This document shows, piece by piece, positions 1 through 64,000 of a stretch of DNA of 64,000 nt. Below the pieces are notes generated by a model. It saw only the letters and a list, made by a program, of their open reading frames with translations. It was not told the DNA's origin and did not search any database. The stretch lies in the IMG/VR virus record IMGVR_UViG_3300034418_011920, positions 1,669 to 65,668 of that record; one strand, written 5' to 3'. The DNA is from a virus (lineage: Duplodnaviria; Caudoviricetes). The position numbers and the translations under genes are program-made. Each line of letters opens with the position of its first letter. The stretch's first letter is position 1.

Positions 1-2
1 TA

Positions 3-887
3 GCTCCAGCATTAACGGTTGATAACCTAAAATTAGACGGAAACACATTAAGTACTACAAATACTAATGGTAGCTTGATTTTAGAACCTAACGGTAACGG
101 ACCAATACAGTTAACAAGCTATGGAAATTCAAGAGGAACTTATGCAGTAGATTTACAGCGATTTAAAACCAATGTTTCACAAGTCGCTACTGGTTTTTAT
201 GCTGCAATCTTAGGCGGGATGGGAGGTACAGCGACACACCTTGGCTCCGCTATAATAGGTGGAGCACTTAATCAAGCCACTGCTAATTATGCTACAGTTA
301 TAAACGGCGCTAGTAATCAAGCAGTTGCGGTAAATTCTACAATATTGGCTGGCAGCAACTGTTATGCTGGAGAACAAAGCAGTGTTGCAATGGGGTATGC
401 TAAAACAATAAGATGGGGTGAAATTGCCAGTGCTATTAGTGGTGGTAACAATACTGCTGGTGCGTCACAGCAAGGTACTGTAGTTTTAGGAGACTTAGTT
501 TCAGCTAACAGTACATTTGAGTTAACAGCAAATGGTGTCAATGCTCTAAATACTTCTAGCACTTTCACAAACTATTTTAAGATTCCAGATGCTACTCTAG
601 TAAATTTTGATGTACAAGTTAGTTTAATTAGTTCAACAAACAACGATTTGGGAGGATGGTATAATGCTAGGGGTGGTATTATTGTAAAAGGAAGTCCAGC
701 AGCAGCAGCACTAGTTGGCCCTCTTATCGAAGAGTATCATTACGACATTTCGGGAACTGAGGTAATTGTTGACGCAAATTCAAGTACTGATTATAGATTA
801 AGGGTACGAGTCACTGCTCCAACTTCCCATAGTATGTATGCATGTGCTACAATTAGATATACCCAAATGAGTGCCGGTACACCATAA
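3..887 (+). CDS. tail fibre-like protein, 5'-truncated by the window edge
   Basis: The frame is open from position 3 (APALTVDNLKLDGNTLSTTNTNGSLILEPNGNG, a motif typical of phage fibre proteins). It continues into G/A/N-rich beta-roll-like repeats (AAILGG..., SAIIGG..., ATVING...). Confidence 0.65.
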   Translation, partial: APALTVDNLKLDGNTLSTTNTNGSLILEPNGNGPIQLTSYGNSRGTYAVDLQRFKTNVSQVATGFYAAILGGMGGTATHLGSAIIGGALNQATANYATVINGASNQAVAVNSTILAGSNCYAGEQSSVAMGYAKTIRWGEIASAISGGNNTAGASQQGTVVLGDLVSANSTFELTANGVNALNTSSTFTNYFKIPDATLVNFDVQVSLISSTNNDLGGWYNARGGIIVKGSPAAAALVGPLIEEYHYDISGTEVIVDANSSTDYRLRVRVTAPTSHSMYACATIRYTQMSAGTP

Positions 888-901
888 TAAAAGGAGCGAT
901 A

Positions 902-1255
902 ATGAGTATTATTAGTAATATACAAAATGAATTACAGGGAAATCAAGTTGAAATTATCAGAGCTAAAACCAAAGCAGATACAATTAGAAACACAACAGTT
1001 GCAATTTATGAATCCATGAAAGAAGCCTTTAATCAAGGTTCTACAATGTTTTGGGCTAGTCAAGATGCTACTCCTGAAGATATTGCTGCCTATCTTGGCA
1101 CTAACGCGAGCGGCATATTTTATTTACATGCAAGACTAGGAGAAGTTTTAGCGTTGGTTGATCCATCTGGGATTGCAGAAGGATTAAGTGTTGTTGGTGA
1201 ATATACACAAAACGGAGACGGTTCAATAACGATCATTCAGCCTTCTGGAGAATAA
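902..1255 (+). CDS. hypothetical protein (fibre-associated, possible chaperone)
   Basis: 117-aa ORF with an AAGGAG RBS, lying between fibre-like genes. Confidence 0.55.
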   Translation: MSIISNIQNELQGNQVEIIRAKTKADTIRNTTVAIYESMKEAFNQGSTMFWASQDATPEDIAAYLGTNASGIFYLHARLGEVLALVDPSGIAEGLSVVGEYTQNGDGSITIIQPSGE

Positions 1256-1257
1256 TC

Positions 1258-1623
1258 ATGCCTATAGATTATAATAATAATCCTATACAAAGGTTTACAG
1301 AGGTAACAGAAACTGTTGCTATTAGTTCAGGCTCTTTGACATTAAATCTTAATAATGCTACAACTTTTTTAGTTAATAGAAATGCAAATATTACAAGTAT
1401 AACTATAAGCAATCCTAACTCGTCTGGCACTTCTCATAGTTTCAGTATTATTTTTACTCCTAATGGATCTTCATATACCGTTAGCTGGCCTGCTAGTGTA
1501 AAATGGGCTGGCGGTTCAGCTCCTAGCTTAACTACAACTTCGGGCAAAAAAGATATTTTACATTTTACAACCGTTGATGGAGGAACAAACTGGTATGGAT
1601 TTGTTGGAGGTTTAAACTTCTAA
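1258..1623 (+). CDS. virion fibre-associated beta-sandwich protein
   Basis: Contains WPASVKWAGGSAPSLTTTSGKKDILHFTTVDGGTNWYG, a module common at the C-terminus of phage fibre proteins. Confidence 0.65.
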   Translation: MPIDYNNNPIQRFTEVTETVAISSGSLTLNLNNATTFLVNRNANITSITISNPNSSGTSHSFSIIFTPNGSSYTVSWPASVKWAGGSAPSLTTTSGKKDILHFTTVDGGTNWYGFVGGLNF

Positions 1624-2513
1624 TGACACCCTTTTTCTATAGATTAATAAATCTTGGTGGTTGTAGCGGTCTTCCAGGAACAGTTATTAGTGCTGGAATG
1701 TCGGAAAATCCACCCTCAACAGCTGGATGGGATTGCGATACCGGTATGACCGACTGTACATATGCTTCTGGCACGATAATATGGGGGGCTCCGAGCGATT
1801 CTGGAGGATGTCCAATAATTGGATATAAAGTTGGTAGATATGATTATAGTTTAATAACTCCGGAAAATGCTGATCCACCCTATGATCATGGTGACCAGGC
1901 TAGATATACATATGGAGATTTGAATTCAGCTCCAGACAATTTTACTTTAAACGGTTCTGGAGGTACTGCATTTTGCTCAGGAGCTGATGCTACCGATGGA
2001 AGCAATATAGGTCCTGATACTTATAGTATAACTTTTAGCGGGTTGACATGTGGAACATATTGGAATTATGCCGTAGCTGCTGTTAATACTTATGGAACCG
2101 GCCCTTGGAGAACAATATCTGTTAATGGTAATACTGGTGGTTTTGGTGGTCCTATTGATCCTATAAATATAACTACTTCAGGTAATTATGTAGACTTAAC
2201 ATACGATACAGATGAATGTAGCGAAAATTGTTCCACTATTATTAGCATAGTAGCTATAAGTGGATATCTTTTCGATGCTGGAACAAGTCCAACAACAACA
2301 GAACTTATTAATCAAACGGAAACGCCAGTTGCTACTACCTCTTCTTCAACAAGAGGAGAACTACAATTTCTTAATCCAATTGATCCAGGTGTAAGCGGAT
2401 TATACGAAGCCTATGTTGTAGAAACATATTTAGTACAGGTTGGTTCTGGCAACGATATATGTAGAAATGTTATTCCCGATTGTGGTAAAATTTACTGGTA
2501 CTTAGAGGGATAA
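1623..2513 (+). CDS. fibronectin type III domain virion protein
   Basis: FN3 motifs WGAPSDSGGCPIIGYKV and TFSGLTCGTYWNYAVAAVNTYGTGPW. TAATG overlap with the upstream gene. Confidence 0.7.
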   Translation: MTPFFYRLINLGGCSGLPGTVISAGMSENPPSTAGWDCDTGMTDCTYASGTIIWGAPSDSGGCPIIGYKVGRYDYSLITPENADPPYDHGDQARYTYGDLNSAPDNFTLNGSGGTAFCSGADATDGSNIGPDTYSITFSGLTCGTYWNYAVAAVNTYGTGPWRTISVNGNTGGFGGPIDPINITTSGNYVDLTYDTDECSENCSTIISIVAISGYLFDAGTSPTTTELINQTETPVATTSSSTRGELQFLNPIDPGVSGLYEAYVVETYLVQVGSGNDICRNVIPDCGKIYWYLEG

Positions 2514-2531
2514 TTTCTCAGAATATCAATG

Positions 2532-2556
2532 GTGTATTAAAGTATATAAAATACAC
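2532..2556 (+). promoter_or_regulatory. GTGTAT motif, putative phage late promoter (also a GTGTATT...AATACAC inverted repeat)
   Basis: GTGTAT followed by an AT-rich tract recurs in three of the larger intergenic gaps of the structural operon (2532, 5304, 8735). Confidence 0.4.
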
Positions 2557-2575
2557 ACAAAAGAAAGGTCAATAT

Positions 2576-3109
2576 ATGTACTGGGAAATCGAAATTCCAA
2601 TTATTATCAGATCTCTCATTAATGATTTGGGAGCAACGCCCACATATAGTGACGATAGAATTTTACAACTTTCTGTAGTCGCTGCTAATTATGTAACAAA
2701 AGAAGTTAATCTTTCAAAAGAATACAATGTCGATATAATAAATGTCGATATTATTCCGGATCCAAGCGAAAATTCTACCAGAGATACAGACTTTATTAGT
2801 TTTATCGCTCTTAAATCAGCTTGTCTTTTAGATCAAAGTACTTTCAGAACAAAAGCTGCCCTAGAAGGAATAAAGACTTCGCTCGGCTCTGCTAATATTA
2901 GTGTCGCTGGAAATTTAGCTGGATATAAAACTCTTCTCGAAATGGGGCCATGCAAACTATATGAACAATTAGTAATGGATCATAATATAGGAAACGCTAC
3001 AGCTGTTAGGGCTATTCTTAGTCCGTTTGTTGGTAATGATTTTGATCCTAGAGCATTATCTAGAGGTTACTATGGAATAGGTCCATATGGCAATGATATT
3101 TACGGGTAA
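2576..3109 (+). CDS. putative head-tail adaptor
   Basis: 177-aa helical protein (IRSLINDLG..PTYSDDRI), first gene of the neck cluster before the tail tube. Assigned by synteny and motif. Confidence 0.5.
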   Translation: MYWEIEIPIIIRSLINDLGATPTYSDDRILQLSVVAANYVTKEVNLSKEYNVDIINVDIIPDPSENSTRDTDFISFIALKSACLLDQSTFRTKAALEGIKTSLGSANISVAGNLAGYKTLLEMGPCKLYEQLVMDHNIGNATAVRAILSPFVGNDFDPRALSRGYYGIGPYGNDIYG

Positions 3110-3111
3110 TC

Positions 3112-3675
3112 ATGAGCATAGACTTCACTTCACTGCAAAACTTATACAAAAATCAGATAGATATGTTGTTAGCCAGTACGGGTTTAACAACCAAATGCTT
3201 ATTGAATTATGGCATTAGTAAGAAGTCTCTTTGCCCAAACTGTATTTACGACAGTAATCTCAAAAAGTCTTCTAACAAATATAAGCCTGGTGGTCCTAGA
3301 CAATTTACAAGTGGAAGGATTTGCCCATATTGTAATGGTACAGGGTATTATGGGGTTGTGACTGTAGAAGAGATTTATGTTGCAGTAATCTGGGACTATA
3401 AAGATTGGGTTATCAAACCGATTAATATAGAGAATCCATCTGGTATGATTCAAACAATTTCTGATAAGACTTTATTTGCGAAGTTCAAGAAATGCAAAGA
3501 TCTAACTGTAGTGTATTCTTCTGTAAATAGTAATCCTTTATTTCGTCTTTATGAAGAACCCACACCGGCTGGTCTAGGCGATAATAATTATCTTATTGTA
3601 AATTGGGAAAGAATAGGAACAAGCAGCATAACAGAGCCTATGGTTAGTGGAAGCGCTAAACCTACTTGTGGATAA
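3112..3675 (+). CDS. putative head-closure/neck protein with CxxC...CxxC motif
   Basis: CPNC and CPYCNGTGY motifs; located after the adaptor. Confidence 0.45.
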   Translation: MSIDFTSLQNLYKNQIDMLLASTGLTTKCLLNYGISKKSLCPNCIYDSNLKKSSNKYKPGGPRQFTSGRICPYCNGTGYYGVVTVEEIYVAVIWDYKDWVIKPINIENPSGMIQTISDKTLFAKFKKCKDLTVVYSSVNSNPLFRLYEEPTPAGLGDNNYLIVNWERIGTSSITEPMVSGSAKPTCG

Positions 3676-3678
3676 GCC

Positions 3679-4305
3679 ATGAAATTTGAAATAGAAATAA
3701 AAGAAAACGAAAGACAAATCAGTAAGAAAATACTGAAAGCTTTGATTCCAGAAGTAGACAAATTCATGAAAAAAGCTGTTTCTGAAGTAAAAAAAGATCT
3801 GCCAATTATTTTAAGAAATGCTATTATGAGTAGCGAAACATATTATGCGTTAGTTGGCGGAAAGCTTAGGTTTGAGCTCGGTATACCAGACTCAATATCA
3901 AAATTAGATGCTCTAATAAGTATTTGGACTAATGATGTAAATGTCACATATGTAAAACCAACATTAATTGGGTCAGATAAAATATTTGCTTTTTTTAGCG
4001 TTGGTTTGGTACAATCTGATTATTCTGATGTATTAGGAACAAATTATGCGCAGGTCTATGATAAGAAGGGGTATTATTTACCTTGGTTACAATGGCTTTT
4101 ATTTGAAGGCACCAAACCTTTAATCTCTACACATAAAGTTGTTTTTACTCGTGGCGGTAGAACAGGTGGTGCAATCATGAGAAAGCCTGGCTCTTGGAGT
4201 ATTCCGATCGCATATGCTGGCACAGCAACAGACAATTGGATTACAAGAGCGATTGATGATTCAAGTCCGCAAATAGAAGACTTACTCAAAAGGATATTTA
4301 AATAA
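3679..4305 (+). CDS. putative tail completion/neck protein
   Basis: Synteny, plus WLQWLLFEG and a C-terminal NWITRAI segment resembling Ne1-type tail completion proteins. Confidence 0.4.
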   Translation: MKFEIEIKENERQISKKILKALIPEVDKFMKKAVSEVKKDLPIILRNAIMSSETYYALVGGKLRFELGIPDSISKLDALISIWTNDVNVTYVKPTLIGSDKIFAFFSVGLVQSDYSDVLGTNYAQVYDKKGYYLPWLQWLLFEGTKPLISTHKVVFTRGGRTGGAIMRKPGSWSIPIAYAGTATDNWITRAIDDSSPQIEDLLKRIFK

Positions 4306-5291
4306 TGGTATGTTCATCAAATAAACCAACTAGCACTTGTTCTTCTTCTTTGCTATTTAAAGGAGTAAATGCAATATCAGAAGATCTTCTTTTGAATGTC
4401 GTAGAAGCAAACTTCAAAACCTTTTTTGATTGGGCTTTTTTGAATCTCGGAGCATGGTTTGATGCTACAATAGACGAATATACAATATACAGCTCAGGAT
4501 TTTCTCCCGCAACACTTCTTCCTGTTGTTGATGAGGCTTATGAGGATGGTCAAGTTTGGCAGGGAATGAGGAAGGATTGGGTTTGGGAAACGGGATGCTT
4601 CATGGATGATTCGGCCCCCATAGAAATATCAGGATTATATATCAATAATACTTACTATCCACATAGCTCTTCGGGTGATTATTTTATTGACTACCCAAAT
4701 GGAAGAGTAGTTTTTGATACAGCTATCGATACATCCTCTTCTGTAGAACTAAATCACAGTTATAGAAATATTCAGATTTATAGGGCTAGCGATAGCCCCT
4801 GGTTCAGCACTTTACAATTTAATAGTTATAATCCTGGAGATTTAGACCTACAAAGATCAGAAGATGGGAATTGGAGTATTGATGGAATTCATAGAGTTCA
4901 ACTTCCAGCGATAGTTATAGAACCCATATCCAGATCGCAATCTAGACCATTTGAAATAGGCTCAAGATCATTAATTGTCCAACAAGACATAGGATTTTAT
5001 GTATTAGCAGAAACAAAGAACGAGAGGAATAAACTCCTAGACATTCTTAGACTGCAACAAGATCTAACAATGAAACTCTATGATACTAATTCTTTAGCTC
5101 AAAGCGGAGAATATCCACTAGATTATCGTGGTGATATTAATTTAAGTGGAGTTATGTATCCAGATATGGTACAAAATTATTATTGGAGAAAATGCGAAAT
5201 AAAATCAGTTAACTTATTTGAAATCGAATCAATAAACCCCGAATTTCACCAAGGTTTAGCTAGGGCGACGATAGAAATAATTTCAAACTAA
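4305..5291 (+). CDS. putative tail terminator-like protein
   Basis: Immediately upstream of the tail tube. Contains LPAIVIE and AETKNERNKLLDIL, plus a YFIDYPNGRVVF beta motif. Confidence 0.45.
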   Translation: MVCSSNKPTSTCSSSLLFKGVNAISEDLLLNVVEANFKTFFDWAFLNLGAWFDATIDEYTIYSSGFSPATLLPVVDEAYEDGQVWQGMRKDWVWETGCFMDDSAPIEISGLYINNTYYPHSSSGDYFIDYPNGRVVFDTAIDTSSSVELNHSYRNIQIYRASDSPWFSTLQFNSYNPGDLDLQRSEDGNWSIDGIHRVQLPAIVIEPISRSQSRPFEIGSRSLIVQQDIGFYVLAETKNERNKLLDILRLQQDLTMKLYDTNSLAQSGEYPLDYRGDINLSGVMYPDMVQNYYWRKCEIKSVNLFEIESINPEFHQGLARATIEIISN

Positions 5292-5303
5292 GGGTTGTTT
5301 TTT

Positions 5304-5320
5304 GTGTATATAGTATTTAT
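5304..5320 (+). promoter_or_regulatory. GTGTAT motif, putative late promoter upstream of the tail tube gene
   Basis: GTGTATATAGTATTTAT in the intergenic gap. Confidence 0.4.
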
Positions 5321-5360
5321 AGCCCCTTAAATTAATGTTCATCTTCAACGGAGATAAATT

Positions 5361-6479
5361 ATGGCCAACAAACGTATTTATTATGCAATCCAACAAGTTC
5401 GAATCGGAAGCGGCGATAGTGTAGACGCGCTTCATGGTTTACAGAGCGTTGGAATGACAACAAACTTCAATCTAGAGCAAGTTTTCGAGCTAGGTCAGCT
5501 AGAAATTTATCAGAATCTAGAAGAAATTCCAGATATCGAAATTACTCTTAATAAGGTTCTTGATGGATATCCGCTCGTTTATGTAGCAGCTACAGAGAAT
5601 GGGGCTGCTGGTATCGCTAATTCCGTAGCTACTAGCCCAACACTTACTGGTCGTCAAAACGCTCGTTGTGATGTTGAGCTATCCATCTTTGATGACGATC
5701 AGGTAAGTTGCTCAGGCACTTCTTTAGTCTCAAATTACTCAATTGTTACATGCTCTGGAATGTATGTTTCTAGCGTTAGCTATACTTTCCCAGTTGATGG
5801 AAACTTTACAGAAGACGTAACTCTTGTTGGAAACGATAAGATCTGGAGCTCCAGTTCAGATGTTGGTCAGTTTGACACCAATGATGACGAACCAATTGCT
5901 CCAACCAAGGTTAATCGTCGTCAGCACCTAGATATGGCGAATTCACGTTTCCCATCAGAAATTCCAGGTGTCAATGGTAGCGGTTACGTTGCTGACAGTG
6001 GAGATGCTGGAGAAGGTTTCACAGCCCACTTCCAGAACATCACTGTAAGTTGCGATTTTGGTCGTGAAGCTATCAACGAACTTGGTCGTTTTGCTCCTTA
6101 TCATCGTTATGTTACCTTCCCAGTTGAAGTAACTTCAGAATTCGAAGTTCTTGCTGTACAGGGTGACGGTATCAATGCTACAGAAGATGGCTACTACAAG
6201 GGTAATGACGAGGTTGCTACAGCAAGCGATACTGGATGTGATGTTTATCGTTACAATCTTAAAGATCAGAGTATCTATCTAGTTAGTTGTGAAGGCACTA
6301 AGATCGGTCTTGGTAATAAGAATAAGCTTTCTTCAGTGAACTATACCGGTGGTGATACTGGTGGTGGAAATGTCACAGTTACCTACAGCTATAGCAACTT
6401 TAACAGCTTTACAGTTGCTCACAGTGGTGGTAATTCAACTTTCTATTCTAACCTCACCGGTCCTGTTTATACTGGTTAA
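5361..6479 (+). CDS. major tail tube protein
   Basis: Two tube-fold half-repeats (GLQSVGMTTNFNLEQVFELGQLE and FQNITVSCDFGREAINELGR). Codon choice resembles highly expressed genes (CGT, GGT, TTC). Located before the chaperones and TMP. Confidence 0.75.
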   Translation: MANKRIYYAIQQVRIGSGDSVDALHGLQSVGMTTNFNLEQVFELGQLEIYQNLEEIPDIEITLNKVLDGYPLVYVAATENGAAGIANSVATSPTLTGRQNARCDVELSIFDDDQVSCSGTSLVSNYSIVTCSGMYVSSVSYTFPVDGNFTEDVTLVGNDKIWSSSSDVGQFDTNDDEPIAPTKVNRRQHLDMANSRFPSEIPGVNGSGYVADSGDAGEGFTAHFQNITVSCDFGREAINELGRFAPYHRYVTFPVEVTSEFEVLAVQGDGINATEDGYYKGNDEVATASDTGCDVYRYNLKDQSIYLVSCEGTKIGLGNKNKLSSVNYTGGDTGGGNVTVTYSYSNFNSFTVAHSGGNSTFYSNLTGPVYTG

Positions 6480-6518
6480 TTAATTGTAGGCAAAAAGACA
6501 TAGGAAATTTCGTGGACA

Positions 6519-7556
6519 ATGGATGACAGAACAATTAGTTTATACCTATCTAGAATATTATCTGGGTTTTACATTTTTATCTATAACAACAAGAAATACA
6601 AACTTGTATACCCAGATATTAATCTAAAGTATGAAGCAGATTTTTACGTTCAAGAAGAATATGATCGACTCAAGTATAATGATTGGATTAACGAAGATGA
6701 ACTTGTAGTACACTTGGTCGATCTGGGGTTATGGGACTTTAATGGTGACGTAATACTAAAAGCCTTAGAAACACAGATAGAAGACACAAAGATAGAACTA
6801 TACAAAAGTTTTTTAGATCCGAAGAAGGTCAAAGCTCTAAAAAAACATCTGGCCGGATTAGATCGGAAATACAACCAATTGTATGCAGACAAACATGCTC
6901 TAGACCATATCACATTGAACGGATACTGCAACAAGATTAAAAACTACTTTTTATTGTCAAGAAGTATTTTTGATATGGACAACAATAGGATTTTCAACGA
7001 TAATAATACAAACATAAGGCTATTAGACGATATCTCTGGTCATATATTAGTGAACAATATAGAAACTTCAACATTCAAAAAGATAGCAAGAAGCAATATT
7101 TGGAGAAACTATTGGGGGGCAAATCAAAATAATTTATTTGGAAGACCAACAGTAGACTGGACAGACGAACAGAAAACATTGGTTGTTATCAGTAAGATGT
7201 ACGATTCAGTATATGAACATCCAGAAAGTCCTTCAGAAGAAGTTATAGAAGATGACGATATGTTGGATGGATGGATGATATTAAAGAGAAGAGAAAACGA
7301 AAAACACAAAAACCAAAAGAGAACAGAAGAAATGCTTCCGAAGAGCATGCAAAATGCCCAAGAAGTTTTTATTGTAGGAAAATCACAAAAGGAAGTACAA
7401 AACATTTATTCTTTGAACGATCACCAAGGAAGAGGAGTTATTAAGGAGAGAAAAGAAATCTTAAAGAAATCAGGAACAGTAAAAGAACAACATTTGCCAG
7501 ATGTGCAAAGAGATATATTAACCATGTCTAACGAGCAAAGAAAGCAAAGGAGATAA
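6519..7556 (+). CDS. putative tail assembly chaperone (long form)
   Basis: Lies between tail tube and TMP; charged and helical; distantly paralogous to 7838..8719. Confidence 0.5.
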   Translation: MDDRTISLYLSRILSGFYIFIYNNKKYKLVYPDINLKYEADFYVQEEYDRLKYNDWINEDELVVHLVDLGLWDFNGDVILKALETQIEDTKIELYKSFLDPKKVKALKKHLAGLDRKYNQLYADKHALDHITLNGYCNKIKNYFLLSRSIFDMDNNRIFNDNNTNIRLLDDISGHILVNNIETSTFKKIARSNIWRNYWGANQNNLFGRPTVDWTDEQKTLVVISKMYDSVYEHPESPSEEVIEDDDMLDGWMILKRRENEKHKNQKRTEEMLPKSMQNAQEVFIVGKSQKEVQNIYSLNDHQGRGVIKERKEILKKSGTVKEQHLPDVQRDILTMSNEQRKQRR

Positions 7557-7557
7557 G

Positions 7558-7845
7558 ATGGATGAAGACCAAGAGAATATTCTAAGAAAAAGAATACAAA
7601 CAACCATGATTGGTGCATTACACGAATTCGAAAAAAACTTTGGATATTTATGGGGGCAAGATAAATCAGAAGACGAAGAACTTTCGGATAAAGAAGACAG
7701 GTTTTTAGACATTTGGGAAGAAACAAGAAATAGAATTCTGAATAATGGTAATAATCAATTGAGAAAAGCCATATCAGAAATAAATAAGATAAAAGGAAAA
7801 ACTAAATATAGTTACAAGTTTTACAGAAAGGGCGACAATGAGTAG
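7558..7845 (+). CDS. hypothetical protein
   Basis: 95-aa helical ORF tightly packed in the operon. Confidence 0.65.
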   Translation: MDEDQENILRKRIQTTMIGALHEFEKNFGYLWGQDKSEDEELSDKEDRFLDIWEETRNRILNNGNNQLRKAISEINKIKGKTKYSYKFYRKGDNE

Positions 7846-8719
7846 AAAATTTAAAGTCAAAGATGTGGAATTACAAGTAGTTTCTCCGTCAGCAGCGGAC
7901 AACAGAGAAGCGAATAAGGTTTACAATCAGGCCTTTAACGATGCTCTAAAGTCTAAAGCTATTGTCAGGGCAAGACTAGACGATATTCTAAAAGAACAAG
8001 GCTTATGGGACGACGCCAAGCAAGCGGAGTACAATACTCTACAAGCCAAATTACTAGAATCCGAAAGACAACTCAAAAAAGGTGGCATCACCCTAGCCAC
8101 AGCTAAGGAAATAGCTTTACAAATGAAGAGGGACAGAGAAACTCTTCGTGAACTTATTAGTGATAGAACCAGTCTCGATAACCATACGGCAGAAGGACAG
8201 GCGGATAATGCTAAGTTTAATTATTTGGTATATGCTTGTACTGCATATGGAGATAATCCATCTAAGAAATATTTTGCGTCTTATGATGATTATCAAAAGA
8301 GATCCTCAGAACTAGTAGCAATTATGGCCGCTCAACATGTTGCTAATTTTGTTTATGGTCTAGAAGATGATTATGAGTCTAAGCTTCCAGAGAATAAGTT
8401 TTTGAAGGACTATCGCTTTGTTGATGATTCGGGAAGACTTGTTAATAAAGAAGGAAAATATGTAGACACCGAAGGAAGACTTATTGATAAGAACGGAAGA
8501 TATATCGATGAAGAAGGTAATTTTATTGATAAGCAAGGGAATAGAGTTGACGAAGAAGGAGAATATATTGTTGAATTTACTCCATTCTTAGACGACGATG
8601 GTAAGCCTGTTACTCTTGCGTCTGACGAACCAGAAGAAGAGTCAGAAGTGGTTGAAGAAAAACCGAAGAAGGCTAGAAAAACTGCTAAAAAAGCGGTTGA
8701 AAAAGCGTCTGCGGAATAA
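7838..8719 (+). CDS. putative tail assembly chaperone with 7-residue DxxG repeats
   Basis: Directly upstream of the TMP. Shares GLWD and LDxxTxxG motifs with 6519..7556. Repeats at 8423-8570; acidic then Lys-rich tail. Confidence 0.55.
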   Translation: MSRKFKVKDVELQVVSPSAADNREANKVYNQAFNDALKSKAIVRARLDDILKEQGLWDDAKQAEYNTLQAKLLESERQLKKGGITLATAKEIALQMKRDRETLRELISDRTSLDNHTAEGQADNAKFNYLVYACTAYGDNPSKKYFASYDDYQKRSSELVAIMAAQHVANFVYGLEDDYESKLPENKFLKDYRFVDDSGRLVNKEGKYVDTEGRLIDKNGRYIDEEGNFIDKQGNRVDEEGEYIVEFTPFLDDDGKPVTLASDEPEEESEVVEEKPKKARKTAKKAVEKASAE

Positions 8720-8734
8720 AAACAGTCCTAAATA

Positions 8735-8762
8735 GTGTATATTAATATTGTAATATTACTAT
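8735..8762 (+). promoter_or_regulatory. GTGTAT motif, putative late promoter upstream of the TMP gene
   Basis: GTGTATATTAATATTGTAATATT in the intergenic gap. Confidence 0.4.
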
Positions 8763-8813
8763 TAGCTCCACCTCTTTGGAAGGGTTAAGGAGATACTTTA
8801 GGAACAATAAGAT

Positions 8814-11800
8814 ATGGCAACACCTTTTAACTTAACCGCTCAAATTAATCTTCGTGGACCAAACAATATTAAACCTATTGTTGGTCAGATTAAGAAGCAG
8901 CTTGGTTCTATTAATGCAGATGTCAATGTTAAATTGGCCAAGGGAGCTCCAAAATCTATAGCTAGTGTAACTAAAAATCTCAAGCTAATGAATGCGGAGT
9001 TCCAAAAGGCTAACGCTAATGCCAAGACTTTATCAGCCACAATATCAACTCTTGGTGCTAACTTTAGTTCTTTAGCTAGGTCATCTGTTCAGGTAGCTAG
9101 TGTTAATACAAAAGTAGCAAGTACTTTATCTGGAATGACATCTGCTGGTTTAGATTCATCAGATGCTATGAATAAACTTGGTAGAGAGGTTTTTAACACT
9201 GGTAAAAGGATTGCTATTCTCAGTACTCTTGTTACTCCATTGGTTAATGTTTTTAGAAATGCCACCTCATCTGCTGTTGAGTTTAATGACCAAATGAGAA
9301 GGCTACAACAAGTTGTTGGTGGAACAGGCGGAATTGTTACGAGTATTTCTAATGAGATCACAAGATTATCTACAACTTTAGGTGTCGCTAGCTCTGATTT
9401 GGCTCAGGTATCTGTTACTTTGGCTCAGGCAGGTTTTACCGCCTCCGAAACACAAAGGTCTCTTGAGGCTTTAGCAAAAACAAATCTTGCTCCTACATTT
9501 AAAAATATTCAACAAACCACAGAGGGTGCAATTGCTGCCCTTAGACAGTTTGAACTTAGTGCTGGCGATCTAGAATCGGCTCTTGGTTCTATAAATGCCG
9601 TAGCGGCTAAATTCGCTGTTGAATCATCAGATATTATTGCTGCTATCCAAAGAACTGGTGGTGTGTTTGCGTCTGCGAGTAAAGGCGTAAGTCAGGGAAC
9701 CGATGCTCTAAATGAATTCATCGCTGTATTTACAAGCGTTCGTGCTACTACTCGTGAGAGCGCCGAGACCATTGCTACTGGTTTAAGAACGATATTTACC
9801 AGAATTCAACGTGGTAGCACGATTAACTATCTTAAAGAGTTTGGTGTTGAGCTACAAAATGCTCAGGGGCAGTTCGTTGGTGCGTATGAGGCTATCAGGA
9901 GACTCTCAGAAGGATTAAAAGACTTAGATCCTAGAGATGTTAGATTTAGTAAGATTGTAGAAGAGCTTGGTGGATTCCGTCAGATTGGTAAAGTTATTCC
10001 GTTACTACAACAATTCACAACAGCACAACAAGCACTCAATATCGCCCAGAGTGGACAAGGCTCATTAACCAAAGACGCTATTGCCGCACAAAAATCTTAT
10101 GCTGTTCAGATTACAAGAGTAAGAGAAGAATTCAACGCTCTTATTCGTGATTTTAGTGAAAATACCGTATTTAAAAATATTGCCGGTGCTTTTCTTAGTA
10201 TAACTAAAAATGTAATTACTATAGGTAGAGCATTGGCCCCTATCGGCGCAGCTTTTGCTACAGCTTTCGCCATAACAAACTTCAAAGCTATCACTAACTT
10301 TTTTGATGGAATAGTTAAAAGTGTAACAGGATTATTTAATACAAAAGATAAGGGTGGAGTTCTTTCACAATTAGGAAGTTTAACCGGCGGCGGGAATATA
10401 ACCGTTACTGCCAAAAATGAAAAAGTAACTGCTGCTATTGCTGTAAATACTACAGCATTAAATGCAAATACAAAATCATTGGACAATCTAACTTCTGCTA
10501 TTAATGGCCTTAAAGCTGGAGGAACTACATTTAATAAGGGTGGTAGAGTACAGGCTTTCGCTTCTGGTGGTGTTGTTCCGGGTCAAGGAAACCGAGATAC
10601 TGTTCCGGCAATGCTGACTCCTGGCGAATTTGTGATTCGTAAGAAAGCTGTTGAAACTATTGGGGCTGGTAATTTACAGAAGATGAATAAATATAGTTGG
10701 GGTGGAAAAGTTAAAACATTGGCGAGTGAATATACAAGCATACAAGATATTGATAACTATGAACAATTTGAAGATGATATTGTTAGGGATAGATCAAAAT
10801 TTATTAGAGTAAAACCAACAGATGAAGATAAAGAAACATTTAAAAACATTAAAGCTTTCAGTAACGCTAGTAGATTTGAGAAATTTGTTGGGGAAAAATA
10901 TAGTTTAGGGAATCCAGCAAAAGGACGGTTTGATTATTTAGATTTTCCTGATAGTAGATCAGAAGCAAAATTTTTGCCTCTAGGCGAGACATATAGCAAT
11001 TCCGAAAAAGGAAACACCCCTAAATCCATAGCTGCTAAAAATTTCCTATTTGAAAACAGCGCCTATAGACCCAATAGAAAAAATAAATCAGTTAAACAAA
11101 TAGAGACTGTTAGCTTAACAGGGCCAGTAGACACATATTGGGCAAATCCTAAAGATTTTTATAATCTTGGTGGATATATTAAAAAATACGGCATTGGTGG
11201 AGGAATATTAGCAACCGATACTGTTGGTGCCGCTATTATGGAAGAAGCAGGAAATCTTACTCCTACCATAATCTCAGGCGGTGAAATTATTAGCAGTACT
11301 CTTAAAGATAGAAAGTTGAAAGAAGACGAACTTTCTAACATGGAAAAAAGATTGCAGGCTATTTTTGGTAATAGAAGCTATAATTTAGTTAGACAAGGAT
11401 TAGATGGAGCTTTAGGAGCTAATGTCGGCGGCGCTATTAATAACAGAATAATAGAGATGATGAATAATCTTGGAGCAGATTTAGATTTCCCTGGCATAGC
11501 AGCAGGAGCCGGCGATAACTTCTTAAGCACATTAAATGATAGTGTTAAGGGTGGTATTTTTGAATCCGTGCTAAATACTATTAAAAACAGCGGGATATAT
11601 CAAGTCGCTCAAAGCTCTTCTGAGAAAAATGACTATTTTGATTTTAGAGACGGATTAGGGGAAGCTTCTAAATGGTTTCCAAGTTTGAAGGATATAGCTT
11701 TTGTAGACGCTAAAAAATCCTTAGATGCTGCTCGTCCTGGTTCCATTGCTAGAAAAATAGGCAACGAAGCATTAAGAGAAGCTGGTTCGATGAGTTTGGA

Positions 11801-14800
11801 ACAATTGTCTAAGATGGCAGAGGAGATACAATCGACATCAGGTATTCAGGATGTATTACTTAATGCTATAACACAAGATTTTGGTTCTGGTGCTTATAGT
11901 AGAGGAATGATATTACCACTTATTGGCGAAGGAAAAGAATCAGAAAACCTTTCTGTTGCTGAAAAACTAAAAGCAATTTATGAAAGATTAGGACTATCCC
12001 CACAGAAAGGTAACAGTGTTCTTCGAAAACTTTTTGGCACAGCAACTGGGAAAAAATGGGAAGGAAAAGCCGTATCGCTAGCTAATAGATTAAACTTTGG
12101 AGGATTTGTTCAAAAATTCGCAGAAGGAGGAGAGCCGGATCCAAATGCTCCTAGTGCTAAACAATTAGGTTTTATCAAAAGCCTTGTTGGAAAATTCTAT
12201 TCTGATGAAGCTCAAATAGAACAATTTATGTCTACCGTTTATGATAAACAAACTGCTAGCAAACAAATACAACAATTACAAAATGCTAAAAAATGGACTG
12301 GATTATTTAAAGCTTTATTAGCAGAAGGCAAAAGTGTAGGTTTCTTGGGAGGAAGACCTTTTGCTTATTATAGTAGAATATCTACTGCTAGTTCTTCTTT
12401 TGATGAGCTTAAAGATGAAGAAACAATTAGAGCATTCTTAGAAAGAGGAAAACTTGCTTTTGGTAGCTATACAAACAATACCAATACATTTGCACAAAGA
12501 AGATACAACAGATCAAAAGGCTATCGTCGTGCTCTTGGCGGGTTCATACAAAAATTCGCAGAAGGAGGAGAACCTAAGAAAGAAAAAGATTTTGGTCAAA
12601 TACTTCTTAGCGGTTCGCCTGAGAGAATAGAAGCTAGATATAACCCAAATGATACGAGAACAGGATCTGTTAACGCTAAAAAATGGAAAGATGGCATATG
12701 GACTGTTGGTTTGTCAATGGCTAGTAAAGGATATGGACCTAGACTATATGATACTGTAATGGAAGCTGTTACGGAAAAGGGAGGCATGCTAACATCAGAC
12801 AGAGCTACCGTTAGCGGTGCTGCTAGATCTGTTTGGGACTACTACTTTAGGAATAGATCAGATGTATCTAAGACTCCTCTACCTAGAGATGCTTGGACTG
12901 GCAACTACGAAATGATTGACGAAAAACTTAGAGGACCAGAAGATACTTGGCCTCCTAAAAACGATCCTGCCTGGGCATTACAAACAGGATATAGAAAATC
13001 TCCATCTTTAATTAATGACCCAAACTCTGTTAAGAGAATTAAGTCAAGTCAATCATCTGCTAAAACTGCTTTAGATTATTTTGCTGCTCGCAGCCTATTT
13101 GCAGATGGCGGGTTAATACAAAAATTTGCTGAAGGAGGATCAGCAGAAGACACTGTTCCTGCACTATTAACTCCAGGCGAATTTGTTATCAATAAGAAAG
13201 CTGCTTCCAGAATAGGTTCTGCAAATCTCAATAAGATGAACAAAGCCGATAAAATTTCTGGATTTAACAAGGGCGGTCCAGTTGGCATGGTTCAGAGATT
13301 TGCTGCTGGCGGCGGTGTTCAGGATGTGCTGGCTCAACAATCGGGAATGTCTACTTCTAAGTTTATGAAAGAACTGGGCAAAGAGCTAGACTCAGTAGCA
13401 TTAGACATTATAAAATCACTCCAACAAACAAAGAAATCTTTTGTAGTAAGTATTGGTAAAGCAACAAACGCTTTTGCTGCCGGATTAGACCCAGCAGAAG
13501 TAGAAGCCTCACTGCAAGAAGCTGTAGCAGGATTAGCGGAAGCTGGCGGAATTTCTGACACTGGAGTAATTCAAAAAGCTGCTAGTGATCTTTTCGCTGG
13601 AATACAAGCTGGATTACCATTAGATCAAATTCAAGCAAAAAGTGCAGAGCTTACACAAATTACTGCTCGACAAATTACAACAACTGATGCTCTCGACAGA
13701 GCAATGCAAAGACTATCATTAGAGACAGGTATAGCTGCTGACGAATTAAATAAAATTAAAGATACACAAAGACTCGAAGCTAAACAATTCTTCGAGGGCG
13801 ATATTGGTAAACAATTTGATGGTGTTATCACCAGAACATTCCCCAAGACATTTAAGGGTCTTCTAGATAATAGTTTTGGTAAATTAACAGCCAACATAAC
13901 CAAAGCTTTTCCTGCAACAGCTATTACTGGCAGTTTGGTTTCTCTTAAAGGAAGCTTAGATTATTTTGGTAGTGATATTCAAAAGCTTGGTGTAGATTTA
14001 GGCCTTTTACCAGAAGATGTTAAAAATTCATTATCTACATTAGGTGGTGTGCTTGGTGGAGCTGGTCAAGGAGCAGCTATAGGCCAGGCTTTAGGAGGAT
14101 TATTGGGTCCTGCTGGGGCTTTAGGAGGAGCTATTGTAGGCGCAGTAGCTGGCGGCATTAAAGGATATTTTGATGCTCAATCTAGAATAGAACAAGAAAG
14201 AATAAGAAAAGAAAGTGTAAAATCACAAAAACGATTTGAAGATAATTTAGCTAGAGCACAAAATGAACCCTTAGCAGAGGATAGGCAGGAAGCTCTAGAA
14301 AGAGCTATGAGTGAATTATCAGCTAGAAATAGAGAACTAGCAGAACAGATGGGTAAACTCGGAGGAGGTACAGTTTACGGTGGTGATCAAATAAGACTAC
14401 CAAGAACTGAAGAGGCAGCCACTGGTTTATCTGATAGAATCAAAAAGTTTGGCGAGAATATGCAAAGGCTTGGAGAAATGAGACTTCAAACCGAATCAGC
14501 AGATTCTCTTAATGAAAGACAAGACAAAATAGACGAAGTATTAGATTCTGCCACTACTAAAACTCAGCATTTATTTGAAGTGTTTGGACAGACAGCAGAA
14601 GCCCAAGCAGCATTGGCAACTCTAGGGGCAAACGCAACAGAAGAGCAAAAAGCAGCACTCTTAGAAAATTTAGCACTATCGAGATATCTAGCAGAACAGG
14701 AGTCATTAGGAGTTAGTGCTAGAGATGCATTAGCAACATGGAACGCTAATATAGCAGACAACCTTAATGCTACTCTAAGATCTACACTAATAGAAAAACA

Positions 14801-17800
14801 AGCAGCAATTGCTACACAAAGAGCAGCTTTGGCCCAAGAAAATTATAACAAACAATTAGAGTCTTTCACATTCAAAATGGATGCTGTCAGCCAAGCTCTT
14901 AATATCTTCAATAATGAAATGGAGTTTTCATTAGCTAGGCTAGATAATCTAAACGCTGGTCTTGCGGGAGAAGGTCCACAAGGAATTACTCTGCGTAATA
15001 GAACAAGAGATATTATTGAAAATCCTTTAGCCTTTAGTGTTGAAGAATTCCAACAGGCGGCAGAGAGAGTTGCAGGACAAGGAGAAGCTGGACAAGAAAT
15101 ATCCAATCTAGCAACAGCTTCTAGAATAATTAACCAAGTCCTAAGACCTGCATTATCTAATACTGAAGATAGAGATGTTAGTGGAGTCAGAGAAGCTGTT
15201 CAAGCTCAGATTGACGAACTTTTCCCCGGTCAAGGTCCTGGGGCTGGTGTTCCAGCAGATTTACAACAAGCGATAGACGAAGTATTAGATCAATCTATTA
15301 GGGGCATTACCGAACAAGCAACACAGAGACAAGGAGAAGGTCAAGATTTTGCGAATATAACCGATAGTGTTGATCAGTTTTCTCGAGGAGCAGCAATTGC
15401 AGAAGAAACGCTTAAACAATTATCGGAACAGAGAGAGAAAGAATTTCAACTATTTTTAGATCTAGAAGAAAGAAGAGCAGATGCTATTCTTAAACAAGTT
15501 AATATTACACAGCAATTAGTAAAGACACAAGCAGATTTCAATCAGCAGCTTAGAGATGCAATTGGAGAATTTTCTTCACTAGAAGAAATGAATGCTGGAT
15601 TTAATGCTCAGATACAACAATTAACCGGAGGAGAAACAGATCCAACCGCAATATCTGACAATATTATTGATTTGGAAAGACAACAAAGAGAAGCTAGTGA
15701 TAGAATCAATCAATTGATGAGAGACCCTACTAATGGAGAGCCAGATAACAGACGAGCGCAAGAAGACCTAGCAAGAGAAATTATAAACCTACAAGTTGAA
15801 CAAAAGAAATATATACAAGCTCTTGAATTAATTGCAAATAGCAACGAGAAAGTTTCTAATGCTTTCAAGAAGCTTGCAGACGAACAAAAGAAGGCCGAAA
15901 CAGGGAAAGATTTATTGTCTATCCTGTCTAGCGGTAGTTTAGAAGACATTCTCAAATTGAGGACAGACATAGTTGGTGTGCAGCAAGCTCTAGCTGGAAA
16001 TACAGGTTTCTTTGCTGCTAATCCTTTGGCTTCACAATTAAATCCACAAATCCTCGATCTGCTACAGCTATCTCAGGAAGAAAGAAGGAGAGCGGAAGGA
16101 GTTGCAATTCAAGGCGGTATTGGGGGAAGGTTTGGAGGCGCTGCTGCTGGTATGGCTGGTCAGTTCTTTGCTATGATGGAAACTGGGATTAATAATGCCA
16201 CTCAACAAGTACAAGCAGCTAGTGCAGAACAATTAAGAGCCCTCATAGAGCTTAGAAGAATTGCAGAACTTCAAGAAAATAATGTTATTAAACAGCAAGA
16301 AAATATTGACATTCTTTTGAGAGGATTAAACGATGAATTGGGTGGAGGAGACGCTAATGAAGCACAAGAGAAATTTATTAAAGCTTTAGAAGACTTGGGT
16401 ATTAATCTTCCAAAAGATATCACAAATAGAGTTTTAGAAGGATTAAGCTTAGTAAAAATGGGAATTCAGGGAATTCTTCTTGGTGACGATCTCAGGAATG
16501 GTTATCTTGGAATCGTTGAAAATGCATATGCAAATATTACAGAAAAATTAAATGCCATAGCTGATAGAATGAACGAGGCTGCTCCACGAGCGAATCAACC
16601 ACCCAATGCGGATAGTCCACCACTTGGAAATCCAGGAAACCAAGCAGGTGGTGGTCGTGGTGGTCGTGGTGATGATTGGTTGCCAGATTGGTTACCAGAT
16701 TGGTGGCCTGTATTTGATTTTCGTTCTCGTGGTGGTCCGATCTATGCCAAGAATGGTATGGCTGTTGGGCCATTTAAACCAAGAGGAAAAGATACTGTTC
16801 CGGCTATGAGCACAAATGGTCAACCATATATGCTTCAGCCAGGAGAGTTTATTGTTAATAAAGAAGCATATCAGAAGAATAAGGGGCTTGTTGAAGCTAT
16901 CAACGGAGGAATGAATGTAGGTGGGTTTGGCGGTACTATGTATGCTGCTGCTGGTGGAATAGTACAAATGGGCGGTATTCAAGTTCCACAATGGTACTTG
17001 GATGCTAATGCTGCAATGAGACAACAAGCACAAGCTGTTGCTGCATATAACCAAAACTATGCGATGAGTGGACAATACAGAAGGGATGCTATTGCTAATT
17101 TAGGACAAGGAACAAATGTAGATTATGCTCAAAGAAATAGCATGGCTATGGCGGATAATATGCAAAGAACAGCAGAAGGCGCAAATACCATCGCTGAAGC
17201 TGCTACTAGCGATGGGGCTCAGTCTGGAGCTCAAACAGGCGGAATGTTTGGCGATATCTTTGGTAGAATGCTTGGAGGAAAAAATCCTGCCGCACAAATA
17301 GGCGGTCAAATTGGTGGAGCTATGATTGGCGGCATAATGGGAGCTTTCGACAATCTTGCTGGTGGGGCTTTATCAAGTATTGGACAAAGAGTTGGGTCTG
17401 TGTTTGCTGGTCAAACAGCCGAACAACCTGCGACACCAACACCACAACCAGCCCAAGCGACTCCGTTACCACAACCTACTCCGGATGTTCAAGCAGCTCC
17501 GATAGACTTGGGTGCTGTGCCTTCTGGTCCTGGTGGTGGTGCTATGTCTATTCCTCCAGAACCAACAAGAAGACCAAGAGTGATAGATGGAAGTAGGCCA
17601 ACACCAGAAACTCAACCAATACCAGCGCCTCCTCCACCACAACCAGTACCAGAAGTAAGCGCAGATAGACCACGAGCTAATCAAGCTCCATTAGCGGAAG
17701 AACAACCCGTACCAGCACCAACAGCTCCGGGTCAAAATGGATTTTCTGGTTTGGGTAGCGACACAGCAAGAGACGCGGCTATAAGAGCAGCAAAAGCAGC

Positions 17801-20800
17801 AGGAAGACCTCTAACAGGAGAAGAAGCCGCTTATTATGAGCAAAGAGAAGCCCAAAGAAACGAAGCTGATCCAGAAAGAGCACAAAGAGGAGCATACGCA
17901 AGAAGAAGAGCAGCAGATCGTGCAACTTATGAGGGCCAGCCTAAAGATAGAGTAAATCCAGACACACCACCTTCTGGTAGAGGTCAAGGCGTTTGGGATG
18001 CTTATACTCGTTATGTGACTTCTGCCGGTGAAACCAATTTTGTTCAACCAAATGAAGAAGGTTCCCAAACTGCACCATTATTTGATAGACAGGGCTATGA
18101 GGCATACTTAGCTTCTCGCTATGGTACTCAAGGTACTCTTGGTGGGGCTTCTGCTCATCCTCGATACGAAGAGGACATGGCAACATTTGATTATTATAGA
18201 CAACAAAGAGAAAATGAGATAGCGGCAGATAAAAAACCCGGAAAATTATTTTCGTCAGATATGACTGTTCCGGAAAAAATAAAAGCTACAGACGCAGCCG
18301 GAGCACGCGAAGCGTTAAAGATACAAGAAGCCAGAAGAGAAGCTTCTGAAAAATCACTGTTCGGAGATGCTATACAAACAGATCCTCAATTAACACGAGC
18401 AGAGAATATCGCTCAAGCTAATACTGCTATTCAAGATCTACAAAATAGAGCTCCAATATCCGACAATTTAGATGATAATGAAATTAATAAGAGAAAATAT
18501 ACTGCTGGACAAGCTAGGGGATATATTTTAGACGCAAAGGATAATACTGGACAATTTGAACTTAAAGATGCAAAATTTAATGGTTTTGATGAAGATGGAA
18601 ATATTTTATTAGAGAAACCTTCTGAATATAGAGATATTGATGGTAAGAATACTCCAGTATATACCGGAGATATTAAACCCGTTAATCCAGACAAATTAGA
18701 CTCTTTGACTCTTGATAGAATAAACAGAGCACAACAAAAGGCTAATGACGAATATGAAAAAAATGTTACTCTTCCAGCGCAAGAGGAAAAGGATAGAGCA
18801 ATAGAGAGAGCTCGGCAGCGTGAGGATTTTAACCGCAGAGCAGAAGCGAGACGCACCCAAAAACAAAAAGAAAAGGAAGAGGCTGCAACAGCACAAGCAT
18901 CAATAGATACAGAATATGATCGCACAGAAAGACAATTAACAGATTTGGCTAATACAGAAAGAGCTAATGCCCAAAGAAATGAAAAACAAAGAGACGATCA
19001 GCTTCTTTATAGATTGGGTACTGGGACTCTTGGTGGTTCTGAGGATACTTTAAGACAAGCATCGCAAGCATCCGAAGAAAAAGTAGCTAAAGCTGAAGCA
19101 GCACTAGCTAGTTTAAATCAATCAAGAAAAACTAGAGAAAGATTAAAACAAAAAGGTTTGATTTTTACTGGTGCTTCTGATACTGAATTTGATTTAACAG
19201 GAACTGGTGTTGAACCTTATACCGATATTGGTACGGGAGATAAGCCAGTTCAGGTATACAGATCAGCTGATGGTCAGATATATTCAAGTAAAAAAGAGGC
19301 TTTAGAAGGTTTAGGATATGTTAGTAAAAGAGGATACTTAACAGAGGAAGGTAAAAAGTTCTATACCAACAGATCTATTGATCAACAAGTTACTGCGAAT
19401 AACACATACAAAGATCTTTTGGGCATAGATCCTAATACTGGATTCTTACAAGAAGGACAGATAGCAGAAATTCAAAGACAAAACGAAGGATTTATGTCTG
19501 GCGTAGAAGCTGGGGCTGGTGTTGTTGAAACTGGTGTTGAAACTCTTGCAGCCGTAGCTACACTTGGAGGAAGTGCTGCTGTTACCACAGTAGGAAGAAG
19601 TGCATTAAGTGCTGGTGTTAGAGGAGCAGCAAGAACCGGATTATTTGCTGCTGGAGAAACAGCTGCAATTTCTAGTGTTTTAGAAGGCGAAAAAGTTAAT
19701 GCTGGAAGACAGACAGTAGGAGATGCAATAGGTAATGTTGGAACTAAAGCAGCTTTTGCGGGATTAACAGGTGGTGTTGGAGGTGGTATTGGAGGTGTCG
19801 CAGCTAGGGGGGCAGCTAGAAAAGCAAGACTAGACAAGTTACTTGATGAACGCAAAACTACTCAAGGTGTTATAGATAGAATTACAAGATCAGGAACTAC
19901 TTTTGAAAATACAAAATTTGTTAACAAAGATTTTAATGTATTTAGCCCAAGACAAGCCAATAATATCAGTCAGAAAGCTACCAAAAGGGCCGCAGAAAAA
20001 TCTGGAGATATAAATGAGATTATTGATTTGCGAAATAATCCAAGGGCTGCGTTTGAACTTTACGATGGTGCTACTGGAGAAATTCCAGATATTAAAATAA
20101 AAAAATTCAAAGAAGCATCCGATATTGCTTCGACAAGACAATCCAGAAAATCCGCTTCTCAATTTGATGCTCAAGGAGGAAAAGCTTTTGCGACTCCAGA
20201 TGAAACAGCATCGGCTGCTGCTTTAAAACCTAGCAAAGCCACCCAAACAAAAATCAAGCAACTTGAAGCGAACAGGACTCAGGCTGAAGATTTAAGACGA
20301 ACATTTAAGGTCGATAGCAATCCTAAATCTGCTGCTGCGACTAAGCCTAAGCCAGCTACTGCGACTAAGCCTAAACCAGCTGTTGCGTCAGCTGATCAGA
20401 AAACTGCTACGCAGATATTATCAGAAGAGTATACAGCTCCGATTTCAAATAGACAGAGAAGAGCAGAAGCGTTTCCTGGAGTTGCTGCTCCTCCGCCTAA
20501 GCCAACTGTCGCTACGCCTACGCCTAAGCCAACTGTCGCTACGCCTACGCCTAAGCCAACTGTTGCTGCGCCTAAACCTAAGCCAACTGTTGCTACGCCT
20601 AAACCTAAGCCAACTGTTGCTACGCCTGAACCTATAGATCCTAAAAAAGAATTTTCAACATTTATGGATGAATGGAATAAAGAACGTAAAATCGGCACAC
20701 CATTTTTAAATGAAAAATTTGATAGTTGGAAATACAAACCTTTAGCTCAAACATACGATGAACTTATCGAGAATATGGGTGGTGCGAAAGGATTAAGCTC

Positions 20801-21872
20801 AAGCAAAATAGAACAATTAAAAGAACTAGCAAATGCTGATTCATCAGTTATAGAAACTGCAGATGTGGCATTTAGATCATGGAATCCTACTATTAGAGAA
20901 GCGAGAAATGCACCGAGTGGTTTCTGGGATTGGTCTAGAGGAAACGATCCTAAGAGTTTGTCAAGAATAATTCAAGATCCTGATTTGAAAGATTATGGAA
21001 ATTTACGCAGCAAGTATAACTTTATTAAAGAATATAACGAACGTATAGGAAGAAATCAAAACAAGAGTGGGTTAATCCAAGGGACAGCAACACCAACTCC
21101 GACTCCAAAGCCTCAAACAGCTGCTGTGTCACAAACTCCAGCAATGCCTATCCGTCCACCGAAACCAAATATTCAAAACGATCCTATAGGATATCAAGAC
21201 TATATGGTTGGGCCATACAAAGGCACTCCTTTGGAGGCTGAAGCTAGACAATTATTTAAGAAACAAACCGAAGCATACAATAGACTTAATGCTAGTACAA
21301 CGAGAGACCAAGCAAGAAAACAAGTAAATGAACAACTTAAAGCATTGCGTCAATTAGGACAAGAACAAGGTATTCCGGGGTTAAGTCAAGGAGGACCAAT
21401 TTATGCAAGCAAAGGAATGTTTGTTCCAAAAGGACCAGATACTATCCCAGCGATGCTTGCTCCAAATGAATTTGTAGTAAACGGTCAGTCAGCAATAAAT
21501 AATTTGGATCTCCTAAAGCAAATCAATGCTTCTAGAGGTCCACTCTATATGAATCAAGGTGGTATCGTAAGTGGTAGTAGTCCAGCACAAGCAGAAAATT
21601 ATTACGGCACTCTTGGCGGAAATAACCAAACCAATCAAATGGGTAATAACTTTGCTGGTTATGTTGAGCAACTTCAAAACTTCCAATTCCCCACTATTCC
21701 AGAAAGAATCGAAATGGTTGGAAGTCATACTGTTGATGTTAATGTTAATGGTGCTGGTGCATTTGAATCACTACAAGGCGGTATCATGAATATGATTAAT
21801 AGTGAAATTGGTAAGACAATGGATGGCTTGTGGAATCAATCAAATGGCGCCGTAGGAAGAGCAAGTAGATAG
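8814..21872 (+). CDS. giant multidomain tape measure protein (4352 aa)
   Basis: N-terminal TP901-type TMP core (LGVASSDLAQVSVTLAQAGF, AETIATGLRTIFTRI), long helical regions and glycine-zipper hydrophobic segments. Four DT(V/I)PA..(P)(G/N)EF(V/I) motifs. Located after the tail tube and chaperones. Confidence 0.9.
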   Translation: MATPFNLTAQINLRGPNNIKPIVGQIKKQLGSINADVNVKLAKGAPKSIASVTKNLKLMNAEFQKANANAKTLSATISTLGANFSSLARSSVQVASVNTKVASTLSGMTSAGLDSSDAMNKLGREVFNTGKRIAILSTLVTPLVNVFRNATSSAVEFNDQMRRLQQVVGGTGGIVTSISNEITRLSTTLGVASSDLAQVSVTLAQAGFTASETQRSLEALAKTNLAPTFKNIQQTTEGAIAALRQFELSAGDLESALGSINAVAAKFAVESSDIIAAIQRTGGVFASASKGVSQGTDALNEFIAVFTSVRATTRESAETIATGLRTIFTRIQRGSTINYLKEFGVELQNAQGQFVGAYEAIRRLSEGLKDLDPRDVRFSKIVEELGGFRQIGKVIPLLQQFTTAQQALNIAQSGQGSLTKDAIAAQKSYAVQITRVREEFNALIRDFSENTVFKNIAGAFLSITKNVITIGRALAPIGAAFATAFAITNFKAITNFFDGIVKSVTGLFNTKDKGGVLSQLGSLTGGGNITVTAKNEKVTAAIAVNTTALNANTKSLDNLTSAINGLKAGGTTFNKGGRVQAFASGGVVPGQGNRDTVPAMLTPGEFVIRKKAVETIGAGNLQKMNKYSWGGKVKTLASEYTSIQDIDNYEQFEDDIVRDRSKFIRVKPTDEDKETFKNIKAFSNASRFEKFVGEKYSLGNPAKGRFDYLDFPDSRSEAKFLPLGETYSNSEKGNTPKSIAAKNFLFENSAYRPNRKNKSVKQIETVSLTGPVDTYWANPKDFYNLGGYIKKYGIGGGILATDTVGAAIMEEAGNLTPTIISGGEIISSTLKDRKLKEDELSNMEKRLQAIFGNRSYNLVRQGLDGALGANVGGAINNRIIEMMNNLGADLDFPGIAAGAGDNFLSTLNDSVKGGIFESVLNTIKNSGIYQVAQSSSEKNDYFDFRDGLGEASKWFPSLKDIAFVDAKKSLDAARPGSIARKIGNEALREAGSMSLEQLSKMAEEIQSTSGIQDVLLNAITQDFGSGAYSRGMILPLIGEGKESENLSVAEKLKAIYERLGLSPQKGNSVLRKLFGTATGKKWEGKAVSLANRLNFGGFVQKFAEGGEPDPNAPSAKQLGFIKSLVGKFYSDEAQIEQFMSTVYDKQTASKQIQQLQNAKKWTGLFKALLAEGKSVGFLGGRPFAYYSRISTASSSFDELKDEETIRAFLERGKLAFGSYTNNTNTFAQRRYNRSKGYRRALGGFIQKFAEGGEPKKEKDFGQILLSGSPERIEARYNPNDTRTGSVNAKKWKDGIWTVGLSMASKGYGPRLYDTVMEAVTEKGGMLTSDRATVSGAARSVWDYYFRNRSDVSKTPLPRDAWTGNYEMIDEKLRGPEDTWPPKNDPAWALQTGYRKSPSLINDPNSVKRIKSSQSSAKTALDYFAARSLFADGGLIQKFAEGGSAEDTVPALLTPGEFVINKKAASRIGSANLNKMNKADKISGFNKGGPVGMVQRFAAGGGVQDVLAQQSGMSTSKFMKELGKELDSVALDIIKSLQQTKKSFVVSIGKATNAFAAGLDPAEVEASLQEAVAGLAEAGGISDTGVIQKAASDLFAGIQAGLPLDQIQAKSAELTQITARQITTTDALDRAMQRLSLETGIAADELNKIKDTQRLEAKQFFEGDIGKQFDGVITRTFPKTFKGLLDNSFGKLTANITKAFPATAITGSLVSLKGSLDYFGSDIQKLGVDLGLLPEDVKNSLSTLGGVLGGAGQGAAIGQALGGLLGPAGALGGAIVGAVAGGIKGYFDAQSRIEQERIRKESVKSQKRFEDNLARAQNEPLAEDRQEALERAMSELSARNRELAEQMGKLGGGTVYGGDQIRLPRTEEAATGLSDRIKKFGENMQRLGEMRLQTESADSLNERQDKIDEVLDSATTKTQHLFEVFGQTAEAQAALATLGANATEEQKAALLENLALSRYLAEQESLGVSARDALATWNANIADNLNATLRSTLIEKQAAIATQRAALAQENYNKQLESFTFKMDAVSQALNIFNNEMEFSLARLDNLNAGLAGEGPQGITLRNRTRDIIENPLAFSVEEFQQAAERVAGQGEAGQEISNLATASRIINQVLRPALSNTEDRDVSGVREAVQAQIDELFPGQGPGAGVPADLQQAIDEVLDQSIRGITEQATQRQGEGQDFANITDSVDQFSRGAAIAEETLKQLSEQREKEFQLFLDLEERRADAILKQVNITQQLVKTQADFNQQLRDAIGEFSSLEEMNAGFNAQIQQLTGGETDPTAISDNIIDLERQQREASDRINQLMRDPTNGEPDNRRAQEDLAREIINLQVEQKKYIQALELIANSNEKVSNAFKKLADEQKKAETGKDLLSILSSGSLEDILKLRTDIVGVQQALAGNTGFFAANPLASQLNPQILDLLQLSQEERRRAEGVAIQGGIGGRFGGAAAGMAGQFFAMMETGINNATQQVQAASAEQLRALIELRRIAELQENNVIKQQENIDILLRGLNDELGGGDANEAQEKFIKALEDLGINLPKDITNRVLEGLSLVKMGIQGILLGDDLRNGYLGIVENAYANITEKLNAIADRMNEAAPRANQPPNADSPPLGNPGNQAGGGRGGRGDDWLPDWLPDWWPVFDFRSRGGPIYAKNGMAVGPFKPRGKDTVPAMSTNGQPYMLQPGEFIVNKEAYQKNKGLVEAINGGMNVGGFGGTMYAAAGGIVQMGGIQVPQWYLDANAAMRQQAQAVAAYNQNYAMSGQYRRDAIANLGQGTNVDYAQRNSMAMADNMQRTAEGANTIAEAATSDGAQSGAQTGGMFGDIFGRMLGGKNPAAQIGGQIGGAMIGGIMGAFDNLAGGALSSIGQRVGSVFAGQTAEQPATPTPQPAQATPLPQPTPDVQAAPIDLGAVPSGPGGGAMSIPPEPTRRPRVIDGSRPTPETQPIPAPPPPQPVPEVSADRPRANQAPLAEEQPVPAPTAPGQNGFSGLGSDTARDAAIRAAKAAGRPLTGEEAAYYEQREAQRNEADPERAQRGAYARRRAADRATYEGQPKDRVNPDTPPSGRGQGVWDAYTRYVTSAGETNFVQPNEEGSQTAPLFDRQGYEAYLASRYGTQGTLGGASAHPRYEEDMATFDYYRQQRENEIAADKKPGKLFSSDMTVPEKIKATDAAGAREALKIQEARREASEKSLFGDAIQTDPQLTRAENIAQANTAIQDLQNRAPISDNLDDNEINKRKYTAGQARGYILDAKDNTGQFELKDAKFNGFDEDGNILLEKPSEYRDIDGKNTPVYTGDIKPVNPDKLDSLTLDRINRAQQKANDEYEKNVTLPAQEEKDRAIERARQREDFNRRAEARRTQKQKEKEEAATAQASIDTEYDRTERQLTDLANTERANAQRNEKQRDDQLLYRLGTGTLGGSEDTLRQASQASEEKVAKAEAALASLNQSRKTRERLKQKGLIFTGASDTEFDLTGTGVEPYTDIGTGDKPVQVYRSADGQIYSSKKEALEGLGYVSKRGYLTEEGKKFYTNRSIDQQVTANNTYKDLLGIDPNTGFLQEGQIAEIQRQNEGFMSGVEAGAGVVETGVETLAAVATLGGSAAVTTVGRSALSAGVRGAARTGLFAAGETAAISSVLEGEKVNAGRQTVGDAIGNVGTKAAFAGLTGGVGGGIGGVAARGAARKARLDKLLDERKTTQGVIDRITRSGTTFENTKFVNKDFNVFSPRQANNISQKATKRAAEKSGDINEIIDLRNNPRAAFELYDGATGEIPDIKIKKFKEASDIASTRQSRKSASQFDAQGGKAFATPDETASAAALKPSKATQTKIKQLEANRTQAEDLRRTFKVDSNPKSAAATKPKPATATKPKPAVASADQKTATQILSEEYTAPISNRQRRAEAFPGVAAPPPKPTVATPTPKPTVATPTPKPTVAAPKPKPTVATPKPKPTVATPEPIDPKKEFSTFMDEWNKERKIGTPFLNEKFDSWKYKPLAQTYDELIENMGGAKGLSSSKIEQLKELANADSSVIETADVAFRSWNPTIREARNAPSGFWDWSRGNDPKSLSRIIQDPDLKDYGNLRSKYNFIKEYNERIGRNQNKSGLIQGTATPTPTPKPQTAAVSQTPAMPIRPPKPNIQNDPIGYQDYMVGPYKGTPLEAEARQLFKKQTEAYNRLNASTTRDQARKQVNEQLKALRQLGQEQGIPGLSQGGPIYASKGMFVPKGPDTIPAMLAPNEFVVNGQSAINNLDLLKQINASRGPLYMNQGGIVSGSSPAQAENYYGTLGGNNQTNQMGNNFAGYVEQLQNFQFPTIPERIEMVGSHTVDVNVNGAGAFESLQGGIMNMINSEIGKTMDGLWNQSNGAVGRASR
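12099..13139 (+). repeat. three dispersed direct repeats encoding GG(F/L)(V/I)QKFAEGG
   Basis: CAAAAATTCGCAGAAGGAGGAGA is identical at 12111-12133 and 12549-12571. Positions 12537-12569 and 13107-13139 match at 30 of 33 nt. Confidence 0.9.
20331..20378 (+). repeat. 24-nt tandem repeat x2 (A(A/T)ATKPKP)
   Basis: gctgctgcgactaagcctaagcca followed by gctactgcgactaagcctaaacca. Confidence 0.8.
20496..20630 (+). repeat. 27-nt tandem repeat x5 encoding PKPTVA(T/A)P(T/K/E)
   Basis: cctaagccaactgt(c/t)gct(a/g)cgcct-nnn repeated five times in frame within the TMP. Confidence 0.95.
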
Positions 21873-21882
21873 AGGAGAAAAG

Positions 21883-23742
21883 ATGGAAAATAGTGCAGAT
21901 TCAAAAATGAGAGTATATTATGGTCCAATCACAAATGCCACATCTGTTGATGAGTTTGTTCTTTCACCTGCTCCACTTTTTACTATAAATACTGATCCAA
22001 TTTATGTTGGTGAAAATATTATTGGTTCTGTTGAAAGAATTACTCTTACTGGATATTTAACTTCTATCAATCAAGCAAAAGAAGAAGCGGGAACAGATGG
22101 CTTGCCATATATAATGCAAAGAATAAGAGAACTTAAATCTCTTTTTGGTCATAATGGATATACGCTTCTTGTAAAACAAGGTGGACAGGATCTAATTAAG
22201 GCTGTTGGGTCTAAAGTTGTAAGTTTTAACATAGAGAGAACAGAGAATAATTGGGTTAATTATGCAACCTATACTGTGGAATTAGAGTTTGGGTCCATTT
22301 CTTATCTGGGTTGTGGTGGAGAAGAATTGGGTTGTGAGGATTTTGTTTTTGGTTTAGATGCTCTTGCTCCATATAACGATGGATTAGTAGATGTTAGCGA
22401 TTATAGAATACGAAACTTTTCCGATTCTTGGTCTTTTGAACTTGGGGAAGAAATATATCAAAATATTGGAGATACAAACACTCCATATTCTTTATCTAAT
22501 CAATACTTTACTTTAACATATACATTAGATGCAGAGGGTTATCATTATTACAATGCGAATGGACGATTAATTCCAGCGTGGGAACAAGCTAAGAATTTCT
22601 GTCAATATAGACTTTACCAACAACTCAATGAAGGTTTAATAGGAGCTAGTGTTGAGCCAGGAATTCTGGTTCTTAGAACAGAGGATCAAGATGGAACTTG
22701 CAACCCCGACGACGAAGCAAAGATAGACAAATTATTTGAAGTAGACTCAACTAAATTTTCTCTTCTTGGAGATTTGGAAAGAGACAGAGAATATAAACCT
22801 TTTAATGAAACCATCGACACTACTGTATCAGAATCTAATGGAACTTTTAGCTTATCATATACAGTATTAATAAAAAGAATTACGCCAAATGCTGTTTGGG
22901 AGAAAAATTCTAAAGTTTTACACACAATTACAAGATCAAAGAATATTTCTAATGATAATAAGGAAGAAACAGCGAGTATTTCTATTGATGGAAACATTCA
23001 GGGTTTAGTAGAGGGGGGATTAATCTTAAATCCGCAAGTTGTGCAACTTCAATCGCAAGGTCAACTTTTAATTGTTCCCGATAATGATGGGACAGGAAAA
23101 TACCAAGCTGCTAAAGAAGCTTTGGATGAAATTTATATAGTAGATCCAACCGATTCAAAGAACATAGATTTTGAACGCAATTTTAAAGAAAGAATTCTAG
23201 AAGCTACATATGAAGCATTGGGCGTTGATGAGGAAAGTGGGTTTACAGGCTTGCCTTCTGGGCCAAAAATTCAAACTATGAATATCAGTCATGATTTTTC
23301 TGGAGGATCAATTTCCTACCAGGCTAGTTTTGATAGTAAAGATGTTACCTATGAACAAATATATTTTACAGAATTTACCATTACTCAACAAGATCCAGTA
23401 GAAGTAGTTGCTGAAATTGTTGTGCCAGGTAAAGCAGACGGAACTGTAGTTCAAAAGATGAACACAACAACACCAAGAACGATAAGTATCGCTATGAACG
23501 GTTTCATGCCACCAGATTATAGTGGTAATTTTGACTATTATTCAAATAAAGTTTGCAGTAGCGGTAATTTTATTCCTCATATGGATGAAATGTTTCCAGA
23601 TAGAATTCTAGCAGATGACCCGAATAATATTAATGACGATACACAAGTAGCCTTCTTAACTGCTGATTCTGAAAGTTTGAATCCGTTAGACGGCAGTTTT
23701 ACTGCAACAAGGACATATACATACTATGATCAGAAAAGATAG
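21883..23742 (+). CDS. putative distal tail/baseplate protein, paralog 1
   Basis: Immediately follows the TMP; beta-rich; collinear motifs shared with 23751..25682. Confidence 0.6.
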   Translation: MENSADSKMRVYYGPITNATSVDEFVLSPAPLFTINTDPIYVGENIIGSVERITLTGYLTSINQAKEEAGTDGLPYIMQRIRELKSLFGHNGYTLLVKQGGQDLIKAVGSKVVSFNIERTENNWVNYATYTVELEFGSISYLGCGGEELGCEDFVFGLDALAPYNDGLVDVSDYRIRNFSDSWSFELGEEIYQNIGDTNTPYSLSNQYFTLTYTLDAEGYHYYNANGRLIPAWEQAKNFCQYRLYQQLNEGLIGASVEPGILVLRTEDQDGTCNPDDEAKIDKLFEVDSTKFSLLGDLERDREYKPFNETIDTTVSESNGTFSLSYTVLIKRITPNAVWEKNSKVLHTITRSKNISNDNKEETASISIDGNIQGLVEGGLILNPQVVQLQSQGQLLIVPDNDGTGKYQAAKEALDEIYIVDPTDSKNIDFERNFKERILEATYEALGVDEESGFTGLPSGPKIQTMNISHDFSGGSISYQASFDSKDVTYEQIYFTEFTITQQDPVEVVAEIVVPGKADGTVVQKMNTTTPRTISIAMNGFMPPDYSGNFDYYSNKVCSSGNFIPHMDEMFPDRILADDPNNINDDTQVAFLTADSESLNPLDGSFTATRTYTYYDQKR

Positions 23743-23750
23743 GAGATTTT

Positions 23751-25682
23751 ATGGCAGAACTAGCTGAAATTATGGTATTCTATGGTCCCGTTAAAGAAAT
23801 CGGGGATGATCTAAGAAACGGAGTTGATGCTTCTGGTATATATCGACAATACAAACTGTCCCCATCTCCATTTATTAATATTAGCACCAGTATTAATTAT
23901 GCTAATGATAATATAGTTGGATATAAGTATTCAATCGATATAGAAGGAACAGTTGTTCCGTCTGGAAATGTTCCGATTAGTCTTGCTAAGACAGCAGGAA
24001 ATATCAGTGAACACAGAAAGAAACTTACTAGATATGGTTCATATCTATTTGTTTATGATAATACCAATAGGACTGTGCTTCTAGAGGGACAAAATGGTCT
24101 TTTACAATCTTTAGCATATAATGAATCAAATAATAACTGGCTAAAGTCTGTTCCATACAGAGCAACAATCGAATTTCAAGAATTAATTTTTAATGCAGAA
24201 GATGTGGATAAATGCTCAAGCGGAGGAGATATAGGTGCGGACTCTTTGTCTAGAAACTTGATAGATAGAGATAAGTATAAAATTAAATCTTTTAACGACC
24301 AATGGTCAATATCAGCCGATGCTGAAACCTTATATTCGGATATTAAGTATCTAGATACAAGCCAAGAGGGGTTTAGGCCAGCCTTTCTTAAAACAGATAA
24401 TCTTACATATAATGTTAGATATACTATTGATGCGGAGGGTATGAATTATTCTAAATGGAACGGAACAGAAAATCTTGTTGTCCCAGCATGGGAACAGGCC
24501 AAGTCTTTTTGTCAAGATCGTTTATTTACTGAAGTGAAAAAGTTAGCGGAAAATATTTGCTATATCAATGCCAACACAGCTTGCGAAGCTACTTCTACTT
24601 TGGCGAATTTATACGGCGAGAGCCAGAAGGGTCTACTTTTTGAAGCAAATAAGTTTAAAATTTATAACGAGTCTGTTAGATGCGAAACATCGGAAGGAGC
24701 AGGATCTTTTTCGGCAGAATATTCTGCCATACTAAAAATAGAAAGGCCAACAGAAAATGGTTTTTCTAATGAAGCTGTTAGGCATACATTTACAAAAAGT
24801 GTTCAAACAGAAAAGAACGGTATACAAAAATCTGCAACCAATGAAATCCTAGAAAATAAAGTTATCACTATAGAGGGAGAAATTCAAGGGTTTGTAGAAG
24901 GAGGACTTCTTTTTGCTCAGAACTCTGATTATGAATTGCCACAAACAGGTTATTTGATAGTGCAAAGAACATCACAAAATGAGAAATATAACAATGCACT
25001 TCTTTTCGCTCAGAAATTCTTTGATAATGCAAATATAGAAAAAGCTAAAGATATACATGAGAATTATAAAGGTCAATATGAATTTGGTTTAAGGCCAGAA
25101 GATTTTATGCAGGAAACTGGGGGGTTGACAGATATTGAACATGCTAAACCAGAAACATTCAATATCAGCAAAGACTATGCCAATGGAATCATATCCTACT
25201 CTGCTAAATACAGTACTGGCAAAACAGGGGGAAGGCATAAGTATTCTAATACTTCTATTGAGATACAAAGGGGAGTTCCTGTGATAGCCACATTCCAGTT
25301 GCCTAATGGTGGATATATTACGGAATCTAATCCTAGTGGAGTGGGTGTTATTATTCAAGATATGGGCACAAAAACTAGAGATGTAATGAATATTACGATA
25401 GAAGGTAATGATCCAGATTCGAAATTGGGGTATATAAGTATAGAAGATCCAGATTCTTATCTGAAAGTTTATAATTTTTTGGGTTCTGGTAATGGAAATT
25501 TTTATCTTCCCACAGATATTTCTTACCCATCAGGAAGCGTATTGACAGAAAGAACTAAAACGACTAATATATTAACAGGATCTTATAGCATTAAACTTGC
25601 TTATATTTTATGCACACCGGGATGTCCTATACCTCCACCAACAGGGGCTACGGGATATATAGATAATACAGGAGATTATTGA
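23751..25682 (+). CDS. putative distal tail/baseplate protein, paralog 2
   Basis: Shares YGP, LSPxP, NNW, DAEG..PAWEQAKxFCQxRL and IQGxVEGGL with the upstream gene. Confidence 0.6.
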   Translation: MAELAEIMVFYGPVKEIGDDLRNGVDASGIYRQYKLSPSPFINISTSINYANDNIVGYKYSIDIEGTVVPSGNVPISLAKTAGNISEHRKKLTRYGSYLFVYDNTNRTVLLEGQNGLLQSLAYNESNNNWLKSVPYRATIEFQELIFNAEDVDKCSSGGDIGADSLSRNLIDRDKYKIKSFNDQWSISADAETLYSDIKYLDTSQEGFRPAFLKTDNLTYNVRYTIDAEGMNYSKWNGTENLVVPAWEQAKSFCQDRLFTEVKKLAENICYINANTACEATSTLANLYGESQKGLLFEANKFKIYNESVRCETSEGAGSFSAEYSAILKIERPTENGFSNEAVRHTFTKSVQTEKNGIQKSATNEILENKVITIEGEIQGFVEGGLLFAQNSDYELPQTGYLIVQRTSQNEKYNNALLFAQKFFDNANIEKAKDIHENYKGQYEFGLRPEDFMQETGGLTDIEHAKPETFNISKDYANGIISYSAKYSTGKTGGRHKYSNTSIEIQRGVPVIATFQLPNGGYITESNPSGVGVIIQDMGTKTRDVMNITIEGNDPDSKLGYISIEDPDSYLKVYNFLGSGNGNFYLPTDISYPSGSVLTERTKTTNILTGSYSIKLAYILCTPGCPIPPPTGATGYIDNTGDY

Positions 25683-28600
25683 TGTCGCTAGTTTTACGAT
25701 CAGACACCCTAAAAGAACCAATTAAATTTTTAGGATGCTCTACCATATCCTTTAATAGTCAAATTGGATGGGGTCTAGATAGTTCTACCCTAACGGTTGA
25801 ACTTGTTGAAGATTGTGAAGCTGGTGATCGTTTTATTGGTAGGGATGAAGAAATCATAGGAACAGCCAGATATTTTGACACAAGAGATCAGGATTGGGTT
25901 AATGGAGATATTCAAGAACCCAGATGGAAAAGTAATTTTGTGTTTGGTGGCATCGTAACAAACTGGACACAAACTCAAGGTACGTCTGGACATATTTTTA
26001 GCATTCAAATGAGCGATGCTAAACAATTATTGAGCAATATATTTATAGAAACAGATACTTATAGCTGGTATCCTATTTGGGATAAGAATTACTTCAATGT
26101 ACTGGCTAAATACGAATCGGATGTTTTTTACGGAGATTGTCGATGGTATGGAACGGCAAACTCTAATCAGAGAGGAATGAATTACAATAATATCATTCAA
26201 GGGCTTTTAAATATTGGCCAAGACAATCAATCATGGAACAATATTGATGGAGAAGATTCTTATGAGAATACTAAATTTAATCAAAGACCAATAGTATATT
26301 CACCTCTTCATGGTTGGGTGATTAACGGAACTCAGGTACAACACACTGCTTTTGCTATAGATTTTGGCCTTGTTAACTACAGAAACTACAGCAATCCCAA
26401 TTTCGAATATCTTGAAAAATGGAGAGCGGATTCTTTACCTATAGGACCAAACTTTTATCGAGTTGCTGGTAGCGTAACTCTTTTGGATTTGATTAATAAT
26501 ATTTGTGAGTTAACAGCTAGAAACTTTTTTGTTACTATGTATTACGACAAAACTTATGACGCTCATGTCATAGAAATTCGTTGTGTACATCTTATTGATG
26601 AATATGCTGGAAATTACACAGCAATTGTGGAACAGTTCAATGGAAATGCTACAGATTTATCATACGGTAGAGAATTTAACAACGATAAGAATCGCAATAT
26701 GATAATGGGTGAAAATATCCATTTCATGTCACAGTCTACATTATTTAATCATTATTTTGGAGATAGTACTATTGGAGCGCCACAGGTTCCACTAGTCAAT
26801 AGTAATTTTCAATATTTAGATCCTTTAGGGAATGTAAGTCCAGGAGATAATTTTTGGGTGGCTATTGATGTTACTCAATTGAATGTTGGTCTTTATACTC
26901 CATTTCCAACTAATACGGTTTATATATCAGAAAAAGACTTGTTGGCGGCTACAGCCGGAAAACATATTTGGGAAATGAGAGCAACAGCAATTAGGGTTGA
27001 TGGTAATGGAGATGAAATAGACGATCCTTTGAATGCTCCAGAAGGTTCGTTGAATAAATACCTAAGAGGTATGCATCCTGGTCTCACTACACTGGCTATG
27101 GATATTATTACTAGACTTATTGATAGTGTTAATAGGAGGAAATTTTTTGGAGTTGTTGATAATGATAGATTCCCAATCAACGATCTTCTACTTAATACCT
27201 TCAATGGATATAACTATCAAAATAATGATCAGCTTTTAGTTAAAGATTTAGAAGCCATATATAATTTTGTTTCTGAACTCGCAAATAAATATTATGGAAA
27301 GCAATTCCTTTACCAGCTTAATGAAACTATATGTTATAATTATGTTGATCCAGATACAGAGTCAGGAGCATTAGAATTTAGTGCTACTCCAACAAATGAA
27401 GGAGCGTGGGTAGACCCAGGAGTTTCTGTATTAGGTTTAAGAGACGGATTTTTGGCACCATTTAAAACCGAAGACGGAAGAACAGGATCATTTGCAAGAT
27501 TTGATGTCGGAGGAAATATGGGTGCTTGGGGTACGAATATTGAGGCAACAAATCCAGGGGTTCCAGGATATAATAGCATTTTAGATGTAAGTCAAATCTC
27601 TCCAGATTCTTATGTTTCTGATGGTTCTACTATATGGATTAGGGCAAGCGTTGCAGAAAAAACTTATACCGTATATAATGCTGCTTTGGGGGTTACTGTT
27701 CCCGCAGGAGTAGTTGAGTTAGATTCCCCCGCATTTGCAAAACCACAAACAAATCTACAAGGATTAGCAGAGCAAATTATAACGGCTTTGATGCTAATGT
27801 ATCAGCATCCAAATCAGGAGACTTACTATCCAGAAGGTGGGACTTATACCCAAATCATTATTGATAATCCTGGTAGCGGATATGTTACTGGGGATATTGC
27901 TAGGTTTGGGAATGGTATTGGAGTTATAAACGCTACTGATCCGGAAGGATATGTAAGCAGTATCAATATTACTTATGGTGGAGATCAAGCACGAAGAGGT
28001 TCACAAGCTTCTATTCAAATTAGCTCTCAAAACGGGGAAGATTTTTCCGGTAGAGCTATTGCGAGTTTGTATAATCAAGATAAATATTGGGGTCTCCCAA
28101 CACAGGTTAATCCAGACCCTAATTTAGGATATCAAAACGTATACAATAACAACAACTTAGCTTCTCAAGACTTGTCATGGTTGGGTGCAGCTAGAAAAGC
28201 AATATTTCCTTCTGCTGCTGCAATTCCGATTAGAAGTAATATAGCTGTTTACGGTCCGTATTATAGTAATAACTTCTTTACACAAGCCGGCGGAGTTAAC
28301 GTAGAACAAGACAAGGATCTTGCTCCTTGGAATTTTGGCTCTATCTATACCATGTCACAAGCGGGATCAACAAGAGCCAACACTGCTTTTGCAGAAGACC
28401 AGGAACCTTTGATTGTATCGGAGCTTGGTGACGCTAAAGTTCCCGGTATGCCTCTATATAGTTTAGGCGACCAAATGGATGTAAATGGTGTTGTTCGTGG
28501 TCCTTTGATCAACAATATTAATGTTAGTTTTGGTGGTCAGGGTATTATTAGTAGCTATGGCTTTAAAACTTTTAGTAGAAAATTTGGCAATCTTCCAGAA

Positions 28601-30418
28601 GTACTAACAGAACAAATTAAACTCATCGGCCAAAACAGAGAGAAACAATTACAGTATATTAGAGAAAATATTATTAGGCAATCTATTATAGGAAGAAAGT
28701 CTTTAGTCGGATATGTTGGTCCGGGTCCTGGTCCAACGGCGGCTATGAGCACCATTGGTCCTAATCAAATTCCTAGACATTATAATGGCAAAGGAGAAAC
28801 TAGAGTTATTATGGGGGAGAGCTATGACTGGACCCCTCTTCCGCAAAATTCTGGTGATGAATGGTGGCACGCTTTATATCCACGACAAGCTGCTTATGGA
28901 CAAAGATCAGTAACTTCTTTTGGTACTTATGATCAGTTTATGACAGAAACAGGAGCAAATTACAATAAAAAGGGCTTTATGAGTCTTGATGGTATTTTTA
29001 GCTCTGTTAGCGTGAAAGGCGATGGTGGTCTTCCTAGATACCCAACAACAACCGATATACCAAATGCCTCACGATCTCATCCAATAAATCCTAATCCACC
29101 ATCAATACATAAATATACTGGCGGCACAGAGGGGCAGACTACAACTAGCGGTAGTTCTCTTGGTATTGGTGTTGGAATTAAAAATCTACAAATAGGAACC
29201 GGACTTAATTATTTGCCCGGCAAAGGAATATTAATCACCAGCGCAACAGACGATCAGAGTTACATGATAGCAACTATCATGAAATACAACCAACAGACTG
29301 GTTTATTAACAGTTAATGTAAGCAAAGCATATGGTTCTGGTACTTATGCTGCCTGGACCGTAGAACCAAATGGAAGCCCTTGTTACGATCTGGATATTAA
29401 TTCTACATATCAAAATCCACTAACAAACAGCACTAGGCATTTAGACGATCCAGTTCAGGGCGATATGCACCATTATGGCCCTGGGGAAGGTCATTCTATT
29501 GATATAGTTGGAATGGGGAGTTCAGTTTCAGAATCTGGTGCTATGTTAAGCATGAGGGAGAATGAAGCCGGAAAATATGCTGATGATTATAGATTTATTG
29601 GACTTAGAGGACCGATAGTATTACATCAGTGGGGATACGATCTAGAAGGAAAACCCGTACCGAACCGAGCAGACAATGAGCAATTAGCCAAAAATGGTAT
29701 ATTTAATGCTGGAGTTGCTGGTGGTGCTGGTCCACAAGACTTTTTCTTACAGGATTGGCTACAAAAACCAGGAACATGGCCAGCCGCTCCTATTGATTTG
29801 AGGTTTGATAGAAATAGGGGAGTTTGGGTCAGCCCTCCGGCTCACAAGATTGTTGTTGTTCAAGCCAGAGAAATGATTCCTGCATATGGAACTGGCAAAG
29901 GAATGATCATTAATCAGAACAGTAGCACTGGTGAATATTATGGTTCCCCAATGCATGATTCTGAAGGTTTGCCTGTTATGGCTACCGAATCAGAAGCTTC
30001 TAACTTTACTGAAATTATCATTGAGGATAGAGTCGGAAGAGGTATTGGGGTAGCAGAAAAAGCTTATGCCTATTTTGATTCTTATAGCTCTACATATCTT
30101 GTTATGGGGGGTGGTGGATCTATAGTAATAGGCAAATTCTGCAATCAATGGCCGTCTCTTATGAATGTTAAAGATCAGAAAAATTGTGTTAAAAAGGTTG
30201 TGCTCTATTCTCCAGCAGTAGGATGTTCAGGAAATGTAGAAGATTGCGGATGGAAACTTCAACCTCTAACAACTCCGGATTCAAACGGTGTAGAGCGACC
30301 CGTGGTTGTAGAAGCAGTAAATCTGTTTGCTAATGTCGCTGCTCATGAATATCAGACTAAATGGTGTGCATTATCTACAGCAAATGGATTTTATTATCTA
30401 GTAGCAGCGGAGTCATAA
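25679..30418 (+). CDS. putative tail tip/hub protein (1579 aa)
   Basis: Hub-like N-terminus (FLGCS..SFN..GWG..SSTLTVELVED...FGGIV), a late INNINVSFGGQGIISSY segment, and inserted beta modules. Assigned largely by synteny. Confidence 0.6.
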   Translation: MMSLVLRSDTLKEPIKFLGCSTISFNSQIGWGLDSSTLTVELVEDCEAGDRFIGRDEEIIGTARYFDTRDQDWVNGDIQEPRWKSNFVFGGIVTNWTQTQGTSGHIFSIQMSDAKQLLSNIFIETDTYSWYPIWDKNYFNVLAKYESDVFYGDCRWYGTANSNQRGMNYNNIIQGLLNIGQDNQSWNNIDGEDSYENTKFNQRPIVYSPLHGWVINGTQVQHTAFAIDFGLVNYRNYSNPNFEYLEKWRADSLPIGPNFYRVAGSVTLLDLINNICELTARNFFVTMYYDKTYDAHVIEIRCVHLIDEYAGNYTAIVEQFNGNATDLSYGREFNNDKNRNMIMGENIHFMSQSTLFNHYFGDSTIGAPQVPLVNSNFQYLDPLGNVSPGDNFWVAIDVTQLNVGLYTPFPTNTVYISEKDLLAATAGKHIWEMRATAIRVDGNGDEIDDPLNAPEGSLNKYLRGMHPGLTTLAMDIITRLIDSVNRRKFFGVVDNDRFPINDLLLNTFNGYNYQNNDQLLVKDLEAIYNFVSELANKYYGKQFLYQLNETICYNYVDPDTESGALEFSATPTNEGAWVDPGVSVLGLRDGFLAPFKTEDGRTGSFARFDVGGNMGAWGTNIEATNPGVPGYNSILDVSQISPDSYVSDGSTIWIRASVAEKTYTVYNAALGVTVPAGVVELDSPAFAKPQTNLQGLAEQIITALMLMYQHPNQETYYPEGGTYTQIIIDNPGSGYVTGDIARFGNGIGVINATDPEGYVSSINITYGGDQARRGSQASIQISSQNGEDFSGRAIASLYNQDKYWGLPTQVNPDPNLGYQNVYNNNNLASQDLSWLGAARKAIFPSAAAIPIRSNIAVYGPYYSNNFFTQAGGVNVEQDKDLAPWNFGSIYTMSQAGSTRANTAFAEDQEPLIVSELGDAKVPGMPLYSLGDQMDVNGVVRGPLINNINVSFGGQGIISSYGFKTFSRKFGNLPEVLTEQIKLIGQNREKQLQYIRENIIRQSIIGRKSLVGYVGPGPGPTAAMSTIGPNQIPRHYNGKGETRVIMGESYDWTPLPQNSGDEWWHALYPRQAAYGQRSVTSFGTYDQFMTETGANYNKKGFMSLDGIFSSVSVKGDGGLPRYPTTTDIPNASRSHPINPNPPSIHKYTGGTEGQTTTSGSSLGIGVGIKNLQIGTGLNYLPGKGILITSATDDQSYMIATIMKYNQQTGLLTVNVSKAYGSGTYAAWTVEPNGSPCYDLDINSTYQNPLTNSTRHLDDPVQGDMHHYGPGEGHSIDIVGMGSSVSESGAMLSMRENEAGKYADDYRFIGLRGPIVLHQWGYDLEGKPVPNRADNEQLAKNGIFNAGVAGGAGPQDFFLQDWLQKPGTWPAAPIDLRFDRNRGVWVSPPAHKIVVVQAREMIPAYGTGKGMIINQNSSTGEYYGSPMHDSEGLPVMATESEASNFTEIIIEDRVGRGIGVAEKAYAYFDSYSSTYLVMGGGGSIVIGKFCNQWPSLMNVKDQKNCVKKVVLYSPAVGCSGNVEDCGWKLQPLTTPDSNGVERPVVVEAVNLFANVAAHEYQTKWCALSTANGFYYLVAAES

Positions 30419-30419
30419 T

Positions 30420-33400
30420 ATGTTTTTAGGTGGGGATAAATTTCAAAATAATCCTGGTAATAACAGAATACTTAAATGTCACGAATGTGGAGATACCAAT
30501 CTTAGATATGTTGGTGCTGATAGAATAGTACAAAGCACAGCAGAAGAACCAGATTTTAAATCTGCTGCAACATATATTTGCGGGAATGGACATAAAACTT
30601 TCGGCGGTGTTGATGATTGGGAAATTTGGGGACAAACGGATGTTCTTCAAACCCCCGCCGTAGACTCTCATTGCGGCTCTTTAAACTGTGATCTTCCAGA
30701 AAGTATCTATGTAAATTTTGATGGTATTATTGGTGTGCAAGCAAGAGAGAGCTGCGGAGGACTAGTTCATGAGGATATGAAATCTAGAGTTAGGTCTCAA
30801 TATGCAATATGTGGACCTTGTTGTGATATTACTCAAACCTCAGATCCTCGTAATCATCCTCAAGGCATCTATTCCCCTAACAATGATCCTTGGAGTATTT
30901 CTTGTGGGGATTCTATATATGCAGGAGTATGCGCATTAAGCGACGACGTTTCAGACTTAAGTAGTTTTACTTGTGGTTCAACTGTCACTCCTATTTATAC
31001 TACTTGTTTGGGGGTACAAACTCTTGCTGGATATGACATAACGTCCAGATGGCATCATTCCTCACCTAATACTGCTGGAAGTTGCACATCGACTCCTCCT
31101 GGTTATAATGTTGGCAATAATCCATATGCTCCTGGTTGTGATATAGATATTCAAGCAGATCTCAACACCTTGAACATAAATCCGTTTGATGCGGACTATC
31201 CAGAAAAATACAGAGAAACTGGGCCTGCTTTTATAACGCCTGTTTCTAGTTCTAGTGGGAGTTCATGGGGTAATCTTGGCTGGTCAATTGTATTTTTTAG
31301 TGAAGAAAAAGCATGCATTAGATACACAAACCCTTGTATTGGTCCTAGTGCTGGTGTTGATGCAATAGCAAAAAGATGGATATATGTTGTTAAAAGGGTT
31401 CATCCAACAGCTACAGCTACTTCTAATTCTGGTTTTGTTTGGGTTTCTAGTTCGGAAGGAATAAATCCGGCATTACATCCCTATACGAAAACCTGCGGTA
31501 GCCCTAGTTGCGATGTTAGTCCAGACGGACCGCCTCCTGCTAGTTTTTGCACTAATGGAAATAGCACAGGAGCTTGTTCTAATTGCAATAATAGTGTTGG
31601 ACCAATAGCGTATAGAGTTAAGGGCGGAAGAGATCAAAGGCATTTTTGGCCAAATAGAGTTCCTTATTATCCGGAAACATTAAGTGGCGATTCATATCCA
31701 AATACAATTTTAAAACAAAAAATTAAGGGTGTCCCAGGTTCTTTTCCAGAATATGGGGAATGTGAATGTACAGATGGTTCGATTTCTTGTGGAGATTTCC
31801 CTGTTTGGCCTAGTTATTGTAATAAAGAAATAAACTATCCATCCTGTTTAGAAGCCGGTCCAAGAAAATGTAAAGATGAAGACGCAAGGTGGAGAGTTGA
31901 TTGCAAAGATCCGCAAGATTTCTTTACAGTTACTCTTTTAAATAACGGACTCAATGTTAGCCTACTTGATTACAGATATAGTTTGTATATTACGACTCCT
32001 CCGGCCGATCTCGATAACCCAGAAGGCGGAGTTGAGATTACTTTTAATCCTGTTTTTTCTTTTGATGCGTCTGAAGGATCCAGTTATGATAAATGGAATT
32101 TTATTGAGAGTCCTAATCCTATATGTTATGGATTAGCTAGACCTGGTTATGTTAAATATTATGGAGATCCACAAGGAGCTTGGGAAAATAGTGCATCTTC
32201 AGAATTTTTGCCAAACGCTGGTGCAATTGGGGTTAGAGAAGCTAGACTAGAACAACTTTTTCCAACAAAAAAACAAAATATTGAACAACCACATTGTACT
32301 AGAAGAGTGAGAAATCCACAACTTGCTCCAGCTATTCCTTTTTATATGGTGAATACTTCTGACGTTTCCGAACAAACAATTATATTAGACAGATATTATA
32401 ATACTGACTATTTATGGGACGAAAGGCCATACAAAATAGGAAACAGCGACAATCAATCACTAATCAGGCCTTCAGGCGATGTTGGCTCTACAGATTTGGC
32501 ATATTTTCCACATCCTTTTACTGCTAATAGTGGCTCTTTAACAGAACCTGAGATTGTTGCTATTATACATAGCGAAAGTGGAACTGGAGCACAAATTGCT
32601 TTTCAAACCATTCCTATGTCTTATGACGCTTATGGCTCAGACATTAACAACAAGAATGTTTATATCGACCCCCCACAAGAACTACAAGCACCATACAGAA
32701 TAGGCACAACAACCGGACAGTGCGAATTTAAAACCAGAAAAGTTGTTCATGGATATAGTGTGATGTATCCTTTGAGAGACGATCCTATATGGACAGAAAG
32801 TTCGAATAATTACGGTGCGTACACATATATTGAAAACTCGGAAAATACCGATACGAATATTGATACTACAGCTGATGAAAGACCTGATCTTTCTGATCAA
32901 CCATATTACGAATATCCTGTTTTAATTCCCGGTAGTGGATATCAGTTAGGTGATAAGATTGAATTCAGATGCTGGAAATCATTGAACGATCTTAAAGAGA
33001 AAGAAAAAGGATTTCTTGGTATTCCAAAAGATAAATATAATGAATTTCCAAATGGAGAAGAATGCGTTGAAACCGTTATAGCAACAGCTACGGTGACAGA
33101 ACTCAATAACGAAAGAATTGCCCCAACAAAAATTGGTGAAATTTGGGCTACTGTTAATATAGAAGGAGATGACTATCAAAGACAAGCTACAGATATTTAT
33201 ATGGCTGTTGATATGGGAATTGTGGATAAAACTAGGTATAATGAGACTTATGGTGTTACCAATGTGGTTTTAGCAACTACACAGAAAAGTAATCCCTGGA
33301 AAGTAGGAGATAGATTCTATGTTAGGTTTGTCGACACAAATACTATCAACAACGAACCGCCTGTAGAAATCACAAGAATGCAGATTGAAGTTACAGGATA

Positions 33401-36400
33401 TGATTATGATACAGGAGCGATCACTAGTTGGGAAATAAGAGAGCCTGGCGAGTATTATAAGATTGTTGGCAACAACGGAATTCGATGGTATAACTTTGAC
33501 GAAGAAACTATATTTGTTGGTAATTGTCCTTGTACTTTTGATATTTGCGATGATGAATGTAGCGGTTGCGCATCAAAAACAGCATATAACTACACTAAGA
33601 ATGTGCGTGTTCAATGCGATCCTGAAGAACCAGATTGTTCACCAGATGGATATAAGAATATTCAAGTGGATGAAACAAGGAAATTGGAAGCATTAGCTCA
33701 AGGATTTAACCCGAATGATCCTAGCGACACGATAGAATACCCATTTGGTTTTCCTGCGTTTCCACATGCTGGATGTGTTACTAACCCAGAAATACTTGAT
33801 GATGAAATTCCACCAGAACCTATTCCTCTGTGGTGTCCTCCTTCTTATTCAACAACATCCTGTGAATCAAATTGCAGATATGTAGCAAGATGGTTTCAGA
33901 GTGGCCCATCTTTGGGTTGGGTTTTAAAAGATCACTGTGAACATAATTGTGCGTGTGCTGGCGTTAGTAGCACACCTGCTTATTACGGAGATAATGAATC
34001 AGCAGATTGTAATTGTTCTATTCAAATTAATGGTGGGCCTTGGATTACTGGGCCTGTTGCTGGAAGGAATGATTCTTTTCACTGCTGGCCTATAACTCCG
34101 ACATGGGAATTTCCTGGCAAAAGTGGTAACTATGCATATTCTTGTTGTTATGGCAATCCTGTTGTAGAAGGATATAGAGCTGGTATTGCTGGAAATATTG
34201 TTTATCCTCCACTGAGACCGCAGTATGAAGCAGTATGGCAGCCAAATACTTCTGGCTTTTTAGCCGGCATAGGGACATACGCTCCAGAAGCTTATACCGA
34301 TGACGATAAGAAAGCTGTACAAGATGCTTTTTTGAGTTTAGAGGGATGCAACCCATTACAATTAGATCGTTTTGGAAGATCAAGAAAATATCCTCCAAGA
34401 GCTTTCGGCAAAGCACCATGTAGAAAAATAGACAACTCAACCGATCCAGTCCCATCAGCTGCTCAAAGACTACAAGAAAGACCTTTAGATAACTACTGTA
34501 GAGCATACGGTTTTTACCAACAAATACAGCCAGCATGTGATATTAGTTATCGTGGTGAGTATATCATGAGAACAGCCTATAAAGAAGCAATTGATTTAGA
34601 AACTGGAAATTTCACTGATGGAGATTGTGATCCAGCATTCGTTCCTGCTGGATTTACTGGTAGCAATGCTCACAAGTTTACAGGTTGTAATCCTATTATT
34701 TCTAATCTAACCATAGACCTAAAGCATGGAGAAGTCCAATTTGATATTACCGCAGGTGCTCCTATATCACAAAGGGAACTTTTCCCAGAACTTCTTCCTC
34801 CTCCGCAAGTTGGTCCAGATGGCTTTTTAGAGGTAAGAGCCAATTCTTGGAATCGTCCATCTGTAGATGAAGAATATAATAGTAACAGATATTTTGATTA
34901 TGTTTTTGGTGAACCCAATAGATATGCTATGCAGATAGAAGCAGCATTGCCTGAAAATCAGGACGAGAGCGATGTAGATGCAGCAAAAATATATACGAAT
35001 GTACTGAAAAATAGTCCGCTTCTTTATATACAAGATTTAGAAGGAAATGATTATGCTGCTTATGGAGACATATATAATCAAAAGGTTTTTGATTTACCAG
35101 ACCCCAGAAATGCAACAAGATTAAATGTAGAATTTGGAGATAGTTACGCACCACCCCAATACAGCCAAGGTTTTATTCCTTTACCTAGTTCAGTTATTGG
35201 AACAGACCTCAGAATTCAATGCCCATATCCTTGGGAGAATATAGCAAAAACAACCAATATTAGCAGCATCCCCACTGCATCAGGTTTAACCACAGAAGTA
35301 GATAAGAACTATTTTTATTATAGTGCTTTTAAGAATAATTCAGCTGAATTTGTTGTTGATAAAATTTCTCAAGCTAGAAGTGGATGTCTTGATCAACTAC
35401 TTATTTATGACCCAAACAATAGCCCAATTCCAAATATTAATTATGTAGGATTGTCAGATTATGGAAGCGTTGTAAATAGCACAAGTACATGGCTCAACAG
35501 TGAATTTTTAGATGAGAATGGAACAGGAACAAGGCAATATATTGTATTTCGAGCTTTTGCCGATCCTTTTGTAGATGCTGAGATTTTTACACCAATAGAT
35601 TTTACTAATGTGGTTTTTGATTTTTATGCTACATGGGTACAAAGAGAAGAGAGAGCAATGACTTTGTTGGAGGCTTTATTATCTGATACTCATAGACAAA
35701 TCTTTTCCAATATGATATTTGAAGGAGCGTCTAATGAAAAACTTAAATACTGCACAAGAATGGAATGTTTATATGTTAATGTAGAAGTTGATCAGGGTAC
35801 TGAGGTAGGACTTACAGAAGATGGCTCATCTCAAAGATTATTTGTTGAAGACCGATGTGAATATAGGGATAAAGGAGGTAGAGTAGAATCTATAAAAGTT
35901 CTAAATCCAGGCGATGGATATGCTTTTGAGATAGAAGAAAGAGTTCCTATGTCTGGCGTTTTGGGCGGTATACCTGGATGCAATATACCATACATTCTTG
36001 GAGTATCAAGCAATATACGAAGAAGAGAAACATATAAAATAGATGAAATAATTAATGGTGATATTGTAGACACAGTAGGCGGACATAATGTGGGTGAAGT
36101 TTATGAACTTCGTTTTGATGATACTGATTTTGCTGGAGCAAATGTGGTATATGAAAAAGTTCCAAAGGTTATGGTTACAAACATAAGTGGTGGTGGAGGT
36201 TTTATTATTGAGTTAGAACTAATTGAAAAGGGGGAATTCTATAAGTATGTAAAGACGGGAGAACACAGAGCATATCCTATTGCTATGATATTAAATAATT
36301 ATTGGGATCATCCGAATGCTCCGCAAAATTTTGGAAGGCATGCCAAGTTTAGACCTGTAGTTGGAGTAGACCCAAGAGACCCCGATACATACGGCAAAGT

Positions 36401-37535
36401 TAAAAGAGTTGATATTGAATTCAAAGGCATTGAATATGTTCAGCCAGGTAAATATTGGTATATCGATACTAAAGCTGGAGAATATGATAATTATGGCAAT
36501 AACTTAAACGGTTTAGACATACAACACCTAGTAGATCCATGTAAATATGTAATTTATGGCGACGGTATGAATGCCGATCAAATAGAAGATTATCTAGGAT
36601 GGTTGGGGAATCCTAATCTTGACTACGATTTAAGATTTCCAGAAAGACAAGCGTATTATCAAGAAACCGAAACACCATCAGGAATGCAAAAAGTTGGTGA
36701 TAAATTTCAAAGATCTATCAAATATTATTTCAGAACTAACCACTATCAAGAACCTACTATGTGGGAAAAGATGGCTAGACCCTGGGAAACAGTAATGATA
36801 TCCGGAGACTGCCCGATTCATCACGATAGATCAAATCCATATGGTAATCCCGGTGGTCTTCTAAATAAAACTTACGACATGGCACTGGTTGAAGAAGTTA
36901 ATACATGGAATGATAGGCCAGTTATAGGTAATTGTCCCACCTCTTTATGTAATAATATTATTGATTATGACGATATAGCTTGTGCTGGCAGCGGAACAAA
37001 TGTGTCACCGAATAATGAGTATATACAAAATTGTGGCAAACCATGTCCTATACACACAGCATATGATGCCCATAGATTTCCTGTTGGGCACACTTCAGTT
37101 CATACTCATAGCGTTTTTGCGCAACCAGCACCTTATCTTTGGGGATGTCATGAAAGAATAGCCATAGATACAACTTTTGATAAATATCTATGGTGTTATG
37201 GAATTAGTTATGGTGACGACGCTTATGGGGGAAATTTACAAACTGCTGGGTTTATGATATATCCTAATATAAATAATCCTAAAGATAGATGCAGTAATGC
37301 TGTTTATAGTTTATATGGAGAATTTGGAAAATGGCGTTCTGACAACCAAACAAATCAAACTGCTTTTAGAAGTAAAGTTATCACATATAAGATGCAAGAT
37401 CCTATTACAATGACTATTTCATATAGATCTAAAAGAAATGAGCATGGAAATGTTGTTATAGCTGGACCTCCAAATGAATACGAAAGCAATTGTGAGGAAC
37501 CTGTTCCATCTAGTATTTGTCCAGAATGCGAATAA
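30420..37535 (+). CDS. giant Cys/Pro-rich virion protein (2371 aa), putative receptor-binding/tail-tip
   Basis: Last large gene of the structural operon; many cysteines; repeated IPGSGY, EPGEYY, NPGDGY and EKGEFY motifs. Confidence 0.6.
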   Translation: MFLGGDKFQNNPGNNRILKCHECGDTNLRYVGADRIVQSTAEEPDFKSAATYICGNGHKTFGGVDDWEIWGQTDVLQTPAVDSHCGSLNCDLPESIYVNFDGIIGVQARESCGGLVHEDMKSRVRSQYAICGPCCDITQTSDPRNHPQGIYSPNNDPWSISCGDSIYAGVCALSDDVSDLSSFTCGSTVTPIYTTCLGVQTLAGYDITSRWHHSSPNTAGSCTSTPPGYNVGNNPYAPGCDIDIQADLNTLNINPFDADYPEKYRETGPAFITPVSSSSGSSWGNLGWSIVFFSEEKACIRYTNPCIGPSAGVDAIAKRWIYVVKRVHPTATATSNSGFVWVSSSEGINPALHPYTKTCGSPSCDVSPDGPPPASFCTNGNSTGACSNCNNSVGPIAYRVKGGRDQRHFWPNRVPYYPETLSGDSYPNTILKQKIKGVPGSFPEYGECECTDGSISCGDFPVWPSYCNKEINYPSCLEAGPRKCKDEDARWRVDCKDPQDFFTVTLLNNGLNVSLLDYRYSLYITTPPADLDNPEGGVEITFNPVFSFDASEGSSYDKWNFIESPNPICYGLARPGYVKYYGDPQGAWENSASSEFLPNAGAIGVREARLEQLFPTKKQNIEQPHCTRRVRNPQLAPAIPFYMVNTSDVSEQTIILDRYYNTDYLWDERPYKIGNSDNQSLIRPSGDVGSTDLAYFPHPFTANSGSLTEPEIVAIIHSESGTGAQIAFQTIPMSYDAYGSDINNKNVYIDPPQELQAPYRIGTTTGQCEFKTRKVVHGYSVMYPLRDDPIWTESSNNYGAYTYIENSENTDTNIDTTADERPDLSDQPYYEYPVLIPGSGYQLGDKIEFRCWKSLNDLKEKEKGFLGIPKDKYNEFPNGEECVETVIATATVTELNNERIAPTKIGEIWATVNIEGDDYQRQATDIYMAVDMGIVDKTRYNETYGVTNVVLATTQKSNPWKVGDRFYVRFVDTNTINNEPPVEITRMQIEVTGYDYDTGAITSWEIREPGEYYKIVGNNGIRWYNFDEETIFVGNCPCTFDICDDECSGCASKTAYNYTKNVRVQCDPEEPDCSPDGYKNIQVDETRKLEALAQGFNPNDPSDTIEYPFGFPAFPHAGCVTNPEILDDEIPPEPIPLWCPPSYSTTSCESNCRYVARWFQSGPSLGWVLKDHCEHNCACAGVSSTPAYYGDNESADCNCSIQINGGPWITGPVAGRNDSFHCWPITPTWEFPGKSGNYAYSCCYGNPVVEGYRAGIAGNIVYPPLRPQYEAVWQPNTSGFLAGIGTYAPEAYTDDDKKAVQDAFLSLEGCNPLQLDRFGRSRKYPPRAFGKAPCRKIDNSTDPVPSAAQRLQERPLDNYCRAYGFYQQIQPACDISYRGEYIMRTAYKEAIDLETGNFTDGDCDPAFVPAGFTGSNAHKFTGCNPIISNLTIDLKHGEVQFDITAGAPISQRELFPELLPPPQVGPDGFLEVRANSWNRPSVDEEYNSNRYFDYVFGEPNRYAMQIEAALPENQDESDVDAAKIYTNVLKNSPLLYIQDLEGNDYAAYGDIYNQKVFDLPDPRNATRLNVEFGDSYAPPQYSQGFIPLPSSVIGTDLRIQCPYPWENIAKTTNISSIPTASGLTTEVDKNYFYYSAFKNNSAEFVVDKISQARSGCLDQLLIYDPNNSPIPNINYVGLSDYGSVVNSTSTWLNSEFLDENGTGTRQYIVFRAFADPFVDAEIFTPIDFTNVVFDFYATWVQREERAMTLLEALLSDTHRQIFSNMIFEGASNEKLKYCTRMECLYVNVEVDQGTEVGLTEDGSSQRLFVEDRCEYRDKGGRVESIKVLNPGDGYAFEIEERVPMSGVLGGIPGCNIPYILGVSSNIRRRETYKIDEIINGDIVDTVGGHNVGEVYELRFDDTDFAGANVVYEKVPKVMVTNISGGGGFIIELELIEKGEFYKYVKTGEHRAYPIAMILNNYWDHPNAPQNFGRHAKFRPVVGVDPRDPDTYGKVKRVDIEFKGIEYVQPGKYWYIDTKAGEYDNYGNNLNGLDIQHLVDPCKYVIYGDGMNADQIEDYLGWLGNPNLDYDLRFPERQAYYQETETPSGMQKVGDKFQRSIKYYFRTNHYQEPTMWEKMARPWETVMISGDCPIHHDRSNPYGNPGGLLNKTYDMALVEEVNTWNDRPVIGNCPTSLCNNIIDYDDIACAGSGTNVSPNNEYIQNCGKPCPIHTAYDAHRFPVGHTSVHTHSVFAQPAPYLWGCHERIAIDTTFDKYLWCYGISYGDDAYGGNLQTAGFMIYPNINNPKDRCSNAVYSLYGEFGKWRSDNQTNQTAFRSKVITYKMQDPITMTISYRSKRNEHGNVVIAGPPNEYESNCEEPVPSSICPECE

Positions 37536-37544
37536 GGAGATAAA

Positions 37545-37964
37545 ATGTTTTGTGAATATAAAAAGATGCACAAAGAATGGATATGCAAAAGATGCGGAAG
37601 AAGAACAGAGTTTGGTGGAGCTATAAAAGAAGATAGTATGCCCATAGCCAAGTGTAGAATCCCTGATGATTATTTTATGACACAGAATTGTGGCTATATT
37701 GGAGCTTTTAAATTAAAAGGGGTTGGAGACATACTACTGGATTTATTTAAAAACTTAGGATACACAATAAACCCCATATCACCAGAAAGAACATTCGCTA
37801 CATATCTAAATAAGCGTGGAATAGATTGGTGCAGTAGAAACAGGGATGGTGTTGTAGAATGGCTGAAGGCAGAAAGTAATCGCAGAGGATTAACAATTCT
37901 GCCCTCAACACTAAAAGCTATAGTAAGATTATCTATCTTAAAAGCTAGACAACAAGAAGTTTAG
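37545..37964 (+). CDS. hypothetical Cys-containing protein
   Basis: AAGGAG RBS; CKRC and GVGD motifs; last plus-strand gene. Confidence 0.7.
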   Translation: MFCEYKKMHKEWICKRCGRRTEFGGAIKEDSMPIAKCRIPDDYFMTQNCGYIGAFKLKGVGDILLDLFKNLGYTINPISPERTFATYLNKRGIDWCSRNRDGVVEWLKAESNRRGLTILPSTLKAIVRLSILKARQQEV

Positions 37965-38284
37965 GTCTTATTCCCCTGCCATTTGTACCATCCATAATTT
38001 GGCAGCCACTCATTATTTTCATCTCTTCTCTTTGGAAAGAGGGTTCCGCCCTTTTTGTGTTGACCAAACGATAGTGTGGCACCACAACTTCCACATCTGA
38101 GTTCATAGTAATCATTTCCTTCTACTGTTCTACATATAAACTTCAGATCTTTACCCTTGCACATACCACAACTTTTCTCTCCAAAAATTTCTTGAACCAT
38201 AGCAAGTTCTTTGAAAACTTCTTTTTGTCCAGAACCTTCTAGTTCAAAAGTTAGATTGTCGTTTGCTTTATAGTGAACTTTCAT
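37961..38284 (-). CDS. zinc-ribbon protein
   Basis: CGMC...CGSC. Confidence 0.7.
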   Translation of the reverse strand: MKVHYKANDNLTFELEGSGQKEVFKELAMVQEIFGEKSCGMCKGKDLKFICRTVEGNDYYELRCGSCGATLSFGQHKKGGTLFPKRRDENNEWLPNYGWYKWQGNKT

Positions 38285-38286
38285 TT

Positions 38287-39015
38287 TTACCTCCAGTTAG
38301 AATCATAACCAACAAGATCATCAGGTATCGCACCTTGTTGTTGAAGTTTCGCCAAATTCGATGCTATTTGTACAGCATCATTATACTTAATATTATAGAC
38401 ATTTTCTTCCGTAATGTCCATACTTGATATTAAGTTTTTAACATTAATGTCGAGTCTTTTGGCTAAAATATCCATAAAGTTCACTTGATTAACAGTTATT
38501 TTGTCTATAGACGAACCATCAATATGATCTTCAATCTCCTCAGCAATCTCTTCTGCTGCAACAACTTTACGAAGTCGTAATGCTCTACGGAGGGCGCGAC
38601 CTTCCGCTCTAGTTTCTGCTACAGCAACAGGGTGATTCCGGAAAACCTTGTCACAGTTGCCCCAATAAACGTCCGCAGCGCCCGTTACAAGCTTAGTATT
38701 ATAAAGACCAAGTCTTGTTTCAGTTGCTGAGTTTGGTTTAAATGTGAGGCTAAAGGTAACTGTAGCCCTCATCTCGTTATCTCTGCTAGGAGTTTGATCA
38801 ACCTTAGTTGTTGCCTCCATGATCTCACAGTCCATAACTTTCTCAAAGATTCGACGCAATCCATCTGTTGTAGGATTACCCATAATTTTTTCATCTTCTG
38901 TTAGAAAACTTAATACATAATCTGTCCATTCGATATCATGAATAGTTGGAGTTAGTTTTTGTTCCAGTTGTTCATCCAGTGTTTCTTGCTCTTTTTTGGG
39001 TCTTCCTCTAGCCAT
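38287..39015 (-). CDS. putative single-strand annealing protein (Rad52/Sak-like)
   Basis: Beta strands followed by VAVAETRAEGRALRRAL helix; C-terminal ITVNQVNFM motif. Confidence 0.5.
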   Translation of the reverse strand: MARGRPKKEQETLDEQLEQKLTPTIHDIEWTDYVLSFLTEDEKIMGNPTTDGLRRIFEKVMDCEIMEATTKVDQTPSRDNEMRATVTFSLTFKPNSATETRLGLYNTKLVTGAADVYWGNCDKVFRNHPVAVAETRAEGRALRRALRLRKVVAAEEIAEEIEDHIDGSSIDKITVNQVNFMDILAKRLDINVKNLISSMDITEENVYNIKYNDAVQIASNLAKLQQQGAIPDDLVGYDSNWR

Positions 39016-39800
39016 TATTCATCTCCTATTTCTATATAGTTCTTTCCTTGGTTCTTAATATCCGCTATAGCTTCCATAAGTCTCCCAAAAATGACCTTTG
39101 CTCTAGATTTAGAAAAGTCCTTTTTCTGTTTGACTCGTATTAAGTTGATTCCTTTGCCTATTAGCAGTCCTGTTTTTTTCTGATCGTAGTCTTGATTTCT
39201 TTTTAATGCCTCTTCTCCCCACACTGGTTCAAAGTGAGAAGGCCCGTCAACTTCTATAGCTATATTATCTTTTGGCAGGAACAAGTCAATATGGAGTTTT
39301 GTATTTGTTAGGATTTGCTCTTTATGGGGGATTACCTTAAGCCCATTAGCCAATAAATTTTCTAGTAAATATCTTTCTAGTTTAGACCCTAGTTTACTAC
39401 TTGTTCTGACTCCAGCATTTGCTTCTTGTAATCTTGATTGTTTTTCTTCTTCTGATAGTTTATTCCAATTGTCTCTAGCTTTTTGTTTCCTCTTATTTAG
39501 AGTTGTTTCGTCCATATTGTCCCATGATTTCATTACAGAGTTTCCAATTTTATTCTTTGTTTCTTCTTTTCTTTGTGTTCCTTTTGTGGGGTGCTTATGT
39601 TTACCAGTTTCTAATGCAAGTTTTTGGGCTTCGCTTTTTGATCTTACTTTCATACCAAACTTCTTTGCGTCTCTTCTGATCTTGTTAGGGTATGTACCAT
39701 ACACATCTGCAATTTCTTTGAAACTTTTGTTCTGTATGTTATACATCATGTCCAGAATAGAATATTTTTCAATGTCTGATAATTGACTGTAGTTCTGCAT
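39015..39800 (-). CDS. HTH + NUMOD3-like + Vsr/DUF559-like endonuclease (homing endonuclease-like)
   Basis: N-terminal HTH (KSFKEIADVYG), KGTQRKEETKNKIG, and catalytic HIDLFLPKDNIAIEVDGPSHF. Confidence 0.7.
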   Translation of the reverse strand: MQNYSQLSDIEKYSILDMMYNIQNKSFKEIADVYGTYPNKIRRDAKKFGMKVRSKSEAQKLALETGKHKHPTKGTQRKEETKNKIGNSVMKSWDNMDETTLNKRKQKARDNWNKLSEEEKQSRLQEANAGVRTSSKLGSKLERYLLENLLANGLKVIPHKEQILTNTKLHIDLFLPKDNIAIEVDGPSHFEPVWGEEALKRNQDYDQKKTGLLIGKGINLIRVKQKKDFSKSRAKVIFGRLMEAIADIKNQGKNYIEIGDE

Positions 39801-40158
39801 TTCTAGCCTTTCTGATTTGATTGTTCTTTTGCCTTATTAAAATCTTACAGTTATCTACTAAGTCTTTGGTTAAATTTTTTAGTTCTTCTTTAGTAAGAAG
39901 GATTTGTTTCTCGCACATAGGATAATTGCGAAAGTTTTCAGTTGCATCTTGTACATTTAGAAATAACATAATTCCATCTTTGTGATTCCATTTTAGGTGA
40001 TACCTATTTATAATAGCAGTGTCCTTAACTGTTGATTGTATTACATGAAGATTACTTAAAAATACTGAAGAGTATGGGTCTTGCTTTAAAAAGAAGGACT
40101 TAATCGAAGATAAAATTGTTTCGTCTACGATATTATCTACAAAAACTGCTACTTTCAT
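39769..40158 (-). CDS. hypothetical protein (alpha/beta)
   Basis: 129-aa ORF coupled into the glycosyltransferase cluster. Confidence 0.6.
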   Translation of the reverse strand: MKVAVFVDNIVDETILSSIKSFFLKQDPYSSVFLSNLHVIQSTVKDTAIINRYHLKWNHKDGIMLFLNVQDATENFRNYPMCEKQILLTKEELKNLTKDLVDNCKILIRQKNNQIRKARNAELQSIIRH

Positions 40159-40808
40159 TTTATGGTTTCCTTATCTTTTGATATTTTGATATTAATATTC
40201 TTATAGTTCTTGGTGGTCGGCTTTATGCATACACCCATATCAACCATCTTGTTTAGCAACTCAAAGATAAAATAATTTTTGTATCTAGGGGTAGTGCATA
40301 GTTCTTTCATCAATGGAGCGTCTGCCTTAGATATATAATAGATATCCATAATGTAATTGTTAATGTCGAAACATATATGATTTACATTTTCATTATCAAC
40401 AATACAACCAATATGATTCTTTGTTTTATTATTCAAAAAAATTTGACTATTGGATTTGTTGAAGTTTTCAAAAATTTGTTTCTTAAAAATACTATATCCG
40501 AACAAAATAAAAAAATCTTTCTCTATATATTTTTGGGCGAGGCTTAGTGAATAAGTATTGTTATACTTTTCGTAATTTTCATTATAGATAGGAATAACAT
40601 TTGAATATTTTCTTTGATCAAAGAAATGAGATATTTTCTTGCCGTCGAAACCATATACATAAATAATCTTAGGGTTTTTAAAATTCTTCGTAATAATTTT
40701 ATGTTGAGTTTCAAATAGATTAAATCTAGAATTAACCTTTACTAAACCGGTTCCTCCTTTGCTTTTCATTCCTTTAATGTATTTATCAGCTAGGATAATG
40801 AAATTCAT
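40155..40808 (-). CDS. sugar/choline-phosphate nucleotidyltransferase-like protein (LicC-like, degenerate motifs)
   Basis: MNFIILA...GMKS, YNENYEKYNNTYSLSLA and FFILFG. The canonical AAGxGxR and GD motifs are altered. Confidence 0.65.
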   Translation of the reverse strand: MNFIILADKYIKGMKSKGGTGLVKVNSRFNLFETQHKIITKNFKNPKIIYVYGFDGKKISHFFDQRKYSNVIPIYNENYEKYNNTYSLSLAQKYIEKDFFILFGYSIFKKQIFENFNKSNSQIFLNNKTKNHIGCIVDNENVNHICFDINNYIMDIYYISKADAPLMKELCTTPRYKNYFIFELLNKMVDMGVCIKPTTKNYKNINIKISKDKETIK

Positions 40809-41539
40809 ACTATAATATTCGCACTTTCTAGAATATCAACTCCATGTTGTATAGCGCTCCTATACATAACACTACTAAACAATAGAGTTTCTTTATTCTC
40901 ATTTGAAATAAGATGGAATGTTTTGAATTGATTGAAAACTAAATCATTAGCCATTTCTACCATATCGACCATTTTAGTATAATCGCCATCTACAGAAAGT
41001 ATAACCATATTTTTATCAGCCATCATATTTGCTTGATAGTGAAGAGTATATATGAACGGTGTGTCGGCATCTAGAACCTTGGTGATCCTCCATTCGCATC
41101 CAACTTCTGATTCTCTGATAATTTTTAGATAATCCTCGTTAGAATGTCCAGACAAAGATTCCGAATATATAATCAATAGGATTCCTCTAGGCTTTATGCT
41201 TGCCTTTTTGATTTCCAATAGGATATTCCGTATCTCTTCAAGATCCATGTCTGGTTTTGCATTTACAAGCAATAGATAATTCAAATGTGTTTGATCTTTA
41301 ACTTCTTTTGCTCTATCTTCTACTGTTTTTTCTTTCAGTTCTTTTCTAAAGTATGGACACTTTGTTTTATTAACAACATAAAACTCTTTATCCTCATCAT
41401 ATACTTCTAGAACTTCAAGATGTTCTGTAGCTTTGATTTTTTCCAAAACACCTAGATAACAAGAGGCTTGGGTATCCCCCTTATATACTGCAAAAATACA
41501 TTCTTTACAAGGAGTATGTATCTTATCGATTTTAGACAT
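40805..41539 (-). CDS. hypothetical protein with N-terminal Cys motif
   Basis: CKECIFA...C...CPYFR, followed by an alpha/beta domain. Confidence 0.6.
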   Translation of the reverse strand: MSKIDKIHTPCKECIFAVYKGDTQASCYLGVLEKIKATEHLEVLEVYDEDKEFYVVNKTKCPYFRKELKEKTVEDRAKEVKDQTHLNYLLLVNAKPDMDLEEIRNILLEIKKASIKPRGILLIIYSESLSGHSNEDYLKIIRESEVGCEWRITKVLDADTPFIYTLHYQANMMADKNMVILSVDGDYTKMVDMVEMANDLVFNQFKTFHLISNENKETLLFSSVMYRSAIQHGVDILESANIIV

Positions 41540-43181
41540 TTAACCACCCCAATTCTAATGTGGGAGCTTTCAATCTTAGGTCTTCTGATAGTTTTTTGTT
41601 ATTAATTAACATCTCTAGTTCTTTAATAATATCAGGTGCTTTAACTACACTAACTCCTTTAGGTCCTACTGTTACTCCAATAGAGAATTTCTTTTTCATA
41701 TTTCTTATAAGTGCTGTATTAAGTAAATATGGCTCTCTGAGTATATTAATTATGATGTAATCAATAAGTTCTGCTGGCTGTAAATTATTTGGAACTTGCA
41801 AATTATCGCTAATAGGATTTGGATTTGGCTTGTCCCAGGACAGATTAGTTGACAAATCAACAGATCTAAAAGCATTTACCCAAACATTATATACGTTGTC
41901 CCATGTATATTTCTCCGTACATAATTCTCTGGTTTTTTGTGATCGGTTTTTTCTTTCTTCTTCAGAGGCAACCACAAAGAAATCCCATAAAATACCAACC
42001 AAAGCATCATTATCTGGATATGCTCTGTTTGCCGTTGTTTCCATCTCTCTGAACAACCTTTTAACAGGAATTGCGTATCCGTCCAGATTCTTAACAATTT
42101 CTGTCATTGCACTGTATTCTACACTAGCGATAGGAATACCACATGAAGCGGCTTCAACTTGAGGCATTCCAAAACCTTCACAAATTGCATACTGTACATA
42201 AAAATCAAAAAGATTATAAATAGAATTGAGTATTTCTGTACTTACTGGATGACTAGCGTTTGGCATCATCATTGAGATTTTTCCGCAGTTCGGACATCTG
42301 CCTACTCCATGTGCAAACTTTTGTGGCTCTGCATGTTTGCAATTATTACAATGATATGTAAAGTACACTTTGTCAACAATGTTATTTTCTAGCAATAGGT
42401 CTGCTAATTCCCACCCATTAGCTTCAGGATAAGACGTATGAAGGTAAAGGTAACTTTTTTCATAGAGATCTTTTTTGCCTTCTTTTATTAGACGGTCTAG
42501 GTACTTACGGTATGATTGTAATAAATCAGGAAATAACTTTCTCTTTTGGTTGCGCATAATAGCGCCAGTAATACTAACCTCTTTACCAAAGGTATTCTTT
42601 TGGTGTCCTTTTTTGTTATTTATAGGAGCAAATTCTTTTGGATTAACCCCTGCGTTGGCTATTTGATCAAATAAATTAATGCTTGATCCACATTGAGATT
42701 TCAGAACATTATAAGCCCATTCTGTGTATGGAACAATTAGATCCATATTAGCGAATGTGTCCAGCCATTCCAACTTTTGTGGTGCAGAATCAACTGTTGG
42801 CATAACGATCCACTTAAAATACGGTTGATAAAAACTGTTTTCCTGATAGGAATACATCCAGTAATCTCTTATGTCAAAAACAATGTCTGGCTTGAAGTGA
42901 GCAATGGCAGTATTAAATCTCCATTGACCAAACTGGTGAATCGGAGCTGAGTTGTATGCTTTTGTTTCTTGTTCATTTGATGGTAAAGGTGCGTTTGGAT
43001 AAATTTTCCATTGTGTATTTTTTATTCTCTCGTCTTTTTCATGGGCATAACAAGCTAGTTCCGCTACCTCAAATTCGTCACTATTGCTCAATCTTGTTAA
43101 TATTTCTTTACCATAAACACCATACCCTGTTCCAAGATGCGATGCGTCATTTGCTATAAAAATTCTAATTTTTTTTGACAT
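41532..43181 (-). CDS. GT-B (GT4-like) glycosyltransferase with zinc-ribbon insert
   Basis: TGYG, RNQKRK, CEGFGMPQVEAASCGIP; inserted CNNC...CPNC. Confidence 0.85.
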   Translation of the reverse strand: MSKKIRIFIANDASHLGTGYGVYGKEILTRLSNSDEFEVAELACYAHEKDERIKNTQWKIYPNAPLPSNEQETKAYNSAPIHQFGQWRFNTAIAHFKPDIVFDIRDYWMYSYQENSFYQPYFKWIVMPTVDSAPQKLEWLDTFANMDLIVPYTEWAYNVLKSQCGSSINLFDQIANAGVNPKEFAPINNKKGHQKNTFGKEVSITGAIMRNQKRKLFPDLLQSYRKYLDRLIKEGKKDLYEKSYLYLHTSYPEANGWELADLLLENNIVDKVYFTYHCNNCKHAEPQKFAHGVGRCPNCGKISMMMPNASHPVSTEILNSIYNLFDFYVQYAICEGFGMPQVEAASCGIPIASVEYSAMTEIVKNLDGYAIPVKRLFREMETTANRAYPDNDALVGILWDFFVVASEEERKNRSQKTRELCTEKYTWDNVYNVWVNAFRSVDLSTNLSWDKPNPNPISDNLQVPNNLQPAELIDYIIINILREPYLLNTALIRNMKKKFSIGVTVGPKGVSVVKAPDIIKELEMLINNKKLSEDLRLKAPTLELGWLNV

Positions 43182-43194
43182 TTTTGAATCCTAT

Positions 43195-43233
43195 AAAAGA
43201 AAACTGAGCACCAACAATCGCTGATGCTCAGTT
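43195..43233 (-). terminator. Rho-independent terminator after ssb
   Basis: Stem AACTGAGCA...TGCTCAGTT (43202-43233), followed on the minus strand by TTCTTTT. Confidence 0.65.
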
Positions 43234-43248
43234 ATTGAATTTATTTAC

Positions 43249-43632
43249 TTAAAATGCAACAGTATCTTCAATACTCTCTTCAGACGATGAAGACTCGGAG
43301 GTCTTCTTGGTTCCTCTGATAATAGGAGCAAAATTATTTACACGAACCTTCATGGTTGAGTGCTTTACTCCGTCCTTTTCCCATGAGTCATTACGAAGAG
43401 ATCCCTCAATCATAACAAGATCACCCTTCTTTAAAGTATTAGCTACCGCCTCCGCTCCAGAATCCCATGCTTCACAACGAACAAATGTTGTTACTTCGTC
43501 CTTGCTTCCATTAGCCCTAGTAAATTCACGAGAAGTAGCAACTGTAAAATTAACAACCGCTGTTCGTTTTTCTCCCACCACTCGTAGTTCTGGGTCACGA
43601 GCAAGATTTCCACGCAAAACAACTAGATTCAT
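43249..43632 (-). CDS. ssb: single-stranded DNA-binding protein
   Basis: MNLVVLRGNLARDPELR, KKGDLVMIEGSLR and an acidic tail ending DTVAF. Start moved to ATG 43632, which has an AGGAG RBS. Confidence 0.95.
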   Translation of the reverse strand: MNLVVLRGNLARDPELRVVGEKRTAVVNFTVATSREFTRANGSKDEVTTFVRCEAWDSGAEAVANTLKKGDLVMIEGSLRNDSWEKDGVKHSTMKVRVNNFAPIIRGTKKTSESSSSEESIEDTVAF

Positions 43633-43710
43633 AATCCATCTCCTTATACACATCTCAAAAATAACCAAAAAACCAACGTAGTTTTTTGTGCCTCGTAGGG
43701 ACTGTACAGT

Positions 43711-43739
43711 ATTATAGTTTCTTTCAGCGTTGTTGTCAA
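43711..43739 (-). promoter_or_regulatory. consensus sigma70 promoter upstream of ssb
   Basis: TTGACA-17 nt-TATAAT on the minus strand. Confidence 0.85.
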
Positions 43740-43740
43740 G

Positions 43741-45342
43741 TCACGACTTCGCTAAAAACATTTTTTCAACTATAAGCCCATCTGTTCTAGATCTGTTACC
43801 TTTTACGATAACAATATTACCTTCAAATAAAGCATTCTTATATTCTCTATATTGATCTGGGAAGAAAATTACACTATCTATAGATCCCGTATTATCTTTC
43901 ATAGTAACAAAAGCCATATGAGATCCTGGGTTTTTCCCCTGTTTGGTCTTAACTATTCCAATATAGTCAATTTCTCCACCAAGAATAATTCCGTCTTTTC
44001 TTTCGCTATGTTTAAAATCTTTACAATTAGTATTACACATGCTTATATCATACATATCAATTTTCCCGCATGTAATAGCACAACCAAGCAAAGAATCTTC
44101 TGTGTCCGCAATCCATTCCGGTCCATCTTCCAGAGAAAATGGTGGTTTTTTAAGTGATTCTATCAGATTTTCTACAACAGATTTTCTATTCTTATTAATC
44201 TTAGAGTTCATATACAAATGATTTAAACATGATAGAAGATCTTTTTGTGGACTCTCTAGAATAAACGCAAGTTCTTTCTTTGTCAGGTTTTGGATCAGAC
44301 TATATTCAAACAACATAGCATTTCTTGTTTTCTTTAAATAAAACAAAGCACCAGATTGTATAAGTCCTTTTGCTGCTGTAGAATTGATATTAGGCAAAAT
44401 CCTTAATAGTATATCAATCCATCCCGTTTCATTAAGATCAAAATCTGATACAACCTTTGTGAGTTTATCAAAAACACTTTGACCAACACCTTTAATGTCT
44501 GTTAGTCCAAAATAGACTTTATTGTTTTTGAGAATGAAATACTTGTTCAGGTTTCTCAAATCCGGGGTTCTTACATCAATGTCCATCTCTATGGCATTTT
44601 GTACCAATTCTTTAATTTCTGCTTGGGGGTCTATCTTGTCCTTGGCAAATCTTAAATATGATGCAAAAAATACCTTAGGGAAATGAGACTTAGCAAATGC
44701 AGATAAATAAGCATTAATAGCATAGCTAACACTATGAGATTTATTAAAGCTGTATCTCTGGGACTTTTCAATCCACCCAAAGATTTGCTCCGCTTCGTCT
44801 GATGTTACAATGCCCAGTTTTTTGGAGCCCTTTATGAACTTCTTTTTAACCTTGGCCATCTCTTCAGGTTTCTTTTTACCAATCGCCTTACGAAGCCCGT
44901 CTGCTTCTTGTAGATTGAAACCAGCGATAACTTTGGCGATCTCCATTGCTTGTTCTTGATAGATCATTTCTCCGTATGTAGAGTTTAAAATCGGTTCTAA
45001 TGAGGGATGGAAGTAATCAACAGATTCTTCTTTATTTTTTTTGTCGATATAGTGATTAGTAACGCTTTTCCCATCACGCATCGCTTCAAGACAACCCGGC
45101 CTAAGAATAGCAATAAGGGCAGAAAGTTGTTCAATATTTTCTGGTTTCAGCTTTTTTGCTGTTTGTTTTCCTAATCTAGACTCTAGCTGGAAAACACCCT
45201 TAGTATTTCCTTCCGAAATGAGATCCCATGTTCTTTGACATTCTAGATTTAGATTCTCAATTTCTGGTTCAAAAAATATTTTTGTAACACCGTTTTCTTG
45301 AATTGGGAATTTGCATCCACAACTGTATGTAAAATATTTCAT
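43741..45342 (-). CDS. dnaE: DNA polymerase III alpha, C-terminal fragment (fingers, HhH, OB)
   Basis: GVFQLES, LRPG, TYGEMIYQEQAM, LRKAIGKK, YSFNKSHS, GLTDIKGVG and OB fold MAFVTMKD. Confidence 0.92.
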   Translation of the reverse strand: MKYFTYSCGCKFPIQENGVTKIFFEPEIENLNLECQRTWDLISEGNTKGVFQLESRLGKQTAKKLKPENIEQLSALIAILRPGCLEAMRDGKSVTNHYIDKKNKEESVDYFHPSLEPILNSTYGEMIYQEQAMEIAKVIAGFNLQEADGLRKAIGKKKPEEMAKVKKKFIKGSKKLGIVTSDEAEQIFGWIEKSQRYSFNKSHSVSYAINAYLSAFAKSHFPKVFFASYLRFAKDKIDPQAEIKELVQNAIEMDIDVRTPDLRNLNKYFILKNNKVYFGLTDIKGVGQSVFDKLTKVVSDFDLNETGWIDILLRILPNINSTAAKGLIQSGALFYLKKTRNAMLFEYSLIQNLTKKELAFILESPQKDLLSCLNHLYMNSKINKNRKSVVENLIESLKKPPFSLEDGPEWIADTEDSLLGCAITCGKIDMYDISMCNTNCKDFKHSERKDGIILGGEIDYIGIVKTKQGKNPGSHMAFVTMKDNTGSIDSVIFFPDQYREYKNALFEGNIVIVKGNRSRTDGLIVEKMFLAKS

Positions 45343-45524
45343 TCTTTGTATTCCAATTTGGGTATATGGTGATCTGTTCCGGGAAGTAAATCAACTATTT
45401 TGATAGATAAAATCTTATTATCTAATGATTCCCTTTTCTTATGCTTATCTATCATTTCTTGTATCTTCTTACAAAGATACGCGCAATCTGTTTGTGTGTC
45501 AAGCCTAACTATCATAAAGACCAC
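45339..45524 (-). CDS. hypothetical protein
   Basis: 61-aa ORF overlapping both neighbours (ATGA coupling to dnaE-C). Confidence 0.5.
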   Translation of the reverse strand: MVFMIVRLDTQTDCAYLCKKIQEMIDKHKKRESLDNKILSIKIVDLLPGTDHHIPKLEYKE

Positions 45525-46140
45525 AAAGCTCCCATGTTTTTAGAGTATATTCAAATGGATTTCCTTCTATATTATGAACTAAAGCAAGCATCTCTTGTGC
45601 AATTTCCCTAATCTCTTTTTGAGCATGTTCTGAGTTTCGTAGTTTCTGGAAGTTTGCAAAACTCCTCATGTTAAAACTAACGTCCGCTTGAATCTGACTG
45701 TTGTAAGTTTTAAAGAATCTTGCTGACTCTTTGGCTCTTTTTCTTCCAAGAGCATCTGTTAATTCTTCTACACATTGATGATATAAAGTATTACCTAGCT
45801 TGGTATATTCCTGTAGCTTATCTTGCCAATTAGAAGGCCAATCTGCTGGTAGATAATATTTGTCTTCTTTTAATTCTTTATAGCGGGCAGATTCTGCATT
45901 AAGGGAGCTAATACGATGTTTAAGTAAATGAATATGACTAGCAATATCGCAATCAACAAGAAAGTGAACCATTCCTTTTTCAAACGGGGTTTCATGACCA
46001 TTGCTCCATAGCATGTTTATAAGGTTTGGAATTCTTTCCTTTTTTTCTGGCGTTAAATCACGACTAGTGCTCGTCCATGCAGAACAAGCAATAACTTCAT
46101 CACTACCATAATATCCTAATAGTTCTACTTTATTTTTCAT
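45505..46140 (-). CDS. thyX: FAD-dependent thymidylate synthase
   Basis: GHETPFE, KHRISSLNAESARY, NMRSFANFQKLR and HAQKEIR. Start at ATG 46140 with RBS. Confidence 0.95.
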   Translation of the reverse strand: MKNKVELLGYYGSDEVIACSAWTSTSRDLTPEKKERIPNLINMLWSNGHETPFEKGMVHFLVDCDIASHIHLLKHRISSLNAESARYKELKEDKYYLPADWPSNWQDKLQEYTKLGNTLYHQCVEELTDALGRKRAKESARFFKTYNSQIQADVSFNMRSFANFQKLRNSEHAQKEIREIAQEMLALVHNIEGNPFEYTLKTWELCGLYDS

Positions 46141-46231
46141 TCCTTCTCCTGTAAAAGTAATGTGCATTTTGTAACTCCTATTGCATTACACAAGAATACA
46201 CAAACTTGGTGTTTCACTACAATAGCACCAT

Positions 46232-46259
46232 AGTATAGCACAAAAACATCGTTTGTCAA
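46232..46259 (-). promoter_or_regulatory. sigma70 promoter upstream of thyX
   Basis: TTGACA-16 nt-TATACT with an extended -10 TG. Confidence 0.75.
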
Positions 46260-46263
46260 CCCC

Positions 46264-46298
46264 AAAAATAAAAGACCCCAGATTTTTCCAGGGTCTTT
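46264..46298 (-). terminator. Rho-independent terminator downstream of the DUF1559 gene
   Basis: AAAGACCC...GGGTCTTT stem followed by a T-rich run on the minus strand. Confidence 0.65.
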
Positions 46299-46365
46299 AT
46301 TTCTATTTTGGGCCTTGTACTACATCGCGAAAGAATAGTAACTTTGCTTTATTTGTAATACATTT

Positions 46366-46461
46366 TTAATCTTTATTCATCCTCTCCCCTAAAATAATCA
46401 TATATACTGCAATTACTGATAAGGGGAGAAGATAGAATATAAAAAACAGGAATAATCCCAT
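46366..46461 (-). CDS. small membrane peptide (31 aa), below the ORF track cutoff
   Basis: [31 protein letters not shown]; TAATG overlap with the DUF1559 stop codon. Confidence 0.5.
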   Translation of the reverse strand: MGLFLFFIFYLLPLSVIAVYMIILGERMNKD

Positions 46462-47444
46462 TACTGTTGTGCTACTTCCCCTCCCGCACGGGTAATTAGT
46501 GCAGCGAATACTCTTAGATCAATATCCTCACTAACATAGGCAGTTGAACCATCTGTTCTGGTTACATTCATACCGCCAGGATGCCATGAAAATGCTTCGC
46601 CATTATTTGTCTTGTTCATGGGGTGGCCCATGTTTCTAGCAGCACCCTTATCACCATTGGCATCAATAGGATGAAGCTTGAACGGCCCAAGGCTATCTGC
46701 CCAACCAAGACACTGATTAATAACGTCTGGAACAACCTGTGCTGGAGTACCCTTAACCCAAGTTGGCCTTGATGCACATTCTGCTACAAGAAAAGTCTTG
46801 CTTGTTCCATCTCTAAATTGACCCATAGTAGTAACACGGTCCTTAATCAAAGCACCATCTGCTTCTGGTCCCTTGTTAGCATATGGATCTGGATCAAGAA
46901 CCTTATTCTTTACACCAGTAAATACCTCATAATCTGTGCGACCAAAAGGTACACCAGTGTTTAGTGCTGGTGCAGTAGAGTCGCTGTCTCTTGATGGACC
47001 GTCTGGAAAACTTGTCCATTCTTCTCCATTATAAGTATTAGAAGGACACTGGAATACCTTGACTTGCTGCTGTGCTACATAAAGGTTTTGACCCTGCCAC
47101 CAATGTAAATTCTTATCATAATTATCTGCTAGTGCTGCCTCTTCCATGTATGGCAGAAGATCAACTCTCCATGATCTTTCTGTTCGTGCCTTATTATCAG
47201 CAGGAGCAATTGGGGTTACGGAAGGATCAATAGTATCAATAGTCCAACATGCTGCTGGAAACTTCTGAGTACCATTTTCAATATTATGTGCAGCCAATCC
47301 AAACTGACGCATATTGCTCATACAATTTGCTCGTCGTGCTGCTTCTCTGGCAGATTGTACTGCTGGTAAAAGAAGACCAACGAGAACACCGATAATAGCA
47401 ATAACAACTAATAGTTCAACGAGAGTAAAACCTTTTCTATTCAT
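46461..47444 (-). CDS. DUF1559 prepilin-type N-terminal cleavage/methylation protein (Planctomycete-type, H-X9-DG)
   Basis: RKG|[36 protein letters not shown], FQCPS, and [13 protein letters not shown]. Start at ATG 47444 with AAAGGA RBS. Confidence 0.95.
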
Positions 47445-47546
47445 AATTAATCCTTTTTTTAATGTTAGGTGGGTAAAACATAGCCTGTTAACGATATAAT
47501 ACTCAATCGGCAAGAAGATACAATCATATATCATGTTAGAATTGTG

Positions 47547-47969
47547 TTAGGATTCAGGAAATTGCGATTCCAATTCATCTAGGGTTGGGTAATCAAATTC
47601 CCACGGTTTCCAGTTGATTTTAGAGGTAAAATCTTTGACTAAAATAGTTTCTCCATCTAACACATATTGATAAGTTGCTGCGTATTGCTCTTCACCAACC
47701 ATATCGTCTTTAATAATCTTGAAATTATTAGCTCCTTCTGGCAAAGAGAAAAATACTCTAGATCTGCCAATGTTAATACAAAATTCTTTTACTCTTTCAT
47801 CATATTTGATAGGATAAAAAATATTCCGTATAGATCTTTCAACCACCGGAGCACGATTACCCCAATATTCTGGATTAAGCATAAAACCAATAGAAAATCC
47901 AGTCCATAATAGCAAGATTTGATATACAAGTGTTCTTGCTATTGTTTTTGCTACAAGTTTTTTACTCAT
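47547..47969 (-). CDS. hypothetical membrane-anchored protein
   Basis: N-terminal hydrophobic helix (LVYQILLLWTGFSIGFML). Confidence 0.65.
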   Translation of the reverse strand: MSKKLVAKTIARTLVYQILLLWTGFSIGFMLNPEYWGNRAPVVERSIRNIFYPIKYDERVKEFCINIGRSRVFFSLPEGANNFKIIKDDMVGEEQYAATYQYVLDGETILVKDFTSKINWKPWEFDYPTLDELESQFPES

Positions 47970-48652
47970 TTAAAAGATCCCTTAAACTTAATTTTCTCAG
48001 AAAGATTTCTATGTAGTTTCATAAACCTAATAAGAATTTCTGCCGTATCTTTAACATCTTTAATCGCATCATGAGCACCATCTTTAGTGATCCCCATATA
48101 ATCCCTTAGAGAATCTAAAGTATAACTTTTAAGCTCATTACTGTGATTGAACCAATAGAAAACTAGATTTAAGACGTCTGCAACATCCCTAGGAAAGAAA
48201 ATATTAGAATTTCCTTCTTTATTAACATTCTTGTATTTCTTACTAAGTCTCTGTATAATTGGAAGATCAAATCTATAGATATTGTATCCAGAAGCAATTG
48301 GGGCAGAAAACTGCGATTTCTTTTTATTGCTTCTAGTATGATACTTTTCAAGATAGTCTACAAACATCTTCCATGCAATTTCTTGTTTTGGGTAGTTTTG
48401 CCATTCAGCATATACTTTGTCTTTAGAACATCCCTTAACTTTAGCATGAAAATCTAGAATATCTGTTTTATATTCATAGTTTGGGTCTTTTTCCATTGCT
48501 TCTGGTTTAAAATTACAGTTGAACTCTGAGTTCGGAATAATTTCCAAATTCAATGGATCTATCATGACGGCAGCAATTTGTACTGGACTACATTGCTCCG
48601 GATTAACTCCGTCCGTCTCAAAATCAAATACGCAAATTTTATTATAGTTCAT
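47966..48652 (-). CDS. DEDDh 3'-5' exonuclease (DnaQ/epsilon-like)
   Basis: FDFETDG, GYNIYRFD and AHDAIKDV. Confidence 0.9.
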   Translation of the reverse strand: MNYNKICVFDFETDGVNPEQCSPVQIAAVMIDPLNLEIIPNSEFNCNFKPEAMEKDPNYEYKTDILDFHAKVKGCSKDKVYAEWQNYPKQEIAWKMFVDYLEKYHTRSNKKKSQFSAPIASGYNIYRFDLPIIQRLSKKYKNVNKEGNSNIFFPRDVADVLNLVFYWFNHSNELKSYTLDSLRDYMGITKDGAHDAIKDVKDTAEILIRFMKLHRNLSEKIKFKGSFK

Positions 48653-48831
48653 TCAGATACCTCTACAATTTCTTGTGGTTTAACTCCAACTTTCTTGTTT
48701 GAATCAGAAACGCTAACCGCATTATTAAACTTACAACAGTTTATCTTCACCTTCTCTGTTTTGGTCCACTCTTCTCCGTTATAGAGAAATTGACTTCCAA
48801 CTGCCACAACGTCGAATTTAACTTCTTTCAT
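48649..48831 (-). CDS. small hypothetical protein
   Basis: 60 aa, ATGA-coupled on both sides. Confidence 0.6.
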   Translation of the reverse strand: MKEVKFDVVAVGSQFLYNGEEWTKTEKVKINCCKFNNAVSVSDSNKKVGVKPQEIVEVSE

Positions 48832-50708
48832 ATCTCTACTCCTTCTAATAGAATTTTTTGAATATTCATTACTTTGTCTAACATAGCAATACCAAGAATA
48901 TCAAACTTAATAATACCAATAGCTTCCAAATCTTGCATTTCCATACCAGCAATCATCTGCTTATTTTTGTTGTCATAAACCATTGGACAACTTTCGTTTA
49001 GTGGTTCTGAACTAATAGCAATTCCAGCAGCATGTTTTGATTGATTTGATTTTGTGCCCTCTAGTCTAATTGCTTGTTCAAATCTCTTCGATAGGGGACC
49101 ATCCAAATTTCCCTTATCATCAATATAGCACCATTCTTTGAGTTTGTCAACATTGTTTTCCAAGGCCCACCTAATGATAGAAGCTTCTCCTGTGTCCTCT
49201 TTCATCTGCTGTAATTCATCGGCAATCTTAGCTTCGTCAGGGATATTTTTGGTAATATTATTCATTTCTTCAAATGATATATTACCGTATACTCTCAACA
49301 CATCTTTAAGAGCCCCACGCCCTTTAATGGTATTAAAAGTAATCATCTGACTTACCTTATCTTCACCATATCTGCCTTTGATGTACTCGATAATATTTTC
49401 TCTTTTGTCGATTGGAACATCCACATCAATATCTGGCATAGAAATATGATCGGCAGTATTACGACCAGCGTTATAAAAACGATCGAACAAAAGATTGTAC
49501 TTAATAGGGTCGATGCTTGTAATTCCAATAAGATACGACACCAGACACCCAGCGGCAGATCCTCTTCCCGGTCCTGGCAACCATTTTTCTTCTCTAACAT
49601 GATTCACAATATCCTGTACAATAAGGAAGTAACTAGAAAGGTCTGCTCCTTGTAGAACGCTAAGTTCATATTTGATTCGATCAGTATATGTTGGATGTAG
49701 TGTTTTGTCAACTTTATTGTTGATTTTATCACGCCAACCATTTCTACAAAGCTGTCTAAGATATTCATCTGGGTTGTATCCGTCTGGACATTTGAAAGGT
49801 GGGAGTTTGGGTTTGCTTAGAATATCATATTCTTCAATCATATCATTAACAAGATTTGTATTAGCGATATGCTCTTCTGGATGAAGTGCAGTTATTTCTT
49901 CTTGTGATAAAATATGATAGTTATCAGAAGAGAAGAAACATTCCATTGGTACTTTATCACTAGTTCCCAGCTTTCTATTGATTTCTGGAAATGTTGTTTT
50001 TAGATTGTTGCAGAGAAGAATTCTCTGATCTACAGCGTCCGCTTTTCGTGCATAATGAGCGTCTGGAGTACAGATAGTTTTAACGCCAGTTTTTTGGGCA
50101 ATATCTATAGTTGCTTCTGATAGTTCTTTTTGGATTGGCATATTTTCCATATCCATTAGTTGAGATTCAAGAAAAACATTTTCTTTGCCAAAAGCATCTT
50201 TTAGTCTATTCACATAGGCCACTCCAACATTTGAATAGTCACTAATAATTTTATCCTCTCTACAAATTGCATTAGAAAGGGTAGAGCCAAGATGACCAGT
50301 AATACAGATAAAATTGTTCTTAACGAAATTTGAAAGTGTTTCAAGATCGAGCCTCGGCTTATGGTAGTAATGTTCGGGTTTGTTAGATTCGCTCACAATT
50401 CTGATAAGATCGAGCCATCCTTGATGGTTCTTTGCGAGAATAAGCATATGGGAGAGTTTGCTGTTCTCTTTTTCCTTTAATGTTGGATTTTCTTCACAAA
50501 TATAGAGTTCGCATCCAAGTATAGGTTTGATCCCATTCTTTTTCATCGTGGAATAAAATTTAACAGCACCAGCGATATTACCGTGATCTGTCAAGGCACA
50601 TGCCGGAGATTCTATCTGATTGATTCTATTTGCAATTTGCTCTGGTCTACTGAGTCCATCCAATAGGCTGTAGTGACTGTGACAATGTAGTGGAATATAT
50701 TTGTTCAT
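48828..50708 (-). CDS. dnaE: DNA polymerase III alpha, N-terminal fragment (PHP + palm/thumb)
   Basis: HCHSHYSLLDG, LTDHG, PGRGSAAG, MPDIDVD, KHAAG and KFDILG. Ends about 20 aa after the third catalytic Asp. Confidence 0.95.
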   Translation of the reverse strand: MNKYIPLHCHSHYSLLDGLSRPEQIANRINQIESPACALTDHGNIAGAVKFYSTMKKNGIKPILGCELYICEENPTLKEKENSKLSHMLILAKNHQGWLDLIRIVSESNKPEHYYHKPRLDLETLSNFVKNNFICITGHLGSTLSNAICREDKIISDYSNVGVAYVNRLKDAFGKENVFLESQLMDMENMPIQKELSEATIDIAQKTGVKTICTPDAHYARKADAVDQRILLCNNLKTTFPEINRKLGTSDKVPMECFFSSDNYHILSQEEITALHPEEHIANTNLVNDMIEEYDILSKPKLPPFKCPDGYNPDEYLRQLCRNGWRDKINNKVDKTLHPTYTDRIKYELSVLQGADLSSYFLIVQDIVNHVREEKWLPGPGRGSAAGCLVSYLIGITSIDPIKYNLLFDRFYNAGRNTADHISMPDIDVDVPIDKRENIIEYIKGRYGEDKVSQMITFNTIKGRGALKDVLRVYGNISFEEMNNITKNIPDEAKIADELQQMKEDTGEASIIRWALENNVDKLKEWCYIDDKGNLDGPLSKRFEQAIRLEGTKSNQSKHAAGIAISSEPLNESCPMVYDNKNKQMIAGMEMQDLEAIGIIKFDILGIAMLDKVMNIQKILLEGVEI

Positions 50709-51727
50709 TCGGTGCTTCCTGGCGGTTTGTACTTTCCAACATTATAGCCTGGGACAGTGTACTTGTCAATGGTTGTGTCTATTCCGGCAACCTCAATAGC
50801 GTGTCGGATTTGTTCACACATAGTCATTGGGGTTCCTTTATCACATATCTGATGATCTCTATATTCTGTTATTGGTTCATCAAAAAAGCTTTTACCAAAA
50901 TGACATAATTTCGTACATTTCCAACTTCTGTTGAGTCTTGGTCTTTTGCAGTTTTTTATTGTTTCAAATTTTCTTCTGATCATATTTTCCGTTTCAATCA
51001 AATCTTCTTTATGATAGCACATACTAAAAATACCACCATCATTAATAAAATATATGCTTACAATAATGTGATCTATTTCTGGATAAAGGACACTAGCAGC
51101 ATAGTGATACATCCTAAGTTGTGGGTCTTTTTGCAATTTGCCGAAAGTTTTCTCTTCTCCTGTGGCCCAATCTAGCCTTCTGCCAGTTTTATAGTCAATG
51201 ATTTCTAGAGTATTCTTATTTGGTTGGGCTATGAGGTCTATAGTTCCTTTTATCGCCAAATAACCTTCTAAGTCTTCACTGTATTTATAGTAAGCCCAAG
51301 GTTTTTTAATTTCAATATCAAATCTTTGTTCTGGCTGAATGATCTTTTGATTTCTTGGATCAAAATTTCCATTTTGGATAGTAATGGCTTTATTTACCCA
51401 TTGCTTGCAATGTTTTAGGTCGAGAGGTTTCCAGTTGTGATGTGTAAATCTACTAGTATAATATTCATATACTATTTCTGTAATTCTTTCAACATCATGA
51501 TCTATGGTTGATATTTCCCCACATATATCATCATTTATATGAATTTCACCCTTTGACATTGCTACAGAAATATCCGCAAGCGTTTCCATAACCTTGTGTA
51601 CTATTGTGCCTTTATCCGCCTTTTGATTAGAAGGACTACGAATTCCGAGATTATACTCGATAAAGTATTGCTGCTCACACATAGAATGAGTACCATAACT
51701 AGAACTTCTCAAATATGTAATAATCAT
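50705..51727 (-). CDS. PD-(D/E)xK exonuclease (RecB/AddB/Cas4-like)
   Basis: GTIVH, KGTIDL, IIDYKTG, QLRMY and a C-terminal Cys cluster. Confidence 0.85.
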   Translation of the reverse strand: MIITYLRSSSYGTHSMCEQQYFIEYNLGIRSPSNQKADKGTIVHKVMETLADISVAMSKGEIHINDDICGEISTIDHDVERITEIVYEYYTSRFTHHNWKPLDLKHCKQWVNKAITIQNGNFDPRNQKIIQPEQRFDIEIKKPWAYYKYSEDLEGYLAIKGTIDLIAQPNKNTLEIIDYKTGRRLDWATGEEKTFGKLQKDPQLRMYHYAASVLYPEIDHIIVSIYFINDGGIFSMCYHKEDLIETENMIRRKFETIKNCKRPRLNRSWKCTKLCHFGKSFFDEPITEYRDHQICDKGTPMTMCEQIRHAIEVAGIDTTIDKYTVPGYNVGKYKPPGSTE

Positions 51728-52305
51728 ACAATGCCTGTTTTTCTAAGGAATTCACCTATGTAATAATTTTTCTCGTGTATGTCCATATCCTGATTTTCTA
51801 TAACTAAATCAAAATTAGAATAATCATAATTTTCTTTGTCTAATGCGGTTTCGCTAAAATGATCAGAATCATATACGTTTCTATTTAGCTTGACAACAAT
51901 GCCACCTGCATTTTTTACCGCCTCAACTTCATTGGGGAATCTACAATCGGCAATTAGTGCTAGGTTAGGATTGTCTCGTTTGATTTTTCTGATTGTTGCA
52001 GAAGACCACACATGGCTTTGCATTTTACGAAACATATCTGTTCCAACAATTTGCATAACTTCTCTAGAAGATAATTGCTTATCATTCCAATAACAATCAA
52101 CAAGTTCGTTTTTTTCTTCGTCGCTGCCATAGCATTGGCGATAATCCAATCCCAAAATATCAATACATAGATTCTTTAATGGGTCTGCAAAGTTGTATAT
52201 TTCAACTACACCTGTGGCATTTCTTGCTTTAAACGCTTGAGCAACAGCCATTGCTGCACTTGTTTTACCTGATTGCTTTCTTCCGGCAAAAGCAATAATA
52301 TTCAT
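51724..52305 (-). CDS. deoxynucleoside monophosphate kinase
   Basis: GRKQSGKT, FADPLK, REVMQIVGTD, DCRFPNE and HFSE. Confidence 0.9.
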   Translation of the reverse strand: MNIIAFAGRKQSGKTSAAMAVAQAFKARNATGVVEIYNFADPLKNLCIDILGLDYRQCYGSDEEKNELVDCYWNDKQLSSREVMQIVGTDMFRKMQSHVWSSATIRKIKRDNPNLALIADCRFPNEVEAVKNAGGIVVKLNRNVYDSDHFSETALDKENYDYSNFDLVIENQDMDIHEKNYYIGEFLRKTGIV

Positions 52306-53453
52306 ACTATTTTCTCCAGAAAAGGTTTGATTTCTTCGTTAATTTGTTCTACTGTCATTTCGCCAATATCGCTAGCATTAAATTTTGGAATATATACTCT
52401 ATATGTATTTTGGCATTTAGTTTGAATTTGTTCAGCAGCCTTTCTTCCAGCTTCGTCGTTGTCTGTTAAGATTACTAAAGACATGGCTCCGCTGCTATCT
52501 AGTAATACTTTTTGTCTGTCAGTCATTGAAGATCCAAAAATAGCAACACTATTATGAATACCACTTTCTTCTAGTCTCCATACGTTGCCAGGGCTTTCAA
52601 CTATAATAGCGACACCAGTTTCTATAAGCAAGTTTTTAGCAAACCAAAAGTTGTACAAAGCATTTTGACTCTTGAAATTTGCACTATGCTTCCATTTGCT
52701 ATATTTCCATGCTTCTTCCTTTGGGGGGCATGATCTAGATGGATCGTGGTATGCTTTACATTGTTCGCATTTTTCAAATATGCTTCTTCCAGATGAGCCT
52801 ATAAGACATTTGTACTCATTATCATAGATTGGAACCACAGCCCTTTGATACATAGGCTTTGAAGGATTTGTACATAAACCAACATCATATTTTTCTAATA
52901 TTTCTTTTGAATATCCTCTTTCCAAGAAATATGAACATGGAATTTCTAAAGATCGTAGAACATGCTCTCTAGTAATTTGATTGGATTCTTTCTCCTGTTT
53001 TTGCTTCACATAATTCATCATTGAAGTGAATGTTTTTTTATTCCTATCAGATGTTGATATTCGAATATCTTTTAGGTCTTTCTTGACAAAGTTGCTTAAA
53101 AATTCTACAGCATCATTAAATGGGATCATGATGTCACCTTCTTGACACCAATTCAATTCATTATGGCTAATGATTCCTCTAAAAAATCCTATAACAGAAC
53201 TTCTAAAATGCTCTTCACAACCATGCGTTCTGCATTTCCAATTTCCTCTGTATGTATCTCCATCTGGATAGATATTTATCGCAGAAGGATTATCTCCTCC
53301 ATGAATCGGACAACACATGGTAATCATTTTACCGCTATGTTTAAAGTCTACATTAAAATATTCCAATAGAGTTTCAATATTATCACAAACAATATCAGAC
53401 AATATTTTTAATTTAGCTTGATCAATCGAACGGGATTTCTTCGTTATCATCAA
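52302..53453 (-). CDS. dnaG: DNA primase (CHC2-type zinc finger + TOPRIM)
   Basis: CPIH...CRTHGC, IIVES and LTDNDEAG. Confidence 0.88.
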   Translation of the reverse strand: MMITKKSRSIDQAKLKILSDIVCDNIETLLEYFNVDFKHSGKMITMCCPIHGGDNPSAINIYPDGDTYRGNWKCRTHGCEEHFRSSVIGFFRGIISHNELNWCQEGDIMIPFNDAVEFLSNFVKKDLKDIRISTSDRNKKTFTSMMNYVKQKQEKESNQITREHVLRSLEIPCSYFLERGYSKEILEKYDVGLCTNPSKPMYQRAVVPIYDNEYKCLIGSSGRSIFEKCEQCKAYHDPSRSCPPKEEAWKYSKWKHSANFKSQNALYNFWFAKNLLIETGVAIIVESPGNVWRLEESGIHNSVAIFGSSMTDRQKVLLDSSGAMSLVILTDNDEAGRKAAEQIQTKCQNTYRVYIPKFNASDIGEMTVEQINEEIKPFLEKIV

Positions 53454-54861
53454 TTACAAACCCTTCATCACTACTGTTATTGTTTACCAATTCAAGTCTA
53501 GTTTTACCTTCAGTAATCTTAGCACACCAACCCTTCATGTTGCAGTTAATATAATCGTTATCGTCTAATCCACCCCCATGTCGAGCGATGAGTGGTACTA
53601 ATTTTCTATTCCCATTTGCTGGCCCATCTTCTGCTATTTCTTCGTCTGTCTTTCTTTTAAAAATCGTAAAGTTAGAACAGAGCCAGATGATTCTGTCAGA
53701 ACCACTTGCTGAATCCGTGCTTTCTTTTGTTATGCCGTCTCGATTTAATTGTATGAATGCAACGATAGGAACCTTATATTTTACCGCGAAATTGTGCAAC
53801 TGCGTCATCATAAAACCAAGAACTTGGTATTCTTTCAAGTCTTGAGTCATTCCACTGGTATCCATCAATTTCAGATAATCGTAAAAAATTACACATTCTT
53901 TTGCTGTTCCATCGTCATTAAGCCCGACCTCTTTGACGAGCCACCTTTTCATAATGCTGATTTGATCTTCAAAAGGTTTTCCAGCAATAGTCTTATAGTA
54001 CAGGTTTGTGTTTTTTAGATTCTTCACAGCCTTTTGGATCTTTGTGTACTTATCTGGGTTCTCAGAAAATTGTCCAGTTTCGATCTGATTAATCTCTGTT
54101 TCTGTCATCATAGCAAGAACTCTATGAATATGGTCTTCTTTGGACATTTCAGTATCCATATTTAGCACAGGTATGCCTTTAGAAGCTATATGATAACCCA
54201 TATTATCTGATAGCAAAGTTTTACCGGTCTTTGGTCTTGCTCCGATTACATTAACAGTTCCCTTTCTTAATCCTCCGCCAATTGCTTGGTCATAAATTGG
54301 AAAACCAGTAGGAATACCGATTTGGTCTATAGGATTCTCTTCGAGTTCTTTGATATATTCTTCAAGATTATTCGCTATATGATGAGGTGCGTCTTCAGAA
54401 TCATTGAGCAGGTTGGTGAAGTTGAAGACCGTATCTTCTGCAATACCAAGAATGCTTCCAATGGGTTCTGTCCCATTAATTTCTAGTAGTTTGTCTTGAG
54501 CTAACTCTAGTTGTTTTCTTAAAAGTCTCGTAATCTCTAGTTTTCTGATTTTGGCAGCGAATTTTCTGATATTATTAAGACTTACAGGAAAATCCATGAT
54601 TGCCCTAAGATGTTGTGCCTCTTCCTTTTTTTCTAGAATATGGGCAACGCTTAGGTCTTGAGCAACAGAGTATATGGAAGCAATATCAATTTGAGAACTA
54701 TTCTCACATAATTGCTTTAAACACTTATAGATTACAACATTACTATCTACAGTAAATGTATTTTCATTAATAATGTCCGATATTTCCATATAGGCAGTCT
54801 CGCCATATGTAAAAATACCAGCTAAAACAGCTCTCTCTGCCGATGTATCCGCTAAAATCAT
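53422..54861 (-). CDS. dnaB: replicative DNA helicase
   Basis: AERAVLA, GIPTGF, ARPKTGKT, DYLKLM and QLNR. Confidence 0.93.
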   Translation of the reverse strand: MILADTSAERAVLAGIFTYGETAYMEISDIINENTFTVDSNVVIYKCLKQLCENSSQIDIASIYSVAQDLSVAHILEKKEEAQHLRAIMDFPVSLNNIRKFAAKIRKLEITRLLRKQLELAQDKLLEINGTEPIGSILGIAEDTVFNFTNLLNDSEDAPHHIANNLEEYIKELEENPIDQIGIPTGFPIYDQAIGGGLRKGTVNVIGARPKTGKTLLSDNMGYHIASKGIPVLNMDTEMSKEDHIHRVLAMMTETEINQIETGQFSENPDKYTKIQKAVKNLKNTNLYYKTIAGKPFEDQISIMKRWLVKEVGLNDDGTAKECVIFYDYLKLMDTSGMTQDLKEYQVLGFMMTQLHNFAVKYKVPIVAFIQLNRDGITKESTDSASGSDRIIWLCSNFTIFKRKTDEEIAEDGPANGNRKLVPLIARHGGGLDDNDYINCNMKGWCAKITEGKTRLELVNNNSSDEGFVIDDNEEIPFD

Positions 54862-54871
54862 ATTTTCTTTC

Positions 54872-55240
54872 TTATCCTGCCGATGTAGAACACCTATTAC
54901 ATTTATATCTTTCTACAGAATCCACTAAAACCGGATTAACTGATTCTGTTTTCCCGCAAGACCTACATTTTACTTCAACAGTCTGGAATTGTCTAGTCCT
55001 GTCTGACACAGGTAGATTTTCCCATAATTTTTTATCTATGATAGTATCCTTTTTATGCATATTTCTTTCTGGCATACTATCAAACTTATTCTCTCTTACA
55101 TCTTGTTGAGTCTTTTGGGTTTTTGTTTTTCTTGTAGATGCTTTTCTCTTTTTTGCCTTCGGTGCTGGTTCGTCACCATCTTCTAGACCTTTTTGTAATA
55201 TAGCTATAAGAGCCATTATATCTTCTTTTTCAAGAGCCAT
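54872..55240 (-). CDS. zinc-ribbon protein
   Basis: CRSCGK...CNRC. Confidence 0.7.
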   Translation of the reverse strand: MALEKEDIMALIAILQKGLEDGDEPAPKAKKRKASTRKTKTQKTQQDVRENKFDSMPERNMHKKDTIIDKKLWENLPVSDRTRQFQTVEVKCRSCGKTESVNPVLVDSVERYKCNRCSTSAG

Positions 55241-55718
55241 TTTTCACCTTGTTTCTTTGTATAGAAAGTAAAATATCTGACAAATTTTTAAGATTGTTGG
55301 ATAGAAAACTTAGTCTATCCATTCTTTGTTTTGCGTGTTTTTTTATTGAATTTAAAGCTGTGGCGCGTTCATTGTTATTGATTGCCTGAATACTTTTCTC
55401 TAAATACCCATATCCTTTGTAGTTATTAATTTCGCCACAGATAACGTCCTTAATGCTTTCTTCCGCCCAATTATGTCTAGCTATTTCTCTATTTAATGTT
55501 CTCTGTATATGAAAAGAAAATTGACAAAGACGATAGGATATTTGTGCGCAATCTTCTGGGTTTAGTTTTTCAAGAACATCCCTATTCATAGTAAGATATT
55601 GTTGCAGTTCATCCTCCGGCATAGCATCATTGGTATACGATGGAACTCCAATACTTTTTTCGTATTGATCCAGTACATCATCCCAATACGCAACTAGTTC
55701 TTTACTGGTCTTACTCAT
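55230..55718 (-). CDS. helical protein, possible UvsY-like recombination mediator
   Basis: All-helical 162-aa protein near recA. Assignment by context only. Confidence 0.4.
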   Translation of the reverse strand: MSKTSKELVAYWDDVLDQYEKSIGVPSYTNDAMPEDELQQYLTMNRDVLEKLNPEDCAQISYRLCQFSFHIQRTLNREIARHNWAEESIKDVICGEINNYKGYGYLEKSIQAINNNERATALNSIKKHAKQRMDRLSFLSNNLKNLSDILLSIQRNKVKNGS

Positions 55719-56115
55719 TGATGATTAAATCTTTCCATTGTAAATCTGTTTGGTCAAACGGAAGTGCTATATAGCGAATTCCATTAATTTCACACCATTC
55801 CTCTTTCTCCCTGTCTCTTTTTTGTGCTTTAACAAAATTCACCATATTTTGATGATAAAATTGTACAAACTTATAATGTTGCTCACCATGAACTTCTACG
55901 CACATTTTCTTTAATGGTAAGTAAAAATCCATATACAGAGTAACACCCTTTTTCAAAGTCATAGGCACTTCTTCTAGAACTTGCAGAGTGGGATATGTCT
56001 CGTTTAATAACATCCTGGCTCTAAGATGCAATTCTGACTTATTGAATTTAGCATAAGCCATTCTTCCTGTCAGATTCCATGTATGTAAATTGCCATCTAA
56101 ATCTTTAACCTGCAT
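55711..56115 (-). CDS. DUF559/Vsr-like endonuclease
   Basis: MDFYLP, VEVHGEQHY and RDREK. Confidence 0.75.
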   Translation of the reverse strand: MQVKDLDGNLHTWNLTGRMAYAKFNKSELHLRARMLLNETYPTLQVLEEVPMTLKKGVTLYMDFYLPLKKMCVEVHGEQHYKFVQFYHQNMVNFVKAQKRDREKEEWCEINGIRYIALPFDQTDLQWKDLIINE

Positions 56116-57130
56116 TTCCTATCCCCATCATTTCTTTAACACTGTTAACCAGACCTTCATATACTTCAGGATTGTCCACAAGATATTGTCTGAGTTTCTC
56201 TACACCCTGAAACTTAGGCTTATCTTCTAGGTGAGTTAGAGTATACCATGCACCAGCCTTATTGACAAGTCCAATATCAGATGCCAACTGAACGATTTCC
56301 GTATGTTTATCAATTCCCTGTCCATATCTAATATAACTAGTCATACTAGCGCCAGGAGCGCCTAAAGCAGAACAGACCACTTGCCAATCAACTTCCTGTC
56401 CTATCGGAGCACTTTCTGTTCCAATTGTCCAAGGACTAAACTTCTTTGCTCTTAGTTTAATGTCTGTTTGATAAGCAATAGCTTGTCCAGATTTTTCTTT
56501 GAATTCTGCACCATACCCAGTAGGATTACCCATCAAATGAGTAATACCAATAACAACATTTTTATTAACAGGAATAACATTAGCAACCTTTCTACAAAAC
56601 TTAGCCAACAACTTAGCACCATCTGCTCGTTGCATTTTATTCATATCGGATGTAATTTCTGCCTCAGTGCATAGAGCAGAATAACTGTCTATAATTACAA
56701 CAGAACCAGGAACTTCATTAATTAACTTTTCAGCAATTTGTAAGTATTCTTCTGCATGTAGGATTTTTCCTTGTTGAGAACCTATCACATGAAACTTCTC
56801 TGGTTTAAGATGTGGAATTCCTTGTAGGTCACGCTTTTTTAGTCTACCTTCGATATTTAGGTAGTACACTTCTCTTCCGTCCTTGAATGGGCCATAAGCA
56901 TATTTTGGGTCTTGTGCTGTGGCCGCAAAATCTAGCGAGGTCGTTGTTTTGCCGCATTTTGGCTGCCCAGTTAAAACAACAAAACTTCCCTCTGGTATTC
57001 CTCCATTTAAAAGAATATCTAGTACTGGACTTACAGGAATAATAATACTCTTTGTGTCGATGATAGAATTTCCAGTGAGTATAATATTCTCACCAAATGT
57101 TTTTGTTATGTCTTTCGTAATACTACTCAT
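56105..57130 (-). CDS. recA: RecA/UvsX-like recombinase
   Basis: LDILLNGGIPEG, Walker A GQPKCGKTT, VIIDS, IRYGQGID and GLVNKAGAWY. Confidence 0.9.
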   Translation of the reverse strand: MSSITKDITKTFGENIILTGNSIIDTKSIIIPVSPVLDILLNGGIPEGSFVVLTGQPKCGKTTTSLDFAATAQDPKYAYGPFKDGREVYYLNIEGRLKKRDLQGIPHLKPEKFHVIGSQQGKILHAEEYLQIAEKLINEVPGSVVIIDSYSALCTEAEITSDMNKMQRADGAKLLAKFCRKVANVIPVNKNVVIGITHLMGNPTGYGAEFKEKSGQAIAYQTDIKLRAKKFSPWTIGTESAPIGQEVDWQVVCSALGAPGASMTSYIRYGQGIDKHTEIVQLASDIGLVNKAGAWYTLTHLEDKPKFQGVEKLRQYLVDNPEVYEGLVNSVKEMMGIGNAG

Positions 57131-57539
57131 TGTCTAGATCCTTGAGTTTTGATATGATATTTTTCTTACCTTCCGACTTGCTATGTTTGATTTCTTCTTT
57201 CCTTTCAAAGGTTTTTGTTAGGTCTTTCTTTTGAGATTCTAGCATCTTCTGATGCTTCTCTATGATAGCAGGCAGAATAGGCGAACGCAATGAGTAGGTT
57301 TTTTGTGTTTGTGGATCATTTAATGCTTTGATTATTGCCGCAGCCGTATACTTTTTCAGTAATTTATATGCCGACGGGATTTGTCCTTTATAATGTTTTT
57401 CCCATTCTTTGCTTGTAGCCCAAAATCTGTAATGCAAATCCTTTTTATTTTGCTTGGCCCAATGTTCACAAATTAATTCTGTAATATATTGGGCCGCAGT
57501 TACCTCTTTGCCATTCGAATATTTAGATATGTATTTCAT
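57123..57539 (-). CDS. hypothetical protein
   Basis: 138-aa ORF packed in the operon. Confidence 0.7.
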   Translation of the reverse strand: MKYISKYSNGKEVTAAQYITELICEHWAKQNKKDLHYRFWATSKEWEKHYKGQIPSAYKLLKKYTAAAIIKALNDPQTQKTYSLRSPILPAIIEKHQKMLESQKKDLTKTFERKEEIKHSKSEGKKNIISKLKDLDNE

Positions 57540-57871
57540 CGCATCCTAAAAATAGCTTTATTTTCCTTTTTTTGTGAGTTTAGTTTTTTCATTAGCTCTT
57601 GCTGATATTCGTTAGCTTCTTTTGTCATAATACTAACACCATTATCTTTCTTTCCAGCTGTATGTCTTATCATCATATCATGAGCTTTTGTTACTTTTCC
57701 TTTTGATTTCTTTTTATCAACAACAGGTTCTTCTACAGCTCTATTAGATAAAACTTCATTAACTGTTGAGACAGAGATATTTAGCTCTTCTGCAATTGTT
57801 TGTTCAGATGTTTCCATTATATCGTTTAAATATAGAATTGCATACTCTTTTGCTTTACTGAGTTTAGCCAT
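57536..57871 (-). CDS. HTH DNA-binding protein
   Basis: SEQTIAEELNISVSTVNEVL helix-turn-helix. Start at 57871 by TAATG coupling. Confidence 0.65.
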   Translation of the reverse strand: MAKLSKAKEYAILYLNDIMETSEQTIAEELNISVSTVNEVLSNRAVEEPVVDKKKSKGKVTKAHDMMIRHTAGKKDNGVSIMTKEANEYQQELMKKLNSQKKENKAIFRMR

Positions 57872-58278
57872 TAGTTCATTTCCCTTTCTGCTTGATTGAT
57901 CCAAGCCATGTTACGACTTTTTAAAAAAGATGTATATAATTCAAAAGTTCTTAATGTTACTCTCTTAAAATTATATTCATTCCTTCCTATTCTTGAAAGA
58001 AATTTTTGAGATTTACCTTCAGAGAATATACCCATAGGATTGTAGAGCTTACCATAAGAATTTACTTTAGCGAAATATTTTGTTTCACCATTAATAGTTG
58101 TGGTCTTAGCTAATGCTTTGGTTTCTGAATATGTTCTAGGTAATTTATTATCGTCAATAAATTCTTGTTCACCAAGAATAGTGTAAAACTGATCTATTTG
58201 TTCAAGATCATTGGTATTTTGATTATTCTCTTTTTCCTTGGACTTATGAATGCAGTCCTCTATATTTATTGATCTCAT
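57871..58278 (-). CDS. hypothetical protein
   Basis: 135-aa ORF packed in the operon. Confidence 0.7.
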   Translation of the reverse strand: MRSINIEDCIHKSKEKENNQNTNDLEQIDQFYTILGEQEFIDDNKLPRTYSETKALAKTTTINGETKYFAKVNSYGKLYNPMGIFSEGKSQKFLSRIGRNEYNFKRVTLRTFELYTSFLKSRNMAWINQAEREMN

Positions 58279-58641
58279 TTATCTTAGCCTTTCTATAAAG
58301 TTCTTTGACGGCTTCTTGGGTTTCTTTAACCTAGACATACCCTTTGGTAATGGCTTATCCGAAGAGGTTTCCTTATATGCGTTATTCTTTTTCCATATTG
58401 CTTGTTTTTCGTCGTCACTCATTCTGTCGGTATTTCTTTTAGCTAAGTCCCCAAGTGTTTTCAATTCACTGTCAGATTTCTTAACGCTTCCATTAATTGT
58501 TAGGCAGTCTTCGGCATACCTTCTTATGGTTTTTTTTGAAGAACACGATTCACACTTCGGATGCTCTGTATAGTCTGCAATACTAGATATTAAACTAAAA
58601 ACTGATTCGCATTTTTCACATTCATATGTATATTCTGGCAT
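58279..58641 (-). CDS. FmdB-family zinc-ribbon protein
   Basis: MPEYTYECEKC...CESCSS. Confidence 0.85.
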   Translation of the reverse strand: MPEYTYECEKCESVFSLISSIADYTEHPKCESCSSKKTIRRYAEDCLTINGSVKKSDSELKTLGDLAKRNTDRMSDDEKQAIWKKNNAYKETSSDKPLPKGMSRLKKPKKPSKNFIERLR

Positions 58642-58642
58642 T

Positions 58643-59209
58643 TCAATACTCCGGTAGGTAGAGCTTCCATTCTTCTGGTATCATGTCTATAGTAGTGAGA
58701 TACTCATACAAAGGCAAGTACCGTAATCGTTTTTCTGGTTTTATGGGGTTTTTTAGTAATGGCATTCCTGCTTGCTTGGGTGTCCTATTTCCTTTTTTAT
58801 TGTTACAGCCAAAACATGCAGTTACTATATTTGTCCAACAAGTAGAGCTACTTTTATTTGTCCATACCGATTTTGGAACAACATGATCGTATGTCAATTC
58901 TTTATAGTCAAACTTTTTATTACAATATTGACAAGTATAATCATCTCTAATAAAAATGTTTTTACGAGAAAATACCAATCTGTCATTATTAAAATGGAAA
59001 TATCTTTTTGTTTTAGTAACCGCTGGTACTGGAAATTTTTTATTGACGCCCAAAATTGCATCATTTTTGTAAAAGTCAATTATGTCAATACCATACTCAG
59101 GGCTTTTTTCATATTTAAAATACCAGACCATAGCCCTTTTCCAAGAAATTAAAGAAATAGGGCTATAGTCTACATTAAGCAACAGACACTTTTTATGATT
59201 TTCCTTCAT
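58643..59209 (-). CDS. HNH endonuclease
   Basis: LLLNVDYSPIS, RDDYTCQYC, TYDHVVPKS and ACFGCNNKKG. Likely start is ATG 59209. Confidence 0.9.
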   Translation of the reverse strand: MKENHKKCLLLNVDYSPISLISWKRAMVWYFKYEKSPEYGIDIIDFYKNDAILGVNKKFPVPAVTKTKRYFHFNNDRLVFSRKNIFIRDDYTCQYCNKKFDYKELTYDHVVPKSVWTNKSSSTCWTNIVTACFGCNNKKGNRTPKQAGMPLLKNPIKPEKRLRYLPLYEYLTTIDMIPEEWKLYLPEY

Positions 59210-59942
59210 AGACTTCGAGTCTTTCAAGTATTTTAGCTATGATTGGATTTCTTATTATATCACTCGCTTCTAAAAAAGCAAGACCGACACCATCAATATC
59301 GCCCAATAAATCCATCATTCTCACAAAACCCCCCTTTTGATTCTTATAAAGATCGCTTTGTGCCGCATCACCAGTTAGAACCATTTTACTGTCAAAACCA
59401 ATTCTAGTAATTAACATCTTTATTTGTTCGTAAGTAGCATTTTGACATTCATCCGCAACTATAAAACAATCATGAAAATTTCTTCCTCTCATCAATCCAA
59501 GAGGAACAATCTCAATCTTATTCTCGTTTTTTAGTCTAGCATAATCTGCCATACTAATAAAATTATTGATCTCATCCAAAACAGGAATAAGATATGGATG
59601 TAGCTTTTCTTCTGCCGTACCCGGTAAGTAGCCTAGTTTTTCGCCAGCTTCAACCACTGGTCTACTAATGACAATTTTGCCAACTTTATCTGTTAAAAGC
59701 CATTCTATAGCTATACCAATAGCAATATGTGTTTTACCAGAACCGGCTAGACCCTGACAAAATGTGATGTCATTATCTATAATGGTTTTGATAAAGTTTT
59801 TCTGATTATCGCTTTTTGCCGTTAATCTGTTTCTGAGTTGTATATCTGGAACTTCTGGAATAATATCTTTGGTTACATCAATAAACTTTGCTCTTTTTGA
59901 AGATCTACTGCTAGTTCTGGTTTTGTTAGGTTTTCTAGTCAA
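59193..59942 (-). CDS. phoH: PhoH-like ATPase
   Basis: GLAGSGKT, LGYLPG, MRGRNF, DECQN and GDAAQSD. Confidence 0.95.
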   Translation of the reverse strand: MTRKPNKTRTSSRSSKRAKFIDVTKDIIPEVPDIQLRNRLTAKSDNQKNFIKTIIDNDITFCQGLAGSGKTHIAIGIAIEWLLTDKVGKIVISRPVVEAGEKLGYLPGTAEEKLHPYLIPVLDEINNFISMADYARLKNENKIEIVPLGLMRGRNFHDCFIVADECQNATYEQIKMLITRIGFDSKMVLTGDAAQSDLYKNQKGGFVRMMDLLGDIDGVGLAFLEASDIIRNPIIAKILERLEVYEGKS

Positions 59943-59961
59943 GATGTTCTCCTTCTTGGAG

Positions 59962-62157
59962 TTAAATTAAACAAGCGCCGCCAGCACAACTAACTTCTTC
60001 TATGCCTGTTGTATTATCCTCCGTTTCTGATAATTGGGTATAATCAACCTTTTTAAAACTATTTTTAAGATCGCAATAAACTTTCCAATTGTAAACGTCT
60101 TTCATGCAATATGTTAATCTCTTAATGTCTCCATCAAAATATTTTCCAGCAAAGTTTTTCATCTTGGTAATAAAATGTAGTTTGCCTTGTGTATCTTCTG
60201 GTTTAGCTTGCTCAAAAGTTACATAATCACAAGCGGCCCACAGATTCTTTTCAAAGTTTTGTAGAGCCAGCTCTATAAGACCTGAGCACCATAAAGAAGC
60301 ATCCCCATACTCTTTTACAATTTCTCTGCTTGTATAAACAGTTGTAAAAGGAGCCTGTGGGTAATCTTTATCTCCACTTTGAGGTATTAGGCTAATTCCG
60401 GCATAATACTGACGATTCTTGTAAATAAACTTTGTAACATCTTCCCATTCGTCAGGCTTAACTGTTACAGTGTTACTGACATTGTGACTTAGATATTGTT
60501 GTGTGCAAAGACCTTTATTCTTTCCAGAATTAACCCAGTAAATCTGTGTACTTTTTACAACATCAAGCATTTCAACTGCAGGAAGTTGATTTTTTAGTTT
60601 AGCTCCATCCGGTACTTCGATTGGAAACTTAATTACTTCATCAGTATCATTTGCAGACCATGAACTTCTTTCACATGCTTGTGGATTGTAACTTCTGAAA
60701 TGCTCGTATGGCGCTTCAATAATATTTGCTTGTACATGACGAATGTATCTTTTTGCATGGTGGGGATGAATACCAGAACTTGTGCCTAGCATAGAACTTG
60801 ATGTTCCTTCTGGCTTTAAGCAAGTTACTCTTGCCGCCTGATTTATGTTTATCTTTTGTGCTAGTTCTTGATTTGTTTTTACTGCAATTTTAGCTCCATT
60901 TTTTAACGTTTTTTCTGAAAGCACAAGATCAGGCTTTTCCATAATTCCTGTAAGACTAACACCCAGTAAGGCTTCTCGTTGAAAGATTTTTTCACTTGTT
61001 TCTCCTAAATATTCTAAGGAAGTAAAACCAGCTTGTAATGTTCCAATAATAGCAGAAGCACGACATCTTTCATAAAAATCCTCTTCATCGGCTAAAGAAG
61101 AACAATTAACTGTAGAAAGATTACACCCTTGCCATCCAGACTCTCCTGTAAGCTCATCAACAGGCCACATGCCAATTTCTACACATGGATTAAAAATCAT
61201 GTCCTTTGACTCACTCCAAATAAACCCAGGCTCTCCAAACTCTTTGACGCTCTCCATAAGAGATGAAAACTGTTCATAGGTGGTTTCATTTTTGAGAAGT
61301 AGAGCTGAGTTATTGCTTCTTGCTCTTTGTGGATTGTCAACGAACCAATTACCTGTTTTAGCCTTTGCCATTTCTTCGTCGTCTGGGCTGAATAACGCTA
61401 ATGAGGCGGAGCGACGAACGCCACCTGACAATACAGCATCACTACTATGCATAACAATATCATAAGCGTCAATTGGTCGTAGTTTCTCTTGTCCATTAGC
61501 AACGCATCTATCCAATAAAGTTCTAATTTTTTCGAGACCATTTGCTAGAGGCTCATAACCCGGAGCTTTTCCCACTCCAGAACTAAGAGGGGCTCCTTTC
61601 TCCCTAATTTCTGAATAATCAAATACTACATGCTGATTGGTAAATCTAGCAAAAGATGGGTCAGAAGGTCTATCAAAATAAGAAGACAGAAGAATACCCA
61701 GAGCATCTGCCCAACCTTCAATACTATCTTCAATAACATGTTTCACACCATTACCTTTTTTTACGTCGTGTTGCAATTTCGGCAATTTTGCGACATGATG
61801 TTTTTGAACGCTGAAACCAGTACCACTTCCACATAATAAAAGCCAGAAACATTCTTGGAAAAATCTTAACCGATCACAGTAAGAACTTGTGCAATTATAA
61901 ATCTTGGCATGTCTTTTTAGAATAGGTTCTCCTCCGAATTGTAGAGCTCTTTGAGAACCAAGAACTTTTTTCTTATACATCATATCGTATGCCCATTCAA
62001 TATCGTCATTAATTTCAAAGTCCGCATACTTTATTAGCATCATGCCTTTAACTCTTTCAACTGCTTCTTTCCATGTTTCTCTTCTTTGCTTACTCTCAAT
62101 CCAACGAGCGTACTTACTGACAAATGTATAATTCTGAAGTTCTTGAAGTGCAGACAT
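59962..62157 (-). CDS. nrdJ: class II (adenosylcobalamin-dependent) ribonucleotide reductase, monomeric RTPR type
   Basis: YNC, GGVRRSA, NPCVEI, CNL, KPEGT and C-terminal CAGGAC. Confidence 0.88.
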   Translation of the reverse strand: MSALQELQNYTFVSKYARWIESKQRRETWKEAVERVKGMMLIKYADFEINDDIEWAYDMMYKKKVLGSQRALQFGGEPILKRHAKIYNCTSSYCDRLRFFQECFWLLLCGSGTGFSVQKHHVAKLPKLQHDVKKGNGVKHVIEDSIEGWADALGILLSSYFDRPSDPSFARFTNQHVVFDYSEIREKGAPLSSGVGKAPGYEPLANGLEKIRTLLDRCVANGQEKLRPIDAYDIVMHSSDAVLSGGVRRSASLALFSPDDEEMAKAKTGNWFVDNPQRARSNNSALLLKNETTYEQFSSLMESVKEFGEPGFIWSESKDMIFNPCVEIGMWPVDELTGESGWQGCNLSTVNCSSLADEEDFYERCRASAIIGTLQAGFTSLEYLGETSEKIFQREALLGVSLTGIMEKPDLVLSEKTLKNGAKIAVKTNQELAQKININQAARVTCLKPEGTSSSMLGTSSGIHPHHAKRYIRHVQANIIEAPYEHFRSYNPQACERSSWSANDTDEVIKFPIEVPDGAKLKNQLPAVEMLDVVKSTQIYWVNSGKNKGLCTQQYLSHNVSNTVTVKPDEWEDVTKFIYKNRQYYAGISLIPQSGDKDYPQAPFTTVYTSREIVKEYGDASLWCSGLIELALQNFEKNLWAACDYVTFEQAKPEDTQGKLHFITKMKNFAGKYFDGDIKRLTYCMKDVYNWKVYCDLKNSFKKVDYTQLSETEDNTTGIEEVSCAGGACLI

Positions 62158-62169
62158 ATTTTCTCCTAT

Positions 62170-62298
62170 TTATTTCTTTTCTATGAGTGTTGCAAGACCG
62201 AAGATAATAGCATAATAGAATGGATTTTGCATACTATGGTCCGCTGTAAAGATAGCTATTAGACACAAAACATAAAATATAATTCTCATGATATTCAT
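62170..62298 (-). CDS. small two-TM membrane protein (42 aa), below the ORF track cutoff
   Basis: MNIMRIIFYVLCLIAIFTADHSMQNPFYYAIIFGLATLIEKK fills the gap between the promoter and nrdJ. Confidence 0.5.
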   Translation of the reverse strand: MNIMRIIFYVLCLIAIFTADHSMQNPFYYAIIFGLATLIEKK

Positions 62299-62376
62299 TG
62301 AATACACCTTTGGGTTTAGATCAAAAAGTTAAATTATTTCCTTGAAATTTTCCAAAATTTGTGTACCGATAACCAT

Positions 62377-62405
62377 ATTATAGCCTATGTCTACTGCTGT
62401 GTCAA
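62377..62405 (-). promoter_or_regulatory. consensus sigma70 promoter upstream of the nrdJ/replication operon
   Basis: TTGACA-17 nt-TATAAT on the minus strand. Confidence 0.85.
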
Positions 62406-62406
62406 T

Positions 62407-62438
62407 AAAAAACGAACCCCAGAAAAACTGAGGTTCGT
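62407..62438 (-). terminator. Rho-independent terminator
   Basis: ACGAACC...GGTTCGT stem followed by a T run on the minus strand. Confidence 0.7.
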
Positions 62439-62467
62439 GCAATTTTTACGAAGATAAAAACAAAAAA

Positions 62468-62722
62468 TTAATTCTTGGTCAATTTATTGTATAATACTAA
62501 AGTTAAGCACGATCCCAAAACACCCATAAATAAACCTGCCGGTGAAACAGCATCGTATTGGCCTAATAAGTACATAATAGCGCCCCCCATATAAGAACCC
62601 GCTACTCCCAATACTACTGTTTTAATGAAGCCGAAATTCTCTTCTCCGGGAATTATACTCTTAGCTATGCTTCCTACGAAGATGCCATAAACACACCATA
62701 CTAATATACTAAACATTTTCAT
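62468..62722 (-). CDS. GlsB/YeaQ/YmgE (transglycosylase-associated) membrane protein
   Basis: Three Gly-rich TM helices: GIFVGSIAKSIIPG, LGVAGSYMGG and GVLGSCLTL. Confidence 0.85.
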   Translation of the reverse strand: MKMFSILVWCVYGIFVGSIAKSIIPGEENFGFIKTVVLGVAGSYMGGAIMYLLGQYDAVSPAGLFMGVLGSCLTLVLYNKLTKN

Positions 62723-63155
62723 ACTCCAGAAGTGCTGATACCTGTTCTTCCTTGACTGTTTTTCCTACCTCTAACAAAGTTTGTAATATAACGTCACCAT
62801 ATACTTTATATTGGTCTTTTGTTAAATGATTTTTTAGAATTTTTCTTAGTCTCATTCTAGTCAAAAAGCTATGATTAAAAGACCTAAATCTTACGTCTGT
62901 GCTTAAAAATGTTGATTGTTCTCCTTTTGAAAGAGAAGTCGTTTTATTTTTATTACATTCTTGTATAACCCTTATGATATTAACAGCAATACCTACTAGA
63001 ATGATGATTGTTAGAGGATCAATTCCATAAAGCTCAGATTCTTTTATCTTTGACATTGTTTTATTATAAATTTCTTCAGCCAGAAGCTCTGCTTTATTTT
63101 TTTCTATCGTATCTTGTGTTTTTTTTACTCTTGGTCTTATGTTAGGATTTGGCAT
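62709..63155 (-). CDS. hypothetical membrane-associated protein
   Basis: GIDPLTIIILVGIAVNIIRVIQEC hydrophobic segment. Confidence 0.65.
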   Translation of the reverse strand: MPNPNIRPRVKKTQDTIEKNKAELLAEEIYNKTMSKIKESELYGIDPLTIIILVGIAVNIIRVIQECNKNKTTSLSKGEQSTFLSTDVRFRSFNHSFLTRMRLRKILKNHLTKDQYKVYGDVILQTLLEVGKTVKEEQVSALLEYENV

Positions 63156-63487
63156 TAATTTCTCCTAAGAATAAAAGTTTTAGGTTCTTCTTCTGGAATT
63201 GTAACTAGTTCTGGTTCATCAATATGTTCTTCTTGAATTGCTTCTTGTTTTTTGGGTTCACAATAACCACATTCTACTTTTTCGATTCCGTCTCCACTTA
63301 TATACCAACCTTTCCCTTCACATACCGGGCATTCATCTCTTGGATATTTACTGTCTTCAGATATTTCGTGTCTTGCTTTAACAACTCCGCCGATTAAACT
63401 TACGGCACTTGTAGAAGAAGGCTGGAATTCTCCGAGGGTAATAGCGCCCATAACGGTTAGAATAAATAAACTACTGTATATTTTCAT
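63155..63487 (-). CDS. exported/membrane protein with a DnaJ-like CxxCxGxG motif
   Basis: Signal-like N-terminus; CPVCEGKG...CGYC. Confidence 0.65.
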   Translation of the reverse strand: MKIYSSLFILTVMGAITLGEFQPSSTSAVSLIGGVVKARHEISEDSKYPRDECPVCEGKGWYISGDGIEKVECGYCEPKKQEAIQEEHIDEPELVTIPEEEPKTFILRRN

Positions 63488-63668
63488 CTTTCTTTTTCCT
63501 TCTAAAGATTGGGAATATTTTTCTTTTGTCAGGTTTAATGTCTATTTCTACATCTTCTACAGACTTAGGTGAGACTATTTTTATTAATTTCAATATAAAA
63601 TCTGCTATAATTACTATTAATCTATTAAGAGCTATTTTATCTAAAATTTTCATAAGATGATTCCCCAC
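63471..63668 (-). CDS. small hypothetical protein
   Basis: Amphipathic helix plus a basic tail. Confidence 0.55.
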   Translation of the reverse strand: MGNHLMKILDKIALNRLIVIIADFILKLIKIVSPKSVEDVEIDIKPDKRKIFPIFRRKKKDENIQ

Positions 63669-64000
63669 TATAGATAATCGATAAAACCATAATCTGGTAG
63701 CTTTTGTGGTGGAAATCCATTCACATTACTAAAAGCATAGGCTCCCCTGCCACTCAACATGCCAGCAGCATCTTTTTCTCTAATCCAAAAACTTCCGTCT
63801 GGTTGGTCGTGAACTTTCGGTCCACTATTCCATTTTCCCCAACTATTTTGAACTAAAAATAATGTTTCTTTAAATCTCTCATGTGTATCATCACAAGCTA
63901 CCCAAGCCATCGCATGTGCCCATGAACCGCTTTTTCTGGCAATACCTTTAGAGTCTCTACTATTAGAAAATCCATATCCTGAACATACGCTTATTCCATA
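63668..64000 (-). CDS. papain-like (C1) cysteine peptidase, 5'-truncated by the window edge
   Basis: The frame is open to 64000. WAHAM (catalytic His), LVQNSWG (catalytic Asn) and DGSFWI. Confidence 0.8.
   Translation of the reverse strand, partial: YGISVCSGYGFSNSRDSKGIARKSGSWAHAMAWVACDDTHERFKETLFLVQNSWGKWNSGPKVHDQPDGSFWIREKDAAGMLSGRGAYAFSNVNGFPPQKLPDYGFIDYL

Follow-up and report, generated by a model that had tools for sequence, protein, structure and literature searches.

An array of exchangeable, enzyme-like cassettes within a giant phage tape measure protein

Why should the ruler protein of a phage tail contain, between two copies of one of its own modules, a row of unrelated segments separated by a repeated double-glycine peptide? 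The question is raised by a single open reading frame, encoding 4352 aa plus stop in the ORF list, in a 64,000-nucleotide stretch of a Caudoviricetes record (the window). A preliminary description of the sequence had regarded the tape measure protein (TMP) as a delivery polyprotein with swappable cargo. The explanation favored here, to which we assign a probability of about 0.6, is that the gene product is the tail TMP of an uncultured aquatic siphovirus-type phage, grown into a 'polyvalent' TMP with swappable enzyme cassettes for delivery.

Architecture of the tape measure protein

The protein is identified as a TMP by PF10145 (PhageMin_Tail) at aa 180-385, with 81.9 bits against a cut-off of 33.2, and by matches of aa 50-568 to TMP PHROGs (phrog_28, E 9e-25, plus others). 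PF10145 was present in all five giant relatives scanned, and the N-terminal core (aa 1-568) is common to most giant relatives at 40-59% identity. About 65 giant TMP relatives share one layout, in which the core is followed by a module, variable cassettes and a further module; in the window the cassettes occupy the N-terminal third of the protein (Table 1).

The conserved module consists of an FAxGG-type glycine motif, a DTVPAMLTPGEFV core and a helix. Both module copies described as flanking the array were found where they had been placed, as were all six double-glycine junctions, and the core occurs four times overall, including divergent copies in M3 (aa 2660, nt 16791) and close to the C-terminus. 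M1 and M2 share a 97-nt direct repeat of 72% identity. M1 matches TMP PHROGs close to the C-termini of those families and is the sole part of the TMP with GenBank phage matches.

The linkers within the array are repeats of the module head (the N-terminal half of the module), GG-x-(I/V)-Q-K-F-A-x-GG. The strict pattern GG-x4-[FY]-x2-GG occurs five times in the TMP against 0.02 expected (mean of 2000 residue shuffles; maximum 1, none reaching 5), and these copies are confined to aa 576-1442, while GG dipeptides are spread over the entire protein. Among 212 linker occurrences, V/I was found in 194, Q in 94, K in 97, F in 144 and A in 110. The DNA of the linker copies is mutually 63-85% identical, and this poor identity suggests selection at the peptide level.

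Table 1 Features of the tape measure gene (nt, window positions; aa, residues of the open reading frame; single aa values are start positions).
Feature	nt	Strand	aa	Description
Giant TMP ORF	8814..21872	+		PF10145 and TMP PHROGs
N-terminal TMP core	8814..10517	+	1-568	Pfam, PHROGs, relatives
Module M1 (type 1)	10539..10706	+		Linker 1, core, helix ending ...KMNKYSWGG
Linker 1, within M1	10539-10571	+	576	GGRVQAFASGG; junction 1, FNKGGRVQAFASGG
M1 core	10596-10637	+	595	DTVPAMLTPGEFVI
Cassette S1	10707..11168	+	632-785	Alpha/beta domain; candidate PD-(D/E)xK nuclease
Linker 2	11169..11201	+	786	GGYIKKYGIGG; junction 2, YNLGGYIKKYGIGG; pLDDT <50 at model residues 154-164
Cassette S2	11202..12098	+	797-1095	Second nuclease-like cassette
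Linker 3	12099..12131	+	1096	GGFVQKFAEGG; junction 3, LNFGGFVQKFAEGG
Cassette S3	12132..12536	+	1107-1241	Predicted helical; pLDDT ~40-77
Linker 4	12537..12569	+	1242	GGFIQKFAEGG; junction 4, RALGGFIQKFAEGG; left end of natural 570-nt deletion variant
Cassette S4	12570..13106	+	1253-1431	Predicted GNAT-fold domain; pLDDT >90 (AlphaFold model B)
Module M2 (type 1)	13107..13313	+		Linker 5, core, helix, linker 6
Linker 5, within M2	13107-13139	+	1432	GGLIQKFAEGG; junction 5, FADGGLIQKFAEGG
M2 core	13149-13190	+	1446	DTVPALLTPGEFVI
Linker 6, within M2	13272-13313	+	1487	GGPVGMVQRFAAGG; junction 6, longer variant, FNKGGPVGMVQRFAAGG
Module M3 (type 2)	16731..16988	+		Starts GGPIYAKNG..., core split
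Region with divergent core copy	21390..21593	+	4209	Core at nt 21438, near C-terminus

Predicted folds and conservation of the cassettes

The four segments, described earlier as mutually unrelated, indeed belong to four separate sequence families (F3, F6, F22 and F0). Their AlphaFold models, which rest on shallow alignments of 23 and 50 rows, gave confident globular domains for S1, the S2 core and S4, and a low-confidence helical prediction for S3, so that three rather than four of the supposed globular segments have a confident fold. S1 (model A, pLDDT ~88) carries E689, D710 and E717-x-K719, with the E/D/ExK residues conserved in 12 of 12 sequences, and its structural matches are mostly restriction-endonuclease-fold nucleases. 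S2 comprises an alpha/beta core at about aa 796-1006 (pLDDT >90, model A) followed by a low-confidence helical tail; its motif, E917, D943 and D965-x-K967, is conserved in 13-14 of 14. S4, the most widespread cassette, has a nearly invariant signature (GxGP..YD...E and DR..VS..A..VW..Y...R.DV) and is also found as stand-alone genes with the same conserved residues. S3 is rare, being found in two relatives (P0002 and P0086), with a third match (P0001) that is the window's own sequence. Models and motifs suggest that S1 and S2 are restriction-endonuclease-type nuclease-like domains and S4 a GNAT-fold acyltransferase-like domain, as the expectation of REase and GNAT cargo had it; S3, predicted to be helical, stays outside this assignment. 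With the phage GNAT anti-CRISPR AcrVA5, S4 has only the fold in common, at a score no better than that of dozens of unrelated GNATs, and AcrVA5 is not part of the virion but a free protein of the early phase.

S1-S4 gave no sequence-family match in Pfam, PHROGs, NCBIfam or PDB, and the same was true of the cargo of five further giant TMPs and of five cargo regions from related loci. This would be compatible with structural filler, that is, with inert domains, degenerate enzyme relics, that make the TMP bulkier or longer or block the lumen or neck of the tail, the more so as tail length is set by TMP length and the relatives measure 2000 to 7100 aa. We consider such a role unlikely, since relatives at 25-45% identity keep the predicted catalytic residues of S1, S2 and S4 unchanged or almost so, the stand-alone S4 homologs carry the same residues, and the cassette types turn over at a high rate, as is typical for conflict genes and not for a ruler. 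Because these motifs are kept in domains of predicted enzyme fold, the enzyme-like cassettes are most likely active.

Cassettes are exchanged at the repeated linker

At E<=0.001 the family counts 851 matching proteins. From the 65 giants with the N-terminal core, 302 linker- or module-delimited segments were obtained, forming 144 families, of which 74 have a median length of <=400 aa (28 of them non-singleton). The families are ordered differently in different giant TMPs, and some relatives carry S1 alone, or an S2-like cassette alone, between two modules. Of 59 giants, 33 have an [FY][AS]xGG motif no more than 35 aa upstream of S4 and 39 have one no more than 45 aa downstream, compared with 6.9% of random windows; the strict linker motif is missing upstream in 26 and downstream in 20 of these 59. 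For S2, the strict motif was found at two of seven upstream and three of seven downstream boundaries.

Pairwise comparisons place the changes at the same motif. P0002 and the window are about 27% identical in S2, and their identity is 96% over the linker-to-linker interval that holds S3. At the point where S4 and a linker follow in the window, P0002 continues directly into M2 (~92% identical), and the similarity breaks down past the RFAxGG that follows M2. In another relative (L004) the identity to the window rises from about 50% in the core to about 90% from 'FASGG' on. Finally, a 27,445-nt metagenome contig from run X18 (depth 55), representing a ~95%-identical phage, lacks S4 and one linker: it matches 11223-12535 with 69 differences and 13106-13500 with 11 differences, skipping exactly 570 nt in frame between linker repeats, with 21 letters that fit both sides of the joint. 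Together with the varying cassette orders, this precise S4 indel, seen also in P0002, shows that the repeated linker is a cassette boundary where recombination adds, removes and swaps cassettes in different lineages. The earlier proposal that cassettes vary in number and identity exactly at the double-glycine motifs is borne out.

Chimeric joining of collapsed repeats by a metagenome assembler could create an array of this kind, and contigs of the public runs frequently end in the conserved cores and linkers, with loose ends at 10594-10596, 11213, 12583, 13102, 13135 and 13148-13149. Such an artefact is nevertheless extremely improbable: the stretch is present in 20 of 22 listed runs from 11 studies, single contigs bridge M1-S1-linker2-S2 (10677-11260), S2-linker3-S3 (11617-12466) and S4-linker5-M2 (12675-13457), an independent 3510-aa representative protein (99% identical) has the same order S2-S3-S4-M2, and the reading frame is open over 13 kb.

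The exchange might alternatively reflect selfish in-frame mobility, in which homing-type endonucleases would cut the cassette-free linker DNA of co-infecting relatives, the duplicated linker being their insertion footprint and the cassettes bringing no benefit at infection. By motif reading, nuclease-like cassettes are the commonest cargo beside the first module (window, L007, L009, L011, L012, L017), and the precise indel with its common 21 nt would fit such an origin. We regard it as quite improbable, given that S4, which has the widest spread and greatest mobility of all cassettes and for which presence and absence were actually observed, has a GNAT fold, not that of a nuclease; that many other cassette families are without a nuclease motif; that linker DNA, poorly conserved between copies, would make a poor homing site; and that Pfam reported no intein or Hint-type family.

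Delivery, tethering and processing

In the favored explanation, an ordinary TMP core is followed by the conserved module, four independently folding cassettes, each preceded by a copy of the module head as linker, and the second module copy. TMPs fill the tail tube and leave it before the DNA does, entering the cell envelope or cytoplasm, so that the cassettes would arrive at the very start of infection and might act as early take-over or counter-defence effectors. Judging from TMP biology, the tail ruler thus probably doubles as a vehicle for enzyme delivery into the host. Two points of geometry count against this model. The tail-tube lumen is ~4 nm wide, and three copies of folded 150-300 aa domains would be unable to sit in it side by side, requiring single-file stacking or only partial folding; and because of their location in the N-terminal third the cassettes would exit the tail last.

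The linkers could be lasting flexible tethers, or they could be cut after tail assembly, freeing the cassettes in the tube lumen. In the former case they would be hinges or docking pegs, contacting for example the tube wall, an assembly chaperone or other TMP chains, which by chance make good recombination points, and the cassettes would stay covalently on the TMP and act in cis at its envelope channel. This is a serious contender, at somewhat less than even odds. The linkers are predicted to be disordered (AlphaFold, pLDDT <50), other TMPs have the motif once or in tandem with no cassette (in L018, three successive QKFA(E/G)GG copies), the ORF is uninterrupted, and no protease was recognized in the 11 neighboring ORFs tested in the window, all of them blank in Pfam and PHROGs, the record being ~47% complete. 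Against a plain hinge, GG-x-[IV]-Q-K-F-A-x-GG is kept although the TMP cores are 40-50% identical and the linker DNA has diverged, and the TMPs of lambda and T5, both with processing examined, are described as cut in the available text of the respective reports (PMC12617516, PMC10038345).

The module profile matched lambda gpH 728-789 (E 7.7e-5), Douge gp16 (E 5e-9, two stretches) and the JBD30 TMP (E 0.024) in the PDB search, while T5 pb2 was not matched at E<=1. The gpH match includes the FAxGG head that corresponds to the linker, with the difference that gpH has one module copy and no cassettes. After tail assembly gpH is cut to gpH* in its glycine-rich C-terminal region, losing ~14 kDa (gpHC), and in the text available the site is unmapped and the catalyst not established (PMC12617516); the part of gpH reported as resolved in lambda structures is 818-842 only (PMC10721106). 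The glycine-rich stretch spans aa 691-750, with FATGG at 733-737, and cuts computed at 710-738 would release 12.1-14.6 kDa. A cut at about aa 710-720, some 15-25 residues upstream of FATGG, agrees with ~14 kDa no less well than one at the motif, so that the homology puts the motif next to the cleaved region and not demonstrably at the site. Because the linker peptide is conserved far beyond the needs of a spacer and is homologous to this glycine-rich part of gpH near the processed region, we tentatively consider cleavage at some or all linkers, rating it a little below an even chance. The parallel drawn earlier with Gly-Gly cysteine proteases of the ASFV or adenovirus type found no link to the motif.

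The arrangement has partial counterparts in known systems. Polyvalent proteins of phages and conjugative elements are likewise very large, combine several unrelated conflict-type domains including GNATs and nucleases, and are proposed to accompany the DNA into the recipient cell, some being proteolytically processed; they differ, as far as the available text of that paper goes, in being packaged in the head or transferred by T4SS (Iyer, Burroughs, Anand, de Souza, Aravind 2017; PMC5512222). Its main text contains neither 'tape measure' nor 'linker', and a repeated boundary motif is not described there. The polyvalent hallmark domains (MPTase, ART, DarA-N, helicases, methylases) were not detected by Pfam in the window TMP or the relatives scanned. 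TMPs of several phages with embedded peptidoglycan hydrolase motifs provide a precedent for folded enzymatic segments inside a TMP; these act on the cell wall, mostly number one or two in a protein and are not known as exchangeable units, and none of the window cassettes resembles a muramidase or peptidase. T5 pb2, a TMP with an embedded enzymatic domain, is described as cut after R1127 during tail morphogenesis, exactly between the ruler/membrane part (pb2*) and the enzymatic domain (pb2C), and the tail retains the released piece until its expulsion at infection (PMC10038345). In T5 the cargo is a single C-terminal muralytic metallopeptidase acting on the cell wall, whereas the window TMP carries four cargos in its N-terminal third, in a swappable array with a repeated linker, which are predicted to act on nucleic acid or protein.

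A giant tape measure protein with a repeated linker

The window, a 64-kb part of a 65.7-kb IMG/VR record with a completeness of about 47%, encodes its tape measure protein (TMP) in one giant open reading frame (ORF), co-oriented with the plus-strand ORFs that extend from 3 to 37964. Residues 1-568 of this protein form an ordinary tape measure protein core. The Pfam family PF10145 (PhageMin_Tail) matched residues 180-385 with 81.9 bits against a cut-off of 33.2, and nine TMP PHROGs (best E 9e-25) together covered residues 50-568. The sole strongly hydrophobic, glycine-rich stretch of at least 22 residues in the TMP lies at residues 1759-1782. Downstream of the TMP gene are very large ORFs of 619, 643, 1579 and 2371 aa, the latter two presumably encoding tail tip or fibre proteins, and the position of the ORF directly upstream suggests a candidate tail assembly chaperone. 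The match of this upstream ORF to DUF3659 stayed below threshold (E 4e-4; 20.6 bits, cut-off 24.8), and none of the ORFs tested in the neighbourhood of the TMP gene matched PHROGs or Pfam. GenBank phages had only one short conserved module in common with the region and gave no nucleotide match; together with the lack of matches for the neighbouring ORFs, this indicates that the phage group is very poorly charted. At about 37900-38300 the gene orientation changes from plus to minus and the GC skew changes sign, marking where the structural block gives way to a group of minus-strand genes. A proline/threonine-rich tandem repeat, (T/K)PKPTVA(T/A)P, is present in about five copies in the distal part of the TMP (window 20484-20633, residues 3891-3940).

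Features of the TMP and adjoining genes, in window coordinates
Feature	Position	Strand	Residues	Remarks
ORF directly upstream of TMP	7838-8719		293 aa	run of short repeats, (D/E)xxG(R/K/N)(L/Y/F)(V/I)(D/N)(K/E/T)(E/N/Q)G
Giant TMP ORF	8814-21872	+	4352 aa	single ORF
Type-1 module M1	10539-10706			flanks the array
Cassette S1	10707-11168
Cassette S2	11202-12098
Cassette S3	12132-12536
Cassette S4	12570-13106
Type-1 module M2	13107-13313			flanks the array
Type-2 module M3	16731-16988		2640-2725	begins GGPIYA(K/S)(N/K)GM; core DTVPAMS...LQPGEF
Type-2 module	21390-21593		4193-4260	near the C-terminus; begins GGPIYA(K/S)(N/K)GM; core DTIPAMLAPNEF
ORF downstream of TMP	25679-30418	+	1579 aa	no PHROG match
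ORF downstream of TMP	30420-37535	+	2371 aa

The preliminary description had located six double-glycine junctions and two DTVPA(M/L)LTPGEFVI cores around four cassettes (S1 to S4) in this protein, and all of these were recovered in place. Five copies of the strict motif GG-x4-[FY]-x2-GG are present in the TMP, against a mean of 0.02 and a maximum of 1 in 2000 shuffles, and the linker motif is confined to residues 576-1500. Since DNA identity is only 63-85% among the linker copies, and 72% between the two module cores over 97 nt, it is the peptide that is conserved rather than a recently duplicated DNA. The linker, with the consensus GG-x-[VI]-Q-K-F-A-x-GG over 212 occurrences, is the head of the type-1 module, which comprises GG-x4-FA-x-GG, 3-8 residues, DTVPAMLTPGEFVI-x-K-x-A-x3-IG-x3-L-x2-MN and then ...GG, and holds invariant Asp, Glu and Asn residues. 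The two type-2 modules are more divergent than type 1 and have no adjoining cassettes in the window; the same subtype is seen again distally in the related giant TMPs L009, L011, L015 and L017.

Ordinary TMPs carry one or two copies of the module in their C-terminal part, and the glycine motif with a DTVPAML-type core matched positions close to the C-terminal end in many TMP PHROGs and also Gordonia phage TMPs. A profile of 28 module copies detected it in TMPs present in solved structures, matching two stretches of mycobacteriophage Douge gp16 (E 5e-9), residues 728-789 of the lambda TMP gpH (E 7.7e-5) and the JBD30 TMP (E 0.024); the score for the T1 TMP was not significant (E 0.22). As far as described, none of these structures includes the module itself in the model, the modelled part being limited to 1658-1699 in the Douge TMP (PMC13033339) and to 818-842 in gpH (PMC10721106). 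A three-copy complex prediction of M2 gave a score of 0.01, which carries no weight either way on self-association.

Exchange of cassettes at the linker

An exhaustive search without profiles, using TMP residues 632-1431, identified 851 proteins at E<=0.001. The strongest matches, of 2000-7100 aa, have the same ground plan as the window TMP: a TMP core, a type-1 module, a variable region, a second type-1 module, long helical regions and type-2 modules. PF10145 was detected in all five giant relatives scanned, with no other Pfam match in these. The variable region consists of S1 alone (P0063, P0065, P0077), an S2-like cassette alone (P0095, P0102), S1 with an S2-like cassette (P0005, P0006) or an S2-like cassette with S3 (P0002), while S4 either follows the first module directly (P0043, P0048) or is preceded by 700-1900 aa of other material (e.g. 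P0007, P0016, P0037).

Cutting 65 giants at the linkers and module cores yielded 302 segments in 144 families, of which 74 had a median length of at most 400 aa and 28 of these were recurrent. Homologous segments were tight in length (S4-type, 151-288 aa in 38 proteins; S1-type, 133-166 aa in 10), and the cassette orders were combinatorial; written as segment families, they include F25-F2-F12-F0, F7-F2-F12-F0, F13-F2-F0 and F14-F8-F89-...-F0, alongside F3-F6-F22-F0 for S1 to S4 of the window. Of 59 giants, 33 had the strict motif [FY][AS]xGG immediately before S4 and 39 immediately after it, compared with 6.9% of random windows; the motif was less regular around S2 (2/7 upstream and 3/7 downstream boundaries). 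Moreover, IMG/VR loci with complete ORFs (L007, 4135 aa; L011, 2259 aa; L012, 2310 aa; L017, 3783 aa) carry other cargo between the two modules, separated by GG(L/I)IQKFAEGG and without any Pfam match to the cargo. At a further locus (L018:6511-6849), three tandem copies of QKFA(E/G)GG stand directly before the DTVPAML core with no cassette between them, which looks like an 'empty' array.

Close comparisons bore out the expectation that the number and identity of cassettes vary exactly at the glycine motifs. In P0002, S2 is about 27% identical to that of the window and identity then reaches 96% exactly from linker 3 through S3 to linker 4, after which P0002 enters M2 directly (about 92% identical) at the point where the window has S4 and one more linker; similarity is lost immediately beyond the RFAxGG at the end of M2. 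In the related locus L004, identity is about 50% over the TMP core and rises to about 90% from the FASGG of the first linker onward. In the seawater-labelled metagenome run X18, a 27,445-nt contig (depth 55) matches 11223-12535 (69 differences) and 13106-13500 (11 differences) and skips exactly 570 nt, or 190 codons, corresponding to S4 plus one linker, with 21 letters at the joint fitting both sides. There is thus a close natural relative that differs by exactly one cassette, and its break lies within the linker repeat. Contig ends from four runs also cluster at cores and linkers (10594-10596, 11213, 12583, 13102, 13135 and 13148-13149), and among the 24 of 83 loose ends listed, three lie inside cassettes (10948, 11645, 12870). 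Some parts of the stretch had no coverage in certain runs.

In runs X1 and X18, 79 other letters replace 73 nt upstream of the first DTVPAML core (window 10516-10590), giving the first linker a further variant junction. A seemingly cassette-free variant in X18, with a joint from 10644 to 13152 that skips 2507 nt (43 letters on the shorter side, depth 7), was rejected as unreliable because the skipped length is not divisible by three and the two module cores are alike (72% identity); it may represent the single module of another phage.

The array may have originated by insertion of cassettes after the FAxGG head, the head being duplicated each time, possibly by unequal recombination between module copies and subsequent loss of the internal cores. 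Whole modules between cassettes are found in the relatives P0061 and P0078.

Predicted folds of the cassettes

Searches with the four cassettes against Pfam, PHROGs, NCBIfam and PDB sequences gave no meaningful match (best PDB-sequence E 0.2), nor did ESM Atlas features for S2 and S3 (scores <=0.85), and word-index homologue searches retrieved no short relatives of S1 and S2. Three of the cassettes are confidently folded units in structure predictions. Model A, comprising S1, the linker and S2 (23 aligned rows, mean pLDDT 78.7), reached a pLDDT of about 88 in S1 and above 90 in the S2 core (about residues 796-1006), with values below 50 in the linker and low values in the S2 tail; Foldseek returned no match to this model at E<=0.001 in PDB or BFVD. 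The PD-(D/E)xK superfamily is defined by the motif E...D...(D/E)-x-K, which is conserved in both domains: in S1 the residues E689, D710, E717 and K719 are each kept in 12/12 rows, and in S2 E917 and D943 (the latter read from the alignment) are kept in 14/14, D965 in 13/14 and K967 in 14/14. Given this conservation in all or nearly all relatives, we consider S1 and S2, with moderate confidence, to be nuclease-like domains that resemble the restriction-endonuclease type; neither domain matched a curated family in Pfam, PHROGs, NCBIfam or PDB sequences.

S2 and its relatives start directly after the linker with (G)IL-x2-DT(V/I)GAA(I/V)(L/M) (window 11202-11260, residues 797-816). This stretch resembles the DTVPAML core of the module and is modelled with confidence as a beta-strand within S2 (E172-180), hinting that the module core may work by strand addition.

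Model B, comprising linker, S3, linker, S4 and M2 (50 aligned rows, mean pLDDT 70.1), was confident in S4 (above 90) and low in M2; S3 was helical with a pLDDT of about 40-77. The best Foldseek rows for S4 were GCN5 (E 0.011, probability 0.98) and AAC(6') (probability 1.0), none being at E<=0.001, and S4 is accordingly predicted to have a GNAT fold. Its signature, GxGP..YD...E ... DR..VS..A..VW..Y...R.DV, is nearly invariant over the 50 aligned sequences, which include stand-alone proteins of 115-260 aa. The acyl-CoA pyrophosphate-binding loop of GNAT proteins reads Q/R-x-x-G-x-G/A; in S4 the G-x-G-P is nearly invariant (G211, G213 and P214 of alignment A2), and the window copy reads A-S-K-G-Y-G-P without the leading Q/R. 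Pfam GNAT families did not match the S4 of the window, and none matched at E<=1 among 20 short proteins of the homologue list, 16 of which are S4 homologues.

Stand-alone GNAT-like homologues of S4 on genome contigs (L027-L034) have a conserved N-terminal leader, ...LLxE...P.DLP..., and carry the MAG labels Peribacter, WOR-3, Poseidoniales, Methylococcaceae, Alphaproteobacteria, Acidimicrobiaceae and Bdellovibrionota. At one of these loci (L028) the gene lies directly beside an ORF that bears a lambda-J-like central-fibre segment (phrog_31, E 6e-11), which places at least this copy in a phage-like tail region. For the protein P0106, no relatives were confirmed in viral contigs. In L007 (7142-10324), the last cargo cassette begins ...GGAVKLYHGTTTGTNDSILKSF, continues ...GQGAGLFLYT and recurs downstream of S4 in P0015 and P0053; it had no Pfam match, and the GGAVKLYHGTTTGTNDSILKSF cassette may resemble the H-Y-E type of ADP-ribosyltransferase motif.

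Delivery of the cassettes and fate of the linker

TMPs fill the tail tube, leave it at infection and form a trans-envelope conduit (PMC12617516, PMC13033339). On the basis of this established biology, the cassettes would be virion components placed within or close to the tube lumen, and would exit ahead of the DNA. The lumen of the tail tube is about 4 nm wide, so the domains of three chains would have to be stacked single file or be partly unfolded, either of which flexible or cut linkers would permit. The conserved predicted catalytic motifs, like the rapid turnover of cassettes, point to enzymes that serve in host conflict: the putative nucleases S1 and S2 could act on host DNA or RNA or on defence nucleic acids, and the putative acyltransferase S4 on a host protein or small molecule. 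The 4352-aa TMP would resemble the polyvalent proteins (Iyer et al. 2017), in that it also combines several unrelated conflict-type domains (by prediction two nuclease-like and one with a GNAT fold) and, judging from TMP ejection, would likewise enter the recipient cell along with the DNA. Pfam searches of the window TMP, five giant relatives and five cargo regions gave no match to hallmark polyvalent domains (MPTase, ART, DarA-N, LPD and others).

The preliminary description regarded the TMP as a delivery polyprotein whose double glycines serve as cleavage sites and/or cassette boundaries. Cleavage of the linkers has, in our estimation, a little less than an even chance. The linker peptide is conserved far beyond the needs of a spacer and is predicted to be disordered, and its homologue in gpH lies within a glycine-rich region that loses about 14 kDa after tail assembly (PMC12617516). 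Furthermore, the T5 TMP pb2 is cut after R1127, between its ruler part and its enzyme domain (PMC10038345). The glycine-rich stretch of gpH spans residues 691-750 with FATGG at 733-737, and cuts at 710-738 would give fragments of 14.6-12.1 kDa; the lambda size estimate, however, is equally compatible with a cut a little before the motif and with one at the motif itself. In addition, a good share of cassette boundaries lack the motif, and no protease family was detected with PHROGs or Pfam in 11 neighbouring ORFs; most ORFs match nothing, and about half of the genome is missing from the record. The linkers may instead stay in place as tethers or docking elements, a reading that we hold plausible at somewhat under even odds. 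Analogies with the Gly-Gly proteases of ASFV and adenovirus, which had been invoked for the double glycines, and with those of the bacteriocin type found no support in the data.

A more specific reading, to which we assign a probability of roughly one in four, is that GG-x-(I/V)-Q-K-F-A-x-GG together with DTVPAML is the maturation site of siphovirus TMPs, used in the same event as the processing of gpH to gpH* and gpHC, and has been multiplied in this phage lineage; the TMP would then be a tail-lumen polyprotein cut into a ruler and free, exchangeable effector enzymes. Under such maturation, the cut would follow tail assembly, and the enzymes, stacked one behind another in the tube, would be shot into the host before the DNA. 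The invariant Asp, Glu and Asn of the module might make the cut autocatalytic. Owing to the homology of linker and module to gpH 728-789, both the site and the agent of gpH cleavage are directly testable in a model phage.

Single enzymes embedded in TMPs (T5; peptidoglycan hydrolase motifs) and head-packaged polyvalent proteins are already known. The key paper on polyvalent proteins does not mention tape measure proteins in its main text, and no description of a multi-cassette, linker-delimited and exchangeable TMP array was found among the listed entries and abstract openings of the open-access literature. Such an array would add the tail lumen and the TMP to the routes by which phage enzymes are pre-loaded for the first seconds of infection, which so far comprise head internal proteins and polyvalent proteins. 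The short cassette families without a Pfam match (74 in 65 relatives, at least 28 of them recurrent) represent a large store of candidate early effectors, for which the repeated linker provides a simple sequence handle when mining metagenomes, as well as a naturally tolerated site at which cargo could be engineered into phage tails. Public runs containing the stretch carry freshwater, oyster or seawater metagenome labels (20 of the 22 rows listed, 11 studies).
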